This document shows positions 1 to 64,000 of a stretch of DNA of 64,000 bases, in pieces. Numbering within the stretch: position 1 is the stretch's first letter; each line of letters begins with the position of its first letter. Location: contig JAZQNS010000008.1 in the NCBI GenBank assembly GCA_045627425.1, positions 5,775 through 69,774 on the forward strand, in the 5' to 3' direction. The DNA is from Lachnospiraceae bacterium. Lineage in GTDB: Bacteria; Bacillota; Clostridia; Lachnospirales; Lachnospiraceae. The translations under genes were made by a program, and so were the position numbers. A model generated the notes under the pieces. It made no database searches, had not been told where the DNA came from, and was given only the letters and a program-made list of their open reading frames with translations.

Positions 1-415
1 CATTTCCAGTCGCTGTGCCGCTAACTGAAAGATACTTACCATCCAGTGAATAGCCCATATCTCTTGCCTCTTCAATTGTGCCGGCAAAAAGAACCGCTCC
101 AGTAAAGGCTGCATAATCTCCATAGCTTTTATAAGTCATGTATGAGCTTGCAATGCCATCCTTAACGCTAAGCTTGTTAAGCTTTACTGCTTTATTGCCA
201 GTAGACTCGTTATAGGCCTCGATAGTCTCCTCCATAAAGGATTTAAGCTCGTCTTCACTGTAATAATCTTCTGTGAAGGATTCTAGTGTGGCTTCTATAA
301 CCTTACCATTTTTCTTTATGTAGAGGCAGGATTCCTCAGTGTCAAACTTAGGGCTGCACCCGGATATTCCTACCATGAGAACCAAAGCTAATGCTACTAA
401 TATGATCTTTTTCAT
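1..415 (-). CDS. putative lipoprotein; C-terminal part cut off by the window edge (N-terminal ~138 aa visible)
   Basis: My own translation from ATG at 415..413 gives MKKIILVALALVLMVGISGCSPKFDTEES... This shows a signal peptide plus lipobox (ISGC). An AAGGAG RBS lies upstream and the frame stays open to position 1. Confidence 0.6.
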   Translation of the reverse strand, partial: MKKIILVALALVLMVGISGCSPKFDTEESCLYIKKNGKVIEATLESFTEDYYSEDELKSFMEETIEAYNESTGNKAVKLNKLSVKDGIASSYMTYKSYGDYAAFTGAVLFAGTIEEARDMGYSLDGKYLSVSGTATGN

Positions 416-443
416 AATATATCTCCTTAAAAAACGTATTTAA

Positions 444-1109
444 TTATACTTTTTTTATCTCCATTTGTAAATCCAGCATATCAAGGGAATTAAACCTTCT
501 GTCAATATGCTTTTCAATAAAGCCATCAAGAATAGACTCCATCTCCTCCAAAACATTTGGCAAAACTTTGAAGTTGTAAAGCTTATTAATCGGAGCACTG
601 GCTATATAATTTAAGGCATAAACCGTGGACTCGTTATAGCCCATGTCCGTTGTGACCAAAGGATACTCTCCGAAAAGTACCATAGCTTTCATCTCATATA
701 TACGTCTAACAAGTCTGTTATCTATTGAATCCTTTAAAAGCGCCTTCATGGATATGTAAAGGAGATTTAGCATATCTCCCCCATCCAGGTTTTCTCTTGT
801 ATAATAATTAGCTATCTCCAAAAAATAAAAGCCATAGGCAGCCACAAAGGGATCCATAGCCAATTCTCTGAAATACTCATCCACACCGGCCTTAACCAGA
901 GTGTAGGATTCTCTTCCAACATACATTTCAAAGTCGCCGAAGGTAAAAGGATTAGATGCTGCAAGAAGGGCAGAGTTCTGCTTTCTTGCACCTCTTGCAA
1001 AGGCTGTTATTCTTCCTGCTTCCTTGGTCAGAATCACAAGTCTCTTATCAACTTCACCCACCGGGCCAGCGGACAAAACCATGCCCTTATAAACTATTCT
1101 CTCACTCAT
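444..1109 (-). CDS. recO: DNA repair protein RecO
   Basis: The 221-aa ORF has a RecO-like N-terminal OB region (VLSAGPVGEVDKRLVILTKEAGRITAFARGARK). It lies 3 nt downstream of era, the conserved era-recO pair of Firmicutes. Confidence 0.85.
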   Translation of the reverse strand: MSERIVYKGMVLSAGPVGEVDKRLVILTKEAGRITAFARGARKQNSALLAASNPFTFGDFEMYVGRESYTLVKAGVDEYFRELAMDPFVAAYGFYFLEIANYYTRENLDGGDMLNLLYISMKALLKDSIDNRLVRRIYEMKAMVLFGEYPLVTTDMGYNESTVYALNYIASAPINKLYNFKVLPNVLEEMESILDGFIEKHIDRRFNSLDMLDLQMEIKKV

Positions 1110-1112
1110 GGA

Positions 1113-2024
1113 TTAGTCATTAATCCTCTTCTTGTCATAGCCAAAATTCTTCATCTGAATGTCGGAATCTCTCCAGTTCTTCTGAACCTTAACGAAAAGC
1201 TTCAGATTAACCTTTAAATCAAGAAGCTTCTCAATTTCAAACCTTGCATTGGAGCCAATCTTCTTTAGCATCGCTCCCTGCTTTCCAATAATAATACCCT
1301 TATGGGATTCTCTCTCGCAGACTATGGTGGCATCAATGTCCATAATCCTGCTTCCCTTTCTCACTTTCATGGAATCAATCATTACTGCTATTCCATGAGG
1401 AACCTCCTCATCTAATGCATGAAGGGACTTCTCTCTAATAATCTCAGCCACAATCTGTTTCTCTGGCTGATCAGTAACTGTATCCTCGTCATAGTACATT
1501 GGACCATATGGAAGATACTTAAACAAAGTGTCTAACAGTTCTGAAACATTGTCACCAGTCTTGGCAGACACAGGAACAATCTCGGCAAAATCATAGATTT
1601 TACTGTATTTATCAACGAATCGGATTAAATCCTCCTTCTTAACCATATCTATTTTGTTTACGGCAAGAATTACGGGATTCTTTACTTTATTAAGCTGCTC
1701 TGCAATATGCTTCTCTCCTGCTCCAATAAAGTCACTAGGCTCTACTAACCATACAACTACGTCCACATCAGTGATAGATCTTTCAGCCACATTTACCATA
1801 TACTCACCAAGCTTGTTGGTAGCCTTGTGAATACCGGGTGTGTCTACAAATACAATCTGGCCTCTATCCATATCTGTATAAACAGTCTGAATCTTATTTC
1901 TGGTGGTCTGAGGTTTCTTGGAAGTAATGGCAATCTTCTGACCGATCATCTGGTTCATAAGAGTGGATTTACCTACATTTGGTCTTCCAATTAAAGTTAC
2001 AAATCCTGATTTAAACTGATTCAT
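1113..2024 (-). CDS. era: GTPase Era
   Basis: GTPase motifs are present: G1 GRPNVGKST, G3 DTPG and G4 NKID. A C-terminal KH domain is also present (IIGKQGAMLKKIG). Confidence 0.95.
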   Translation of the reverse strand: MNQFKSGFVTLIGRPNVGKSTLMNQMIGQKIAITSKKPQTTRNKIQTVYTDMDRGQIVFVDTPGIHKATNKLGEYMVNVAERSITDVDVVVWLVEPSDFIGAGEKHIAEQLNKVKNPVILAVNKIDMVKKEDLIRFVDKYSKIYDFAEIVPVSAKTGDNVSELLDTLFKYLPYGPMYYDEDTVTDQPEKQIVAEIIREKSLHALDEEVPHGIAVMIDSMKVRKGSRIMDIDATIVCERESHKGIIIGKQGAMLKKIGSNARFEIEKLLDLKVNLKLFVKVQKNWRDSDIQMKNFGYDKKRIND

Positions 2025-2043
2025 ATATTCTCCATTTCTTAAA

Positions 2044-2068
2044 GCTCTCCCGGAAAAACCGGGAGAGC
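2044..2068 (-). terminator. GC-rich hairpin after the M16 peptidase gene (terminator or attenuator ahead of era)
   Basis: The perfect 10-bp stem gctctcccgg/ccgggagagc has an aaaaa loop. On the minus strand it is followed by TTTAAG, which is a weak U-tract. Confidence 0.5.
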
Positions 2069-2078
2069 CTTTGATAAA

Positions 2079-5006
2079 CTATCTGTTTAAGCCTCTAAGG
2101 GTCTTGAATATGTCCTTAGCTTCTTTAATCTTGTTATCATTACCGATAACGCAGAGGTGATTCTGCTTTACTACAGCATCAAGAGGTGCAGCGAAGGATC
2201 TGATATCCTCAACACTTGCATTGATAACCTGGTCTCTCTCCTCCTGAAGTGATTCATAGCTTATATTTCTCTTTAAGAGTCCCATAGCTCTAGCACCCTT
2301 CTGGGATGGAGATAATGGTCTGTCCAAGCCTCCGATAGTACCAACGATAAACTTGGTCATTTCAAGATCATCCGCCTCAAAGTTCTCAAGATATTCCTTA
2401 ACACCCTCATATACTGAAAGTGTCTTAGTAAGGTTAGGGTCTCTGTAGGATGTGAAGGCTGCATCACCAGTCTTGTCAATCTTTAGTCCGCATCCATATG
2501 CTCCACCCTTAACACGAATGTTCTTATATAAGTACTCTGTACTCATAATTACTCTTAAGAGGTTCATTGCTCCATGATACTTGAATCCTGCATTTTTGTA
2601 GTTTCCTGCAAGACAAACATACTGTACCTGAGATGCTGTCATGATACCCTCTGTCTTCTCTGAAAGTTTAAGGGATGTCTCTAACTCTCTTTCTAAGACC
2701 TCATGGCAAAGTCCATCCTTAACAAGCTTAACAAGTGGCTCAATCTCACTAAACTCTTCTCTTCTGCATGTGGAGGATACTGTTAAATACTCCTCTCTGA
2801 AGATATATTTTGAAAGGAAAGTAAGATTCTCAATTATCTCTGCTTTTCTATCCTCGAAATGCTCGTCTAAATCAACAAGGAAATCCAAGTATCCAATTCC
2901 CTCGTATAAATCTCTTACAGCAGCTCTCTCATTGAAGTAGGAACCTGCTCTTAATGCACCATATGCATTGCCGCTCCAGCCCATATCTTCATCGAGTCTT
3001 GATCTTGTCTCTGAAATAAGTTCCTTAAGTCTCTTCTCAGAATCATAGCGTGAGGACTTAATGATCTCATTTACCAGCTTAGTAGCAACATCCATTTTGC
3101 CATAAATGTTCTTTAAGGAAACAATGAAGGTAAGATCATAGTTGTCAGCTTCATCAAGCTTCTCAAAAATAGAGATTCCTGCTCCGATTCCACCAGTGGT
3201 TCTGTCGATTTCAGCTGATAACTCTTCATAAGAGTATTTTTCGGTATCTACCAGTCCGAAGATGTCCTTAAACAGACCAAGATAGCTAATGGTCTTCTCA
3301 TCTCTCATTGGAAGATCAAAATGAAGTCTTAAGTAATGAATACCATTGGTCTCGTAGTCATGGAATACTGTCTTTACTCCTGCTACTTCATTGACCTCAT
3401 TATTGAAATCCTGTGCCTTCTTCTCAATATCAGAAACCTGAAGCTGAGGAATTGTGGCAAGATCCTCCTTGCTTGAAGGCTCCTCCTGATACTTCTTAAG
3501 TTCAGCTGTCCAGGCAACTAAAGCATCAATCTCCTCATCTGTCATGGAAGCCTTCTTATCTGCAAGAAGCTTCTTAAGCTCCTCTTCCTCTCTTGTTGCC
3601 TTACCCTTTTCAGGACTTAATGTTACATAAGCACCAAAGGTATTGTCTAGTAAGCACTCCTTAATTAAATCCTCGTAATATGATGTGTTAATCTTCTCTC
3701 TTAAGCTCTTATAAACATCTAAGAGTTCAATGCTAGACCATGGGTCCATCTCATCATATAACCAGGTATTTAAGCTGTCGATGGCATAATAGAGGCCCTT
3801 AGCCATACCGCCAAAGTCAGCCTCTCTGTATCTGAACTCCATCTTGTTAAGGGAAGCCTCAAGGTTCTTTTTGCTAATACCCTTTTCTACTGTCTCTGTA
3901 AGAACCTCTCTAATAATTCTCTTAAAATCGGATAGCTGACCTGCCTCCGCATTCTTAGCAGAGATTGTAAAAAGGTGCTGTCTTGTATAATTGCTAATTC
4001 CACCACCGATATCATTACCAACACCAGCGTCTAAAAGTGCCTGCTTAAGTGGTGCACCTGGCATATTGAGTAAGCAGTGTGCAATCACATCAAAGGCAAC
4101 AACCTTTTCTGGCATAGTTGAGTCGCTGACAATAAGGTTTAAGGAATACTCTGTTTTACCCTTCTCATCCTCATCCTCTGTGATGGAGTAGGTCTCTGTA
4201 ACTTCCTTAAGCTCATTAAATGGCTTCTGAAAATCAATCTCAGAATTCACATCGATAATGTCATACTTTGATAAATAGTCTCTGTCCATGAAGAGAAGTC
4301 TCTCATTCATGTCCATGTTTCCTGCAAGACATATGTAGGAGTTACATGGATGATAATATGTTCTGTGGAAGTCTAAGTAGGATTCGTAGGTAAGCGTTGG
4401 AATATACTTAGGATTTCCACCGGAATCTCTTGAATATGGAGTGTCTGGGAACATAGCCTTGTTCACAGTCATCATCATCACTTCTTCTGATGATGAGTAG
4501 GCACCCTTCATCTCGTTATAAACTACTCCGTTATACTTAAGCTCTGCATCCTTAGACTCAAGCTCATATCTCCAGCCCTCCTGACGGAAGATTTTCTCTT
4601 CCTTGTAAATGTTAGGACAGAGTACAGAATCCATATAAACGCCCATAAGATTTTTAAAATCCTGGTCATTGCATGAAGCAACTGGATATATAGTCTTATC
4701 TGGATAAGTCATGGCATTTAAGAAGGTCTGTAAGGAACCCTTTGCAAGCTCTGTAAATGGATCCTTTACAGGATACTTCTCTGAACCATTTAAAACTGTA
4801 TGCTCAATAATATGTGGAACTCCTGTATCACCAACTGGTGGAGTTCTGAAACCGATACAGAAAACCTTGTTCTCATCATCATTTGAAATTAAAACTACCC
4901 TTGCTCCTGATTTCTTATGCTTAAGCAGAGTACCCTCAGACTTGATTCCCTCAAGGTGTCTCTCATCTAACACATCATAAAGTGCTAAAACCTCTTTTGA
5001 TAACAT
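2079..5006 (-). CDS. M16C-family (PreP/insulinase-like) zinc metallopeptidase
   Basis: The 975-aa ORF carries the inverted zincin motif HIIEH near the N-terminus (GVPHIIEHTVLNGS). Its size is typical of M16C. Confidence 0.85.
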   Translation of the reverse strand: MLSKEVLALYDVLDERHLEGIKSEGTLLKHKKSGARVVLISNDDENKVFCIGFRTPPVGDTGVPHIIEHTVLNGSEKYPVKDPFTELAKGSLQTFLNAMTYPDKTIYPVASCNDQDFKNLMGVYMDSVLCPNIYKEEKIFRQEGWRYELESKDAELKYNGVVYNEMKGAYSSSEEVMMMTVNKAMFPDTPYSRDSGGNPKYIPTLTYESYLDFHRTYYHPCNSYICLAGNMDMNERLLFMDRDYLSKYDIIDVNSEIDFQKPFNELKEVTETYSITEDEDEKGKTEYSLNLIVSDSTMPEKVVAFDVIAHCLLNMPGAPLKQALLDAGVGNDIGGGISNYTRQHLFTISAKNAEAGQLSDFKRIIREVLTETVEKGISKKNLEASLNKMEFRYREADFGGMAKGLYYAIDSLNTWLYDEMDPWSSIELLDVYKSLREKINTSYYEDLIKECLLDNTFGAYVTLSPEKGKATREEEELKKLLADKKASMTDEEIDALVAWTAELKKYQEEPSSKEDLATIPQLQVSDIEKKAQDFNNEVNEVAGVKTVFHDYETNGIHYLRLHFDLPMRDEKTISYLGLFKDIFGLVDTEKYSYEELSAEIDRTTGGIGAGISIFEKLDEADNYDLTFIVSLKNIYGKMDVATKLVNEIIKSSRYDSEKRLKELISETRSRLDEDMGWSGNAYGALRAGSYFNERAAVRDLYEGIGYLDFLVDLDEHFEDRKAEIIENLTFLSKYIFREEYLTVSSTCRREEFSEIEPLVKLVKDGLCHEVLERELETSLKLSEKTEGIMTASQVQYVCLAGNYKNAGFKYHGAMNLLRVIMSTEYLYKNIRVKGGAYGCGLKIDKTGDAAFTSYRDPNLTKTLSVYEGVKEYLENFEADDLEMTKFIVGTIGGLDRPLSPSQKGARAMGLLKRNISYESLQEERDQVINASVEDIRSFAAPLDAVVKQNHLCVIGNDNKIKEAKDIFKTLRGLNR

Positions 5007-5034
5007 AAAACTTTCTCCTTATCTTAATATAAAA

Positions 5035-5058
5035 GGGCATACCGAATCCGGTATGCCC
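5035..5058 (-). terminator. intrinsic terminator after yajC
   Basis: The stem gggcataccg/cggtatgccc is followed on the minus strand by TTTTATATT. Confidence 0.7.
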
Positions 5059-5069
5059 TTAAAGAAAAC

Positions 5070-5372
5070 TTAAACCGCTGCGTCAGCCTTCTCAACTGCT
5101 GCAATTGCATTCTTCTGCATTGGAATACGGCAGTTCTTGTTGCTACCGAACTCAACAATTACAGTGTCGTCCTGCATATCAATAAGTGTTCCGTAGAAAC
5201 CGCTGCTTGTAAGTACTGTATCGCCTACAGCCATCTCAGCTAACATCTGATTCTTTCTCTTAGTCTCCTTCTGCTGTGGTCTAATCATCATGAAGTACAT
5301 CATAACGAAGATCACAACAACCATACCTATAGTATAGATATTGCTCATTGTGCTTGATGTAAGTAAAACCAT
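5070..5372 (-). CDS. yajC: preprotein translocase subunit YajC
   Basis: There is a single TM segment followed by the YajC motif [30 protein letters not shown] favours the Met at 5372, although the longest ORF extends to 5387. Confidence 0.85.
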   Translation of the reverse strand: MVLLTSSTMSNIYTIGMVVVIFVMMYFMMIRPQQKETKRKNQMLAEMAVGDTVLTSSGFYGTLIDMQDDTVIVEFGSNKNCRIPMQKNAIAAVEKADAAV

Positions 5373-5466
5373 TAATACTTCCTCCATTTTTTACAGTAAC
5401 CAGGCAAAATCATTGCCCAGTCTCTTCACATATTTTACACGAAATATAGCCTTTAGTAAAGCATTT

Positions 5467-6699
<1,233 letters not shown>

Positions 6700-6723
6700 T
6701 TAAGAGATATAAAGGAGGCAAAA

Positions 6724-7761
6724 ATGGCTGGTTCAACATTTGGAAATAATATAAGGGTAACAAGTTTTGGTGAGTCTCATGGAAGGGCCACAGGCTGTGT
6801 CATAGACGGCCTTCCTGCTGGTTTTAAACTTGATCTAAAGGAACTAAAGAGCTATGTGGCAAGAAGAAAACCAGACCCTGAAAATGGCGGTACTAATAGA
6901 ATCGAAGAAGATGAACTGATAATCCTAAGCGGTCTCTTAGATGAAACTACTCTTGGTACTCCACTTACCATTATGGTTGAAAATAAGGATGTAAAATCAT
7001 CTGACTATGAAGAGATAAAAGACATCTACAGACCTGGTCATGGAGATGTAACATACGACTTAAAGTATGGCTTACGGGATGAAAATGGGGGCGGCAGAGC
7101 TTCCGGAAGAGAAACCTTAAGCCGCGTAATTGCCGGGGGCATTGTGGTTCAGATGTTAAAGGCCTTAGGGGTAAGCTTCGAAAGTAAAGTATCTTACATA
7201 GGCTTCATGCATGGAAATGATGAGGCCGTTAAAGGTTACTTAGACCAGATAAGAAATGAGGGCGACTCCATGGGAGGCATCTGCGAGGTCTGTGTAAAGG
7301 GCCTTAGAGCCGGTCTTGGAGAGCCTGTGTTCAGAAAGGCTGATGCCCTGTTAACAGGTGCTGTAATGTCTATTGGAGCTGTAAAGGCTGTGGAAATCGG
7401 CGATGGTATTCAGGCTTCAACCTCCTTCGGTTCAGACTTTAACGACGAGATTACAGAGGTTAGTGAAAATGGTATAAAGGCTGGAAGTAACCACGCTGGA
7501 GGCATACTCGCAGGTATTACCACAGGACAGGACCTGGTTCTAAAGGCTCACATTAAACCGGTACCATCCATAAGAAAGGATCAGCACACAGTAACGAAGG
7601 ACAATAGTCCTGTTATTCTTTCTGTACCTGGAAGACATGATGTATGTATTGCTCCCAGAGTTCTTGTTGTTGTGGAAGCCATGATGGCTATTAGTCTTAT
7701 GGACCTTATGATGGACAATATGCACAGTAAATTCTCTTCCATGGAAGAATTTTATAAATAA
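6724..7761 (+). CDS. aroC: chorismate synthase
   Basis: The N-terminus FGNNIRVTSFGESHG and the GGGRASGRET motif are present. The RBS AAAGGAGG lies before the ATG at 6724; the ORF track start at 6658 has no RBS. Confidence 0.9.
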   Translation: MAGSTFGNNIRVTSFGESHGRATGCVIDGLPAGFKLDLKELKSYVARRKPDPENGGTNRIEEDELIILSGLLDETTLGTPLTIMVENKDVKSSDYEEIKDIYRPGHGDVTYDLKYGLRDENGGGRASGRETLSRVIAGGIVVQMLKALGVSFESKVSYIGFMHGNDEAVKGYLDQIRNEGDSMGGICEVCVKGLRAGLGEPVFRKADALLTGAVMSIGAVKAVEIGDGIQASTSFGSDFNDEITEVSENGIKAGSNHAGGILAGITTGQDLVLKAHIKPVPSIRKDQHTVTKDNSPVILSVPGRHDVCIAPRVLVVVEAMMAISLMDLMMDNMHSKFSSMEEFYK

Positions 7762-7763
7762 AC

Positions 7764-7807
7764 AAAACCCTTAGAGTGTGTGAATACCACCTTACTCTAA
7801 GGGTTTT
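7764..7807. terminator. bidirectional terminator between the convergent aroC and U32 genes
   Basis: The 14-bp stem aaaacccttagagt/actctaagggtttt has T-runs on both sides. Confidence 0.75.
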
Positions 7808-7833
7808 TATTTGTTTTTCTTTATGCCGTCAGG

Positions 7834-9081
7834 CTACTCTGCCTTAATCTCTTCCTCTTCTCTTCTCAAAATATCACAGACATCCATATCAACGCCTAAA
7901 TCAATCCATAGGGACTGCTTAGGATGTGGACAGGCTTCCATTTCCTCTCCGAGATCATTAAGGATTCTCTTAACGGTACATTTAACATTTTGTCCGTCTG
8001 GCTTCATAACCTCAATCTCCTCGCCCACAGAGAATTTGTTCTTCTGCTCAATGTGATAGAGGCCATCCTCTCTCTTTTCTGAAATCACTCCAAGATAGGT
8101 GTAATCCTTAAGATAGGTGTTGCTGTCATAAATCTGAGACTGTTCGTTAGCTCTACCGTAGAAGAAGCCTGTAGTGAACTGTCTGTAGGTACAATCAGAA
8201 ATCTGATCAAGGTACCATGGCATGTTCTCCTTATACTTCTCAGGAGACTCAAGATAGTCATCAATAGCCTTTCTGTAGGTTCTTGCAACGGTTGCAACAT
8301 AGAGGGCTGTCTTCATACGTCCCTCAATCTTAAAGGAATCTATTCCTGCATCTATTAGATCTGGAATGTGCTCAATCATGCAGAGGTCCTTGGAATTAAA
8401 AATATAGGTTCCTCTCTCATTCTCATATACGGGATAGTATTCCCCCGGTCTCTTCTCCTCAACGACAGCATACTTCCATCTGCATGGATGGGTGCAGGCA
8501 CCACGGTTAGCATCTCTGCCAGTAAAGAAGTTGGAAAGAAGACAGCGTCCGGAATAGGAAATACACATTGCTCCATGAACAAAGGTCTCAATCTCCATAT
8601 CTTCAGGGATATTTTCTCTAATCTCCTTTATCTCCTTTAAAGAGAGCTCTCTTGCAGTTACCACTCTCTTGGCGCCTAAGGCATGCCAGAAGTTAAAGGT
8701 ACCGTAGTTTGTATTGTTGGCCTGGGTGGATACATGAAGCTCCATATCAGGCAAAACTTCCTTTGCAACTGTAAAGATACCAGGATCAGATATAATAAGG
8801 GCATCCGGTCCCACTTCCTTTAGTTCCTCGAAATACTTTCTGGCACCTGAAAGATCTCCATTGTGAGCAAGAATGTTGGCTGTAACGTAAACTCTTACTC
8901 CATGATCATGGGCGAATTTGACGCCTTCCTTCATATCTTCCAGGGAGAAGTTCTTAGCCTTTGCCCTAAGTCCGAAGGCCTCTCCGCCTATATATACTGC
9001 ATCTGCTCCAAAAACAACCGCAACCTTAAGTACCTCAAGGCAGCTGGCAGGAATTAAGAGCTCTAATTCTCTTCTCTTCAT
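7834..9081 (-). CDS. U32-family peptidase-like protein (YrrO/TrhP-type, implicated in tRNA ho5U34 formation)
   Basis: The U32 signature ETFVHGAMCISYSGRC is present. The gene lies 1 nt downstream of the yrrM-type methyltransferase, as in B. subtilis yrrM-yrrN-yrrO. The RBS AAAGGAG precedes the ATG at 9081; the longest ORF reaches 9123. Confidence 0.85.
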   Translation of the reverse strand: MKRRELELLIPASCLEVLKVAVVFGADAVYIGGEAFGLRAKAKNFSLEDMKEGVKFAHDHGVRVYVTANILAHNGDLSGARKYFEELKEVGPDALIISDPGIFTVAKEVLPDMELHVSTQANNTNYGTFNFWHALGAKRVVTARELSLKEIKEIRENIPEDMEIETFVHGAMCISYSGRCLLSNFFTGRDANRGACTHPCRWKYAVVEEKRPGEYYPVYENERGTYIFNSKDLCMIEHIPDLIDAGIDSFKIEGRMKTALYVATVARTYRKAIDDYLESPEKYKENMPWYLDQISDCTYRQFTTGFFYGRANEQSQIYDSNTYLKDYTYLGVISEKREDGLYHIEQKNKFSVGEEIEVMKPDGQNVKCTVKRILNDLGEEMEACPHPKQSLWIDLGVDMDVCDILRREEEEIKAE

Positions 9082-9082
9082 T

Positions 9083-9730
9083 TCATATCTCCTTTTTAAC
9101 ACTGATGGAAACACCATCTCCAACAGGCAAAATAGCAGTTTCTAAACATTCCTCATGAGTTAGCTCATAAAGATAATCCCTCATTCTCTTATGAATGGTT
9201 CTGTTTCTTCTGGTAACCGCAAATCTGGATTCTATAATATCTCCATCCTGCAGTACATTATCAGACACCAGCATTCCGCCTGGTGCAAGCAGTCTTAGGA
9301 CTTCAGGATAGAAATTAGGATACTGCCCCTTAGCCGCATCCATAAAGATAAAATCAAAGCTTCCCTCCATATCCTTAAGAATATCATTGGCGTCGCCACA
9401 TAAGAGGGTTATAGTGTCGGAAAGACCTGCTTTCTCTATATTTTCTTTACAGATTGGTATCCTCTTCTCATAATTCTCAATGGTGGTAATCTTGCATTTT
9501 GCCGGATTATAGCTTGCCATTAAAATTGACGAAAAGCCGATGGCCGCCCCGATTTCCAGGATGGTCGCCGGCTTGTTGCTATATAAAAGAGTCTTTAGTA
9601 GCTGCTGAGTCTCTGTCCTGATTATAGGTACATAGTTCTCCTTAGCGTATCTTTCAAGCTCCGTCAAAAAGTCGTTATTACCGGTATTTAGAGAATTGAT
9701 GTAAGAGACAAATCTCTCATCAACTATCAT
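9083..9730 (-). CDS. trmR: class I SAM-dependent O-methyltransferase, YrrM/TrmR-type (tRNA 5-hydroxyuridine methyltransferase)
   Basis: The SAM-binding motif ILEIGAAIGFS and FIFMDAAKGQY are present, and synteny matches the mltG-like and U32 genes. The ATG at 9730 overlaps the upstream stop (ATGA). Confidence 0.7.
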   Translation of the reverse strand: MIVDERFVSYINSLNTGNNDFLTELERYAKENYVPIIRTETQQLLKTLLYSNKPATILEIGAAIGFSSILMASYNPAKCKITTIENYEKRIPICKENIEKAGLSDTITLLCGDANDILKDMEGSFDFIFMDAAKGQYPNFYPEVLRLLAPGGMLVSDNVLQDGDIIESRFAVTRRNRTIHKRMRDYLYELTHEECLETAILPVGDGVSISVKKEI

Positions 9731-10107
9731 TCCTCTTCCTCCGAATAACCTCCGATGGTCCAAAGTATTTCCTCATGGTTCATACTGGTATTTAAAGTAT
9801 AGAGACCCTGCTTAATGCTGTCCTTATAATCCGAAAGCATAAGCTGAACATAGAATAAGCTTGCTGATCTGCATAGACCTTTGTCACAAATAAGCTCTGC
9901 TATGTCTCTCTTAGTCATATTCTCGGTGATGCTAAGGGAAACTTCCTTTGCATTCTCCTTATCTGTCATGGCCTCCTCCGCATAGATACGGTATCCAAAG
10001 TCGTAGGACTCACGACCAATATAGGTTGCACCTGCCACCAGTAAAACCAGTATCAGTATGTAAACCATAGCCTTAACTATACGAAGTACTATCTCGCTGG
10101 ATCTCAT
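9727..10107 (-). CDS. short membrane protein with an MltG/YceG N-terminal (LysM-like) domain only; the catalytic domain is absent
   Basis: The 126-aa ORF has an N-terminal TM segment (IVKAMVYILILVLLVAGATYI). This is followed by DIAELICDKGLCRSASLFYVQLMLSDYKDSIKQGLYTLNTSMNHEEIL, which resembles the MltG N-domain. It occupies the mltG (yrrL) slot of the Bacillus yrzB-yrrL-yrrM block. Confidence 0.6.
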   Translation of the reverse strand: MRSSEIVLRIVKAMVYILILVLLVAGATYIGRESYDFGYRIYAEEAMTDKENAKEVSLSITENMTKRDIAELICDKGLCRSASLFYVQLMLSDYKDSIKQGLYTLNTSMNHEEILWTIGGYSEEEE

Positions 10108-10121
10108 AAAAAACCTCTAAA

Positions 10122-11786
10122 CTAATTTACTTCCATAATAATTGGCATAATCATAGGCTTTCTCATGGTCTTCTTCCATACATAGTCACCAAGGGAATCC
10201 TTAATGCCGGATTTAATGGTATTCCAATCTGTAATGTTTCTGTCTTCCATATCCATTACAGTCTCGTTTAAAACAAGTGACGCCTCGTCAAGTAGGGACT
10301 CTGAGCCTCTGATGTAAACGAAGCCTCTTGAGATGATATCAGGGCCGGCAACTATTCTGCCTGTGCCTGCTTCAATACTGAGCACCACAATAATTATGCC
10401 GTCCTCTGCTAACTTCTGTCTGTCGCGAAGCACAATGTTACCAACATCACCAACTCCAAGTCCATCAACCAGAATGTCTCCGCAAGGAACTCTGTCAATA
10501 ACATCAGCAGAATCCTCATCGATGGCTAAAACCTCTCCAGTCTTTAGAATCTTCACATGACTGTTATCATATCCAAGTTCCTTAACCAGTGAGGAGTGAG
10601 CAACAAGGTGTCTGTATTCACCGTGAACTGGAATTGCATACTTAGGTCTAACCAGGGAGTAAATAAGCTTAATCTCCTCCTGGCAGGCATGTCCGGAAAC
10701 ATGAGTATCCTGGAAGATTACATCTGCACCGAGGGCATATAAATCATTCATAACTCTGGAAACAGCCTTCTCATTACCAGGGATTGGGTTAGATGAGAAA
10801 ATAACAAGATCTCCAGGTTTAATGGTAACCTTCTTGTGAATGTTGGCAGCCATTCTTGACAATGCCGCCATGGATTCACCCTGAGAACCTGTTGTGATAA
10901 TAACAGTATTCTCATCCTTATAGTCCTTAAGTCTGTCGATGTCCACAAGAGTATTATCAGGAATATTGATATAACCAAGTTCAGAGGCAGTGGCAATAAT
11001 GTTAACCATGGAACGTCCATCCACTACTACCTTTCTACCATTTCTGTATGCCGTATCAATAATCTGCTGAACTCTGTCTACATTGGAGGCAAAAGTAGCA
11101 ACAATAATTCTCTTGTCCGCATTTTCATTAAAGATTGAATCGAAGGTGCGTCCCACTGTCTTCTCAGACTGGGTGAAGCCAGGTCTCTCTGCATTGGTGG
11201 AATCGCACATAAGGGCCAATACTCCCTTTTTGCCTAATTCACCAAAACGCTGTAAGTCAATGGCATCTCCGAATACTGGTGTGTAATCAACCTTAAAGTC
11301 ACCAGTGTGAACAATAATTCCAGCTGGTGAGTAAATAGCAAGGGCTGCTGCATCCTGAATTGAGTGGTTGGTCTTAATAAACTCAACTCTGAATTCTCCC
11401 GCATTTATGGACTGGCCATACTTAACAACCTTGCGACGAATCTTCTTATCAAGGCCATGCTCCTCAAGCTTGTGGGTGATTAAGCCCTGGGTAAGCTTGG
11501 TTGCATAGACTGGTGCATTTATCTCTTTAAGCACATATGGTAAAGCTCCTATATGGTCCTCATGTCCGTGGGTAATAAAGAAGCCCTTCACCTTATCAAT
11601 GTTATTCTTTAAATATGTTACATCCGGAATTACCAAATCAATACCGTACATTTCATCTTCCGGGAATGAAAGTCCGCAATCCACTACAATAATACTGTCC
11701 TCGTACTCGAAGGCTGTTATATTCATTCCAATCTGGTTTAAACCGCCAAGAGGAATGATCTTTAATCTGTTGTCTTTCTTACGCAA
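10122..11786 (-). CDS. rnj: ribonuclease J
   Basis: The metallo-beta-lactamase motif HGHEDHIG is present, and the layout is beta-CASP plus a C-terminal domain over 554 aa. The start is TTG at 11786, preceded by GGAAGGTGG. Confidence 0.92.
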   Translation of the reverse strand: MRKKDNRLKIIPLGGLNQIGMNITAFEYEDSIIVVDCGLSFPEDEMYGIDLVIPDVTYLKNNIDKVKGFFITHGHEDHIGALPYVLKEINAPVYATKLTQGLITHKLEEHGLDKKIRRKVVKYGQSINAGEFRVEFIKTNHSIQDAAALAIYSPAGIIVHTGDFKVDYTPVFGDAIDLQRFGELGKKGVLALMCDSTNAERPGFTQSEKTVGRTFDSIFNENADKRIIVATFASNVDRVQQIIDTAYRNGRKVVVDGRSMVNIIATASELGYINIPDNTLVDIDRLKDYKDENTVIITTGSQGESMAALSRMAANIHKKVTIKPGDLVIFSSNPIPGNEKAVSRVMNDLYALGADVIFQDTHVSGHACQEEIKLIYSLVRPKYAIPVHGEYRHLVAHSSLVKELGYDNSHVKILKTGEVLAIDEDSADVIDRVPCGDILVDGLGVGDVGNIVLRDRQKLAEDGIIIVVLSIEAGTGRIVAGPDIISRGFVYIRGSESLLDEASLVLNETVMDMEDRNITDWNTIKSGIKDSLGDYVWKKTMRKPMIMPIIMEVN

Positions 11787-11800
11787 AAATCCACCTTCCT

Positions 11801-12073
11801 TTAGTCCTCGGTGGTAAGATCAATATCCGCGTCAGATAAAAGCTCAGCAAAAATATCTGTCAGAGCATCTATAAGCGCATCATCTTCCACCATCTCATAG
11901 ACAAGCTCCTCAGTTTCATCCACGTTAACCTGATGCATAATATAAGCCAGACTATCGTCATCTTCCTCTTCCGTAACTAACAGATAGTCCTGCCCATTAA
12001 ACTTGGTGGTTTCCACCACGAAAAACTCTAATTCCTCATCAAATTCAACGTCGTAAAAACTAATCTTCTCCAT
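11801..12073 (-). CDS. DUF1292 (YrzB-like) small acidic protein
   Basis: The 90-aa product is extremely acidic. It sits immediately downstream of ruvX, like B. subtilis yrzB. Confidence 0.7.
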   Translation of the reverse strand: MEKISFYDVEFDEELEFFVVETTKFNGQDYLLVTEEEDDDSLAYIMHQVNVDETEELVYEMVEDDALIDALTDIFAELLSDADIDLTTED

Positions 12074-12086
12074 GATAAATCATCCT

Positions 12087-12515
12087 TTAGTTATTATTCT
12101 TAAGTCGATCCAAAAATCCCTGGAGGATAAAGACAGCGGCAAGCTTATCCACATGCTGCTTTCTCTCCGCCCCATGAATCTCTGCATCGTTCATAGCCTT
12201 ATCAGCCATAACAGTTGTCAGTCTCTCATCGTATAAGTTGACAGTGAGACCAGTCCTGTCTTCTAACATCTTTTTGAACTCCAGGGTCTTCTCACATCTC
12301 TCCCCGTAAGTTCCATCCATATTTTTAGGGAAACCTAATACAATCTCCGTAACTTCGTATTCAGAAATCAGCTCCTCGATGCGGGCTAATGTCTTACGAA
12401 GTTTAGACTCTCTTTCTCTTCTGATAATCTCGACACCCTGAGCAGTCAGAAGTAATGGATCTGAAACTGCAACACCCACAGTTTTTGATCCAAAATCTAA
12501 TCCAATATAACGCAT
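12087..12515 (-). CDS. ruvX: YqgF/RuvX putative pre-16S rRNA nuclease (Holliday junction resolvase-like)
   Basis: The N-terminus [19 protein letters not shown] is present and the length is 142 aa. Synteny is ireB-ruvX. Confidence 0.9.
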
Positions 12516-12525
12516 ATTATTCCTT

Positions 12526-12783
12526 CTAGAACTTCTGGTCTAAATAAAACTTGAGTACTTCCTCTACAAGCTCATCACGCTCAACTCTCATTATGAGGCT
12601 GCGTGCTCCATTGTGACCTGTAATATAGGTTGGATCTCCGGACATGATATATCCAACAATCTGATTTACAGGGTTGTATCCCTTTTCCTTTAAAGCTGCA
12701 TAAACCTGGCTGATTACGTCAGATACTGGCAACTCCTTTTCTGTCTCTACTTTAAAATACTGAGTGTTATTTAAATCCTGCAT
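12526..12783 (-). CDS. ireB: IreB-family regulatory phosphoprotein (UPF0297, YrzL-like)
   Basis: The 85-aa ORF contains [19 protein letters not shown]. Its position upstream of ruvX fits. Confidence 0.8.
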
Positions 12784-12836
12784 TTTTACACCTTCCCCAA
12801 ATTATGGCCTTATACTCTTACATTCTAATATAAATA

Positions 12837-12860
12837 GGGACAAATTTCAATATTTGCCCC
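12837..12860 (-). terminator. probable terminator after mtaB
   Basis: The minus-strand stem GGGGCAAAT/ATTTGTCCC has one G:U pair and is followed by TATTTATATT. Confidence 0.4.
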
Positions 12861-12873
12861 CTTTTACCCTATG

Positions 12874-14181
12874 TTAAAGCCTTGCAAGCAAGGTATCATC
12901 ATCAAGGAATTCTTCCACAAAAACACTTACTATCTTATTGGTTAAATCCATACCCTCCTGGCTTGGAACAGCCACTTTGACATAGTCCATTGTGTGTCCC
13001 ACGTAATAGATTTTGCCCTTAATAACATCTTCTTCCTCAAAGAGTATCTCCGCTGTCTTTCCAAGATAATACTCCCTGAAGCTTCTTCTTCTCTTCTCCT
13101 GATCAAGCTCCAAAATATGGCTTCTCAAGGCCTTGGTCTTGTCTGTGTGCTGATCCTTCATCTTGGCCGCAGGTGTGCCCTGTCTTATAGAGTATTTAAA
13201 GAGGTGAACCTCGTAGAGATTAATCTTCTCAAGATATTCCTTTGTGGTATTAAACTCTTCGTCAGTCTCTCCTGGGAAGCCCGTTATAACATCAGTTGTT
13301 ATTGCCCCGTGTGGATAATACTCCCTTATTAGGTTACACCTGTCAAAATACTCGTCGCAGGTATATCTTCTGTTCATGCGTTTAAGGGTTTCATCACAGC
13401 CACTCTGTAAAGACAGGTGGAAGTGCGGGCAAAATGAAGGAATCTTAGACACTCTCTCCATAAAGTCCTTAGTCACGATTCCAGGTTCAAGTGAGCCTAG
13501 CCTAATTCTCTCTATTCCCTCTATCTTAGAAACCGCTTCTATCAGTTCAATAAGCGAGCTGTCTATATCAATGCCATAGCTTGATAAGTGAATGCCGGTT
13601 AGAACAACCTCCTTGTATCCTCTCTCTGCGAGTGCCTTAATTTCATTAATACAGGAATCAAGCTCCCTGCTTCTCACTCTTCCTCTTGCATAGGGAATGA
13701 TGCAGTAGGTGCAGAACTGATTACAGCCATCCTGAACTTTGATAAAGGCTCTTGTATGCTCTGAAGTTTTTGGCAAAATCATGTCCTCAAAGTCCTTCTC
13801 ATGGGTTAAATCTCTATAGCCTAATACCTGGTCGCTTCCCTTAAAGAATTCATCTAAAAGGGGAATCAGTTTGTTTTTCTCATTATTGCCAATAATAATA
13901 TCTATGGACTCATCCTCTTTTGCCTTGTCAAGGCTTGTCTGAACATAGCAGCCCGCTGCGACAAGGCAGGCCTTAGGATTCCTCTGTTTTGCCTGATGTA
14001 TCATCTGACGTGACTTTCTGTCTGCAATGTTGGTAACTGAACAGGTATTAATCACATAGACATCTGCCTGCTCGTTAAAGGCTACAATCTTGTAGCCCGC
14101 TTCAGATAATAGTGACTGCATTGCATCTGTCTCATATGCGTTAACCTTACATCCTAGATTGTGTAATGCTGCTGTTCTCAT
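12874..14181 (-). CDS. mtaB: radical-SAM methylthiotransferase, MtaB-like (tRNA ms2t6A37)
   Basis: It has an N-terminal UPF0004 domain (HNLGCKVNAYE), the radical SAM motif CNQFCTYCIIPYARG and a C-terminal TRAM-like region. The length is 435 aa. Confidence 0.75.
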   Translation of the reverse strand: MRTAALHNLGCKVNAYETDAMQSLLSEAGYKIVAFNEQADVYVINTCSVTNIADRKSRQMIHQAKQRNPKACLVAAGCYVQTSLDKAKEDESIDIIIGNNEKNKLIPLLDEFFKGSDQVLGYRDLTHEKDFEDMILPKTSEHTRAFIKVQDGCNQFCTYCIIPYARGRVRSRELDSCINEIKALAERGYKEVVLTGIHLSSYGIDIDSSLIELIEAVSKIEGIERIRLGSLEPGIVTKDFMERVSKIPSFCPHFHLSLQSGCDETLKRMNRRYTCDEYFDRCNLIREYYPHGAITTDVITGFPGETDEEFNTTKEYLEKINLYEVHLFKYSIRQGTPAAKMKDQHTDKTKALRSHILELDQEKRRRSFREYYLGKTAEILFEEEDVIKGKIYYVGHTMDYVKVAVPSQEGMDLTNKIVSVFVEEFLDDDTLLARL

Positions 14182-14231
14182 TCTTCTCTCCAGTAAGTGA
14201 CAAATTATAGGTAATTACTTGCCTTATTTAA

Positions 14232-14260
14232 TTGACTTAAAAAGGCAAAAAGCATAAGAT
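14232..14260 (+). promoter_or_regulatory. candidate sigma-A promoter for the HPr-like gene
   Basis: TTGACT (14232-14237), a 17-nt spacer, then TAAGAT (14255-14260). It lies ~40 nt upstream of the RBS AGGAGG. Confidence 0.35.
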
Positions 14261-14302
14261 TATTGTATAAAAAATAAAACAATTCATATATAGGAGGCAA
14301 GT

Positions 14303-14542
14303 ATGAAAACAGTATCTATCACCTTAAATTCCATTGATAAGGTTAAAAACTTTGTTAACACTATTGCCCAGTTTGATTTCGATTTCGACCTGGTATCCGG
14401 CCGTTATGTTATTGATGCCAAGTCAATTATGGGTATCTTCAGTTTAGACCTTTCCAAACCAATTGACTTAACAGTTCACACAGACAAGGATATTGACTCC
14501 GTTATGGAAGCCTTAAAGCCTTATCTTACAGAAAACCAGTAA
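14303..14542 (+). CDS. HPr-family (PTS phosphocarrier-like) protein lacking the His15 site
   Basis: The 79-aa ORF keeps the HPr Ser46-region motif (AKSIMGIFSL). The G-I-H-A-R-P region is replaced by SIDKVKN. Confidence 0.65.
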   Translation: MKTVSITLNSIDKVKNFVNTIAQFDFDFDLVSGRYVIDAKSIMGIFSLDLSKPIDLTVHTDKDIDSVMEALKPYLTENQ

Positions 14543-14555
14543 TATATGAAACTTA

Positions 14556-14579
14556 AACGCCGACAATATTGTCGGCGTT
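14556..14579. terminator. bidirectional terminator (HPr-like gene and thiI)
   Basis: The perfect 12-bp palindrome aacgccgacaat/attgtcggcgtt is followed by atttttaag on the plus strand. Confidence 0.8.
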
Positions 14580-14590
14580 ATTTTTAAGTT

Positions 14591-15775
14591 TTATTTTGGT
14601 TCAACAATTATTGTCTCTGTGGTCTCAATGGCTGTCTTCATGAGTTCATCAATCTTGTCAGCAATCTTTCCCTCAGATCTGTGAATAATATTTAAGTTAG
14701 GCTTGGTGACAGGATGCTTTGCCACAAAAATGGTGCAGCAGTCCTCGTAAGGAAGAATAGATGTCTCAAAGGCATCTATCATCTCGGAAATCTTAATGAT
14801 CTCCTGCTTATCAAAGCCTATTAATGGGCGGTGTACGGGTATAGTGCAGACCTCATTTGTTGCCATTAAGGACTGCATGGTCTGGGAGGCAACCTGTCCT
14901 ATGGACTCGCCTGTTACAAGACCCATACAGTGAGATTCCTTGGCAAAATGCTCAGCTATCATCATCATGTAACGTCTCATAATAATGGTAAGCTCCTCAT
15001 GTGGACATTTCTCATAAATGTATAACTGAATGTCTGTGAAGTTAACAATATTAAGCTTAATGTTGCCAGAGTATCTCGCCACAATTGCTGCAAGATCTAT
15101 AACCTTCTGTTTTGCCCTCTCTGAGGTATATGGTGGTGCATGGAAGTAGGTTGCCTCAAGGGTAACTCCTCTCTTGGCAATCATATATCCTGCAACAGGT
15201 GAATCAATACCTCCTGACAAAAGAAGCATTGCCTTACCATTGGTGCCAACTGGCATTCCTCCTGGGCCAGGAATAATCTCTGTGTAAATATTTACCTTCT
15301 CACGGATTTCAACGTTTACATAGACTTCCGGGTCATGAACATCCACTGTTAAGTTGTCCATGTTCTCAAGCAGATACTCACCTAAATCCCTGCAGATTTC
15401 ATTGGAATTCTTTGGATAATTCTTTCTGGCACGACGGGCTACCACCTTAAAGGTTAATGGCTTGTCTCCGTAAACCTCCAAAAGATGCTTCTTAGTCTGT
15501 TCGCATAAGTCCTCAAAGCCATTGTCCTCAATTTGTAGTAAAGGACAGACTCCCACAATACCAAAGACCTTGGTCATAGCAGAAACCGCATGATCGTAGT
15601 CATAGTTTCCTTCACAGTCTACGTAGATTCGTCCCTGCTCCTTCCAAATGCTGAAGCTTCCATCAACTGGCTTTAAAGCAGCATTAAGATGGCTTACAAG
15701 GGCATCCTCAAAAAGGTGACGGTTCTTTCCCTTAACACCAATTTCTCCATATTTAATCAAAAATGACTGATACAT
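14591..15775 (-). CDS. thiI: tRNA 4-thiouridine(8) synthase ThiI (no rhodanese domain)
   Basis: A THUMP-type N-terminal half and the PP-loop SGGIDSPVAG are present. The length is 394 aa. Confidence 0.92.
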   Translation of the reverse strand: MYQSFLIKYGEIGVKGKNRHLFEDALVSHLNAALKPVDGSFSIWKEQGRIYVDCEGNYDYDHAVSAMTKVFGIVGVCPLLQIEDNGFEDLCEQTKKHLLEVYGDKPLTFKVVARRARKNYPKNSNEICRDLGEYLLENMDNLTVDVHDPEVYVNVEIREKVNIYTEIIPGPGGMPVGTNGKAMLLLSGGIDSPVAGYMIAKRGVTLEATYFHAPPYTSERAKQKVIDLAAIVARYSGNIKLNIVNFTDIQLYIYEKCPHEELTIIMRRYMMMIAEHFAKESHCMGLVTGESIGQVASQTMQSLMATNEVCTIPVHRPLIGFDKQEIIKISEMIDAFETSILPYEDCCTIFVAKHPVTKPNLNIIHRSEGKIADKIDELMKTAIETTETIIVEPK

Positions 15776-15777
15776 TT

Positions 15778-16932
15778 TTACCTCCTGATAAACCTGCGTA
15801 AACTAGGTATTAATTCTCTCATGGCCTCCAAACAGGCATGGATTTCTTCTATTTCGGTATCCTCACACATACTGATTCTCACAGTGGATTCAAGGCAGTC
15901 CTTTGGCAGCTTCATAGCCTTTAGGGTTTTAGAAACTGCTGGCTTGTTTGAGGAACAGGCAGAACCGGCTGACACATATATGCCCTTATCCTCAAGGGAG
16001 TGCAGTAAAACCTCCGCTCTTACCCCCGGCACAGACACTGAGATAATATGTGGTGCATTCTGATGATCAAGGTGACCGTTAATCTTGAGGCCCTCGATTT
16101 TAAGTGCCTCAGTAATAAAGTAATCTCTAAGCTTATATAGTTTTTCTATCTTTTCGTCAAAATTCTCGTAGGCTTCCTTGCAGGCCAGTCCCATGCCTGC
16201 CACACCAGGTACATTCTCTGTACCTGATCTTAGGCCATTCTGATGACCACCGCCATGGATTAGAGGCTTTAACTTGGTCTTATCCTTGACATAAAGGAAA
16301 GCCACGCCCTTTGGACCATGAATCTTATGGCCGGAAACTGCAAGCAAATCAATGTTCTGCTTTGATGGGTTGATTCTGTACTTGCCATATGCCTGAATTG
16401 CATCAACGTGGAAAAGGGTTTTAGGATTCTTCTCCTTAATGATTTTGCCTGCTTCCTCTATAGGCTCTACTGCTCCAACCTCGTTATTAACATACATAAT
16501 GGAAACAAGAATAGTGTCTTCCCTTATGGCATCTTTTAATTCATCAAGGGAAATAACTCCATACTCGTCTACATCGAGATAGGTAACCTCGTATCCTTCG
16601 GACTCAAGATAGGCCATGGTGGAAAGAACAGCCGCATGTTCAACCTTAGTAGTGATTATATGCTTTCCATCTCTCTGGTAAGCTTTGGCCACTCCTAGAA
16701 TCGCCAGATTGTCTGACTCTGTTCCACAAGAGGTAAAGAGAAGCTCCTTCTCCTGGCAGTGCAGTGTGGTGGCAATAGTCTTTTTTGCCTCCTTGATAAG
16801 GTTCTCAGCCTCCATTCCCATATTGTGAAGGGAAGAAGGGTTGCCGTAGTCCTTCTGCATTGCCTCCATTATTAATTTAAGCACATTGTCAGAGACCCTG
16901 GTAGTCGCTGAATTGTCTAAATAAATACCCAT
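15778..16932 (-). CDS. cysteine desulfurase (NifS/NifZ/IscS family)
   Basis: The PLP lysine motif SGHKIHGPKG and the catalytic Cys loop SAGSACSS are present. It is paired with thiI, like B. subtilis nifZ-thiI. Confidence 0.9.
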   Translation of the reverse strand: MGIYLDNSATTRVSDNVLKLIMEAMQKDYGNPSSLHNMGMEAENLIKEAKKTIATTLHCQEKELLFTSCGTESDNLAILGVAKAYQRDGKHIITTKVEHAAVLSTMAYLESEGYEVTYLDVDEYGVISLDELKDAIREDTILVSIMYVNNEVGAVEPIEEAGKIIKEKNPKTLFHVDAIQAYGKYRINPSKQNIDLLAVSGHKIHGPKGVAFLYVKDKTKLKPLIHGGGHQNGLRSGTENVPGVAGMGLACKEAYENFDEKIEKLYKLRDYFITEALKIEGLKINGHLDHQNAPHIISVSVPGVRAEVLLHSLEDKGIYVSAGSACSSNKPAVSKTLKAMKLPKDCLESTVRISMCEDTEIEEIHACLEAMRELIPSLRRFIRR

Positions 16933-16933
16933 T

Positions 16934-17671
16934 CTAATCTTCTTCCATCTGCATCATAAGAAGTGATGCCATCGTAATCGCAGCAGTTTCTGTTCTAAGT
17001 ATTCTGCGTCCTAAGCTTATTAGCTCCATTTCTTCCTTAACCAGATCGATTTCCTTGTTATCGAAACCGCCTTCCGGTCCAACAAAAACTCCTACACTGG
17101 TGTTTTTGCCTATTCTGGATAAAACCTCTTTCGTATAACTAATACCCTTCTGATTCTCATAAGGCACAAGGTTTATTCCGTTATTCTCTGCATCCTTAAC
17201 AGCTTCCTTAAAGGACATTACAGGGTGTACAGTTGGTATGACAGATCTTTTAGACTGCTTTGCCGCAGCCTCAGCAATGGCCTGCCAGCGCATAACCTTG
17301 CTCTCCGCTTTTTTGTCATCTAATTTCACAACGGAATTCTTCATTCTGACAGGAACAATATCTGTAACTCCAAGCTCCGTGCACTTCTGAATAATGAGCT
17401 CAAGCTTGTCAGACTTAGGCAGTCCCTGGTAGAGAATTATTCTACCGGAAAGCTCTGTGGAATCCATCTCAGAAAGCACCTTCCCAAGCCCGGCCTCCTC
17501 ACTGTAGCCTTCCACCTGACATAAGTAATTCTTTCCATCAGGGAGTGAAACTCTAAACTTCTCACCGAGTTTCAATCTTACCACATTTTTCATATGATTC
17601 AAGTCTGAACCAGTAATTTCAACATAATCTCCCTTAAAGGAGCTGTCTTCTACAAAAAACTGAAACATCAA
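16934..17671 (-). CDS. rsmE: 16S rRNA (uracil1498-N3)-methyltransferase RsmE
   Basis: The 245-aa ORF has a PUA-like N-terminus and a SPOUT C-terminus (GPEGGF, LGRRILRTETA). Confidence 0.88.
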   Translation of the reverse strand: MMFQFFVEDSSFKGDYVEITGSDLNHMKNVVRLKLGEKFRVSLPDGKNYLCQVEGYSEEAGLGKVLSEMDSTELSGRIILYQGLPKSDKLELIIQKCTELGVTDIVPVRMKNSVVKLDDKKAESKVMRWQAIAEAAAKQSKRSVIPTVHPVMSFKEAVKDAENNGINLVPYENQKGISYTKEVLSRIGKNTSVGVFVGPEGGFDNKEIDLVKEEMELISLGRRILRTETAAITMASLLMMQMEED

Positions 17672-20600
17672 TCAAGGTCTCCTAATCCCACCTTCTGAAT
17701 ATTAAAGGTACATGATCCAATTTCGCTGGTTGGCAATTCCACGCCATCTATGCTGCCTCCGGCAATAACATAAATCGTGAACTCGTCGTATTTTGCATTG
17801 TTAAACTGATTAAGATCCAGATTAAAGGTATAAACAAGTCCTGAATTCAAATTCTCCTGTCTTCCCTTTTTGCCTACGGCATCCTTTAAGAGTATTCCAT
17901 ATACTCCTGAGCCAGGGATTATTTCTACAGCTCCCTTTTCATTCTTATTTGCAGCAATGTAGAACTCTGCCCAAAATACCTTTTTGCCTGTGTTATAGTT
18001 GTTATCCTGAATCTTATAATACAGGGTCTCCGTACCTGAGAATACATCAATAGGGTTCTCCTGACCATAGGATTCGTCATATGATACATAGAGTGTCTTT
18101 AGAGCAATTGACGCTGTCGCTTCCTCAGAAACAGTTATTCCCGGAGCCTTATTACCAACCGAGTAAGCCGCTATCATTGTGTTAATATAGAGCTTAAACT
18201 CAAACTCTGTATTGATAGCAGAATGGCCTACACCTGAATAAGTAATATTTCCCTTAGTGTAGATATAGTAATTGTTTCTTACATCCTTTACAGCCCTGTC
18301 ATATTCACCTGTAGCAAGGGTGTACCAGACAACTATGTCTGACATACCATCAAGATCCTCGTCCTCATTTAAATCAAGCTGATAGTACTGAGCGTGGGTC
18401 TCTGAAACTGACTGTAAAGAATCCGAATCAATATCGTATGGATATGATGTAATCTGACCTGAATTAACCTGGGCTACTGAAGTAACATTGGTAGTAGCGT
18501 TAGTATGGTAGTACTTATTATAGGTATTAGACTTAATCGACTGATTATTTAAGTCAATTGTGGTAAATCCCTGCTGCTGTTTAACAATTACAGACTTGCC
18601 GCTCTTAGGTTCATAAGCCAGGTCCTTACTATTACTATCTGCAAATGACTGGGCAGTAGCATAGTCAGCAGAATTCTGGTTAATTATACTACCCTTCTTT
18701 AACACATTAGTTCCGATACCCTTTGCTGAATACTCAAGGTTACTGTTATTTAAAGTAATTCCATATCTGTCCATTCCGGAACAGTCTCTAATTAAACAGT
18801 TAAAATAATAACCCCAGTGATTGCTCTGGTAATTACAAAATGAAGTATTATCGTGGGTAAAAAGAACAGAATTTCCTTTCTCAGCATATGCTGCAAAGGC
18901 ATAAACCGCCTTCTTCACAGTATCGTTACTGTCTTTTCCAAGCTGATACATGTCATCAAATCCTGAAATCAGCATATCGTAGCCTTCAAGGAATTTAAGT
19001 CCTGGTACCTCCGCCTTACTGTCACTCTGAACAATGCCAAGATAATCAGCTGCCGAAATCGAATTAATCTTCAGCTTGAAATCAGCAATCTCAGCAACAA
19101 CATAGGTTTGGTTGCTCTTATCTATTCTGTCGAAATATCCTGAAAAAGCGCCGTTATTTCTCAGTTCGCTTTCCATATCAAAGTTATTGTTTCTTGAGGA
19201 CATAACCTGAATAATGGAAACTTCCTGAAGATCATCACCGGCATCAATATGACCATAACCAACAGCAGAATCATAACGGTTCTCATTACCTGTATTCTGT
19301 GTTATTAGTATCTTCCAAGGAATAATACCAAATACCTCATCAGCAATTTTGTAGCTCAAGGTATAGTTTACACCTGTAGAAAGGACAAAATGATAGCCAT
19401 CGCCTGTCTTATCCTTTACCGGTGAAAGAAGCTTACCATTTCCTACTAATAGAACATCATTGTCCCCAACAACTTCTCCTGTAGACGAGAACTTACCATC
19501 AGAATTGATATCTAAGAGTAAATCGACATCATAAGTAATAGACTCATCACCAGCTCCGGGATTGGTAAGTATAAAATCAATACTAAGCTTGTGATTATCC
19601 ACCTCCATGTAGTTTTCCCCTGCTACATTCTGACTTAGAATTGTAATTTCAGGAACTGTTGTCTGCACATAGGTATATAATTCACCAATCTTAGGTCCCG
19701 CTTCCTTTTCGCTAACATTTTTTACCATGGACAGGGCAAAAACAGATTTCTCATTTAAGAGGGTGGAAACAAGTCTGTACATATTGGAACAGTTGTCAAC
19801 GGTATTAGTATTTACAAGACCACTGTCAGTCAGGCTGTCAGCAACAACCACTGGGAATCCTGCTCCAACATACTTTTCAATAGCAAGAAGCTTCTCATCA
19901 GTAATATCATTTCCCGAGTATCTATAGGTCTGATAGCCAGAGAGATATTTGTCGTTTGTTGAAGTATTTCGGCTGTATTTCTGTAAGGAATTGTAACGAC
20001 TTCTGGTCATACCATATCGTTTAGAAGTCCATCCAATACCCCATCTGTTACCTACCTTGTATTCAATGTAATAGTAGTCCCCGCTCTTATAGGTAAATGC
20101 AGTCCTGTACTGGCTAATTATCTGCTGATAGACACTCTCTGTCTGACCTTCTTCATAGAGATAGTAAATATCATCTGAAGCCTTGCAGGTATAGTACTTT
20201 CCATCTAAATAGATGTATTCGCCCTTATTATCCTTAACATACTTATTTGTGTCAGTGTTGGATCTCTGTGTGAGGCTTCCGGTTACAGTCTTTCTTCCTA
20301 ACCAGTCTGTCTGATAGTCAGTATCAAGTAAGCCTGCGTGATACAATGGATCTCCTGAAGTGTTTATTACAATAATATCTCCTACATTTGAGTAGATTAG
20401 TCCGTCCATGTTAGGATCATTATAGACAGTTTTCCCATTGCTATCCTTATTGAAGGCAGAGGTATTATCTCCAAAGTAAATCATGTCATAGTTACTAAGG
20501 TCCTCTATTCTTCCGTTTAACTCAGCTGTAGACACTGTTGTGACAGTTATGCTCTTTACTTCGTATCCAGCTGTGGAGAACCATTTTGCCACGGCTTCTT

Positions 20601-22362
20601 TTGTAAGACAGGTGTCGTTGGCCTTTAAGCATGGCTCAATATCCAGAACATTCACTGTTGCGTCCCAGCTTCTGTTCCTCATGTTTCCATAATTGATTAT
20701 GTACTCTACCGCTATTGCTCTGGTAATGTTTCTGTCAAAACATATGTCGTCTGTAGAAAACTCACTCATATATAAAGAGTTCTCGTGGTTTATGTACTCA
20801 GCAATTTCAGAAAAACCTGCATCTCTTGCAGATGACAGGAAGTTTGCCTCACTTGTTCCATTGGCAAAACTCTCTGTAGCAAAAAGTTTGATAATGTCGG
20901 ATGTAACAAAGACATTTTTAACAACATAGTTTCCATCAGAGTCCTTAGACGGCAGGTCTTTAAGCTTATCATTTATAGTGCCATTCTTAACAATAAGAGG
21001 CATAAGCTCACTGCCGTAGCATCTGTCTAATATCTTGTTTAAAAGAATTGTATTAAAGGATTTAGTATTTGCATTTATATATATTAAATCCGCATTTTCA
21101 ATGTCAGATTCTTTTAAATCCTTTATCAGAACAGTTTTAACTGACACATTAATCTCATTAATGTTATCTCCGGAAAGGCCCGCATTTACAACCTCTCTCA
21201 CAAATAGGTCCCTGTTATGGATACCGCCAGTGTAGTATACCTTCGAAACCATTATTCCCAGATCAGGGTATGAATTAGCCTGTTGCTTTAAAACATAACC
21301 ACCCTTTCCAGCTAATACCTCAATGTAATATGGCTCTCCATTTAAGACGAAATTGCTTCCACTTACGTATGGATTCTCCGGATCAAGAGCACCTGCTCTG
21401 TACTCTCCTAAACCATCAGGCTTAAAGCTTACAGTTTTTACACTGTATTCACCCTTTACATCGTAGATAAAGTTTACCAGGTAATAACGCTTGTTGGAAA
21501 AGTCTAAGCTGCTGTTATCTGCCTTAAGGGCATCATAACACTCCTTAAGACTTGATACGTACTTAAGGTGTTTATCAGCCTCATCTTCATCTCCTCGGTC
21601 CGCAGAATATACAGCAAAACTACCCTCGGAGTTGTTTGATTCATAGTATTCAGTAAAAGCAGTTTTAGACCTGAAAGTCTTATAAATTTCCGCCGAATAA
21701 GTGCTTCCGCTTCCACTATTCTTTTCAAATATCAGAGAATAATATACACCATTCTTCGATGTATCCCTCTCATAATATGCTACATTCTCATTGGTGTTGC
21801 CGCTGCCGTCGCTCTTTGGAATAAGTTCATAATGCTTCTGGTAATTGCCACCGCTTTCTGGAGTCATGACATATCCATAGAAGGATGTCTTTGCTACCAA
21901 TTCCTGCCTCTTAAGGGTAATTTCCTGATAGTCTGCAGAAGGGGTTTTCTGACTCTCTAAATAACATTCTGAATAGGTGCTGAAGGATAAAGCCTTATCA
22001 CTACCTATATAAGCACTATATTTGTTATTTAAAGCTGTCATATATGCATTTCTCTCTGATGCGCCAGTCTTTGCTGAAAGCTCCTCTTTCCAGTTACTAT
22101 AGGAGGAATCCACATACATAGGTTCCTCTCCATCAACAAGAAATCCAATGCTTGCATCTTCTATATTTGCAACAATCTCAAGAATGTTATATGGATTATC
22201 TGAAGAGTTCTCCGAAACAAGAGCAGACATGCCACTGAAAGGCTTCTGAGCATATGTGGCCGTGGAAGTCTTTTTCTCAAGCAAATAAATGCCCGTAAGC
22301 ATAAGGCTTACCGCCAGCAAAAAAGCAAGTATTCTCTTTCCGTAATCTCTGATTCTTTTCAT
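17668..22362 (-). CDS. very large (1564 aa) secreted or membrane-anchored protein of unknown function; terminal gene of the type IV pilus cluster
   Basis: It is the longest ORF in the window, with its ATG at 22362, 8 nt after the last pseudopilin gene. It has a Sec-type N-terminal signal/anchor (ILAFLLAVSLMLTGIYLL..ATYAQK). There is no prepilin G/F site and no LPXTG. The stop overlaps the rsmE ATG. Confidence 0.85.
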   Translation of the reverse strand: MKRIRDYGKRILAFLLAVSLMLTGIYLLEKKTSTATYAQKPFSGMSALVSENSSDNPYNILEIVANIEDASIGFLVDGEEPMYVDSSYSNWKEELSAKTGASERNAYMTALNNKYSAYIGSDKALSFSTYSECYLESQKTPSADYQEITLKRQELVAKTSFYGYVMTPESGGNYQKHYELIPKSDGSGNTNENVAYYERDTSKNGVYYSLIFEKNSGSGSTYSAEIYKTFRSKTAFTEYYESNNSEGSFAVYSADRGDEDEADKHLKYVSSLKECYDALKADNSSLDFSNKRYYLVNFIYDVKGEYSVKTVSFKPDGLGEYRAGALDPENPYVSGSNFVLNGEPYYIEVLAGKGGYVLKQQANSYPDLGIMVSKVYYTGGIHNRDLFVREVVNAGLSGDNINEINVSVKTVLIKDLKESDIENADLIYINANTKSFNTILLNKILDRCYGSELMPLIVKNGTINDKLKDLPSKDSDGNYVVKNVFVTSDIIKLFATESFANGTSEANFLSSARDAGFSEIAEYINHENSLYMSEFSTDDICFDRNITRAIAVEYIINYGNMRNRSWDATVNVLDIEPCLKANDTCLTKEAVAKWFSTAGYEVKSITVTTVSTAELNGRIEDLSNYDMIYFGDNTSAFNKDSNGKTVYNDPNMDGLIYSNVGDIIVINTSGDPLYHAGLLDTDYQTDWLGRKTVTGSLTQRSNTDTNKYVKDNKGEYIYLDGKYYTCKASDDIYYLYEEGQTESVYQQIISQYRTAFTYKSGDYYYIEYKVGNRWGIGWTSKRYGMTRSRYNSLQKYSRNTSTNDKYLSGYQTYRYSGNDITDEKLLAIEKYVGAGFPVVVADSLTDSGLVNTNTVDNCSNMYRLVSTLLNEKSVFALSMVKNVSEKEAGPKIGELYTYVQTTVPEITILSQNVAGENYMEVDNHKLSIDFILTNPGAGDESITYDVDLLLDINSDGKFSSTGEVVGDNDVLLVGNGKLLSPVKDKTGDGYHFVLSTGVNYTLSYKIADEVFGIIPWKILITQNTGNENRYDSAVGYGHIDAGDDLQEVSIIQVMSSRNNNFDMESELRNNGAFSGYFDRIDKSNQTYVVAEIADFKLKINSISAADYLGIVQSDSKAEVPGLKFLEGYDMLISGFDDMYQLGKDSNDTVKKAVYAFAAYAEKGNSVLFTHDNTSFCNYQSNHWGYYFNCLIRDCSGMDRYGITLNNSNLEYSAKGIGTNVLKKGSIINQNSADYATAQSFADSNSKDLAYEPKSGKSVIVKQQQGFTTIDLNNQSIKSNTYNKYYHTNATTNVTSVAQVNSGQITSYPYDIDSDSLQSVSETHAQYYQLDLNEDEDLDGMSDIVVWYTLATGEYDRAVKDVRNNYYIYTKGNITYSGVGHSAINTEFEFKLYINTMIAAYSVGNKAPGITVSEEATASIALKTLYVSYDESYGQENPIDVFSGTETLYYKIQDNNYNTGKKVFWAEFYIAANKNEKGAVEIIPGSGVYGILLKDAVGKKGRQENLNSGLVYTFNLDLNQFNNAKYDEFTIYVIAGGSIDGVELPTSEIGSCTFNIQKVGLGDLD

Positions 22363-22370
22363 TAATACTC

Positions 22371-22847
22371 CTAAAACTCCAGATCTTTATAATTTCTAAG
22401 AGTTACAACATCCGTAATTTCTGCCTCTCTTTTATCCCTCTTCATGGTAAGACCAATACTAACTCTACCTTTTGTCTCATCAACAGTGGCATGAAAGGAA
22501 GTGACATATTCTGAAAGCACCGATGTCTCACTATTTCCCGCCTTTATCTTGGTCAGATAAATAATACAGGCATCCGGATCATAGCTAATCTCATAAATAA
22601 CATCATTATTCTCCACCAAAAGACTGTTTGCTCCCTGTTTTTTAACGGATTTATTGGCATCTACTACGAGGTCATGAATCTGGTTTATTGCAAGCTGGGC
22701 TTCAAACTGAAGTTCCGTCTCGCTTGAAACATTTTTGTAAGAGCCTGTGGAAGTCATAAGAAAGGTCACCACAAGCACAGCAATTACCGCAAGAATTGCC
22801 ACAGCAATAACCAGCTCAATTAAAGAAAATCCCCTGTTATCCCTCAT
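22371..22847 (-). CDS. prepilin-type N-terminal cleavage/methylation domain protein (minor pilin)
   Basis: The N-terminus MRDNRG/FSLIELVIAVAILAVIAV is a class III signal with Glu at +5. Confidence 0.85.
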   Translation of the reverse strand: MRDNRGFSLIELVIAVAILAVIAVLVVTFLMTSTGSYKNVSSETELQFEAQLAINQIHDLVVDANKSVKKQGANSLLVENNDVIYEISYDPDACIIYLTKIKAGNSETSVLSEYVTSFHATVDETKGRVSIGLTMKRDKREAEITDVVTLRNYKDLEF

Positions 22848-22859
22848 TTCTCTCTCCTG

Positions 22860-23318
22860 CTAATTAGTGATAAGTTTTCCCGTTTCCGGGAAAAGCTTTA
22901 TTCTATATGTTTTATTTCCCTGAGTGACCGTAAACTCATCAACTGTATAGTTTATTAGCGACCCCGACTCTCTGTTAAAGGTAAAAACCAGCTTAGTGAT
23001 CAAATTACCCGAAGCATCCTTAAGAACCACTGAGTTTTTGCCAATTCTTGTTGAAGTGGTTTCAATGGTTCCATCAGCACTCTCATTTTTTAATTCAGAG
23101 TAAATACCTGAGCTGTCAGCACTAATAGTCAGACTTGTATTTACATAGCTAAGGGACATTGCCCTCGCACGGTTATACTCAGATTCAAAGTTCTCCGAGA
23201 ACTCTTTTGCATAAAAACCGGTTAGTGTTGTTACTCCAATTCCCGCTGAAACGGTCAGCACCGCAATAATTGCAAGTACAATAATAACCTCCACCATAGA
23301 AAAACCCTTATTATTCAT
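22860..23318 (-). CDS. prepilin-type N-terminal cleavage/methylation domain protein (minor pilin)
   Basis: The N-terminus MNNKG/FSMVEVIIVLAIIAVL is a class III signal with Glu at +5. Confidence 0.85.
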   Translation of the reverse strand: MNNKGFSMVEVIIVLAIIAVLTVSAGIGVTTLTGFYAKEFSENFESEYNRARAMSLSYVNTSLTISADSSGIYSELKNESADGTIETTSTRIGKNSVVLKDASGNLITKLVFTFNRESGSLINYTVDEFTVTQGNKTYRIKLFPETGKLITN

Positions 23319-23326
23319 AAGACCTC

Positions 23327-25357
23327 CTACTTTTTGTTGTAGTTGCTATAGCTGATAAGATTTCTGTACTCTGTATCATCAATTGGAAGCTCCTCGCTTG
23401 CGGCAAAGTTTAAACCATCTGTAAAGAGTTCCTTTAAATCATCATTATCTCTTAAGAGCCTCGTAATAGTATTTCCTGCAGGTGGTCTCAGACTTGTTCT
23501 TCCCTTTATGGTTAAGCTTCCCCTGCATATAATAATTCCTGTGTAATCACTGCTAATAGTGACATTTCCCTTGGCAATAATCATGGAAACGTCCCCTCCC
23601 TGATAGTCATAGTTTCCATCAGTGACAATAGCCTTAACACCATTGCTCTCATAAGTCAGGGTGGTATTAGCACGAATTCTTTCAGTCTTTATAATCTTAT
23701 TAAAGAGAATCTCACTGTTATCCCTGTCATCCTTATTCATGGATGCAGATAAACCGGCAAAATCACTTGCTATTTTTGCTGTATCTTCAGCAGCAACATT
23801 AAGCTCTCTGTAGCTTCCATCTGATATGTAGAAATCTCCAGGGGCATAGACATTTGTTGAGGTTCCAGCATCTGTTCCAAACTTAAAAGCTGAAAGGTAA
23901 TACTGAAAATAACTGTCTAATCTTGCCTTGTTGCTTTCACTTGCATTGTAAAAGGCCTTATAGTATTCTTCCGCTCTCTCACCCGAAAGAGATACGAAGA
24001 AGTATATAAGGTTGCCATTGTCTGATACTCTTATAGAAATGTCTTCTCTGTTAATTCCCAGTGATGCCAGGTTTCCAGAAAGCTTTGCAGTGACAACGGA
24101 TAAGTCTACCAAATCCTGATAGCCTGAAACATTGCCTAAAATACTAGCATATTCCGTGGCAGTTAATGGATTCTTAAACTCATACCTAATGCACTCTGAA
24201 GGAACAAGATAGGCTACCTGATTACCCTTAATGGCGATGGAATCCTTAAGCTGTACACTTGTCTGTCCAACGTATCCATATCCGCCGAGGTAAAGCTCAG
24301 ACAGATCCGTAAAATCAAGACTGGTGTTCTTGCCGTTTATAATAATTGCAGAGCTATTCTCTGCTCTACCGTTAACCTGACTATAGTTAGAATACCCCAC
24401 ATATCTGCCAGAAATAGCCACCTCAGAGGATGTACCGTTCACTGTCAAATCATCCTTCACATAGGTGGTACCCTGAAGGGTCAATAAACCTCCATTTGCA
24501 ACAATATTCTTGCTGTAAAAGGTAGAGCCGGATTTAACTCTAAGGCTTGTGTTAGATTTCACATTGACACTTGGAGTCCTGTTTAATCTGCTCTCGCCTG
24601 TAGAAATAAAGAGGTCTGAATCTACAGTTAAACTACTTCCATTCTCTAAGAGTAATGAAAGATCGTCAGTTACACTTCCAAGAAGGCTCTTGTCTCCCGC
24701 ATAAATTTTGCCTGTAAGACTAACCTCAGCGCCTGCGTCTACAATTATTCCACTGTTGGCAATAACTGCCGCTGTATAATAGCCAGAAGCTCGAACAGTG
24801 TCCTTCTCGTTTAAAGGTGGTGTTGATATCTTTAAATCCGTCTCAATGATTGAAGTAATGCCGTCTTTAGTAAAAGAAACTCTGATTCCCTTTAATATAA
24901 CGTAGTCCCCATCTCTGATAAGATCTGCCTCACTAAGAGGGGTTGTCTCTGTGATTTCCGTCATGCTTAAAAGACTGCTGTCAACATAGTCTGTGAGAGT
25001 GGAAAGCTTGTATCTCTGATCATTCTGGTCAGATTTAAGGCTGTCCATCAGATGCTTGGCAAAGGCATCAGTATATTTTGCCTGTCTAGTGGCAGACTCT
25101 GTTCCAATATACCAGACCATTGTATCTGCATAGGCATCTGCATAGGCCTTGGAAATCTGATTGGCAAGGCCCGCAGTGATTTCATCTAGGACATTCTCAG
25201 CAGAGTAAAAGTTTCCCTTTAACTCTGCATTGTTGTTCTTCATTTTAAAGTTAATTAAGGTCATTGAAAGCGCAAGGGTACCAAGGATGGCAACTATTGT
25301 TACCACCACCAGTGTAAGCACTATGGTTGAGCCTCTATTATCCTTAAAAAAAATCAA
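23327..25357 (-). CDS. large PilX/GspK-like minor pilin-type protein (676 aa) without Glu+5
   Basis: The N-terminus FFKDNRGSTIVLTLVVVTIVAILGTLAL is a pilin-like hydrophobic helix with no Glu5. The TTG start at 25357 overlaps the upstream TGA, with a GGAGG RBS 9 nt upstream. The body has repetitive beta-strand-like patterns. Confidence 0.7.
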   Translation of the reverse strand: MIFFKDNRGSTIVLTLVVVTIVAILGTLALSMTLINFKMKNNNAELKGNFYSAENVLDEITAGLANQISKAYADAYADTMVWYIGTESATRQAKYTDAFAKHLMDSLKSDQNDQRYKLSTLTDYVDSSLLSMTEITETTPLSEADLIRDGDYVILKGIRVSFTKDGITSIIETDLKISTPPLNEKDTVRASGYYTAAVIANSGIIVDAGAEVSLTGKIYAGDKSLLGSVTDDLSLLLENGSSLTVDSDLFISTGESRLNRTPSVNVKSNTSLRVKSGSTFYSKNIVANGGLLTLQGTTYVKDDLTVNGTSSEVAISGRYVGYSNYSQVNGRAENSSAIIINGKNTSLDFTDLSELYLGGYGYVGQTSVQLKDSIAIKGNQVAYLVPSECIRYEFKNPLTATEYASILGNVSGYQDLVDLSVVTAKLSGNLASLGINREDISIRVSDNGNLIYFFVSLSGERAEEYYKAFYNASESNKARLDSYFQYYLSAFKFGTDAGTSTNVYAPGDFYISDGSYRELNVAAEDTAKIASDFAGLSASMNKDDRDNSEILFNKIIKTERIRANTTLTYESNGVKAIVTDGNYDYQGGDVSMIIAKGNVTISSDYTGIIICRGSLTIKGRTSLRPPAGNTITRLLRDNDDLKELFTDGLNFAASEELPIDDTEYRNLISYSNYNKK

Positions 25358-26811
25358 TCCTTAAGACCTCCGGTAATTGCATATATGTAGTCGTCAGAGG
25401 AAATGGAAGATAGATCCAGCTCCGCTAATCCGTTTTTAGGCAAAATGTAAACAGTCACATTATAGAGTCTTGGCTTTTGTGAGCCCTCAAGGGTGTCTGT
25501 CAGTCCACGTATTCCCATAGCTGTTTTAACCGCTTGTTGGGACGCATTATTATTGTACTGGTACTCTGCCTGAAGTGGCGCCTCATTTCCTGATATAAGG
25601 TTAGTGCCAAGGTTAGTTAATATTGAAAGTCTGGTTATCTTTTTGCTAGCCCCGTTAATCCTTGTCGAGCCCTCTCTAACAACAACCTCTGCAGAATATC
25701 TGCCTTCAAGGTTTCTTATACTTGCATCATCATAGGCATTTACAGGATATCTCTGCTTAATAATGTGTAAGTCAGCATAAGCCAGGGAAGTATTATTCAC
25801 ATAGATATAATCCTTACAATCAATATAGTTCGATGCATACCATGGATAATACATAAGGTATATGTTAGAAAGACTGTCGCCGTTATAAATCTCAGTTGTA
25901 TACCTGCTTTTAAGTGAATCGTTATCTCCAGGAAGAAGATAGGTTTCCCCATCATACTTAAGCTTGTAGGAATATGACACCGTAACCAGTGTGTTACCCG
26001 AGTAGGATACTATTCCTGGATAAGCCTGACTCGCAGGCACAATGTCTATAATTATACTTCTCTCCATATCATCTCGCAGGATTTCTTCCCTCATTACAGA
26101 GTCGAAGGTAGCATTATTATCTCCAGCATCGATTTTTCCAGAAAGAATAAGGGAAATCTTGGAGGAAAGTTCCTCGTTAGCGTTAACCATCTCCTGAACT
26201 ATGTCTAAAGAATAGTCATCAAAAGCTGAAACTCCATCTGTGGAATCCTTTATTGCATTAATATCTGATATTGCACCATTATATAAATCTATTGTCTTTC
26301 CATGAGCATCTGTAACTATTTTGCCATCATTTCTGCTAACAGAAAGTAATGCGGTATAGTCGTTTCCAGTGGCTTTAATATTCTTTAGGGCAAAATAATA
26401 CTTGTCATCATCATTTCCAAGGAAGGTGTATCCAGTAACCTTTAAGTTTCCACCTGCATCTGTCTCTGTAATCTCCATGGCAGAATGAACAAGACTTTTG
26501 TCTTCCTTAAGCTCACTTAAGTCTCCCTCAGTTATATTTAAAGCATCTCTTATAGAGCTTCCATATCCGAAATCACACTCAATGGTAAGGTTTGAAAGGC
26601 TGGTATCAACCAGGGTCTCCATAAGGTTTTCGGCTATATCCGTGGCCTGTAAAAGCTGTCTTGCCTTGGTGTTTGTTCTGGTGGAAATAACAAAGGCCAT
26701 AAGAAGGGGAGCTACCACCACAGCAAGTATAGCTACTGCGATTAGTAACTCTATAAGGGTAAAACCACTGTTCTTAGATTCTTTAAATTTAAGAAACTCC
26801 TTATCAGTCAT
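25354..26811 (-). CDS. large prepilin-type minor pilin (485 aa)
   Basis: The ATG at 26811 gives MTDKEFLKFKESKNSG/FTLIELLIAVAILAVVVAPL. It overlaps the pilO stop by 8 nt. The longer ORF to 26919 lies inside pilO and is unlikely. Confidence 0.8.
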   Translation of the reverse strand: MTDKEFLKFKESKNSGFTLIELLIAVAILAVVVAPLLMAFVISTRTNTKARQLLQATDIAENLMETLVDTSLSNLTIECDFGYGSSIRDALNITEGDLSELKEDKSLVHSAMEITETDAGGNLKVTGYTFLGNDDDKYYFALKNIKATGNDYTALLSVSRNDGKIVTDAHGKTIDLYNGAISDINAIKDSTDGVSAFDDYSLDIVQEMVNANEELSSKISLILSGKIDAGDNNATFDSVMREEILRDDMERSIIIDIVPASQAYPGIVSYSGNTLVTVSYSYKLKYDGETYLLPGDNDSLKSRYTTEIYNGDSLSNIYLMYYPWYASNYIDCKDYIYVNNTSLAYADLHIIKQRYPVNAYDDASIRNLEGRYSAEVVVREGSTRINGASKKITRLSILTNLGTNLISGNEAPLQAEYQYNNNASQQAVKTAMGIRGLTDTLEGSQKPRLYNVTVYILPKNGLAELDLSSISSDDYIYAITGGLKD

Positions 26812-27514
26812 TATTTCCTTCCGTTTCGCCAAATATATCCTCCTGACCTGATGGCACATAGCCTGGATATGGAGCGATATAATTCTTATCTGTCTGGTTC
26901 TCAAGATAATAGGAATCATAGTTTAAGGTTCCCATTAAAAGGCCTGTTTCCTCATCTAGAGAAACATAGAGACCAGTGAGACCTCTCTTGTCTTTTGTCA
27001 CCAAAAGGCTGTTAATCACATTTCTAAGCTCCTTGTAGGAAAGCTCGAAATCTATGCTTGTGCTCACATAATAGAGTGGGTATGGAGCATAGATTACCTC
27101 TTCGTCATTTTCCGAAGCAGTTTTCCTGGCATCTGAATATTCGGGAGCACCATAGTCTTTAGAGAGTTCTGTGAGGACTGGATCATCACAAAGGATGGAA
27201 GAAATATAACCATCATCTATATGCTCTAACTCCACGGCCTTCATAATCTCATTTTCCGGATATACACACACTGGATATCTAGCAAGAATAATACCTATAT
27301 TCTGCTGCAATTCGAGGGTCTCATTCTGATATAACTCTGCACTGTCAGCATATGCCTGTAAGGTATTTGCTTCAGCGGTAAGCCTCATATTCTCAATTAC
27401 AAGCTCATCGCATTTTGCAGTCATTGGTTTGAAGACAAAGAAATAGCACAGGGCCAGTATTAAAGCTCCAGAGAGGAGTAATAGTGTATTCTTATCTTTA
27501 TTTGATAGTTTCAT
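26804..27514 (-). CDS. pilO: type IV pilus assembly protein PilO-like
   Basis: The 236-aa ORF has an N-terminal TM segment (LLLLSGALILALCYFFVF) followed by a coiled coil. Its position after pilMN fits. Confidence 0.65.
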   Translation of the reverse strand: MKLSNKDKNTLLLLSGALILALCYFFVFKPMTAKCDELVIENMRLTAEANTLQAYADSAELYQNETLELQQNIGIILARYPVCVYPENEIMKAVELEHIDDGYISSILCDDPVLTELSKDYGAPEYSDARKTASENDEEVIYAPYPLYYVSTSIDFELSYKELRNVINSLLVTKDKRGLTGLYVSLDEETGLLMGTLNYDSYYLENQTDKNYIAPYPGYVPSGQEDIFGETEGNND

Positions 27515-27523
27515 ATTTACCTC

Positions 27524-29146
27524 CTACTCTGCTGCTTCCTCACTGGCTTCATTCTTAAAGCCAATGGTTATTGTAAAAGTAACTTTATGATTACCGTTTT
27601 CATCAACTGTATCATCCACTGCGGAAATACTGGTTATTGGAAACTCGCTTCTAAGACTTGTAATAAAAGCTGTAGCCTCAGTTTTGTTTTTCATGGAGAA
27701 TTCTATCTCCATATCCTCACTTGTGGAACTAAAAGTGGATATATAGGCCTTTTCAGGCATAATTTCTGAAAGTTTATCGAAAACCTCAATCAGACTGTTG
27801 TTGTTTGTTTCCGTAGCTTCCTCAACCATGCTCAAATAATCGTAACACTCCTTAGCCTCAGCGTATTCAATATAGGCATCCTTGGCATACTGAAGACTCA
27901 AAACCCTTTTTTGAAGTTCTCTGTTCTCCGCATGAATATTAAAATAACTAATAATAGAATACAGAGCAAGTGCCAATCCAAAGACTCCTAAGAAAGCCGC
28001 AGCAATATGGACTTTTTTGAATCCAATTCGTTTCTCGTGCTCTTCTTCTTCCTTCTCGTTTCTAAGTAGTGGAATTGGATAAATCGTAGCACCTACAGGG
28101 GCAAAGAACTCAACCGGCATTCCATCATCAAGAAGATTACCTTTATCAAAGTTTACAGTGTTAATGTCATATGAAACTGAAATCTTAATCTGTAAAATCT
28201 GCCTAAACAGAGTAGCCAGATAGGGGAAATCAGCACCATATCCAATTAAGTGGAAAGCTTCAACAGGCTTATCAGGGTTCTTGCTAACATAGAAATCAAG
28301 GACCCTTGATAAGGACCCAATAAGCATTTCGAGAGAGTCTGACACTTTCTCTCTAAGCCTGCCAACTAGTTCGGGGTCAAAGCTAAAATCCCCTGTTTCT
28401 ACCTTGTCTTCCCCGTTATTATATAATGAGTCCGGAGCACTTTTTCTGGCCAGGCTTAATACTTCATAGGCAGTGTTTGCATCACCAAATACCTTGGAAT
28501 CAATTAGTTCTCCCAGGGCATCTGACAGTCCGTAAGGTATACTTCTCTGAAGCAAAACGCCCCCATCCTCAATGATAGTGACCATTGTAGCTGTATCATC
28601 GATCTTAATGGTTGCAGATATAGTCTCGTCAGAATACTCTTTGGTCATTATGTTTCTGATAGAGTTTCCAACATAATCAATGGCAACAATCTGAAAGCCC
28701 ATCTTTTCTGAGAATACCTTGTAGGACTCTGTAATGTCCTTAGGACAGGCGAGTAATGAAATTTTATCCTTACCATCCTTTGTCTGACCATTTTTTCCGA
28801 ATGTAAGGTCATACTGCTTTAAATCAACAGGAAAATACTCCTTGCTGTTATTCTTAATCATTTCGGCAAGAAGCTTGTCCTTCATTTTAGGTATTTCAAT
28901 CTCACGAGTGGCAATCCTTGCTGAATTTATGGTAAAAATAACTCGGTTAGTCCTAATTCCCCTGTCTCTAAGCTGTCCCTTAAGGGAAACTATAAATCTT
29001 TCATCTGGGATAATCTTTCCATCTGAAAATACTCCCTCTGGAGTCTCTAAGGAAAAGTGGTTATAAACTCTTATATTTTTGCCAGAGTCAGCCTCTACTA
29101 CCTTAGTCAGTAATTCTCCAATCTCAATACTTAAGACTTTTGCCAT
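27524..29146 (-). CDS. pilM: type IV pilus assembly PilM-PilN fusion protein
   Basis: The N-terminal ~370 aa are actin-like PilM (VLSIEIGELLTKVV...). A central TM segment follows (AAAFLGVFGLALALYSIISYF), then a PilN-like coiled region. The architecture matches clostridial PilMN. Confidence 0.75.
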   Translation of the reverse strand: MAKVLSIEIGELLTKVVEADSGKNIRVYNHFSLETPEGVFSDGKIIPDERFIVSLKGQLRDRGIRTNRVIFTINSARIATREIEIPKMKDKLLAEMIKNNSKEYFPVDLKQYDLTFGKNGQTKDGKDKISLLACPKDITESYKVFSEKMGFQIVAIDYVGNSIRNIMTKEYSDETISATIKIDDTATMVTIIEDGGVLLQRSIPYGLSDALGELIDSKVFGDANTAYEVLSLARKSAPDSLYNNGEDKVETGDFSFDPELVGRLREKVSDSLEMLIGSLSRVLDFYVSKNPDKPVEAFHLIGYGADFPYLATLFRQILQIKISVSYDINTVNFDKGNLLDDGMPVEFFAPVGATIYPIPLLRNEKEEEEHEKRIGFKKVHIAAAFLGVFGLALALYSIISYFNIHAENRELQKRVLSLQYAKDAYIEYAEAKECYDYLSMVEEATETNNNSLIEVFDKLSEIMPEKAYISTFSSTSEDMEIEFSMKNKTEATAFITSLRSEFPITSISAVDDTVDENGNHKVTFTITIGFKNEASEEAAE

Positions 29147-29171
29147 AAGTCAATCTCCTTAAATGTGTTTT

Positions 29172-29219
29172 TACCAAAGAGGATAAGGCAAAACCTGTTT
29201 TACCCTGTCCTCTCTGGTA
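29172..29219 (-). other. long intercistronic RNA hairpin between pilD and pilMN
   Basis: This is a 23-bp inverted repeat. In the minus (sense) transcript it forms 19 Watson-Crick pairs, 3 G:U pairs and 1 mismatch with a 2-nt loop. No U-tract follows. Confidence 0.55.
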
Positions 29220-29231
29220 AATTACCATAAT

Positions 29232-29981
29232 TTAAAGCAATGCCAGATACTCTGTTATAAGCCATTCTCCGAAAAATAGGCTTGTCATAACCCCCGCTGA
29301 TAGATAAGGTCCCATGGCTAGAACATGATCCTCATTGCTAACTTTCATTCGTATAAGATGTATGACTGCGCCATAAATGCAGCCCAGGAAAAAGGAAAGG
29401 ATTACTAACTCCCATCCAAGGTAGAGACCGCATACCGCCATCAGCTTAACATCGCCGCCGCCAATTGCGCGGCCCTTGGACAAAAGCTGTAACAAAAACA
29501 GAACAAGACTTACCGCCAGAAATCCAATCAGACAATTCTTAAGGTCATAGGGCTTAAGAATTAGTTTAACGATTCCTAGCAGTAAGATCATTCCATTTAT
29601 CCCTATTGGAATCTCGTATGTCCTGAAATCTATTATGCTGAGCACTAGTAAACTCGAAAACAGAAAACAGTCTAAGCATGATTCAAGCTTAAAACCACGC
29701 AGGGCAAAAATAGCCACATATACGATTCCATTTACTGCCTCAATAATAGGGTACTGAGGACTGATCTTTCTCTTACACTTTCTACATTTTCCCCCCAAGA
29801 GGATATAACTAAAAAGGGGGATTAAATCATACCAGGATAGCTGATACCCGCAATGGGTACAATGGGATGGTACAGTAACTATGGATTCCTTTTCTGGTAT
29901 TCTAAGAATACAGACATTGAGAAAACTGCCTATTACTATGCCAAATAGAAAAATTGTAATGTATACAGGTATCAGCTCCAT
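29232..29981 (-). CDS. pilD: prepilin peptidase (A24 family) PilD
   Basis: It is polytopic, with an N-terminal Cys box (CTHCGYQL...CRKCKRK) and a GGGDVKL aspartyl motif. Confidence 0.9.
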   Translation of the reverse strand: MELIPVYITIFLFGIVIGSFLNVCILRIPEKESIVTVPSHCTHCGYQLSWYDLIPLFSYILLGGKCRKCKRKISPQYPIIEAVNGIVYVAIFALRGFKLESCLDCFLFSSLLVLSIIDFRTYEIPIGINGMILLLGIVKLILKPYDLKNCLIGFLAVSLVLFLLQLLSKGRAIGGGDVKLMAVCGLYLGWELVILSFFLGCIYGAVIHLIRMKVSNEDHVLAMGPYLSAGVMTSLFFGEWLITEYLALL

Positions 29982-29997
29982 AAAAAACTCCTATTAA

Positions 29998-30435
29998 TTA
30001 GTTGCCTGCAAGGTTATAGGTCTTGCCATCATAGGTTGCTGTTCCAGAAATTGTTACAGTACCATCTGTGTTAAACTTCAAGGAAGCACTTGACCACTTG
30101 CTGGACTGGATTGAGAATGTAAAGTTTTCTCCATCCTTAGCAAGGTTAGCGTTTACAAGTGCTGCATGGATCTTGCTGTCCTTATCTACAGTAACTGTAC
30201 CCTTTGTAATAGTTATGGACTCCACAGCCTTTGGAAGTTCTCCAGAATCAACCACATATGTCTCAATTGCAGTCTTAATCTGCTGGCACTGCTCGATGTC
30301 AGAGGAAATTCTTGATCTCTCAACATACTTTGTAAACTGTGGTGCTAAAATACCAACTAATACAGCCATAATAGCAATAACTACAATTAACTCTACTAAA
30401 GAGAAACCTGCATTATTCTTCATGCTCTTCTTCAT
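29998..30435 (-). CDS. pilA: major type IV pilin PilA-like
   Basis: The ATG at 30435 gives MKKSMKNNAG/FSLVELIVVIAIMAVLVGILAPQF. The RBS AAAGGAG lies upstream. The length is 145 aa and the position between pilC and pilD fits. Confidence 0.85.
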   Translation of the reverse strand: MKKSMKNNAGFSLVELIVVIAIMAVLVGILAPQFTKYVERSRISSDIEQCQQIKTAIETYVVDSGELPKAVESITITKGTVTVDKDSKIHAALVNANLAKDGENFTFSIQSSKWSSASLKFNTDGTVTISGTATYDGKTYNLAGN

Positions 30436-30500
30436 TTGAAATACTCCTTTGCTTATATACATATTTATCTAAATTCCTCCCTATAGGAACTTAAACCTGA

Positions 30501-31715
30501 TTAAAGTGCATCCATCTGCCCGTAGAGAGCCAGCATTGCACTCATAATTGCGGCAATAAGTATGCCTACAATAACTGCCAGTACAAGAATAATCATTGGC
30601 TCAAGAGCTGCCATGGCAGTCTCTGTGGATATCTCAACTTCCTCCTCGTAATACTCAGCCAGTCTGTTTAACATACCCTCAAGATCGCCTGTCTCCTCTC
30701 CAATGTTAACCATATGGGTAACCATTGGCGGGAATATTTCGGAATCTTTAAGGGGCTCTGACAGGCCTACACCCTTTGAAACCTCATCCTTGGCTTTTAG
30801 TACAGCCTTCTCAAAGAGATAGTTAGACATTGTAGTTGCTGTTATGCCAAGAGCTTCTATCATCGGAAGACCTGAAATAATTAAGGTTGATAAGGTTCTT
30901 GCAAAGGAAGCTGACTGGGATTTAACAATAAGCTTACCAAAGAAAGGTGCCTTTATGCCAAGTTCTCCAAAAAAGCTTTTGCCTGATTCTGTTGTCTTAT
31001 AGACACTAACAAAAGCAATAAAGGCAAATAAAACTATAAATAGTGCCGGCCAGTAATTGATTACGAAATTCGAAAGGGCAACTACCGCCTTAGTCATTGC
31101 TGGCAGTTCTCCTCCCAGCTCGTCAAACATTGACTGATATGACGGGATTACCTTAACTAACATAACAACTACAACCACAACCGAAACAATGGCCACTATG
31201 ATTGGATAGATAGCTGCCTTCCTCACAATTCCCTTGATATGAGCGGATTTCTCAAAATGAATAGACATTCTCTCAAAGGCCACATCAAGCTTACCGGAAG
31301 CTTCTCCTGCCGCCACCATTGATACCATAACGTGAGGAAAGACATCCGGATACTTTCTAAGTGAATCCGCTAAGGTTTCACCCTTCTGAATCTCAGCATG
31401 AACTCCCTTTATAGCCTTGGCCATAGCCCTGTTCTCGGTCTGTTCTGCCAGCATATTTAAGGCATCAAGGATAGTTACTCCGGCATTAACCATAGCTATA
31501 AACTGTCTGCAAAAAATAGACAGGTCTCTCGCCTTAACGGCTTTGCCAATGTTTATGCTAATGTCCTTTGTCAGGATGGTTGCCTCGTCAATAGATACAA
31601 CCATGTTGCCCTCGTTTTTTAATTTGCTAGAGGCATCCTTATAGGACTGTGCCGTCAGAGTACCCTTTTTTTCTTTGCCATCAGGGTCAATGACCAGATA
31701 TTTATAATCCGGCAT
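30501..31715 (-). CDS. pilC: type IV pilus platform protein PilC (GspF family)
   Basis: The 404-aa ORF has two T2SSF repeats and three TM segments. Confidence 0.9.
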   Translation of the reverse strand: MPDYKYLVIDPDGKEKKGTLTAQSYKDASSKLKNEGNMVVSIDEATILTKDISINIGKAVKARDLSIFCRQFIAMVNAGVTILDALNMLAEQTENRAMAKAIKGVHAEIQKGETLADSLRKYPDVFPHVMVSMVAAGEASGKLDVAFERMSIHFEKSAHIKGIVRKAAIYPIIVAIVSVVVVVVMLVKVIPSYQSMFDELGGELPAMTKAVVALSNFVINYWPALFIVLFAFIAFVSVYKTTESGKSFFGELGIKAPFFGKLIVKSQSASFARTLSTLIISGLPMIEALGITATTMSNYLFEKAVLKAKDEVSKGVGLSEPLKDSEIFPPMVTHMVNIGEETGDLEGMLNRLAEYYEEEVEISTETAMAALEPMIILVLAVIVGILIAAIMSAMLALYGQMDAL

Positions 31716-31723
31716 AATTCCTC

Positions 31724-32779
31724 CTACATTTCAAGGCGAGTCTTCATCGCCTCTGTATTTAAAGCTCTGTTTTCTGCTGTTTCCCTATTAATTGCTCCCT
31801 TGATAAATAACTCATAAATAAAGTCATCCATGGTCTGCATGCCCTCTCGCCTGCTGGTCTGAATAATGGATGGAAGCTGGAAAGCCTTACCCTCCCTGAT
31901 AAGACTCCTAACGGCAGGGTTTGCTAGCATAACCTCAAAGGCTGCCACTCTTCCATCAGTGTCACATCTAGGCAAAAGCTGCTGTGCAATAATTCCTTCA
32001 ATAACTCCGGCAAGCTGAACTCTGATTTGCTGCTGCTGGTGTGGCGGGAATACATCAATCATTCTGTCAACCGCATCTGATGCCGAGTTGGTATGAAGGG
32101 TTGAGAAAACAAGATGACCTGTCTCAGCAGCTGTAATTGCCGTGGAGATGGTCTCTAAGTCTCTCATCTCACCAACCAATATAACATCAGGATCCTGTCT
32201 TAATGCTGCCCTTAGAGCCTTGGCATAGCTGCCTGTATCTCCACCAATCTCCCTCTGTGAAACAATGGATTTCTTGTTGGAATGAAGATACTCAATTGGG
32301 TCCTCTATGGTAATTATGTTTTTTGCATCTCTTCTTGCAATAATATCAATCAGACTTGCAAGGGTAGTGGACTTACCTGAACCGGTAGCTCCAGTTACCA
32401 ATACAAGTCCCCTTCTCTTGTTAGTTAGTTCAACTACTGCCTTTGGAATACCTAAAACCTCAGGCCCTGGAACATCATAAGACAAAATACGGAGGGCCGC
32501 CGCATAGGTACCTCTCTGCCTGAACATATTGGCACGCACTCTGGAAAAACCTGGTATGGAAAAGGCAAAATCCAACTCGCCCTCCCTGCCAAGTTCCTCT
32601 TTCTGCTCCTCTGATAAAAGAGGTTCCATCATTTCCTCAACCTCGTGAGGCAGGATATTTGTATCTGTCTGTGCTTCTAAAGTTCCATCAATTCTAAGAC
32701 TAACCGCATTGCCAGGAGCTATGTGAATGTCTGAGGCATTCTTCTCCTTGGCTAACTGTAATACTTCCTGTATTGTCAT
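31724..32779 (-). CDS. pilT: twitching-motility retraction ATPase PilT
   Basis: The 351-aa ORF shows ASDIHI, Walker A GATGSGKST, ITIEDPIE, LVGEMRD, AETGHLVFSTLHT and DVFPPHQQQQIR. Confidence 0.9.
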   Translation of the reverse strand: MTIQEVLQLAKEKNASDIHIAPGNAVSLRIDGTLEAQTDTNILPHEVEEMMEPLLSEEQKEELGREGELDFAFSIPGFSRVRANMFRQRGTYAAALRILSYDVPGPEVLGIPKAVVELTNKRRGLVLVTGATGSGKSTTLASLIDIIARRDAKNIITIEDPIEYLHSNKKSIVSQREIGGDTGSYAKALRAALRQDPDVILVGEMRDLETISTAITAAETGHLVFSTLHTNSASDAVDRMIDVFPPHQQQQIRVQLAGVIEGIIAQQLLPRCDTDGRVAAFEVMLANPAVRSLIREGKAFQLPSIIQTSRREGMQTMDDFIYELFIKGAINRETAENRALNTEAMKTRLEM

Positions 32780-32784
32780 TAGGC

Positions 32785-34506
32785 TTACTCTCCCTCATTA
32801 AAGTAGGTAACTCTCATCATTTCCTTGTAGGATGTTTTTCCTTTAAGCACGAGCCTTCTTGCTGACTCTCTAAGAGTATGCATACCTTCCTGCTCTGCAA
32901 CTATCTTTAACTCGTCCGCAGTTGCTCCACTGTTAATCATGGCTTTTATTCTAGGGGTTACTGTCATTATTTCGTAGATACCTGTTCGGCCAATGTAGCC
33001 AGCACCGTCACAATTAGGGCAGCCACCCTTTTTCGCTCTATATATGGTAGGCATATCTCCATCCATAATTTCAAGCATTCTTTTTTCGTCGTCATCCGGG
33101 CTGTAAGCCTCCTTACAGTCATCGCAAAGGGTTCTTACAAGTCTTTGTGCCATGATTCCAATCAAGGAATCAGCCAGCAAATATCTCTCCACTCCCATAT
33201 CTACAAGTCTGGCAAGGGTTGCCGTGGAGGAGTTGGTATGTAAAGTAGAAACAACAAGATGGCCTGTTATGGAAGCCTGAACTGCAATCTGGGCTGTCTC
33301 TCCATCTCGGATTTCTCCAATCATAATAATGTCAGGATCCTGTCTAAGAATTGAACGGAGGGCTGTGGCGAAGGTTAAATCAGCCTTCGGATTAACCTGA
33401 ACCTGATTAACACCATCAATATTAGCCTCCACAGGATCTTCGACTGTTACAATATTTACTTCATCTCTGTTAAGCTCAGATAATGCTGTATAAAGAGTGG
33501 TAGATTTTCCTGAACCTGTAGGACCGGTAACTAAGAAAATACCATTTGTATTCTTTAGTATTGCGTCAAACTGCTTAAGTTCATCATCTGCAAAGCCAAG
33601 GCTGGCCTTATCTCTTGTGAGAGCCTTCTTCTGGGCCAGACGCATTACACACTTTTCACCATATACCGTAGGCAAAATCGAAACTCGGATATCGTACTCA
33701 ACCAAGTTAATAACCTTGGTAATACGACCATCCTGTGGTTTTCTCTTTTCGGAGATATCCATACCTCCTATAATCTTAAGTCTTGTGATTATAGCTGGCA
33801 GTAAAGAAATCTTGTGGGTAAACTTGTCAAATAAAACACCGTCAATTCTAAAGCGAACGCGAACTCTGTTTTCTAAAGCCTCAATGTGAATATCTGAAGC
33901 CCTCTGTCTGGCTGCCTGCTCTATCATGGAATCCACAAGCTGTACAATTGGAGAGTTCTGAACCTCCTTATCAAGGGCAGCACCCTCTTCCATTGCTGCA
34001 GCCATGATCTGTTCCCTCTCCTTTGCATACTCATTGGCAGCTGAAACAGCCTCGGTGTTACCGTAATTCTTATCTATGGCAAGGAGAATGTCTCTTGTGG
34101 TGGAAACAACTGGCGATACCTGAAGATTAGTAATGATGGAAAAATCATCGATAGCCAGCATGTCCATTGGATCCGCCATTGCCACATAAACAAGATTGGC
34201 ATTTTCCTCGTCCTGCTTATATGGAAACATAATATGCTTACGGAGAGTAATCTCATCAATAATTGAAGATAATTCCTCGTCTATTACAACATTAGCAACC
34301 TCAACATATTCGAGGTGGAGCTGAGATGCCAAGGCCCTTGCAATACCTTCCTCTGTGGTAAAGCCCATCTCAACAAGGTTCTCGCCAAGTTTTTTCTGAT
34401 TCTCTCTTCCTCTTGTCAGTGCCTGTACAAGCTGGTCCTCATTGATAGCAGAAGCCTCAATAAGAATATCTCCAAGCCTCTTTTTACGATTACGATAAAA
34501 TGCCAT
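32785..34506 (-). CDS. pilB: type IV pilus assembly (extension) ATPase PilB/GspE family
   Basis: The N-terminal T2SSE_N domain, Walker A GPTGSGKST, VEDPVE, GEIRD and the tetracysteine CDDC...CPNC are present. Confidence 0.92.
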   Translation of the reverse strand: MAFYRNRKKRLGDILIEASAINEDQLVQALTRGRENQKKLGENLVEMGFTTEEGIARALASQLHLEYVEVANVVIDEELSSIIDEITLRKHIMFPYKQDEENANLVYVAMADPMDMLAIDDFSIITNLQVSPVVSTTRDILLAIDKNYGNTEAVSAANEYAKEREQIMAAAMEEGAALDKEVQNSPIVQLVDSMIEQAARQRASDIHIEALENRVRVRFRIDGVLFDKFTHKISLLPAIITRLKIIGGMDISEKRKPQDGRITKVINLVEYDIRVSILPTVYGEKCVMRLAQKKALTRDKASLGFADDELKQFDAILKNTNGIFLVTGPTGSGKSTTLYTALSELNRDEVNIVTVEDPVEANIDGVNQVQVNPKADLTFATALRSILRQDPDIIMIGEIRDGETAQIAVQASITGHLVVSTLHTNSSTATLARLVDMGVERYLLADSLIGIMAQRLVRTLCDDCKEAYSPDDDEKRMLEIMDGDMPTIYRAKKGGCPNCDGAGYIGRTGIYEIMTVTPRIKAMINSGATADELKIVAEQEGMHTLRESARRLVLKGKTSYKEMMRVTYFNEGE

Positions 34507-34554
34507 TTTTGCGCCCTCACAAATTGATACAATAATCTGATTAAATTGTATAAT

Positions 34555-34583
34555 TTCGAAAAATAATAGTCAATTAAAGCAAT
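34555..34583 (-). promoter_or_regulatory. sigma-A type promoter of the pilus operon
   Basis: On the minus strand, TTGACT (34583-34578), a 17-nt spacer, then TACAAT (34560-34555). It lies ~45 nt upstream of the pilB ATG and directly after the upstream terminator. Confidence 0.6.
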
Positions 34584-34590
34584 AAAAAAA

Positions 34591-34626
34591 CACCCAAAAT
34601 CCATAAGATTTCGGGTATTTTACACA
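34591..34626 (-). terminator. intrinsic terminator after the J-domain gene
   Basis: The minus-strand stem ACCCGAAAT/ATTTTGGGT has one G:U pair and is followed by GTTTTTTTATT. It starts 3 nt after the stop codon. Confidence 0.7.
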
Positions 34627-34628
34627 AT

Positions 34629-35135
34629 TTAGTATCTATTTCTGAATTGGTCCTTCAAAAGCTCAAATTCTTCGCTTATTTTTTGAACCGCTGCGGTATC
34701 TCCAGCAAGATTATCTGGATGATAAATCTTCATAAGATCCTTGTATCTTTTCTTTAGTGCCAACTCATTGGTTACACCCTGGAAAAGAAGGCTACAGTTT
34801 ATGCTACCATTATCGGAGCCCTGTATGCTATTCTCAAATTCGTGAAGCTTTATGTTAAATTCAGTTCTTTCATTAGCAAGATTGGCAATCTCAGATTCAA
34901 GTAATCTCCACTTCATAGCGAAGAGGTCCTTCTCTCTCTGCTCACGCTGTCTCTCAAGTTCGACTCTTCTATGGAAGTCACGAAGGTCAGCTTCAAGCTG
35001 TCTTCTACGTGAATCTACGTCTTCCCTTTCCTGTCGAAGCTCTTCTTTAGCTTTTTCAAGTTCCACCGTGTCCTGAAGGAGCCACTGAGCTACCATCTGC
35101 TGCTGTTCTTCCGCTCTGTATATAGGCTGATCCAT
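34629..35135 (-). CDS. coiled-coil protein with a C-terminal J domain (HPD motif)
   Basis: The 168-aa ORF has a charged heptad-like N-terminal part (ELEKAKEELRQEREDVDSRRRQLEADLRDF...). The C-terminus LFQGVTNELALKKRYKDLMKIYHPDN..AVQKISEEFELLKD aligns by eye with the DnaJ N-terminus in this same window. Confidence 0.75.
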   Translation of the reverse strand: MDQPIYRAEEQQQMVAQWLLQDTVELEKAKEELRQEREDVDSRRRQLEADLRDFHRRVELERQREQREKDLFAMKWRLLESEIANLANERTEFNIKLHEFENSIQGSDNGSINCSLLFQGVTNELALKKRYKDLMKIYHPDNLAGDTAAVQKISEEFELLKDQFRNRY

Positions 35136-35255
35136 ATCATCACATCCTTAGTATATTCTGTGGGTAATGAGGTCTTTGTTACCAAGACAGTATACAACAT
35201 ATAGTAGTTACAAATCAAGCCTACACGAAATATTCTAAATATTCATTATATTCTG

Positions 35256-36422
35256 TTAAAGGCCAAAATAGCCCTTCTTTTTCTTTTTGCCCTTATCTCC
35301 CTGGCTTTCAGGATCCAAAGAATTACCTGTGGCCTTATCAAAGGCAATAAGTGCATCCTTAGCTTCGTTGGAAAGCTTGGTAGGAACCTCCACAATAAGG
35401 GTGACATACTGGTCGCCTCTATAACTGCTGTCTCTAAGGGATGGCACTCCCTTACCCTTAAGTCTGATTCTGGTGTCAGTCTGGGTGCCTGGCTTAACAT
35501 CGTAAGCAACCTCTCCATCAACAGTTTTAATTCGGAGCTCTCCACCAAGAGCTGCAATGGCATAGCTCATTTTAGCTGTGGAGAAGATATCCATATCTCT
35601 TCTTGCAAATTCTGGATGTGGAGAAACAGAAACCTGAACCATAAGGTCGCCTCTCTCGCCTCCCTTAGTACCAGGTTCGCCCTTGCCCTTGATACGAATG
35701 GACTGTCCATCATCAATTCCGGCAGGAATATCAACCTTGATTCGCTTCTTGTTAGATACGTAACCTGTACCTCTACAGTCTGGGCACTTATCCTTAATAA
35801 TCTGTCCACTACCATTACAATCAGGGCAATCGGATACTGACTGGAAAGAACCCATAAAGGAGCGCTGAACAGTTACAACTCTTCCTTTACCTCCACAGTG
35901 GCTACAGGTTTCAGGCTTAGTTCCCGCCTTGGCTCCAGTGCCGCCACAGCTTGTACATTCATCTTTCAAGCTTATCTCAAGTTCCCTTGAGCATCCAAAA
36001 ACGGCCTCCTCAAAGGATATTCTGATACCCGCTCTTAAGTTGGCACCGCGTCTTGGTCCATTACTAGACCTTCCTCTGCCGCCTCCAAAGAGATCTCCGA
36101 AGATATCTCCAGCACCGCCTCCAAAAAGGTCCCCAAATATATCGCCAAAGTCCATACCTGAGAAGTCAAAGCCACCTGCGCCGCCAGCACCGCCTTCAAA
36201 GGCTGCGTGACCATACTGATCATATTGACGCTTCTTATCAGCATCAGATAGAACAGCATAGGCCTCTGATGCCTCCTTGAACTTGGCTTCACACTCAGCA
36301 TCACCTGGATGCATGTCTGGATGGTACTGTTTTGCCAGTTTTCTGTATGCCTTTTTTATTTCATCATCTGAGGCACCCTTGTTTACGCCAAGTACCTCAT
36401 AGTAATCTCTCTTGTCTGCCAT
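35256..36422 (-). CDS. dnaJ: molecular chaperone DnaJ
   Basis: It has a J domain (YHPD), a G/F region, four CxxCxGxG zinc-finger repeats and a C-terminal substrate domain. Confidence 0.97.
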
Positions 36423-36440
36423 AAATTTCCTTTAATCACA

Positions 36441-36471
36441 GGAAATGGGGCTGCATATGCAACCCCTTTCC
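36441..36471 (-). other. intercistronic stem-loop between dnaK and dnaJ
   Basis: The stem is ~13 bp (ggaaa.ggggctgc / gcaacccctttcc) and pairs better in the sense transcript (G:U). There is no U-tract, so it is probably an mRNA processing or stability element rather than a terminator. Confidence 0.4.
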
Positions 36472-36491
36472 CAATATATGAATTCTAAATC

Positions 36492-38381
<1,890 letters not shown>

Positions 38382-38408
38382 TTATCTGCTCGGTTTCCCG
38401 GGTTATTC

Positions 38409-38987
38409 TTAGTTTGCTACTTTTACCATGCTGTGTCTCACAACAGTGTCATGGTACATATATCCCTTTTGGAATTCCTCGGCAACTATGTTCTCGCCTA
38501 AGGAATCATCCTCAATATGCATTACCGCATCGTGAAGGTCAGGATTAAACTCCTTACCAACAGCCTCTATAGCGGTTACTCCTGTCTGCTCTAAGAGTGT
38601 CATCATCTGCTTGTAAATCTTGTCCATGCCCTCTACGAAGGAATCAGATTTCTGTTCTTCTGGAACTGCATTAAGACCTCTCTCAAAGTTGTCTATTACA
38701 GGAAGGACTTTTTCAATAACTGATTTTGCTCCCATGTCGAACATCTGGGATTTCTCTTTCTCAGTTCTCTTTCTGAAATTGTCGAACTCTGCCATCTGGC
38801 GGGTAACCTTGTCAGTCAGTTCTTCAATCTGCTCGTCCCTTTTATCTTTCTTTTTTTCCTTTTTCTTAAAGGCTTTAGAAGATTTTTTATCTTCTGAAGG
38901 AGTTTTTTCAGTAACCTCTTCGGTAACTTCATCTGTCACTTCTTCGATTACTTCCTCCTCCTGATTCTTTACTTCCTTTTCTTCCAC
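38409..38987 (-). CDS. grpE: nucleotide exchange factor GrpE
   Basis: The C-terminal GrpE core is present (FDNFRKR, FNPDLHDAV). The GTG start at 38987 has a strong RBS, AAGGAGAG. The N-terminus is acidic and low-complexity. Confidence 0.93.
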   Translation of the reverse strand: MEEKEVKNQEEEVIEEVTDEVTEEVTEKTPSEDKKSSKAFKKKEKKKDKRDEQIEELTDKVTRQMAEFDNFRKRTEKEKSQMFDMGAKSVIEKVLPVIDNFERGLNAVPEEQKSDSFVEGMDKIYKQMMTLLEQTGVTAIEAVGKEFNPDLHDAVMHIEDDSLGENIVAEEFQKGYMYHDTVVRHSMVKVAN

Positions 38988-38998
38988 TTTATCTCTCC

Positions 38999-40057
38999 TT
39001 AAGATTCTTTATCTTTAGACTTGTTAAAAGTCACATCTAACTGTTTCTGAAGATTTTTAAGACTACTTAGAACATTCTTATAATCCATTCTCTTAGGCCC
39101 GACAATACCTATGTGACCTGAAAGACCATCTCCCAAATCATAGGTAGCTGTTACAACTGAACAATCCTTCATGGATGGGTGTGCCGACTCATTTCCTATA
39201 TATACCTGAATGCCTGATTCCTTAATCTCATCGTCCATAAGGAAGTCCTTTAATTCCGACTTATCTTCAAATACCGAAAGCAGCTTACCTGCCTGCTCTG
39301 AAGTTGCAAGTTCAGGGTACTTGATTAAGTTAGTGGCTCCTGATGTATAAACCTCTAATTCCTCATCCTCGCTGAAGGCTTCAGCCACTCCGTCGAGGAC
39401 ATCATTTACTATGTCTGAATACTTACCTGACTGCTCCTTCATCTTGGAAATAACTCCCAGATTAATCTCCTCTCTGGACAGGCCATTAAGGGTTGTATTA
39501 AGGAGCATGTTGAGTCTAAGTATTGTATCCTGGTCTATTTCCCGATTTAGTTCAATAATCTTATTTCTGACTATATTGCCCTCCATAACAATAAGGGCTA
39601 CCAGCTTGTTTTCATCGAAGGATGACAGCTGTATGAACTTAACCTTGTTTCTGTTAAGGGATGGTGAGGAAATCATGGTAGCGTACTGAGTGTTGGTTGC
39701 TAATACCTTGACAACCTGCTGTAGTACCTTCTCCATCTTTTCAGTCTTTTCGATTACAAAAGACTCCATCTCCTCGAGTTTCTGATCACTCTGTTCCATA
39801 ATTGCATTTACATAAAAACGGTAACCCTGATCAGTAGGAATTCTTCCGGCAGACGTATGAGGGCTGGTTATATATCCCATATCCTCAAGATCTGACATGA
39901 CGTTTCTAATGGTTGCGGAGGATAACGATGATTCAAGCAGTTTGGAAATAGTTCTTGAACCAACAGGTTCGCCAGTTTCCAAATAGCTTCTGATGATTAG
40001 CATCAGTATGCTATTCTGTCGCTCATTAAGTTTTGGCATATCAAGATCCTTTACCAT
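38999..40057 (-). CDS. hrcA: heat-inducible transcription repressor HrcA
   Basis: A winged-helix N-terminus (RQNSILMLIIRSYLETGEPVGSRTISK) is present. The RBS GGAAGGAG precedes the ATG at 40057. The longer ORF to 40090 would run into the CIRCE operator. Confidence 0.93.
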   Translation of the reverse strand: MVKDLDMPKLNERQNSILMLIIRSYLETGEPVGSRTISKLLESSLSSATIRNVMSDLEDMGYITSPHTSAGRIPTDQGYRFYVNAIMEQSDQKLEEMESFVIEKTEKMEKVLQQVVKVLATNTQYATMISSPSLNRNKVKFIQLSSFDENKLVALIVMEGNIVRNKIIELNREIDQDTILRLNMLLNTTLNGLSREEINLGVISKMKEQSGKYSDIVNDVLDGVAEAFSEDEELEVYTSGATNLIKYPELATSEQAGKLLSVFEDKSELKDFLMDDEIKESGIQVYIGNESAHPSMKDCSVVTATYDLGDGLSGHIGIVGPKRMDYKNVLSSLKNLQKQLDVTFNKSKDKES

Positions 40058-40079
40058 ATGAACTCCTTCCCTTGAGTTG

Positions 40080-40106
40080 TTAGCACTCAATCAATTGGAG
40101 TGCTAA
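40080..40106. promoter_or_regulatory. CIRCE operator (HrcA binding site)
   Basis: The perfect inverted repeat TTAGCACTC-N9-GAGTGCTAA lies between the promoter and the hrcA RBS. Confidence 0.95.
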
Positions 40107-40119
40107 TAGCTACGATTAC

Positions 40120-40148
40120 AATTTACATCATGGCACAGAGCTTGTCAA
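40120..40148 (-). promoter_or_regulatory. sigma-A promoter of the hrcA-grpE-dnaK-dnaJ operon
   Basis: On the minus strand, TTGACA (40148-40143), a 17-nt spacer, then TAAATT (40125-40120). It lies immediately upstream of CIRCE. Confidence 0.65.
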
Positions 40149-40189
40149 CAGACTTTATAAATTCTTTATATTTTTTTATTTCTAAACAT

Positions 40190-40220
40190 AAAAAGAGCTA
40201 TGAGAAATATCTCATAGCCC
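40190..40220 (-). terminator. intrinsic terminator after the DUF2225 gene
   Basis: The minus-strand stem GCTATGAGA/TCTCATAGC is followed by TCTTTTTATGTTT. Confidence 0.6.
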
Positions 40221-40244
40221 TTTAAAGCTAATTATTATTTACTT

Positions 40245-41111
40245 CTACTGACCAGTTTTTCCAGCCTTAATCTCTGCAATAATCTGATCCTTTAAGTCGA
40301 GAGCCTTGTCCTTCATTCTTCTGTTTGCTGACTGAGAAGTAAGAATGGACTGTAAAAACTTGGAAGCCACATCAAGCTTACCCAGCTTATAACTCATAAC
40401 TGACATAAGGTATGTCATGGTTCCCTCATCCATACCGCACATTGGGAAGCTTTCATTTTGGAAGGACTTCATTAGGCCTTCATATGCCTGTCTGTAGAAG
40501 GTTTCCTCGTCCTTTCTAGTATTTTCAACTATCTGCTTCTCCAAGTCGCTTTCATTTGGAAGACTTTCAGCCTTTCCTCTTAACAGCCATGAAATACACA
40601 GGCAAATCCATGCCTTCTCTGAATCCTTGTCCTTTTTTGCAATGGAATTAAAGAGGGCAAGTTTGTAACGCTCAATAGCCTCATCATAAGAGTAACTTTC
40701 TGGAAGCTCAAACTCTCCTCCAGTAAACTTCTCGCAAATCTGTTCCATCAGAAGCTTTCTCTGAACGGAAGTAATGTTCTCTATATTTCTGCTTACTCCT
40801 GTGTATCCGCAGTAAGGGCAGGAAATAATTGAATACTTCAAAGTATCAATATACTGATATCTAGGTCTGAGATCCTGGTCTGACTCAAGTCGCTTAACTC
40901 TACCCGTCTTCACCTGAAGTGTTGGGAAGGTCTTGTCACACATTTTGCATCTTACTACCTTACTCAAAAGGAAATCTGCTTCAACTGGTTCAGCCTTAAC
41001 TGAAACTTCCTCGCCATCCTCATTGACTACAGTTTTCTTATCCTCCTCAAAGAGGTTGTCCATCTGATCGGCGGATAAGCCAAATTTTTCAAGTCCTGAT
41101 AATAAACCCAT
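40245..41111 (-). CDS. DUF2225-like protein (N-terminal zinc ribbon, helical TPR-like C-terminus)
   Basis: The 288-aa ORF has the Cys pairs CKMCDK...CPYCGY followed by an all-helical region. Confidence 0.6.
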   Translation of the reverse strand: MGLLSGLEKFGLSADQMDNLFEEDKKTVVNEDGEEVSVKAEPVEADFLLSKVVRCKMCDKTFPTLQVKTGRVKRLESDQDLRPRYQYIDTLKYSIISCPYCGYTGVSRNIENITSVQRKLLMEQICEKFTGGEFELPESYSYDEAIERYKLALFNSIAKKDKDSEKAWICLCISWLLRGKAESLPNESDLEKQIVENTRKDEETFYRQAYEGLMKSFQNESFPMCGMDEGTMTYLMSVMSYKLGKLDVASKFLQSILTSQSANRRMKDKALDLKDQIIAEIKAGKTGQ

Positions 41112-41125
41112 TTATTTCCTCCTGA

Positions 41126-41980
41126 CTAGAACTTAATATGCTCGTGGGTAAAAAGATGGTCCTGGCAATAAACATGATTGCCCTGACACTTGCTACAATA
41201 TCTAAAGGTAAGACCAGGGTCGTCCTTCTCTGTTCTTCCACATACACTGCATTTATACCTTGGTCCCGCAGATGGGGAAGGTGGCGTGGCAGCTCTCTTA
41301 AAAGATTTTCTTCTGTGAATCTCATGAGGTGTATATCTTTTCAGATTCTTGGTTGAGAAATAGAAAATCACAAAGTTTAGCATTGAAGCCAGAATAACTG
41401 TTCTTCCATACCAGTTGCTAATTGCAAAATTATAACCCGTTAATGCTAGGTATATAACTGCAAGCCATTTCATTTTGACTGGAATCAAGAAATACAGGCG
41501 AACTTCCATATCCGGGAAACAAACAGCCATGGCCAGAAACATTGTAAGATTAATGTACTCTGTTCCGAAAGTAAATCCCAAAAAGGCTGAATTTCCAGTG
41601 GCAAGCAGTATACCATATAGAATAAAGGCTGCTATTACAGTAAATAAAACTCCACCCAATATATAAAGATTAAAGCGGAAGCTTCCCCAGTATGACTCAA
41701 GCACATTACCTACATAAAAGTAAAAGTAAAGCATAATCAGAGCAAGTATTCCTGTGGATTCCGGAATCAGAAGCCAGCTAACCAGTCTCCATAGCTGTCC
41801 ATGAAGAATATAATATGGCTCAAGTGAAATATAAGAAAGGATAGTGTAAGGATTGCCTGTCAACATGCTTCCAAGCCAGTAGAGGACGATACCTATTACA
41901 TATCCGCCAATTATATATTTTATTAAGCCCCTAATGGCATACTTTCCAAATTTTCTCTCTAACTTATTTACAAAATTCAA
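41126..41980 (-). CDS. polytopic rhomboid-like membrane protein with a C-terminal cytoplasmic zinc ribbon
   Basis: There are six or seven TM segments and a WRL motif (GQLWRLVSWLLIP). The C-terminus is YKCSVCGRTEKDD...YCSKCQGNHVYCQDHLFTHEH. The TTG start at 41980 has a GGAGGAAAG RBS. Confidence 0.5.
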   Translation of the reverse strand: MNFVNKLERKFGKYAIRGLIKYIIGGYVIGIVLYWLGSMLTGNPYTILSYISLEPYYILHGQLWRLVSWLLIPESTGILALIMLYFYFYVGNVLESYWGSFRFNLYILGGVLFTVIAAFILYGILLATGNSAFLGFTFGTEYINLTMFLAMAVCFPDMEVRLYFLIPVKMKWLAVIYLALTGYNFAISNWYGRTVILASMLNFVIFYFSTKNLKRYTPHEIHRRKSFKRAATPPSPSAGPRYKCSVCGRTEKDDPGLTFRYCSKCQGNHVYCQDHLFTHEHIKF

Positions 41981-42183
41981 AATCTCTTTCCTCCATAGAT
42001 AACATAATTATAGGAATTAAGAAAAAGTCTGTCAAATTGCTTAGGTGAAGTTTTTCTAAAATATAAGTGTTCATTTTGCCTTAATAAAGCTGCAATTGTT
42101 TTTTTTAATTATTGGGTGTATAATTTCCTTCGTGCGACTAGAAAATGCTTTTATATAAGAAGAAAAAGAATTTGGTGAATGAA

Positions 42184-45100
42184 ATGAGCAAAGAAAACCT
42201 TTATCGTTTAGGAGTGGATATCGGATCCACCACAGTCAAGGTAGCTCTCCTTGACAATGACGGGAAGCTGGTGTTCTCCGACTATAAGAGACACTATGCA
42301 AATATTCGTGAAACCCTTCAGGGTTTATTATCCGATGCATATGAAATCACAGGCGATGTTAGTATTGCGCCTATTATTACAGGTTCTGGCGGTCTAACTT
42401 TGGCAAAACATCTTGGCATACCATTTGTTCAGGAAGTAATTGCCGTATCCACTGCCCTTCAGGATTATGAACCTAAAACTGACGTTGCCATCGAGCTTGG
42501 CGGTGAAGATGCCAAGATTATTTACTTTGAAGGCGGCAACGTTGAACAGAGAATGAACGGTATCTGTGCCGGTGGTACAGGTTCCTTTATTGACCAGATG
42601 GCCTCCCTCTTACAGACAGATGCCTCCGGTCTTAATTCCTATGCAAAGGACTACAATGAAATCTATCCAATAGCAGCCCGCTGCGGTGTTTTTGCCAAGA
42701 CAGACATCCAGCCTTTAATCAACGAAGGAGCCAAGAAGTCTGACCTCTCCGCTTCCATTCTTCAGGCAGTGGTTAACCAGACTATTTCTGGTCTTGCCTG
42801 CGGAAAGCCAATCAGAGGTCATGTTGCTTTCCTTGGCGGTCCCCTTCACTTCCTTGACCAGCTTAGAGACGCTTTTATCAGAACCTTAAACTTAGATGAT
42901 GAACACACTATCGTTCCTGATAACTCTCATTTATTTGCTGCAATTGGTTCAGCTCTAAACTACAAAGAGGACGTAACATACCCTCTTTCAGAGATTGTAA
43001 AGAAGTTAGATTCTGAGATTCATATGGAGTTTGAGGTTGCCCGCCTTACACCTCTCTTTGAATCCGAAGCAGATTACCAGGCCTTCACAAAGAGACATCA
43101 GAAGGCCACTGTGAAAAAGGGGGATTTGTCCACCTATCACGGTAACTGCTATTTAGGTATAGACTCAGGTTCTACAACCACAAAGGTGGCCCTTGTAAGC
43201 GAAGAAGGCGAGCTTTTATATTCCTTCTACTCATCCAATGAAGGCTCACCATTAAAGACAGCTATCAAGTCCCTAAGAGAGATGTATTCTCTTATGCCTG
43301 ATGACTGTCATATTGTTCACTCCTGCTCCACCGGCTACGGCGAAGCACTTATGAAGGCAGGTCTGATGTTAGACGAGGGCGAGGTTGAGACCGTAGCCCA
43401 CTACTATGCTGCGTCCTTCTTTAATAAGGATGTGGATTGTATCCTTGACATCGGTGGTCAGGATATGAAGTGTATCAAAATAAAGAAACAGACTGTAGAT
43501 TCCGTACAGTTAAATGAGGCTTGTTCCTCAGGATGCGGTTCCTTTATTGAGACCTTCGCAAAATCCTTAAACTTCACAGTCAGAGATTTTGCCAAGGAGG
43601 CTTTATTTGCAGCCCATCCAATAGACTTAGGTACCCGATGTACCGTATTTATGAACAGTAAAGTTAAGCAGGCTCAGAAGGAAGGTGCCTCTGTGGCTGA
43701 TATTTCTGCAGGTCTTGCTTACTCAGTTATCAAGAATGCTTTATTTAAGGTTATCAAGTTAACTGATGCCAAGCAGCTAGGCAAAAATGTTGTTGTACAG
43801 GGTGGTACCTTCTATAATGACGCAGTTCTTCGCTCCTTTGAGACTATCTCAGGTGTGGAAGCTATAAGGCCTGACATTGCAGGTATCATGGGTGCCTTCG
43901 GCGCAGCCCTTGTTGCAAGGGAGCGCCATACAGAGGGATACCAGTCCACCACCCTTGATGTGGCCGGACTTGATGCCTTAAACTATGACACTAAGCTCAC
44001 CAGATGCCAGGGCTGCTTAAACCACTGCCTGCTGACTATCAACAATTTCGGCGGCGGCCGTCATTATATTACCGGTAACCGCTGCGAAAAGGGTTTAGGA
44101 AAAGAAAAGAACAAAGATAATGTTCCTAATCTTTTTGACTACAAATATAAAAGACTCTTTAACTATGAGTCTTTAAACAGGGAAACAGCAAAGCGCGGAA
44201 CTGTAGGTATACCAAGGGTTCTCAACATGTACGAAAACTACCCATTCTGGCATACCTTCTTTACTGAGTTAGGCTTCAGCGTTCTTCTGTCACCTCAGTC
44301 AAGCAGAAAGATATATGAATTAGGTATTGAATCTATTCCATCAGAATCTGAATGCTACCCGGCAAAACTTGCCCACGGACACATTAGCTGGTTAATTAAA
44401 CAGGAACCCGACTTCATTTTCTACCCATGTATTCCATTTGAAAGAAATGAGTTTCCTGGTTCCAACAACCACTATAACTGTCCAATCGTAACCTCATACG
44501 CAGAGAATATTAAAAACAACGTGGACGAGATTACCAATGGCCAGGTTAGATTCCTTGATCCTTTCTTCGCATTGTCCAGCGAAAAGGTTATTACTGATGG
44601 CTTAGTATCAAACTTTAAAGAAGAATTCCCTGATATTCCATCAGGCGAGATTAGGCGTGCTGCCCATCTTGCTTGGAACGAGCTTGCCAGGGTTCATAAG
44701 GACATTGAAAAGAAGGGTGAAGAAACCCTTAAGTATCTTGAAAAAACAGGCCGCAGGGGAATTATCCTTGCAGGTCGTCCATATCATGTTGACCCAGAGA
44801 TTAACCACGGCATTCCAGAACTTATTAATTCCTATGGTATAGCCGTGTTTACCGAGGATTCAGTTTCCCACCTCGGTCAGGTTGAGCGTCCTCTGATTGT
44901 AATGGACCAGTGGATGTACCACTCAAGACTTTATTCCGCAGCTAATTATGCCAAGAAGCGCGAGGATTTAGACCTTATTCAGTTAAACTCCTTCGGCTGT
45001 GGTCTTGACGCAGTAACTACAGACTGTGTAAGTGATATCCTTACCAAGTCAGACAAAATATATACCTGTCTAAAGATTGATGAGGTTAACAACTTAGGTG

Positions 45101-46440
45101 CTGCAAGAATACGTATACGTTCTCTCCTTTCCGCCCTCAGGGTTAAGGAGAACAAAAACGAGAAGAGAAATATCGCTCCTGCAAACTATGACAGAATAGT
45201 CTTCACTGAAGATATGAAGGACAAGTACACTATTTTATGTCCTCAGATGTCACCAATTCATTTTGACCTTATTGGACCTGCCTTCGACCATGCGGGCTAC
45301 AACTTCGTAGTTCTGCAGAACGACAACCGACAGGCTATTGACGCAGGACTAAGATATGTAAATAACGATGCCTGCTTCCCTTCCTTAATCGTTGTTGGAC
45401 AGATTATGGATGCCATTGAATCAGGCAAATACGATGTAAACAAACTTGCAGTCATAATATCCCAGACGGGTGGTGGCTGCAGAGCCAGCAACTATATTGG
45501 CTTTATCAGAAGAGCTCTTGAGAAGGCAGGATATCCGGACATTCCAGTAATTTCCATTAACCTAAGCGGCCTTGAAAAGAACCCAGGCTTCAAGGTTATG
45601 GATTACCAGCTCTTAAAGAGAGGCTTATATGCCCTTGTATTTGGAGACCTCTTCCTAAGATGCCTCTACAGGGTAAGACCTTACGAGGAAGTCCCTGGTT
45701 CCGCTAACGAACTTCACGAGGCATGGAAAAAGAAGGTTATCGACTTCGTAACACAGGATAAGACACCTTCACACAAGGTATTTAAAAAGATGTGTAAGGA
45801 GCTAGTTCATGACTTCGATACCCTTCCAATCAAGGATATTAAGAAACCACGAGTAGGAGTTGTTGGAGAGATTTTAGTTAAGTTCTCTCCTATCGGTAAC
45901 AACTATGTTGTTGACCTTTTAGAGTCAGAGGGAGCTGAGGCTGTTGTTCCAGACCTTACAGACTTCTTACTCTACTGCTTCTACAACAATAACTTTAAGC
46001 ATGAGCATTTAGGCTTTGGCAAAAAATCTCTTATCATAGGCAATCTTGGAATAAAGTTCTTAGAGTGGCTTAGAAGGGATGCCAGAAAGGCTTTAGAGGA
46101 ATCGAACCGTTTCACACCTCCTGCTTATATTAATGAAACAGCCGAGGCGGCCAAGGAGATTGTGTCTATTGGTAACCAGACTGGTGAGGGATGGTTCTTA
46201 ACCGGAGAAATGTTAGAGTTAATCCATAGCGGAACTCCTAATATTATCTGTGCTCAGCCTTTTGCCTGTCTGCCTAACCACGTTGTTGGAAAGGGCGTAA
46301 TAAAGAGATTACGTCATCTTCATCCAGAGGCAAATATCGTGGCAATTGACTATGACCCAGGTGCTTCCGAGGTAAACCAGCTAAACAGAATCAAGCTTAT
46401 GTTATCCACTGCTAACAAAAACTTAAATAAGGACATATAA
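42184..46440 (+). CDS. fusion protein: two BcrAD/BadFG-type (HgdC-like) activase ATPase modules plus a 2-hydroxyacyl-CoA dehydratase-like/DUF2229 region
   Basis: Two ASKHA phosphate-1 motifs are present ([13 protein letters not shown] and [13 protein letters not shown]), each with downstream cluster Cys motifs (ICAGGTGSF and ACSSGCGSF). A Cys-rich linker (CQGCLNHC...NRCEKG) and a ~800-aa C-terminal dehydratase-like part follow. The ATG at 42184 has a GGTGA RBS, while the upstream ATG at 42145 has none. Confidence 0.8.
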
Positions 46441-46443
46441 ATT

Positions 46444-46474
46444 AAAGGCCAACCCAAAACCGGGTTGGCCTTTT
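46444..46474. terminator. bidirectional terminator between the activase-fusion gene and htpG
   Basis: The stem ggccaaccc/gggttggcc is flanked by aaa and tttt. Confidence 0.8.
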
Positions 46475-46476
46475 AA

Positions 46477-48378
46477 TTACTTAGTTAACAGCATCATAAT
46501 CTCGTTGGAGCGATTTAAGAATCTGGTCATTTCGTCAGGAGTCAAGGGTCTGTTTGCAAGTAAAGCTAAATCATATAACTGCTGACAGAAAAGAGGTACA
46601 TTCTTAGATCTCTTATGCTCTAATATGAACTGAACCAATGGATGATTCTGGTTAAGAATAAGGGTCTCATCCTTAGGGAACATGGATGGATCCATTCCTG
46701 CCATTCCATATGCTCTCATCATGTCCTGCATTCTGCGTCCTTCCTCAGACAGCATTAATAATGAAGCTACATTCTCGTCCTTCATCTTCAGGACATTAAC
46801 CTTTAATTCTTCATTCTCAAGGGCTTTCTGGAAGATAGATGTCAATCCCTCCTCAGTATCCTTAAGTTCGTCAGAAGCTACGTCTTCCTTGGAATCAGCT
46901 GAAACCTCTGCATCTATTCTCATGAATCTGTAATTCTGGTTTCTGCTTTCAAGCTGAGTGATAAAGGAGGTATCAATGGAACTGTCTAGTATAACAGCCT
47001 TGGTTCCTGCATTCTTAAAGATATTAATATACTGGCTCTGCTGAATCTCATCAGATACATAGTAAATGATTGCAGGCTCAGTTTTATTCTCCTCAGTCTC
47101 AATAACCTCCTCGTTCTCCTCCTTATCTTCCTTAACTAAGAGTTCTGGAAGGGTGATATAGTTATGGTCTAAATCCTTAAAGAGAATAAAATCATTCATT
47201 TTATCGCAGAATTTCTCGTCTCTCAAGCATCCGAACTTGATAAATGGACTAATATCGTCCCAGAACTTCTCGTAGTTCTCCTTGTCTGTCTTGCACATAC
47301 CAGACAGCTTGTCAGCCACCTTCTTGGTAATGTAATCGGAAATCTTGGTAACAAAGCCGTCATTCTGAAGAGCAGATCTTGATACATTAAGTGGAAGATC
47401 AGGACAATCAATTACTCCCTTTAAAAGCATTAAAAATTCTGGAATAACTTCCTTAATATTATCTGCAATAAAGACCTGATTATTATAAAGCTTAATAGTT
47501 CCTTCAATGGAGTCATACTCTGTGTTAATCTTAGGGAAATAAAGGATTCCCTTAAGGTTAAATGGGTAATCCATATTTAAATGTATCCAGAACAATGGCT
47601 CTTTATAATCCTGGAAGACCTTTCTGTAGAAGGTCTTGTAATCCTCATCGTTACATTCAGAAGGATTTCTGCACCAGAGTGGATTGGTATCATTAATAGG
47701 CTTAACCTCAGTCTCCTCTCCCTCTTTGGCCTCTTCTTTCTCCTCATTGGCATTCTCTAAATAAATCTCAGTAGGCATGAAGGAGCAGTATTTGTTAAGA
47801 ACCTCCCTAACCCTGTATTCATTTGCAAATTCCAATGAATCCTCATTCAAAAACAAGGTGATTTTAGTACCTACAGTATCGTAGTTTCCCTCAGTCATAG
47901 AGTAGTCTGTACCACCATCACACTCCCAGTGAACAGGACTTGCATCTTTTCTATAGGAAAGAGAATCAATATGAACCTCATCAGCAACCATAAAAGCTGA
48001 ATAGAATCCTAATCCGAAATGACCAATAATCTGATCTTCATTTGTCTTATCCTTATACTTGTTAAGAAACTCTGTGGCACCAGAAAAAGCTATCTGGCAA
48101 ATATACTCCTCCACCTCATCAGCTGTAAGTCCAAGACCGTTGTCAATAAATGTCAGGGTCTTCTCCTCTGCGTTGGTGATTACGCGAATTTCTGGCTTAA
48201 ATCCATCTTCCAATTCACACTCACCCATCATATCAAGCTTCTTTAGTTTGGTGATGGCATCGCATCCATTACTAACCAGCTCTCTGATAAAAATGTCGTG
48301 GTCAGAGTATAACCACTTCTTAATAATAGGGAAAATATTCTCGCTATTGATTGATAATGTTCCCTGTCTACGTTCCAT
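46477..48378 (-). CDS. htpG: molecular chaperone HtpG (Hsp90)
   Basis: The GHKL N-domain (IRELVSNGCDA, GHFGLGFYS) is present. The length is 633 aa. Confidence 0.95.
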   Translation of the reverse strand: MERRQGTLSINSENIFPIIKKWLYSDHDIFIRELVSNGCDAITKLKKLDMMGECELEDGFKPEIRVITNAEEKTLTFIDNGLGLTADEVEEYICQIAFSGATEFLNKYKDKTNEDQIIGHFGLGFYSAFMVADEVHIDSLSYRKDASPVHWECDGGTDYSMTEGNYDTVGTKITLFLNEDSLEFANEYRVREVLNKYCSFMPTEIYLENANEEKEEAKEGEETEVKPINDTNPLWCRNPSECNDEDYKTFYRKVFQDYKEPLFWIHLNMDYPFNLKGILYFPKINTEYDSIEGTIKLYNNQVFIADNIKEVIPEFLMLLKGVIDCPDLPLNVSRSALQNDGFVTKISDYITKKVADKLSGMCKTDKENYEKFWDDISPFIKFGCLRDEKFCDKMNDFILFKDLDHNYITLPELLVKEDKEENEEVIETEENKTEPAIIYYVSDEIQQSQYINIFKNAGTKAVILDSSIDTSFITQLESRNQNYRFMRIDAEVSADSKEDVASDELKDTEEGLTSIFQKALENEELKVNVLKMKDENVASLLMLSEEGRRMQDMMRAYGMAGMDPSMFPKDETLILNQNHPLVQFILEHKRSKNVPLFCQQLYDLALLANRPLTPDEMTRFLNRSNEIMMLLTK

Positions 48379-48396
48379 AATGTAACCTTCTCTCTT

Positions 48397-50145
48397 TTAA
48401 TTCTTTTCTACGGTAACAACACCCTTCTTACAATCAAGCTTAACGTATGCACCGCTCTTTAAAATGCTAGTGGCATTTCTAGCACCGGAAAGCACTGGCA
48501 GATCAAGTGAAAGACCAACAATTGCAGCGTGGCTATGGCTTCCGCTGGTCTCCACAACAAGTCCCGATGCAGCCTTAATCTGTGGTAGCATACCGTTGGT
48601 GGTTTCCTTTGCCACAATTATGTCGCCATCGGAGAAATTCTTTAAATCCTCCTCTTTTTCTATAACACACAGATGGCCTGTTGCAATTCCATCTCCAATG
48701 CCTTTTCCAGTCATTAATATATTTCCAGCAACATGAACCTTAATGAGATTAGTGGTTCCGGAAACGCCTACTGGCACTCCTGCTGTAATTACCACAACAT
48801 CTCCGGACTCAAGAAGTCCTGCTTCCATTGCTGTATCAACTGAACCGTCAAATAGTTCATCTGCACTGGCTCTCTCCTCTAAAACCATAGGAAGTACTCC
48901 CCAGGAGAGATTTAACTGTCTGCATACCTGCTCAGTAACTGCAAAGCAGATGATTGGGCAGGATGGACGGTATTTACTAATCATGCGTGCTGTACGACCT
49001 GACTGGGTAACAGTCACAATTGCTGCGGCTCCTAAATCCATGGCTGTCATACATGTAGCATGTGAAATAGCGTTGGTTATGTCTGGATTAACCATTGATT
49101 TCAGTTCTCTGAATCTCTTTCCGTAGTTAATATTTCTCTCAGTGGTGAGCGCAATCTTAACCATGGTCTTAAGAGCCTCAACAGGGTAAGAACCTGCAGC
49201 GGTTTCGCCAGACAGCATAATAGCTGATGTTCCATCGTAGATTGCGTTGGCAACATCGGTGGTCTCTGCTCTTGTTGGACGTGGATTCTTTATCATGGAA
49301 TCTAACATCTGAGTAGCAGTGATTACAACCTTGCCTGCATTGTATACCTTACGGATAATATCCTTCTGAATGATAGGGACTTCCTCAAAAGGAATCTCAA
49401 CTCCCATGTCTCCTCGGGCAACCATAATACCATCGGTGACCTTAATAATCTCATCGATGTTCATGACTCCCTGCATGTTCTCAATCTTGGCTATGATGTT
49501 TAAGGAATCGCAGTTATACTCATCCATTATCTTTCTAATTTCTAAAATGTCGTCAGCAGAGCGAACAAAAGATGCCGCTATAAAGTCAAATCCCTGCTCT
49601 ATGGCAAAAATAATATCTGATCTGTCCTTTTCACTAATGTAAGGCATGGACAATTCCACGTTAGGAACGTTAACGCCCTTCTTATTGGAAATTACGCCCT
49701 CATTCTTGACCTGACACACAATAGCGTCGTCCCTTAATTCCTTAACCTCCATGTCAATAAGACCATCATCAATTAGAATCTGTGATCCTACTGCCACGTC
49801 GTTTATGAGATTAGGATAGGTGATAGATACGCCCTGCTCATCACCCTCTTTATCTTCAAGATAGAGGCAAAACGTCTGCCCCTTCTTAAGGGTTATTTTG
49901 CCATCTTTAAAGTCTTTTATTCTTATTTCTGGTCCCTTGGTATCAAGAAGGGCCGCAACTGGTCTATTGTGCTCTTCTCTAAGGGCTTTTAGCTTAAGAA
50001 GCCTCTCTAACTGTTCCTCATGGCTTCCATGAGAGAAGTTAAATCGGGCAACGTCCATTCCCTCTTTAATTAATTCAGAAAGAATCCCTTCCTTATCGGT
50101 TGATGGTCCAAGGGTACATACAATTTTTGTCTTACGAATCTGCAT
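48397..50145 (-). CDS. pyk: pyruvate kinase with a C-terminal PEP-utilizer mobile domain
   Basis: MQIRKTKIVCTLGPS and MVARGDMGVE are present. An extra ~100-aa C-terminal domain carries GSHSHAAIV, as in Bacillus-type PK. Confidence 0.95.
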   Translation of the reverse strand: MQIRKTKIVCTLGPSTDKEGILSELIKEGMDVARFNFSHGSHEEQLERLLKLKALREEHNRPVAALLDTKGPEIRIKDFKDGKITLKKGQTFCLYLEDKEGDEQGVSITYPNLINDVAVGSQILIDDGLIDMEVKELRDDAIVCQVKNEGVISNKKGVNVPNVELSMPYISEKDRSDIIFAIEQGFDFIAASFVRSADDILEIRKIMDEYNCDSLNIIAKIENMQGVMNIDEIIKVTDGIMVARGDMGVEIPFEEVPIIQKDIIRKVYNAGKVVITATQMLDSMIKNPRPTRAETTDVANAIYDGTSAIMLSGETAAGSYPVEALKTMVKIALTTERNINYGKRFRELKSMVNPDITNAISHATCMTAMDLGAAAIVTVTQSGRTARMISKYRPSCPIICFAVTEQVCRQLNLSWGVLPMVLEERASADELFDGSVDTAMEAGLLESGDVVVITAGVPVGVSGTTNLIKVHVAGNILMTGKGIGDGIATGHLCVIEKEEDLKNFSDGDIIVAKETTNGMLPQIKAASGLVVETSGSHSHAAIVGLSLDLPVLSGARNATSILKSGAYVKLDCKKGVVTVEKN

Positions 50146-50154
50146 AATATCTCC

Positions 50155-50868
50155 TTATATCAGAGTTCTGAAGTCTGTTCTCTGCAAGCCTTCTCTTTGC
50201 TTGGCAGCAATATAGCCGCCCAAAAACTGATTGTTGAAGTTATCCAGAACACATCCCACAAGTCTGCTGCTTCCTATTGTCTGCATTCTGACTACAGTGG
50301 CATCGAGACTGATCTTCATAGGCATGTTATGCCTGTCAGATTTTCCAATACAGTCACTGTATTGGAAGTTACATTTGTCACCCACACTAACCTCACACTC
50401 ACATGGAAGCAATACTCCGATTCCACCGAGGCTTATGTCTCTGATAACAACCTCTCTCTGAAGCTTGTTACCTGCTACAGTTCCAACTCCAGAAATGTTT
50501 AGCCACTGTCTGTAGTTTTCCCTTCGCTCGTGTTTAACCCCTTCGCTCTTTGTGTAGAAGATATTTACCTCTCCTGCATCAGGAAGAGCTGCCTTAACAA
50601 CCTTGGTATTTCTCCAGCAGAATGGTCTTGAATTAACAAGTCCTGTCAGGTGATAAGTGACATTAGGGGATGCTAAATTAACCACCTTCTCTCCTACTTT
50701 CACAGCCTTTACTGCACAGTAGTCGACATCCTCCTCCAAAAGCTCTGTTACCAGGCTCTCGTCCTTGCTTGTTAAATCCACAATCTGCTCTGCGAAATTC
50801 GCTGTCCTGTCTCCCATAACAGCACAGATTCCCAAATTGCTGCCTACTCTGATTTTCCTTAGTTCCAT
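50155..50868 (-). CDS. PilZ domain protein (putative c-di-GMP receptor, YcgR-like size)
   Basis: The RxxxR motif (RRENYR) and the DxSxxG motif (DISLGGIG) lie ~30 aa apart in the C-terminal half. Confidence 0.7.
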   Translation of the reverse strand: MELRKIRVGSNLGICAVMGDRTANFAEQIVDLTSKDESLVTELLEEDVDYCAVKAVKVGEKVVNLASPNVTYHLTGLVNSRPFCWRNTKVVKAALPDAGEVNIFYTKSEGVKHERRENYRQWLNISGVGTVAGNKLQREVVIRDISLGGIGVLLPCECEVSVGDKCNFQYSDCIGKSDRHNMPMKISLDATVVRMQTIGSSRLVGCVLDNFNNQFLGGYIAAKQREGLQRTDFRTLI

Positions 50869-50888
50869 AGCCCTGTTCCTACTCTTCT

Positions 50889-51890
50889 TTATTTAGTATT
50901 AAGATAGCTGCAATACTCCTTAAAAACCTTAAAAAAGTCTCCTTCTGAGCTCCCCGTAAACTCTCTCAAGCTTGTCTCATTCCATAAGGTATAATTGAAG
51001 GTTGAATTAAGTTCTGCTTTAAACTCCTCATAGACATCGCCGAAGGAAACCTCCGCCCTGTTCTTCAGAATAGTCTCCTTGTTAGCCTCTGTAAGTTCTC
51101 TGTCTATTTTGCTGACAACTCTGTAATAATAGTATCTGTTACCCTCCTCAATGAGGCTTGATATGTCACCATCATCAAGAGCTGACAGAGCAGCCACTTC
51201 TATGGCTGTCATATCCTGCTTATATAACCTGTACTCGGCAACTGATACCTTGCTGTAATATCCGGCAACCTGTTCAAAATCATCCCCGGCCTCAAGTCTC
51301 TCTGTCACCTTTCCGGCATCCTCTTCTGTATCCACCACGATTCTCTGGACTATCATTACCCTGGCATCATCATCGCTAATCTCCTCATCTATACCTCCTG
51401 TGAGATTAACATAAAGCTTGGTGGCCAGCGCATACTGTTCGAAAAGCTCCTCAAGTTTACTACTGCTTAATCCAATGTATGAAGCTTCCTCTTTGCTGAG
51501 ACTCTTTTCATACTGTGCTGCCGCCTTATCTGCATCCGCCTTCTCAGACTCCGTGAGTTCAACCATTGACTCTTTTGCCAGCTGGTCCATAGTAACCATT
51601 CTGGCTAAGGAGCTCAGGGTAACCTCCTTTACGTAGTCCTCAAGGCTTCCATTTCCCTTGTCATCATTCCAGACAGATGGATCTAAGGTCTCTCCATACT
51701 CCTTGTAATAGCTAAGGAGAAATACCTTGGCAAAACCAATATCACACTTCTCTTCTCCTATCTGAAAGAGAGATGATGTGTTAAGGTTCTGGGTCCACAT
51801 AACATGATAGGAACCCATGCTGCAGGCTGTGAGGGATACTGCCATCGCCGCGGAAATAATGCCCAGCAATACTCTCTTATATATTTTCAT
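50889..51890 (-). CDS. PrsA/SurA-like lipoprotein (degenerate parvulin-type PPIase domain)
   Basis: The ATG at 51890 gives MKIYKRVLLGIISAAMAVSLTAC, with a lipobox. The central region (ARVMIVQRIVVDTEEDAGKVTERLEAGDDFEQVA...) resembles a PpiC domain. The longer TTG-initiated ORF is unlikely. Confidence 0.55.
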   Translation of the reverse strand: MKIYKRVLLGIISAAMAVSLTACSMGSYHVMWTQNLNTSSLFQIGEEKCDIGFAKVFLLSYYKEYGETLDPSVWNDDKGNGSLEDYVKEVTLSSLARMVTMDQLAKESMVELTESEKADADKAAAQYEKSLSKEEASYIGLSSSKLEELFEQYALATKLYVNLTGGIDEEISDDDARVMIVQRIVVDTEEDAGKVTERLEAGDDFEQVAGYYSKVSVAEYRLYKQDMTAIEVAALSALDDGDISSLIEEGNRYYYYRVVSKIDRELTEANKETILKNRAEVSFGDVYEEFKAELNSTFNYTLWNETSLREFTGSSEGDFFKVFKEYCSYLNTK

Positions 51891-51891
51891 A

Positions 51892-52155
51892 TTATCCTTC
51901 CACAACTAAAAATCTGCCATTGCTAAGAGGAAAAACCTCTGCTTCCTGCAGGAGTTCTTCGTCGTCTATACCAATTACATCCATTCCCGCTTCATCGAAG
52001 TAGTCGCGAAGCTCTTTTATAGAGTCAACCACCACCGCCATACAGTCAATAAGGAATTCATCAGCATCCTCAAAGGTCTCAAATTCCTTTCTTCCGATAA
52101 GCTTCTCCTGGTTATTAATAAAGGTCTCTAGGCACTCATTATCATATGTATACAT
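51892..52155 (-). CDS. small, highly acidic hypothetical protein (87 aa)
   Basis: The RBS GGGAGG lies 8 nt before the ATG at 52155. About 30% of residues are Asp or Glu. The gene is 43 nt downstream of addA and 1 nt upstream of the lipoprotein gene. Confidence 0.55.
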   Translation of the reverse strand: MYTYDNECLETFINNQEKLIGRKEFETFEDADEFLIDCMAVVVDSIKELRDYFDEAGMDVIGIDDEELLQEAEVFPLSNGRFLVVEG

Positions 52156-52198
52156 TCCCAAAACCTCCCTTATGTTTTATTCTTTATTATACCTATTT

Positions 52199-55100
52199 TT
52201 ACAAGTTTACGTCAATGCTTTGGGATAGGGCAAAGGAGTATAAAACAATGCGTTTTACAGGTTTTTTCGACCATCTGGAAATGGCCATTGAATATAGCTC
52301 CATCTGCTTTTTATATCTTCCAACAAGTTCATCTCCAGAAGAGACTCTGTCAGTCTTATAATCCAGTAGCATATAGCCATCCTCATAAGGCATAAAGACA
52401 TCAATAATACCCTGGGTAAGTATCTCGTCCTCGGTATCCATGTCAATACCTGCTGTGTGGGGATCAATACTCATGACAAAAGGCTGCTCCTTCTTAAGTT
52501 CTCCTCTTTTAGCTACCTCTCTCATAAGGCTTGCTATATCAGAGTTTAAAAAGCCTTCCATTTTGCCTAGAGAGATTAGCTCTCTATAGTCTGCTGGCAT
52601 TAAGCCTTTTAAAGTCATCCTCTCAAGTTCGGAAGCTATATAGTCCTTCTCCACTTTCTCTGGCAAAATCGCAAAGTCGAGACACTCTAAGAATCTATGG
52701 GTAGCTGTACCCCTTAAGGCACCAAGGTTCTCTGATACCTCTCCACCCATAAACCTTGGAAGAAGCTTGTCATCTTCCTCCTTCAGGAAGGAAGCCTTCT
52801 CCTCCTCTTCCTTGTCCCCGTAGAAGTCCTCCATAAAAGCATGCTTTATCTCAGAGACAGAGACCTTGTTCTTTAAGCTTAATTCCTGCTCATGGTGATA
52901 TGTTCCAGCAAATCTCTTTAAAACCAGGCTCTCATCTATTTCTTCTTCCATTATGGAAAATATATCCTGGCTTCCCTTTACAAGGCTCTCAACAGAGTCC
53001 ATTTCCTGCTTAAGAAGCTCGGAATCAACCTCCTCATAGCTTAATGTTTCTATAGAAAAAACATCCTGCATCTTGTCAGCATTCTTAGCTATAGCTGGCA
53101 GCATAAAATCCAGGTATCTGTTTACAGTAGCCTTGTCCGGAAGTGGAAGTAATCCATTTTTGTCAAGTTTTGCCTTAGCTTGTCCCAGGAAATCTCCGCC
53201 ACATTTATGGCTGCCTATAAGATAGAGCTTCTCCTTTGCTCTCGTAAGCTGAACATATAAAACCCTAAGTTTCTCAGCCTGCTCCTCTAAATGCTCGAAC
53301 CTTTCAATTGCCTGCTGGCCAATGTTTTCGTATTTTCTTCTGCCGTCAAGGTCAACGGAAGGCAGGGCTATTCCAAGGGATTTGTGTATCTTAATATCTG
53401 ACTTTTCCCCGTCCTGAGTGTATCTGTCTCCTAACTGAATACAGAAAACAATCGGAAACTCAAGGCCCTTGCTCTTATGTATGGTCATTAAGGAAACCTG
53501 GCTCCCCGTGGCCTGCTCATGACCTGGGGCCGCATCCATCTTATATTCCTTAAGCTGGCTTAAGTAGTATAGGAACTGAAAGAGACCATGATAGGATGTC
53601 TTTTCATAATCTATAGCCTTCTCAACGAGAATGTCGAGATTCTGCCTTCTGACAACTCCTCCAGGCATCATGGATACATAGTCATAGTAGCCTGTCCTTG
53701 TGTATATATAACTGATCAATTCATGCACAGAAAGGGTTTTGGCCTTTCCTGAGAGATCAAGAAGAAGGTCATTAAAGCTATTGATCTTTTTAATTATCTC
53801 AGCATTATCGGACAAGTCCTCGCAGTCAATTACCGCATCATAGAGGCTCCCCTCGGAAAGGCTTCTTAAAATGCCAAGTTCCTCGAAGCTAAGGCCCACT
53901 ATTGGTGATAATAGCACGGTGGCAAGAGCCAAATCCTGCCTGTTGTTATCAATAATTGATAGCAGAGCCCTCATGGTCTTAAACTCTCTGGTGTCGAAAT
54001 ATCCAGTTCCCTCTATGGTATCAACCGGAATGCCAAACTGTCCCAGATAGTCAATTATCTCATCATTTTTGGTTTTCTTCCTGACAAGAATTGCCATATC
54101 AGAATACTGAACGGGTCTGTAATCTCCCCTGGCAAAATCATAGACCCTGCCGCTCTTCATAAGCTCTTTTATCTTGGCAGCAAGAATCATACATTCATAT
54201 TGAAGAGGTTTAACCTTCTTTTCGGTTGCCTCCTGGTAGCTCTTCTTACTGTCATCATCAAGAAGAATAAGCTCAACCTTAAAATCTTCATCATGACTCC
54301 TGTCATATGAGGCTCCGTACTTTAAAGAGCAGGAATCATCGTAGTTAATTCCGCCTAAATCCTCCTTCATAACAGTCTCAAAGACCATATTGGTAAATCT
54401 AAGGATCTGCTCTCTTGATCTAAAGTTCTTATCAAGAGATATTTTCTGGCTCTGGCTCTCATCATCTGTGTAGGAATTAAGCTTCTCCACAAAGAGACCA
54501 GGCTCAGCATTTCTAAAACGGTAGATAGACTGTTTAACGTCACCTACCATGAAAATGTTGTTTTTGCCTTCCTGGCAGGTAGATATGGCAGTGAGCATGG
54601 CCTCCTGTACTCTGTTGGAGTCCTGATACTCATCTATCATTATTTCCTTAAAGTTCTTTCTATAGTTTCTTGCAATATCTGTGCAATTTCCCTCCCTGTC
54701 ATATAAAAGCCCTAAGGTCATGTGCTCCATGTCATTGAAGTCAATAACATTCTTCTCAATCTTGGCATCACCATAAAGCCTCATAAACTTCTTTGTGAGG
54801 TCGACATATACCTTTATGTACTTATACAGACCAAAATACTCCCTCTTCTGGTCCAAAACGGAAATAAGCATATATGCAGGTTTTTTATTATTTACTGAAA
54901 TAAACTCTCTTGCAGCAGTACGCTTAGCCTTGCAGGCATCATAAATACACTTCTCATACTCACTTAAACCGGCAACCTTAGGTCTCTTATGAGTCACATC
55001 AACCAGGCAGGTGGACTGCTTATCTATTAGTTCTCCCAGGCTGTCAGAATTTAGTAATTCATCAATTACACTTACAACGTCCCTGTATTCAGCCACCACA

Positions 55101-55822
55101 TCATCATTGAAGGGAAGGTCATTTAACTGGTCAATGCACCATAATAGGTTTTCTCTGTGGCCTTTAAGGGTTAGAAGGTAATCCTCCTTTAAGAGATTAA
55201 AAAGCTCTGGCTCCTCGTTTCCCGTCACATCATAAAGCTTTAGGCATCTGTCTAAAAAGGCCTCTGGATCCCTGTCATTGTTAGCCATATTGTAGAGTCT
55301 CTCTATCATGGTAACAATTGCATCATCACCCTTCTCATCTCCATAGGCCTCGACAAAATCTATAAAATCCGGGTCGGAATTCTCGTAGGCTTCCTCTAAG
55401 AGAGCTTCGTAGCACTCTTCCTTAAGGAGCTTCTGCTCGTTTTCATCAAGATTCCTAAAGCCCGGAAGAAGGGGAAGCATATAGAAATGCTCCTTCATAA
55501 AGGAAAGGCAAAAGCCGTGAATTGTTGTTATTTTGGCATTATGAACAAGGCTTAACTGGGCCTGCAAATGGGCGTTGTCTGGCTCCTCCATAAGTTTCTC
55601 CTGAAAGGCCTTCTCTATTCTCTCCCTCATTTCATTGGCCGCAGCTTTGGTGAAGGTCACTATAAGAAACTCGTCAATGTTAACTGGATTAGCCTTGTCC
55701 AAAACCATCTCAAGGATTCTCTTAACCAGAACTGCCGTTTTTCCTGATCCTGCAGCTGCAGACACAAGGAGATTTCCCTCTCTCTTATCTATTACTCTCT
55801 GCTGTTCATCTGTATATTTCAA
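52199..55822 (-). CDS. addA: helicase-exonuclease AddAB, subunit AddA
   Basis: It has a UvrD-like helicase (AAAGSGKT, DEYQD) and a C-terminal PD-(D/E)xK nuclease (GIIDVF...LLDYKTD). The TTG start has an AGGAGAG RBS. Confidence 0.93.
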   Translation of the reverse strand: MKYTDEQQRVIDKREGNLLVSAAAGSGKTAVLVKRILEMVLDKANPVNIDEFLIVTFTKAAANEMRERIEKAFQEKLMEEPDNAHLQAQLSLVHNAKITTIHGFCLSFMKEHFYMLPLLPGFRNLDENEQKLLKEECYEALLEEAYENSDPDFIDFVEAYGDEKGDDAIVTMIERLYNMANNDRDPEAFLDRCLKLYDVTGNEEPELFNLLKEDYLLTLKGHRENLLWCIDQLNDLPFNDDVVAEYRDVVSVIDELLNSDSLGELIDKQSTCLVDVTHKRPKVAGLSEYEKCIYDACKAKRTAAREFISVNNKKPAYMLISVLDQKREYFGLYKYIKVYVDLTKKFMRLYGDAKIEKNVIDFNDMEHMTLGLLYDREGNCTDIARNYRKNFKEIMIDEYQDSNRVQEAMLTAISTCQEGKNNIFMVGDVKQSIYRFRNAEPGLFVEKLNSYTDDESQSQKISLDKNFRSREQILRFTNMVFETVMKEDLGGINYDDSCSLKYGASYDRSHDEDFKVELILLDDDSKKSYQEATEKKVKPLQYECMILAAKIKELMKSGRVYDFARGDYRPVQYSDMAILVRKKTKNDEIIDYLGQFGIPVDTIEGTGYFDTREFKTMRALLSIIDNNRQDLALATVLLSPIVGLSFEELGILRSLSEGSLYDAVIDCEDLSDNAEIIKKINSFNDLLLDLSGKAKTLSVHELISYIYTRTGYYDYVSMMPGGVVRRQNLDILVEKAIDYEKTSYHGLFQFLYYLSQLKEYKMDAAPGHEQATGSQVSLMTIHKSKGLEFPIVFCIQLGDRYTQDGEKSDIKIHKSLGIALPSVDLDGRRKYENIGQQAIERFEHLEEQAEKLRVLYVQLTRAKEKLYLIGSHKCGGDFLGQAKAKLDKNGLLPLPDKATVNRYLDFMLPAIAKNADKMQDVFSIETLSYEEVDSELLKQEMDSVESLVKGSQDIFSIMEEEIDESLVLKRFAGTYHHEQELSLKNKVSVSEIKHAFMEDFYGDKEEEEKASFLKEEDDKLLPRFMGGEVSENLGALRGTATHRFLECLDFAILPEKVEKDYIASELERMTLKGLMPADYRELISLGKMEGFLNSDIASLMREVAKRGELKKEQPFVMSIDPHTAGIDMDTEDEILTQGIIDVFMPYEDGYMLLDYKTDRVSSGDELVGRYKKQMELYSMAISRWSKKPVKRIVLYSFALSQSIDVNL

Positions 55823-55832
55823 AGTTGCTCTC

Positions 55833-58800
55833 CTAATCTTCCGCTAATAATATAGCCTTGGCCTCGGTGTTAGACATGGTTACAGTTTTTTCGTAACCAT
55901 CAATATTCTTGTCTATACCACAAAGGGCTGAATAATCACAGTACTCACACTCTGAAAAGCTTCCGCTTTTATGTTCTCTGGCAAAAACTCTTCCAGAAAC
56001 CATTTCATTTCCAAGTTCCAGTATCTTGTCACGATTTCTCTGCCTCAGGGTTTCAAGGGTGTCATGTGATACTTCTATATGTCCCTTCATATAGTTTTCC
56101 ACAGAATCGCCAATTCCCTTATAGTTTAACTCTGTAAGAAGGTCCCTGTCCCTAAGACTGACAAGCTCATCCTCAGAAAGCTGGCCTCCTTCATTTTCAG
56201 CGCCAAGCTTTCCAGGCAAAAGAGGATCTCTCATTCCGAAATATAAAGCCCCTTCGCAATAGAAGTCATTCTCTTCATAGCTCTTCTTTAGAATTTCCTC
56301 AGCTCCATCAAGATAGGTCAAAAGCTGAAGGGCAGTTCCATCCAGAATCCCCCCTAACATAAAGTCCTTGGCCTTAGACTTATAATCTATGACTCTGTAT
56401 CTACCACCTTCCTTATCAAGGTCGATTCTGTCTATTTTGCCCTTTAATTCCATGGTGAAACCATTGGACAGCTCTATTCCCTCTCCCTCTTCATTTCTAA
56501 TGTAGAAGGTCTTTTCAAAAAGACTTGGTTCAAAGGATGACTCCTTTAGCTGTCTGTTAAGGGCCCAGGTAGTCCTCTTCATAACCCTGATCATTCTGTT
56601 AATCTGATACTCTGTTCTCTTATTCTCATATAGGGTATAGGGAGCCTTATCAGCTGATAGTTTTAGCACCAGTTCAGTAACTAACTCCTCCCTTATATCA
56701 TCAGGAACAGTCTTATAGTCAAAACCACGTTCCGAAAGCTCTCTTCCGTAGTTTTCAAGAACACCATGGTAAATTGTTCCCCTGTCAATAGGTGAAAAGC
56801 CTCCCATTTCGCGCTCACTTACCTTTATTCCGTATTCAAGATAATGCTTCATCGGGCAGGCAGCAAAGGTCTCTAAGCGACTTACAGAAAGCTTTATTTT
56901 GTCGCTGTAAAGCTTTCTCAGAAGCTCTGTGCTTATAACTTCATTAGGTCCACAGGTTTCCCTGGCCTTAACTAATTCACAGAGTCTGTCCTTAAATTCC
57001 GGATCATGGGCAAAATAGCTGACTAAAGCCCTGTCCTCCTGACTTAGTTCCCCTCTGTCGGACATAGCTTTTATCAGGTGAGTCATGGCCTGGTCCCTGG
57101 ACATAAGGTCATCCTTATAATCCTCCTCCATGGCTCTGAGACTACCATCTGTAAAGAGTCTCTCAAGGGTTCCCACAAGATATGAAGGGTTTAGTTTTTT
57201 GCCCGACATATCATAGTTTGAGTAACTCACATATAACTGTTCTGAGGGCTTACAAAGAACCATATAGAGATAGAATCTCTGAACAAAGATTCTGTCCCTC
57301 ACACTCATTGCAAGTTCAATATCACATTTTTCAAGGAATTCCCTCTCCTTGTCTGTAAGACACATGTTGCCTGTGGATGCCTTAGGGATTATTCCCTCAT
57401 TAACTCCAAGGAAGAAAAGCACTTTTATATGCTCTAATCTGCTTCTGTCGATATCGCCAAGAATAACCTGGTCTCTTCCCATAGGAATGGAGGAAAGCTT
57501 AAGGCTCATAATACCAGCCTCAAGAATTTCCTTAAATTCCTTTATATCCATCTCCTCGTCTCCGAGAAGATCTGCATACTTCTCAAAGAGGTCAATGATG
57601 GCCTCATAAATCTTCTTATATTCAATCTGCTTCTTATAGAAGCCTTCTTTCTCCGCATAGCTGCTGAAAGCTGCCATTTTGTCTCGGACATTAAGGCTCT
57701 CCATGAGATTATATATTGCCTTTATGCGGTTTATGCACTGCCTGTCCTTCATAGCCTCGTTAAATGGGCCTATTATTTCAGCTATGTAGCCTCTTATTCT
57801 GTTAACCTCAAAAAGGGAATCCTGGTCCCTAAAGTCTCTTGTTTTATTGACAAAAGGAACAGACAGCTTCTTATAGCCTCTTATTTTGGCTGCCAGATAA
57901 TAATTCTCCAGTAAAGCTATCTCCTGACCCTCAAGGTCGAAAAGACCTGACTTTAGAAGTCTGAAGAGAGACTCATAATTATAGTCGTAAATAATGCACT
58001 CAAGGGCAGATAAAATGAACTCTACAAGAGGGTCGAAGGTCACTGGCTCCTTCTGATCCAGATAAAGAGGAATTCCCGCCTCCTTAAAGGCCAACACTCC
58101 CTGATCTCCATAGGTTTTTAAATCTCCTGTAACTATGGCAAAATCCTTGTATCTGTATCCCTCAGACACCAAGGTTTTAATTCTTCTTGCGACGAAACGA
58201 AGCTCTTCCCTAGGATTCGCAAAATCCATAAGCTTAATCTGTCCAGAAGAAGAAACCTGGCTTAGGGGTCTGCTTCTAAAGAGATTTTCCTCAAGATGGG
58301 CTAAGTCACAGGCCTCCTTAAACCTTCTTTCAGACGGCATAGGCAAAATCTCCTCCAGAAGCTCTACCTGATTCCTGTCACAGATCTTTTTAACCTGATC
58401 GCGGTACTTCTTGCTGAGATAAAAGAGCTCTTGCTTGCCCTTTAGGACAGCATCAACCTCATTCCTGTCAAGGAGAATGGTCACATAAAGGTCCTCCGCC
58501 ATGGTGACAATGGTCTCAAAAAGAAGATTCTGAATAGGAGTGAAGCCAGTGTAACCATCAAAGGCTATTACCGCATCCTTTAGAATCTTTGATTCTGATG
58601 CTATATTGTTAAGTTTTAGTAACACGGTCTCGGCTGTGACATAGGAACCTTCTATAAAGCTGTTAAAACCCTTATAGAGAATCAGAAGGTCATTAAGCTT
58701 ATACTTAAATAGCCCCTCCTCCTCAGCATTTACAATCTTTTCAAGGTCCTCAGCCTGTATATTGTACTGGGAAAACTCTGTAATAATTGATTTAAGCTGA

Positions 58801-59159
58801 TCGAGACTGCCTGGTCTGTTAATCTGATTCTTTAATACCCTAAGTTCATCCTCGTGCTCAGACACAACCTTACGAAGGACTAAGGTTTTGCCTATATCCT
58901 TTAAAACTGTAAGGTCAGTTACTCCAAGCTCGTCAAAAACACGATAAGCGAGACGTTCAAAGGAAAGAACATCGATATTCATTATGCAATGACTGTCTGA
59001 TCTCTCCACAAACTCCCGCTGTGTGCTCATGGTAAACTGCTCCGGAACCAGAACCAAATACTGCTTCTCCGGATTTTTTACCGCTTCTTTAATTATATGG
59101 TCATACAGGCAGCTGGATTTACCGCTGCCTGCATTTCCGAATAAGTATTTTAAAGCCAT
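55833..59159 (-). CDS. addB: helicase-exonuclease AddAB, subunit AddB
   Basis: Walker A GNAGSGKS is present. The C-terminal nuclease has DYK plus Fe-S Cys ligands (AACPMKHY ... CEYCDYSALC). It lies directly upstream of addA. Confidence 0.92.
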   Translation of the reverse strand: MALKYLFGNAGSGKSSCLYDHIIKEAVKNPEKQYLVLVPEQFTMSTQREFVERSDSHCIMNIDVLSFERLAYRVFDELGVTDLTVLKDIGKTLVLRKVVSEHEDELRVLKNQINRPGSLDQLKSIITEFSQYNIQAEDLEKIVNAEEEGLFKYKLNDLLILYKGFNSFIEGSYVTAETVLLKLNNIASESKILKDAVIAFDGYTGFTPIQNLLFETIVTMAEDLYVTILLDRNEVDAVLKGKQELFYLSKKYRDQVKKICDRNQVELLEEILPMPSERRFKEACDLAHLEENLFRSRPLSQVSSSGQIKLMDFANPREELRFVARRIKTLVSEGYRYKDFAIVTGDLKTYGDQGVLAFKEAGIPLYLDQKEPVTFDPLVEFILSALECIIYDYNYESLFRLLKSGLFDLEGQEIALLENYYLAAKIRGYKKLSVPFVNKTRDFRDQDSLFEVNRIRGYIAEIIGPFNEAMKDRQCINRIKAIYNLMESLNVRDKMAAFSSYAEKEGFYKKQIEYKKIYEAIIDLFEKYADLLGDEEMDIKEFKEILEAGIMSLKLSSIPMGRDQVILGDIDRSRLEHIKVLFFLGVNEGIIPKASTGNMCLTDKEREFLEKCDIELAMSVRDRIFVQRFYLYMVLCKPSEQLYVSYSNYDMSGKKLNPSYLVGTLERLFTDGSLRAMEEDYKDDLMSRDQAMTHLIKAMSDRGELSQEDRALVSYFAHDPEFKDRLCELVKARETCGPNEVISTELLRKLYSDKIKLSVSRLETFAACPMKHYLEYGIKVSEREMGGFSPIDRGTIYHGVLENYGRELSERGFDYKTVPDDIREELVTELVLKLSADKAPYTLYENKRTEYQINRMIRVMKRTTWALNRQLKESSFEPSLFEKTFYIRNEEGEGIELSNGFTMELKGKIDRIDLDKEGGRYRVIDYKSKAKDFMLGGILDGTALQLLTYLDGAEEILKKSYEENDFYCEGALYFGMRDPLLPGKLGAENEGGQLSEDELVSLRDRDLLTELNYKGIGDSVENYMKGHIEVSHDTLETLRQRNRDKILELGNEMVSGRVFAREHKSGSFSECEYCDYSALCGIDKNIDGYEKTVTMSNTEAKAILLAED

Positions 59160-59175
59160 ACACTATCCCCATTAT

Positions 59176-60423
59176 TTATCTGTTGGCCATAAACTTCTCT
59201 ATATCATCAACTTCCTTAATGATATCCTTGCTTAATACTCTGCATCCGTCCTCAGTGATTAAGATATCATCCTCTATACGAATACCGATGCACTCTTCCT
59301 CGATGTATAAGCCTGGCTCGTTAGTGATTACACAGCCTGGGCGAAGCTTGATTCCATCTGCATGAGTTGTATCGTGAACATCTAATCCAAGGTGGTGGGA
59401 AACGCCATGCATATAGTACTTGGATAACTCGGAATCCTCCTTAATAAGACCTAATTCCTTAGCACCCTCCGCTAATACCTCTTTGCAAAGTGTGTTTAAC
59501 TCTCCCAGGGTCACACCTGGCTTGGCAGCCTCTGCTACCTTCTTGTTAGCCTTTAAAACAACCTCGTAAACAGCTCTCTGTCTGTCACTGTACTTTCCGT
59601 TTACAGGGTAGGTTCTGGTAATATCAGAACACCAGCCATCTGCCTTGGAGCCTAAGTCTAGGAGTAAGAGACTTCCGTCCTTGCACTCCATTCTGTTAGT
59701 CTCGTAGTGAAGCATGGTTCCGTTGTAACCTGATCCTGCAATAGTCTGGAAGGATGGACCAGAAGAACCAAGATACTTAATGGTTCCCTCATAGATTGCC
59801 TGTGCCTGATATTCCATCATACCTGGCTCTAATCTCTTCATAACAGCCTCGAGGCCCTGTCTTGTCATATCAATGGCTGCCTCAATTCTCTTAACCTCTT
59901 CCTCATCCTTAGCCATTCTAAGGTAAGAAGTAATATCGTAAAGGTCATACATTGGGATGGCTGGATACTTGTTCTTAAAGTCAAGTGCCTTTGTAAGGTT
60001 GAAATCTGCAGCATCATCAGGTGTATGACGATATGTGTCAAAATAGATACCCTTAATTCTTGAGGACCAGAGCATTCTATTCATAACAGAATCAAAAGCC
60101 TCTAAGAACATTACGTCATCAATTCCGCTCTCTTCCTTAGCCTCATCCTTGGTAAGTTTCTTGCCAAACCACTTCTCATCATTAGGATCTGCGTCCTCAA
60201 TGAAGAGAATAGTTCTGGTCTCCTTATCAGTTTTATCAAGAAGGAGAATCATATTGTCTCTCTCGATATCTGTAAGGTATCTGAAGTTCTTATTAACCTC
60301 AAATGGGAAGTACTCATCCTCACTTACATGAACCTCAAGTCCAGAGTATAAAACCGCTACGGTACCCTCTTTCATTTTGTCAAACACATTCTGTCTTCTC
60401 TTTAATAGTAAACTCTTCTCCAT
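59176..60423 (-). CDS. Xaa-Pro aminopeptidase (M24B)
   Basis: It has an N-terminal AMP_N-like domain and pita-bread metal ligands (DLGSKADGWCSDITRT, HGVSHHLGLDVHD, NEPGLY, IRIEDD). Confidence 0.88.
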   Translation of the reverse strand: MEKSLLLKRRQNVFDKMKEGTVAVLYSGLEVHVSEDEYFPFEVNKNFRYLTDIERDNMILLLDKTDKETRTILFIEDADPNDEKWFGKKLTKDEAKEESGIDDVMFLEAFDSVMNRMLWSSRIKGIYFDTYRHTPDDAADFNLTKALDFKNKYPAIPMYDLYDITSYLRMAKDEEEVKRIEAAIDMTRQGLEAVMKRLEPGMMEYQAQAIYEGTIKYLGSSGPSFQTIAGSGYNGTMLHYETNRMECKDGSLLLLDLGSKADGWCSDITRTYPVNGKYSDRQRAVYEVVLKANKKVAEAAKPGVTLGELNTLCKEVLAEGAKELGLIKEDSELSKYYMHGVSHHLGLDVHDTTHADGIKLRPGCVITNEPGLYIEEECIGIRIEDDILITEDGCRVLSKDIIKEVDDIEKFMANR

Positions 60424-60436
60424 TGTAAACTCCTCT

Positions 60437-60916
60437 CTAGTCCGGGTATGTAAGTCTTTCCGGTTTAATGTTAATTAAAACTTCATTCAGGTATTTCTCT
60501 GCAGTGTATTTTGCCATTGGAAGGTTCATGTCCAGGTAATTGCCACAGTCATGGGCAGAGGCTCCCGGAACCTGACTCTCAAAGTCCTTAATGAAGGTAA
60601 ACATTCTTACTAATAAATCAATAATGTCCCTAGACTGGTAGTCGCCTGCAAGTAAAAGGTAAAAACCTGTTCTGCAGCCCATTGGTCCAAAGTATATTAC
60701 TCTCTCCTTATACTCCTCATCGTTTCTAAGGAATGTGGCAGCAAGATGCTCTATTGTATGAATCTCAGCGGTATTCATAACAGGCTCGAAATTAGGCCTT
60801 GTAAGTCTTAAATCGAAGGTTGTAACGGTCTCAGCTCCTACCTTGTCCTTTCTTGATACATAGACACCTGGATAAAGACTGAGATGATTAACTGTAAAGC
60901 TTGCTATTTTCTCCAT
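60437..60916 (-). CDS. luxS: S-ribosylhomocysteine lyase LuxS
   Basis: The 159-aa ORF carries the metal motif HTIEHL and GCRTGFY. Confidence 0.95.
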   Translation of the reverse strand: MEKIASFTVNHLSLYPGVYVSRKDKVGAETVTTFDLRLTRPNFEPVMNTAEIHTIEHLAATFLRNDEEYKERVIYFGPMGCRTGFYLLLAGDYQSRDIIDLLVRMFTFIKDFESQVPGASAHDCGNYLDMNLPMAKYTAEKYLNEVLINIKPERLTYPD

Positions 60917-60925
60917 ATAAACCTC

Positions 60926-61621
60926 CTAACTAAGCATCTTGACAAGTTCCATTGTCAGTGCTGAAGAATGCTCAGCAGCCTTTTTCTCGAAGGTTGGGTA
61001 ATCCATTTCAGCAGAATCATCAGCCTTATCGGAAATTACACGAAGCACAAGAAATGGAACTTCATTTAGGTATGCTGTATGTGCAACCGCAGCCCCCTCC
61101 ATCTCACAGCATAAGGCATTGAAATGTTCTTTAATAAACTGTTTTTTAGCCTTGTCTGCTATAAACTGGTCTCCAGTTGCAACTCTTCCCTCGAAAACTT
61201 TGATATCAGGGTTTACTCTCTCACAGGCCTCTTTTGCCTTGGCTCTGAAATCAGAATCTGCCACGAAGGAGAATACATCCATCTGCGGAATCTGTCCCGC
61301 CTCATATCCGAAGGCAACTGCCTCCATATCATGCTCAACAAGATCTGTTGAAAGAACAACATCTCCAATATCTATTCTTGCATCGAGTGAACCGGCTATA
61401 CCTGTATTCATTACATAATCCGGTTTAAAGAGGTCAATTAATGACTGGGTGCAGCTTGCGGCATTTACCTTACCTACACCTGCTTTTACTATAACAACTT
61501 CCCTGTCCATTAAAAGTCCCTTATAGTATTCTCTTCCCGCATGTTTGTGGATGGTAACATTGGTCATGGCTCCCTTAAGCTCATCCACCTCAAGATCCAT
61601 TGCTCCGATTATTCCTAACAT
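60926..61621 (-). CDS. mtnN: 5'-methylthioadenosine/S-adenosylhomocysteine nucleosidase
   Basis: The 231-aa ORF shows GIIGAM, GIAGS, EMEGAAVA and RVISD. Confidence 0.93.
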   Translation of the reverse strand: MLGIIGAMDLEVDELKGAMTNVTIHKHAGREYYKGLLMDREVVIVKAGVGKVNAASCTQSLIDLFKPDYVMNTGIAGSLDARIDIGDVVLSTDLVEHDMEAVAFGYEAGQIPQMDVFSFVADSDFRAKAKEACERVNPDIKVFEGRVATGDQFIADKAKKQFIKEHFNALCCEMEGAAVAHTAYLNEVPFLVLRVISDKADDSAEMDYPTFEKKAAEHSSALTMELVKMLS

Positions 61622-61631
61622 TTATAGCTCC

Positions 61632-62462
61632 TTAATTGGTACCTGTAATGTCATCGCCAAAATACTTAATAGAAATCTCAGAAAGCTTGCCCTCTGCTCT
61701 AAGTTCAGAAATGGCATTGGTTATTGCCTCTCTTAAAGTGTCTGTGGAGGAATCCTTTCTAAGTGGAAGACATACATTAGATGCCTCCTCTGTGAGAGCT
61801 GCAATGTGGATCTCTGCCTCTGGATGCTCCTCAACATAGTCATAGAAGGAAACATTAGCATTTAATGTAGCATCGATTCTTCCTGCAATTAATAACTCCA
61901 TAGTCTCTGCAAGGTCATCAACACCAGTAACGTCTGCGCCAAAGCTCTCTGCTATGGCAGCGTATGTTGAAGAAAGAGTATTGGCAGTAGTTTTGCCAGC
62001 AAGATCCTCGAAGGACTCAATATCTGTATTGTCATTTCTTACAATAAGTGCTGTGTGAATAAAGGCATATGGATCTGTGAAGTTATACTTCTCAAGTCTG
62101 TCCTCATCTACCTCAACTCCGTTGGCTGCAGTGTCATATCTTCCGGAATCAACACCGGCAAGAATACCGTCCCACTCTACCTCAACAAACTCTGCCTCAA
62201 CGCCTAATTTCTCAGCGATAGCCTGGGCAACTTCAATATCGAAGCCCACAAGGTTGTCGTTTTCATCATGGTAAGTCCATGGTGCCCAGCAGCCCTCTGT
62301 TGCAATTATGATTGTTCCTCTCTCCTGAATTGTGGAAAGAAGATCCTGGCTTTCTCCTGCAGTTCCCTTATCCTCTTCTGCAGTCTTGCTGCAAGCAGAC
62401 ATAGACAAAGCGGAAATCACCATAACAATTGTCATTAATAATGCAAGTAATCTGTTCTTCAT
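61632..62462 (-). CDS. amino-acid ABC transporter substrate-binding lipoprotein
   Basis: The ATG at 62462, with RBS AAGGAG, gives MKNRLLALLMTIVMVISALSMSAC, which contains a lipobox. It has a family-3 SBP look (GFDIEVAQAIAEKLG). Confidence 0.88.
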   Translation of the reverse strand: MKNRLLALLMTIVMVISALSMSACSKTAEEDKGTAGESQDLLSTIQERGTIIIATEGCWAPWTYHDENDNLVGFDIEVAQAIAEKLGVEAEFVEVEWDGILAGVDSGRYDTAANGVEVDEDRLEKYNFTDPYAFIHTALIVRNDNTDIESFEDLAGKTTANTLSSTYAAIAESFGADVTGVDDLAETMELLIAGRIDATLNANVSFYDYVEEHPEAEIHIAALTEEASNVCLPLRKDSSTDTLREAITNAISELRAEGKLSEISIKYFGDDITGTN

Positions 62463-62504
62463 GTAAAACACTCCTTTTAATTATATTTTCAGGATATAAA
62501 TCCT

Positions 62505-63251
62505 TTAGTTTTCTTCTTCTCTCAGTATTGTCTTAAGGAAGGCCTTGGTTCTCTCCTCCTTAGGATTACTGAAAATCTCACTGGCGGGGCCACTCTCAAG
62601 CACCCTTCCTTCATCCATAAATAAAACCTTGGTAGCCACAGATCTGGCAAAAGCAATCTCATGGGTTACAAGGACCATTGTCATGCCCTCATTGGCCAGC
62701 TGCTTCATTACTGACAGCACTTCTCCAATAAGCTCGGGATCAAGGGCTGAAGTAGGCTCATCAAAATAAATTATCTCAGGATTTACAGCAAGAGCCCTCG
62801 CTATTGCCACTCTCTGCTGCTGACCACCTGAAAGCTCATTTGGATAATGATCCTTTCGGTCTGACATGCCAACCTTTTCAAGCATTTCAAGTCCTATTCT
62901 GTTAGCCTCTGCCCTGTCCATTCTTCTTCCAACAATGAGGCCCTCTGTAACATTCTTAAGAGCCGTCATATTTCTAAAGAGGTTGTAGTTCTGAAATACA
63001 AAGGCAGTCTTCTTTCTTAGCCTGTTTATATCTCTCCTGTGAATACCTGAAAGTGAGAACTCCTCTTCATCAAAAATCATGGTTCCCGAGTCAGCCCTCT
63101 CAAGGAAATTAAGGCAGCGTAAAAGGGTTGTTTTGCCGGAACCGGATGGACCGATAATGGCAATAACATCTCCCTTTTCAACCTTAAGGTCTACTCCCTT
63201 TAGCACATTAAGATCTCCGAAGGACTTATGAATATCTTTTATCTCTAACAT
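62505..63251 (-). CDS. amino-acid ABC transporter ATP-binding protein
   Basis: Walker A GPSGSGKTT, signature LSGGQQQR and Walker B IIYFDEPTSALD are present. The layout is GlnQ/TcyC-like. Confidence 0.95.
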   Translation of the reverse strand: MLEIKDIHKSFGDLNVLKGVDLKVEKGDVIAIIGPSGSGKTTLLRCLNFLERADSGTMIFDEEEFSLSGIHRRDINRLRKKTAFVFQNYNLFRNMTALKNVTEGLIVGRRMDRAEANRIGLEMLEKVGMSDRKDHYPNELSGGQQQRVAIARALAVNPEIIYFDEPTSALDPELIGEVLSVMKQLANEGMTMVLVTHEIAFARSVATKVLFMDEGRVLESGPASEIFSNPKEERTKAFLKTILREEEN

Positions 63252-63260
63252 AAGAACCTC

Positions 63261-63923
63261 CTAATCAAGACTTCTCATATGCTTCTCACAGTAACTCTGA
63301 AGCTTGGTGAGCACTGTACAGAAAATGAGATATATTAATGCAACTTCAATGTAGAGAGCCAGGGGCTCATATACTCTGGCATTGATTCTCTGGGTTGCCA
63401 TAAACATTTCTACTACTGTGATATTGGCTGCCAGGGAAGTATCCTTAACCAGTGAAATCAGGGAATTGGACAGTGGTGGAAATGCCGTCTTCAGTGCCTG
63501 GGGCAAAATGATTCTGGTGATTATCTGTGGATAGGAAAGTCCTGCACAGTATCCAGCCTCCAACTGTCCCTTTGGAACTGCCTCAATGGCCGCTCTCACA
63601 TTTTCCGCATCATAGGCTCCTGTATTTAGAGAGAAAACCAGAATTGCTGCGGGGAAGGGATTCATCAGTATTCCAAGATTAGGTAGTCCATAAAATATTA
63701 CAAACAACTGAACCAAAAGAGGTGTTCCTCTGAAAATCCAAATATAGAATCTGGCAATGTGCTTTAGTATTGGAACATTGGCATACTGAACCAGGGCAAC
63801 CAGCACCGCTATCACTAAGGAAATAGCGAAGGAGATAATGGTTAATGGAATTGTAACCTCTATTCCTGGGATGAGAATCTTCGTGAAGGAGTCCACAAGA
63901 ATCCCAACTAATCTGTCTGTCAT
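63261..63923 (-). CDS. amino-acid ABC transporter permease (His/Glu/Gln/Arg/opine family)
   Basis: The 220-aa ORF has about five TM segments and an EAA-type loop (AIEAVPKGQLEAGYCAGLS). Confidence 0.9.
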   Translation of the reverse strand: MTDRLVGILVDSFTKILIPGIEVTIPLTIISFAISLVIAVLVALVQYANVPILKHIARFYIWIFRGTPLLVQLFVIFYGLPNLGILMNPFPAAILVFSLNTGAYDAENVRAAIEAVPKGQLEAGYCAGLSYPQIITRIILPQALKTAFPPLSNSLISLVKDTSLAANITVVEMFMATQRINARVYEPLALYIEVALIYLIFCTVLTKLQSYCEKHMRSLD

Positions 63924-63954
63924 AAAAACTCCTTATATAGTCGTAGTCTCGTTA

Positions 63955-63983
63955 ATTATACACATAATGATGTGGTTTATCAA
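63955..63983 (-). promoter_or_regulatory. sigma-A promoter upstream of the ABC permease gene
   Basis: On the minus strand, TTGATA (63983-63978), a 17-nt spacer, then TATAAT (63960-63955). It lies ~30 nt upstream of the ATG at 63923. Confidence 0.65.
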
Positions 63984-64000
63984 GATTTTGCCAACGGCTT

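Follow-up and report, generated by a model that had tools for sequence, protein, structure and literature searches.

In a 64,000-nucleotide stretch of Lachnospiraceae DNA (the window), the gene that follows the four minor-pilin genes of a type IVa pilus cluster was found to encode a large Sec-exported protein of the DUF5057 family, here called BIG. BIG is very probably a dedicated protein of the pilus system of some kind. The best candidate for its specific mechanism, to which we give a probability of about 0.5, is a non-pilin tip adhesin docked on the minor pilins; by gene position and architecture only, such a protein would be an analogue of PilY1 and not a homologue. What the analysis shows directly for BIG is its place in the operon, its strict synteny, the type of its signal, its modular build and the pattern of its conservation. 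In Gram-positive species, type IV pili are regarded as depending on modular pilins and as having no tip protein of the PilY1 type (PMC10191384); a giant partner conserved at the pilus loci of several hundred gut Clostridia would alter that picture. The features of the locus are collected in Table 1.

Table 1. BIG, its predicted segments and the neighbouring genes, in window coordinates
Feature	Residues of BIG	Coordinates	Strand	Remarks
BIG, CDS of DUF5057-family protein	1-1564	17668..22362	(-)	ATG start; 1564 aa
Ribosome-binding site AGGAG of BIG		22368..22372	(-)	5 nt before ATG; overlaps stop of preceding minor pilin gene
rsmE		16934..17671	(-)	start overlaps BIG stop; Methyltrans_RNA E=2.3e-50
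Four minor-pilin genes		22371..26919	(-)	25354-26919; 23327-25357; 22860-23318; 22371-22847; always directly before BIG
Remaining type IVa pilus cluster		26804..34506	(-)	pilB, pilT, pilC, major pilin, prepilin peptidase, PilM-PilN fusion, PilO-like gene
Predicted Sec signal peptide	1-38	22249..22362	(-)	putative cleavage site
D1, first half	40-92	22087..22245	(-)	alpha/beta; ILEIV strand; E62, G73 invariant
Insertion 1	93-384	21211..22086	(-)	rich in Ser, Tyr, Gly
D1, second half	385-545	20728..21210	(-)	ADLIYINAN
D2, first half	546-700	20263..20727	(-)	NVLEIEP, YDMIYxG
Insertion 2	701-809	19936..20262	(-)	17% Tyr; 0-188 aa long in homologues
D2, second half	810-905	19648..19935	(-)	SGNDIT, GYPVV; DUF5057 match begins here
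Beta-sandwich (Ig-like) domain	906-1042	19237..19647	(-)	from model secondary structure and Ig-like Foldseek matches
EF-hand-like loop	951-963	19474..19512	(-)	D-x-N-x-D-G-[KR]-[FY]-S-x(2,3)-E
Module D3	1043-1408	18139..19236	(-)	most conserved part of BIG
C-terminal beta-sandwich	1409-1564	17671..18138	(-)	terminal family motif L-[FV]-[DE]-L-[DE], here GLGDLD

Gene context

BIG is the longest open reading frame of the window, as the first-pass annotation had said; the runner-up encodes 1431 aa. The junction with the preceding minor-pilin gene reads TAG-GAGTATTA-ATG, in agreement with the 8 nt given earlier for this gap, and that preceding gene is itself a prepilin gene (N_methyl, E=8.8e-9). 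At the other end, the TGA stop of BIG overlaps the start of rsmE in the sequence TTGATG, again as originally described. No terminator-like sites were found between the pilin genes, BIG and rsmE. The adjacency of rsmE is peculiar to the present genome, and no rsmE was found in related loci. One minor pilin, the 676-aa product of 23327-25357, is without Glu5 and is GspK/PilX-like.

Relatives of BIG were sought by several searches. A word-indexed protein search (full BIG, then full alignment) gave 13 relatives only, a search with a profile of a conserved 111-aa part of BIG gave short fragments only, and an exhaustive search gave 2053 cluster representatives. Relatives are encoded in 553 GTDB species genomes, and the hosts include Agathobacter, Roseburia, Blautia, Faecalibacterium and Oscillospiraceae.

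The first five homologue contexts all had the order pilC, pilin, pilD, pilMN, pilO, four minor pilins and then BIG. The same order of pilus genes preceded BIG in one distant homologue, and the same placement was seen for fragmented copies of BIG in Clostridium sp. DMHC 10 and one other genome. Whether homologues always follow a minor-pilin block was a question raised with the initial annotation. Among the best 80 loci, which hold the closest relatives of BIG out of the 553 genomes, they did so in every locus with upstream DNA. The block is one of four minor pilins, and in all but two cases the gap between the last of these and BIG lies between -44 and +87 nt. In the reverse direction, starting from the 676-aa minor pilin, BIG was present in 50 of 50 loci with at least 4.5 kb of downstream DNA, a sample of about five lineages.

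Further pil genes, mostly pilB, were found downstream of BIG in 18 of 66 loci, where BIG therefore lies inside the pilus cluster. Because the other downstream genes vary between loci, the conserved linkage of BIG is to the pilins. The description of BIG as a terminal gene thus applies here, where it is the last pil gene, but does not apply always; its assignment to the pilus transcription unit holds as membership of the gene cluster, the position after the minor pilins being the same in related loci.

Export signal and anchoring

The N terminus of BIG consists of a basic n-region, a hydrophobic stretch at aa 10-29 and a TYA/QK site; the family motif [ST]FxGI comes next. A Sec-type hydrophobic N terminus with an AxA-like site was present in 70 of 74 homologues and the class III prepilin motif in none of the 74, and BIG gave no match to N_methyl. 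These counts agree with the first description of BIG as a non-pilin secreted protein. Several other classes were ruled out for BIG: type IV pilin or pseudopilin, as the class III signal peptide is absent; sortase substrate, as LPXTG is absent; and lipoprotein, as the conserved lipobox cysteine is absent from the sequences, which were judged by eye.

The stretch at aa 10-29 is the sole hydrophobic segment of BIG, with no membrane segment after the signal peptide, and the C terminus is an acidic LxDLD-type motif without a hydrophobic tail. LPXTG was absent, and wall-binding domains (SLH, LysM, CWB) were not found with Pfam, as expected from the earlier statement that BIG has no LPXTG and no obvious wall-binding repeats.

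With no peptidoglycan-binding or wall-anchoring domain in Pfam or NCBIfam searches, and no membrane segment beyond the signal peptide, BIG is unlikely to be a stationary assembly or envelope factor that helps the pilus to start or to cross the thick peptidoglycan, standing in for the secretin-associated parts absent from Gram-positive bacteria. Such a factor would fit the strict co-inheritance of BIG with the machine genes and its place among the cluster genes in roughly one locus in four, as well as its size and its possession of several conserved globular modules; that no wall-passage component is known for monoderm pili also counts in its favour. The fast within-lineage divergence and the lectin insertions described below point instead to an exposed, environment-facing protein.

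Domain architecture and conservation

Every motif quoted in the first-pass annotation was located at its residues: YNILEIV at 58-64, ADLIYINAN at 424-432, VNVLDIEP at 570-577, YDMIYFGDN at 625-633, VSIIQVM at 1048-1054, YDMLISGFDD at 1128-1137, NSVLFTHD at 1164-1171 and GNITYSGVGHS at 1371-1381. These motifs fall on invariant or near-invariant columns of the family alignments. In profile-profile comparison (hhalign), D2 matched D3 with a probability of 95.6% (E=1.2e-8), while D1 matched D2 at 48% and D3 at 56%; an unrelated control scored 0.04%. The conserved alignment columns, together with the profile-profile kinship of the modules, therefore indicate that the motifs are more than chance, and the three copies of a paired motif reported earlier can be described as three related alpha/beta modules.

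Ser (12%), Tyr (11.3%) and Gly (8.2%) are moderately enriched in insertion 1, which is 97-874 aa long in homologues. It is missing at the same position in three relatives (P0007, P0011 and P0012), where the segments corresponding to aa 54-86 and 391-439 of BIG are only about 45 residues apart; this mapping supports the proposal that the first module is split by a Tyr/Ser/Gly-rich insertion. Ricin B is present in P0007 and P0011, and this ricin-type lectin sits at the site of insertion 2. Among the N-terminal halves of 38 relatives, the adhesion-type modules found were three of F5/8 type C, two Listeria-Bacteroides repeats, one Laminin_G_3 and one ricin B, recognisable binding modules being present in a minority of relatives only.

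Mean identity across the family reaches 56% in aa 1295-1408 of D3. Residues G1134, D1137, H1170, D1171, N1300, G1302, P1308, H1323, Q1325, W1346, Y1365, Y1366, G1371, Y1375, G1377, G1379 and E1388 of this module are invariant and H1380 is nearly so. The EF-hand-like loop is nearly invariant among 83 sequences, with one extra residue in the copy of BIG, and is a putative calcium site. BIG is thus made up of a conserved C-terminal half and an N-terminal half with hypervariable insertions. Its sequence changes more quickly within one lineage than that of the neighbouring minor pilin, with a median identity of 91.4% (minimum 64.3%) for BIG and of 95.7% (minimum 91.1%) for the pilin.

A protein whose C-terminal half is conserved while its N-terminal half varies is more easily seen as a docked subunit than as a free enzyme. 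This bears on the reading of BIG as cargo, in which the Sec-exported protein is pushed through the wall by the pilus or a pseudopilus, as in type II secretion, and released, either into the medium or onto the surface of the cell, to act as adhesin or enzyme. In favour of this, BIG carries a Sec signal but lacks an anchor, type II secretion systems recognise secreted effectors through their minor-pilin complexes (PMC10191384), and a matrix protein of Clostridium perfringens has been reported to need type IV pili for its secretion (bioRxiv 10.1101/2024.11.04.621531). Secretion substrates, however, are not normally fixed beside minor pilins across hundreds of species, and the pilT retraction ATPase, together with a complete complement of type IVa genes, is what one expects of a true pilus, so that we consider a cargo improbable. 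A point against the tip adhesin is that deletion of cpe2277, the last gene of the main C. perfringens pilus locus and a possible homologue of BIG, left pilus-dependent secretion unaffected (bioRxiv 10.1101/2024.11.04.621531).

Family membership and fold

DUF5057 (PF16480) matched aa 818-1171 of BIG at E=6.6e-42, with 144.7 bits against a gathering threshold of 27.9 and over positions 1-378 of the 378 in the profile. It was the sole Pfam or NCBIfam match of BIG at E≤0.1, and it was found in 79 of 79 homologous D3 segments; relatives of BIG carry the NCBI label 'DUF5057 domain-containing protein'. The DUF5057 model covers less than a quarter of BIG (the end of D2, the beta-sandwich and the start of D3), its entry carries no function, and a literature search found no paper mentioning it.

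Searching PDB sequences with full BIG gave no match at E≤1. A model of aa 800-1564, built from a shallow alignment, was of medium quality (pLDDT 69, pTM 0.76) and shows alpha/beta and beta-sandwich elements and no propeller. For aa 40-910, likewise with a shallow alignment, the pLDDT was 41 and the fold of the N-terminal half was not obtained. When the medium-confidence model was compared with PDB and BFVD by Foldseek, generic alpha/beta and Ig-like matches only were returned, the Ig-like beta-sandwiches matching Gram-positive pilins and adhesins. TM-scores were 0.1-0.16 and the rmsd was near 19 Å, and there is therefore no real superposition.

The proposal that BIG has a ThuA-like or class I glutamine-amidotransferase-like fold was not established. 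Pfam ThuA (PF06283) matched 2 of 79 D3 segments, weakly (best E 0.0015), and none of the family consensus sequences searched against Pfam; a profile search of PDB sequences with the alpha/beta modules found nothing, and no ThuA-like structure was among the top 50 Foldseek matches. The order of conserved motifs in D3 resembles that of ThuA: a strand, 'DxxxxG', 'GxSxLFxHD', 'GQITxYPY', 'THxQY', 'GNxTYxGxGH' and a final helix. Unlike a ThuA-like fold, however, the domain in BIG is broken up by large insertions. No ThuA-like open reading frame, sought as a seed for profile comparison, was found in 50 kb of Sinorhizobium pSymB. The top match of the consensus against PDB by phmmer, an LH3 glycosyltransferase domain (E=0.84), was discarded as chance.

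The invariant His, Asp, Gln and Glu residues of D3 could equally well belong to an enzyme, as its catalytic centre or a metal site, a point against a tip adhesin. We nevertheless regard it as very unlikely that BIG is an extracellular enzyme, acting for example on carbohydrate or cell wall, that rides in the pilus operon. Its active site would be formed by residues of D3 (H1170, D1171, H1323, Q1325 and E1388 are invariant, H1380 nearly so), and Foldseek gave weak matches to the glycoside hydrolases GH123, GH5 and GlgE (E 1e-6 to 1e-4) and to SGNH esterase, with ThuA and SLT_4 weakly matched in a few members. Sequence profiles from Pfam, NCBIfam and PDB detect no enzyme family, the structural matches do not superpose, and a hitch-hiker would not hold identical neighbours in every examined locus. 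A glycoside hydrolase identity was ruled out by the same failure to superpose.

Proposed role of BIG

For the tip adhesin we propose the following course, in which we infer that BIG docks on the minor pilins, sits at the tip, adheres and binds calcium. The protein would leave the cytoplasm through Sec and lose its signal peptide. Outside the membrane, its conserved C-terminal half (D3, the C-terminal beta-sandwich and the LFDLD-type motif) would dock on the complex of the four minor pilins encoded immediately before it, which would include the GspK/PilX-like subunit without Glu5. The pilus would polymerise under this priming complex and carry BIG through the wall at its tip, where the variable N-terminal half, lectin-bearing in some relatives, could bind surfaces or glycans. 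Calcium may stabilise or regulate BIG through the EF-hand-like loop.

A stronger version, which we offer tentatively and consider doubtful, makes the DUF5057 family the missing non-pilin subunit of Gram-positive type IVa pili. BIG would then be an obligatory minor-pilin cap, needed for piliation and carrying adhesive specificity, with a calcium switch independent of that of PilY1 and a novel triple alpha/beta architecture. The setting of this version is gut Lachnospiraceae and Oscillospiraceae.

A pilus partner of this kind would give a concrete way into the attachment of abundant commensals to mucus, dietary fibre or host cells, and with its strain-level variability and lectin insertions it would be a candidate for what determines niche specificity. 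It would further assign a role to DUF5057, a domain of unknown function, and would exemplify convergent evolution with PilY1.

Comparison with known systems

PilY1/PilC of Pseudomonas, Neisseria and Myxococcus and BIG are alike in being large Sec-exported non-pilin proteins whose genes are encoded with four core minor pilins. Both are modular, with a conserved C-terminal and a variable N-terminal part, and both have an EF-hand-like loop motif, although the loop of BIG is in a different domain type. PilY1/PilC has been proposed to cap the minor-pilin tip complex, and BIG may do likewise. The C-terminal beta-propeller of PilY1/PilC is replaced in the BIG model by alpha/beta modules and beta-sandwiches, and Pfam and NCBIfam searches gave no match in BIG to the PilY1/PilC C-terminal family or to a von Willebrand A domain. 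Sequence kinship to PilY1 or to any solved structure was not detectable, which sustains the earlier view that the two are unrelated. The host of BIG is Gram-positive and without an outer membrane or secretin, unlike those of PilY1/PilC. The non-pilin tip effector PilC/PilY1 has been described for diderms, the model for monoderms being one of modular pilins (review PMC10191384).

The first-pass statement that no equivalent is established for clostridial type IV pili needs a caveat. Tapirins, like BIG, are Gram-positive non-pilin secreted proteins of adhesin type with genes beside pilus genes. They are structurally unique cellulose binders described from one genus, whereas the BIG family is far larger and more widespread. 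No PDB chain matched BIG at E≤1 and no tapirin was among the Foldseek matches of the aa 800-1564 model; the PDB includes a tapirin C-terminal domain.

The type IVa pilus of the Gram-positive Streptococcus sanguinis has gained adhesive modules (von Willebrand A, lectin) within its minor-pilin set, in PilB and PilC (PMC8179133; PMC10191384). Those modules are grafted onto a pilin with a class III signal peptide, whereas BIG carries a Sec signal and lacks a pilin domain. The last minor pilin of the loci related to ours varies in length from 174 to 1092 aa, and both adhesin strategies may therefore coexist.

Genomic setting of the large gene

The large gene, which encodes a DUF5057-family protein, is the longest ORF in the window, as the first-pass annotation stated, and is the closing member of a complete type IVa pilus cluster encoded on one strand (see table). 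Its ATG is preceded at 5 nt by AGGAG. Its TGA stop overlaps the start of rsmE, again as described earlier. A simple scan found no terminator-like sites between the last pilin gene, the large gene and rsmE. The first strong terminator-like hairpin on the strand of the pilus cluster lies only past the mtaB-like gene, so that transcription from the pilus operon may continue through the intervening housekeeping genes.

Features of the pilus cluster (nucleotide positions in the window) and layout of the large protein (aa)
Feature	Position	Strand	Remarks
dnaJ	35256-36422
ORF, 168 aa	34629-35135	-	directly upstream of pilB, between dnaJ and pilus cluster
pilB	32785-34506	-	pilus cluster
pilT, pilC, major pilin, prepilin peptidase		-	pilus cluster members
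PilM-PilN fusion, 540 aa	27524-29146	-	pilus cluster
PilO-like gene	26804-27514	-	pilus cluster
Minor pilin 1 ORF, 521 aa	25354-26919	-	start probably internal
Minor pilin 2, 676 aa	23327-25357	-	without Glu5
Minor pilin 3	22860-23318	-
Minor pilin 4 (last), 158 aa	22371-22847	-	stop codon TAG
Large gene, 1564 aa	17668-22362	-	ATG start
C-terminus of large protein	17671-17688	-	family motif L-[FV]-[DE]-L-[DE]
rsmE, cysteine desulfurase-like gene, thiI, mtaB-like gene	12874-17671	-	follow large gene
Terminator-like hairpin	12861-12836	-
Signal peptide	aa 1-38
Module D1	aa 40-92 + 385-545		split by insertion 1
Insertion 1	aa 93-384		97-874 aa in relatives
Module D2	aa 546-700 + 810-905		split by insertion 2
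Insertion 2	aa 701-809		0-188 aa in relatives
Beta-sandwich	aa 906-1042
Module D3	aa 1043-1408		with variable loop
C-terminal beta-sandwich	aa 1409-1564

The prepilin motif GFTLIELL was found at aa 49-72 of the first minor pilin ORF. The true start is therefore probably a Met inside the ORF, close to aa 37, the mechanically called ORF over-extending into the PilO-like gene. The second minor pilin and its homologues in the genome loci (L001-L087) share the N-terminal motif N-[NK]-[KR]-G-S-x-[IL]-V, in which Glu5 is absent, a hallmark of GspK/PilX-type tip subunits; the only Pfam match of the protein was PilX_N, below threshold (E 0.043). Nearly all related loci have the PilM-PilN fusion as well, with lengths of 523-640 aa. 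The 168-aa ORF combines a Glu/Arg-rich coiled-coil-like stretch with a C-terminal J-domain-like motif (KIYHPDN).

Linkage to the minor pilins across relatives

All five contexts of the first homologues had the order pilC, pilin, pilD, pilMN, pilO, four minor pilins and large gene, followed by unrelated genes that differ from locus to locus. Identical order was seen around a distant homologue and around the fragmented copies of two genomes, one of them Clostridium sp. DMHC 10. In assemblies L089 (Clostridium sp. DMHC 10) and L090 the large gene and all the rest of the pilus cluster are fragmented into numerous short ORFs, which indicates either error-rich assemblies or decaying loci.

The first-pass annotation had asked whether homologues always follow a minor-pilin block. 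ORFs of 87 loci were labelled by homology to the pilus proteins of the window, and in every locus with upstream DNA four minor-pilin homologues, in the same order, directly preceded the large gene. The gap to the last minor pilin was -44 to +87 nt, with two exceptions (167 and 2229 nt). The reverse test used 80 loci from a metagenome scan that contain the 676-aa minor pilin; the large gene was present in all 50 with at least 4.5 kb of downstream DNA, a narrow sample, with only about five lineages among these loci. Direct linkage to the minor-pilin block is strict and independent of the genes further downstream; together with the translational-coupling-like spacing it argues that the large protein is a dedicated pilus-system protein of some kind, to which we assign a probability of roughly 85%.

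The description of the large gene as terminal holds for the window but not throughout the family. Of the 66 loci with sufficient downstream DNA, 18 have further same-strand pilus genes after it, so that it lies within the cluster in roughly one case in four; pilB was the follower in 9 of these 18, 36-428 nt away. Among the labelled loci, rsmE follows the large gene only in this genome. The large gene is split into two ORFs in one locus (L057), and a Ruminococcus sp. locus (L087, from about 19170 onward) carries a second, shorter paralogue of 841 aa, 3 kb downstream of the main gene.

Export signal and proposed docking

Of 74 full-length homologues, 70 start with a basic segment and continue with a hydrophobic 17-mer, and none has a prepilin motif, in agreement with the Sec-type rather than prepilin signal read initially. 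This signal type excludes the large protein as a pilin. Inspection of homologue sequences by eye showed an AxA-like site (TYA|QK in this protein) after the hydrophobic stretch, followed by a conserved [ST]FxGI motif, which suggests cleavage by signal peptidase I. The absence of LPXTG was borne out, and aa 10-29 form the only hydrophobic segment. With no anchor, retention of the large protein must come from protein contacts. Nearly all homologues end exactly with the C-terminal motif listed in the table, possibly a docking strand.

In the simplest model, drawn by analogy with known tip proteins, the conserved C-terminal half would dock on a priming complex of the four upstream minor pilins, including the 676-aa subunit without Glu5, and the variable N-terminal half would be presented at the pilus tip. 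The earlier observation is confirmed and its interpretation upheld in part; any function of the large protein we infer.

Family, domain architecture and fold

The sole Pfam match of the large protein was DUF5057 (aa 818-1171, E=6.6e-42), a model that reaches from the last part of D2 through the beta-sandwich into the first part of D3. NCBIfam gave no match and PDB chains none at E<=1. NCBI names the relatives 'DUF5057 domain-containing protein', a literature search found no mention of the term 'DUF5057', and the only catalogue entry for the family is as a domain of unknown function. Exhaustive searching with a profile of the C-terminal half returned 2053 cluster representatives at E<=1e-3 (1606 at E<=1e-30), nearly all of 1400-2300 aa. 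Scanning one genome per GTDB species gave 553 genomes with relatives. The best 80 of these were mostly Lachnospiraceae, the closest being Agathobacter (35-39% identity), and included Oscillospiraceae, Acutalibacteraceae, Faecalibacterium, Intestinibacillus, Ruminiclostridium, Blautia and Roseburia. Among abundant gut bacteria the family is widespread, and the hypothesis lends itself to direct testing.

The layout in the table was derived from alignments, region statistics and a medium-confidence model of aa 800-1564 (pLDDT 69.4, pTM 0.76); a model of the N-terminal half (aa 40-910) was unusable (pLDDT 41). All motifs quoted in the first-pass annotation were found at their residues. In profile-profile comparison D2 matched D3 with a probability of 95.6% (E=1.2e-8), and D1 was more weakly related to D2 and D3 (48% and 56%; control pair 0.04%), so that the three repeated modules proposed earlier are real. 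Some homologues have both halves of D1 only about 45 residues apart, as expected if D1 is split by an insertion.

The suggested ThuA-like fold found no confirmation. The Pfam ThuA model touched 2 of 79 D3 segments (best E 0.0015) and did not match family consensus sequences, and the D3 profile found nothing among PDB sequences. Foldseek searches with the C-terminal model returned glycoside hydrolases (beta-sandwich plus barrel type), G-domains and an SGNH esterase, the long matches having TM-scores of 0.1-0.16, as well as Ig-like domains of Gram-positive pilins and adhesins (CppA, PrgB, MrkA). We read the model as generic three-layer alpha/beta modules and Ig-like sandwiches with no assignable superfamily. 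The conserved motif order of D3 does resemble the ThuA pattern, and we treat it only as a lead.

Conservation was highest at aa 1295-1408 (56% mean identity against 82 relatives). Invariant residues include G1134, D1137, H1170, D1171, N1300, G1302, P1308, H1323, Q1325, W1346, G1377, G1379 and E1388. An enzyme could make use of those in D3, a reading that we consider very improbable; tip display fits the conservation pattern and synteny better. The loop D951-x-N-x-D-G-[KR]-[FY]-S-x(2,3)-E963 in the first beta-sandwich is nearly invariant; about half of the relatives have canonical 12-residue EF-hand spacing, and the protein here has one extra residue.

Variability and comparison with known systems

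Pfam searches of the 38 longest N-terminal halves found F5/8 type C domains in three, Listeria-Bacteroides repeats in two, and Laminin_G_3 and ricin B in one each; ricin-type lectins occur in homologues P0007 and P0011, and most insertions have no known domain. At 95% identity the large protein formed 16 clusters and the neighbouring minor pilin 7 in one species-level lineage (metagenome loci L092-L171), which indicates that the large protein diversifies faster at strain level. Over 39 samples of a single lineage with the complete gene, identity was 91.4% (median; minimum 64.3%) for the large protein and 95.7% (minimum 91.1%) for the adjacent minor pilin. Binding modules and fast divergence are, at the level of sequence, signs of an exposed, binding role. 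The large protein might instead be cargo of a pilus used for secretion, for which there is literature context (bioRxiv 10.1101/2024.11.04.621531), or a stationary factor for assembly or wall passage. We regard both as unlikely, to a similar degree; each accounts less well than display at the tip for the conservation pattern and the synteny.

In diderms, PilY1/PilC is a non-pilin protein that docks on the priming complex and is displayed at the pilus tip. The large gene follows the same genetic logic but its product is unrelated: it has no propeller domain and no sequence match, which excludes membership of the PilY1 family and makes our claim one of analogy. A recent review (PMC10191384) describes a non-pilin tip effector only for diderms, the monoderm model being modular pilins. 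On this analogy we rate the large protein as a probable non-pilin pilus-associated protein of monoderms, with a fold unlike that of PilY1/PilC. Besides PilY1/PilC, the closest known systems are the tapirins of Caldicellulosiruptor, encoded next to the pilus locus (bioRxiv 10.1101/359786), and the modular pilins of S. sanguinis (PMC8179133). The minor pilin immediately ahead of the large gene, 158 aa here, has 174 to 1092 aa in the related loci (L003-L087, e.g. L007:6598-9876, L063 and L031), which points to modular pilins that carry grafted domains, like PilB/PilC of S. sanguinis.
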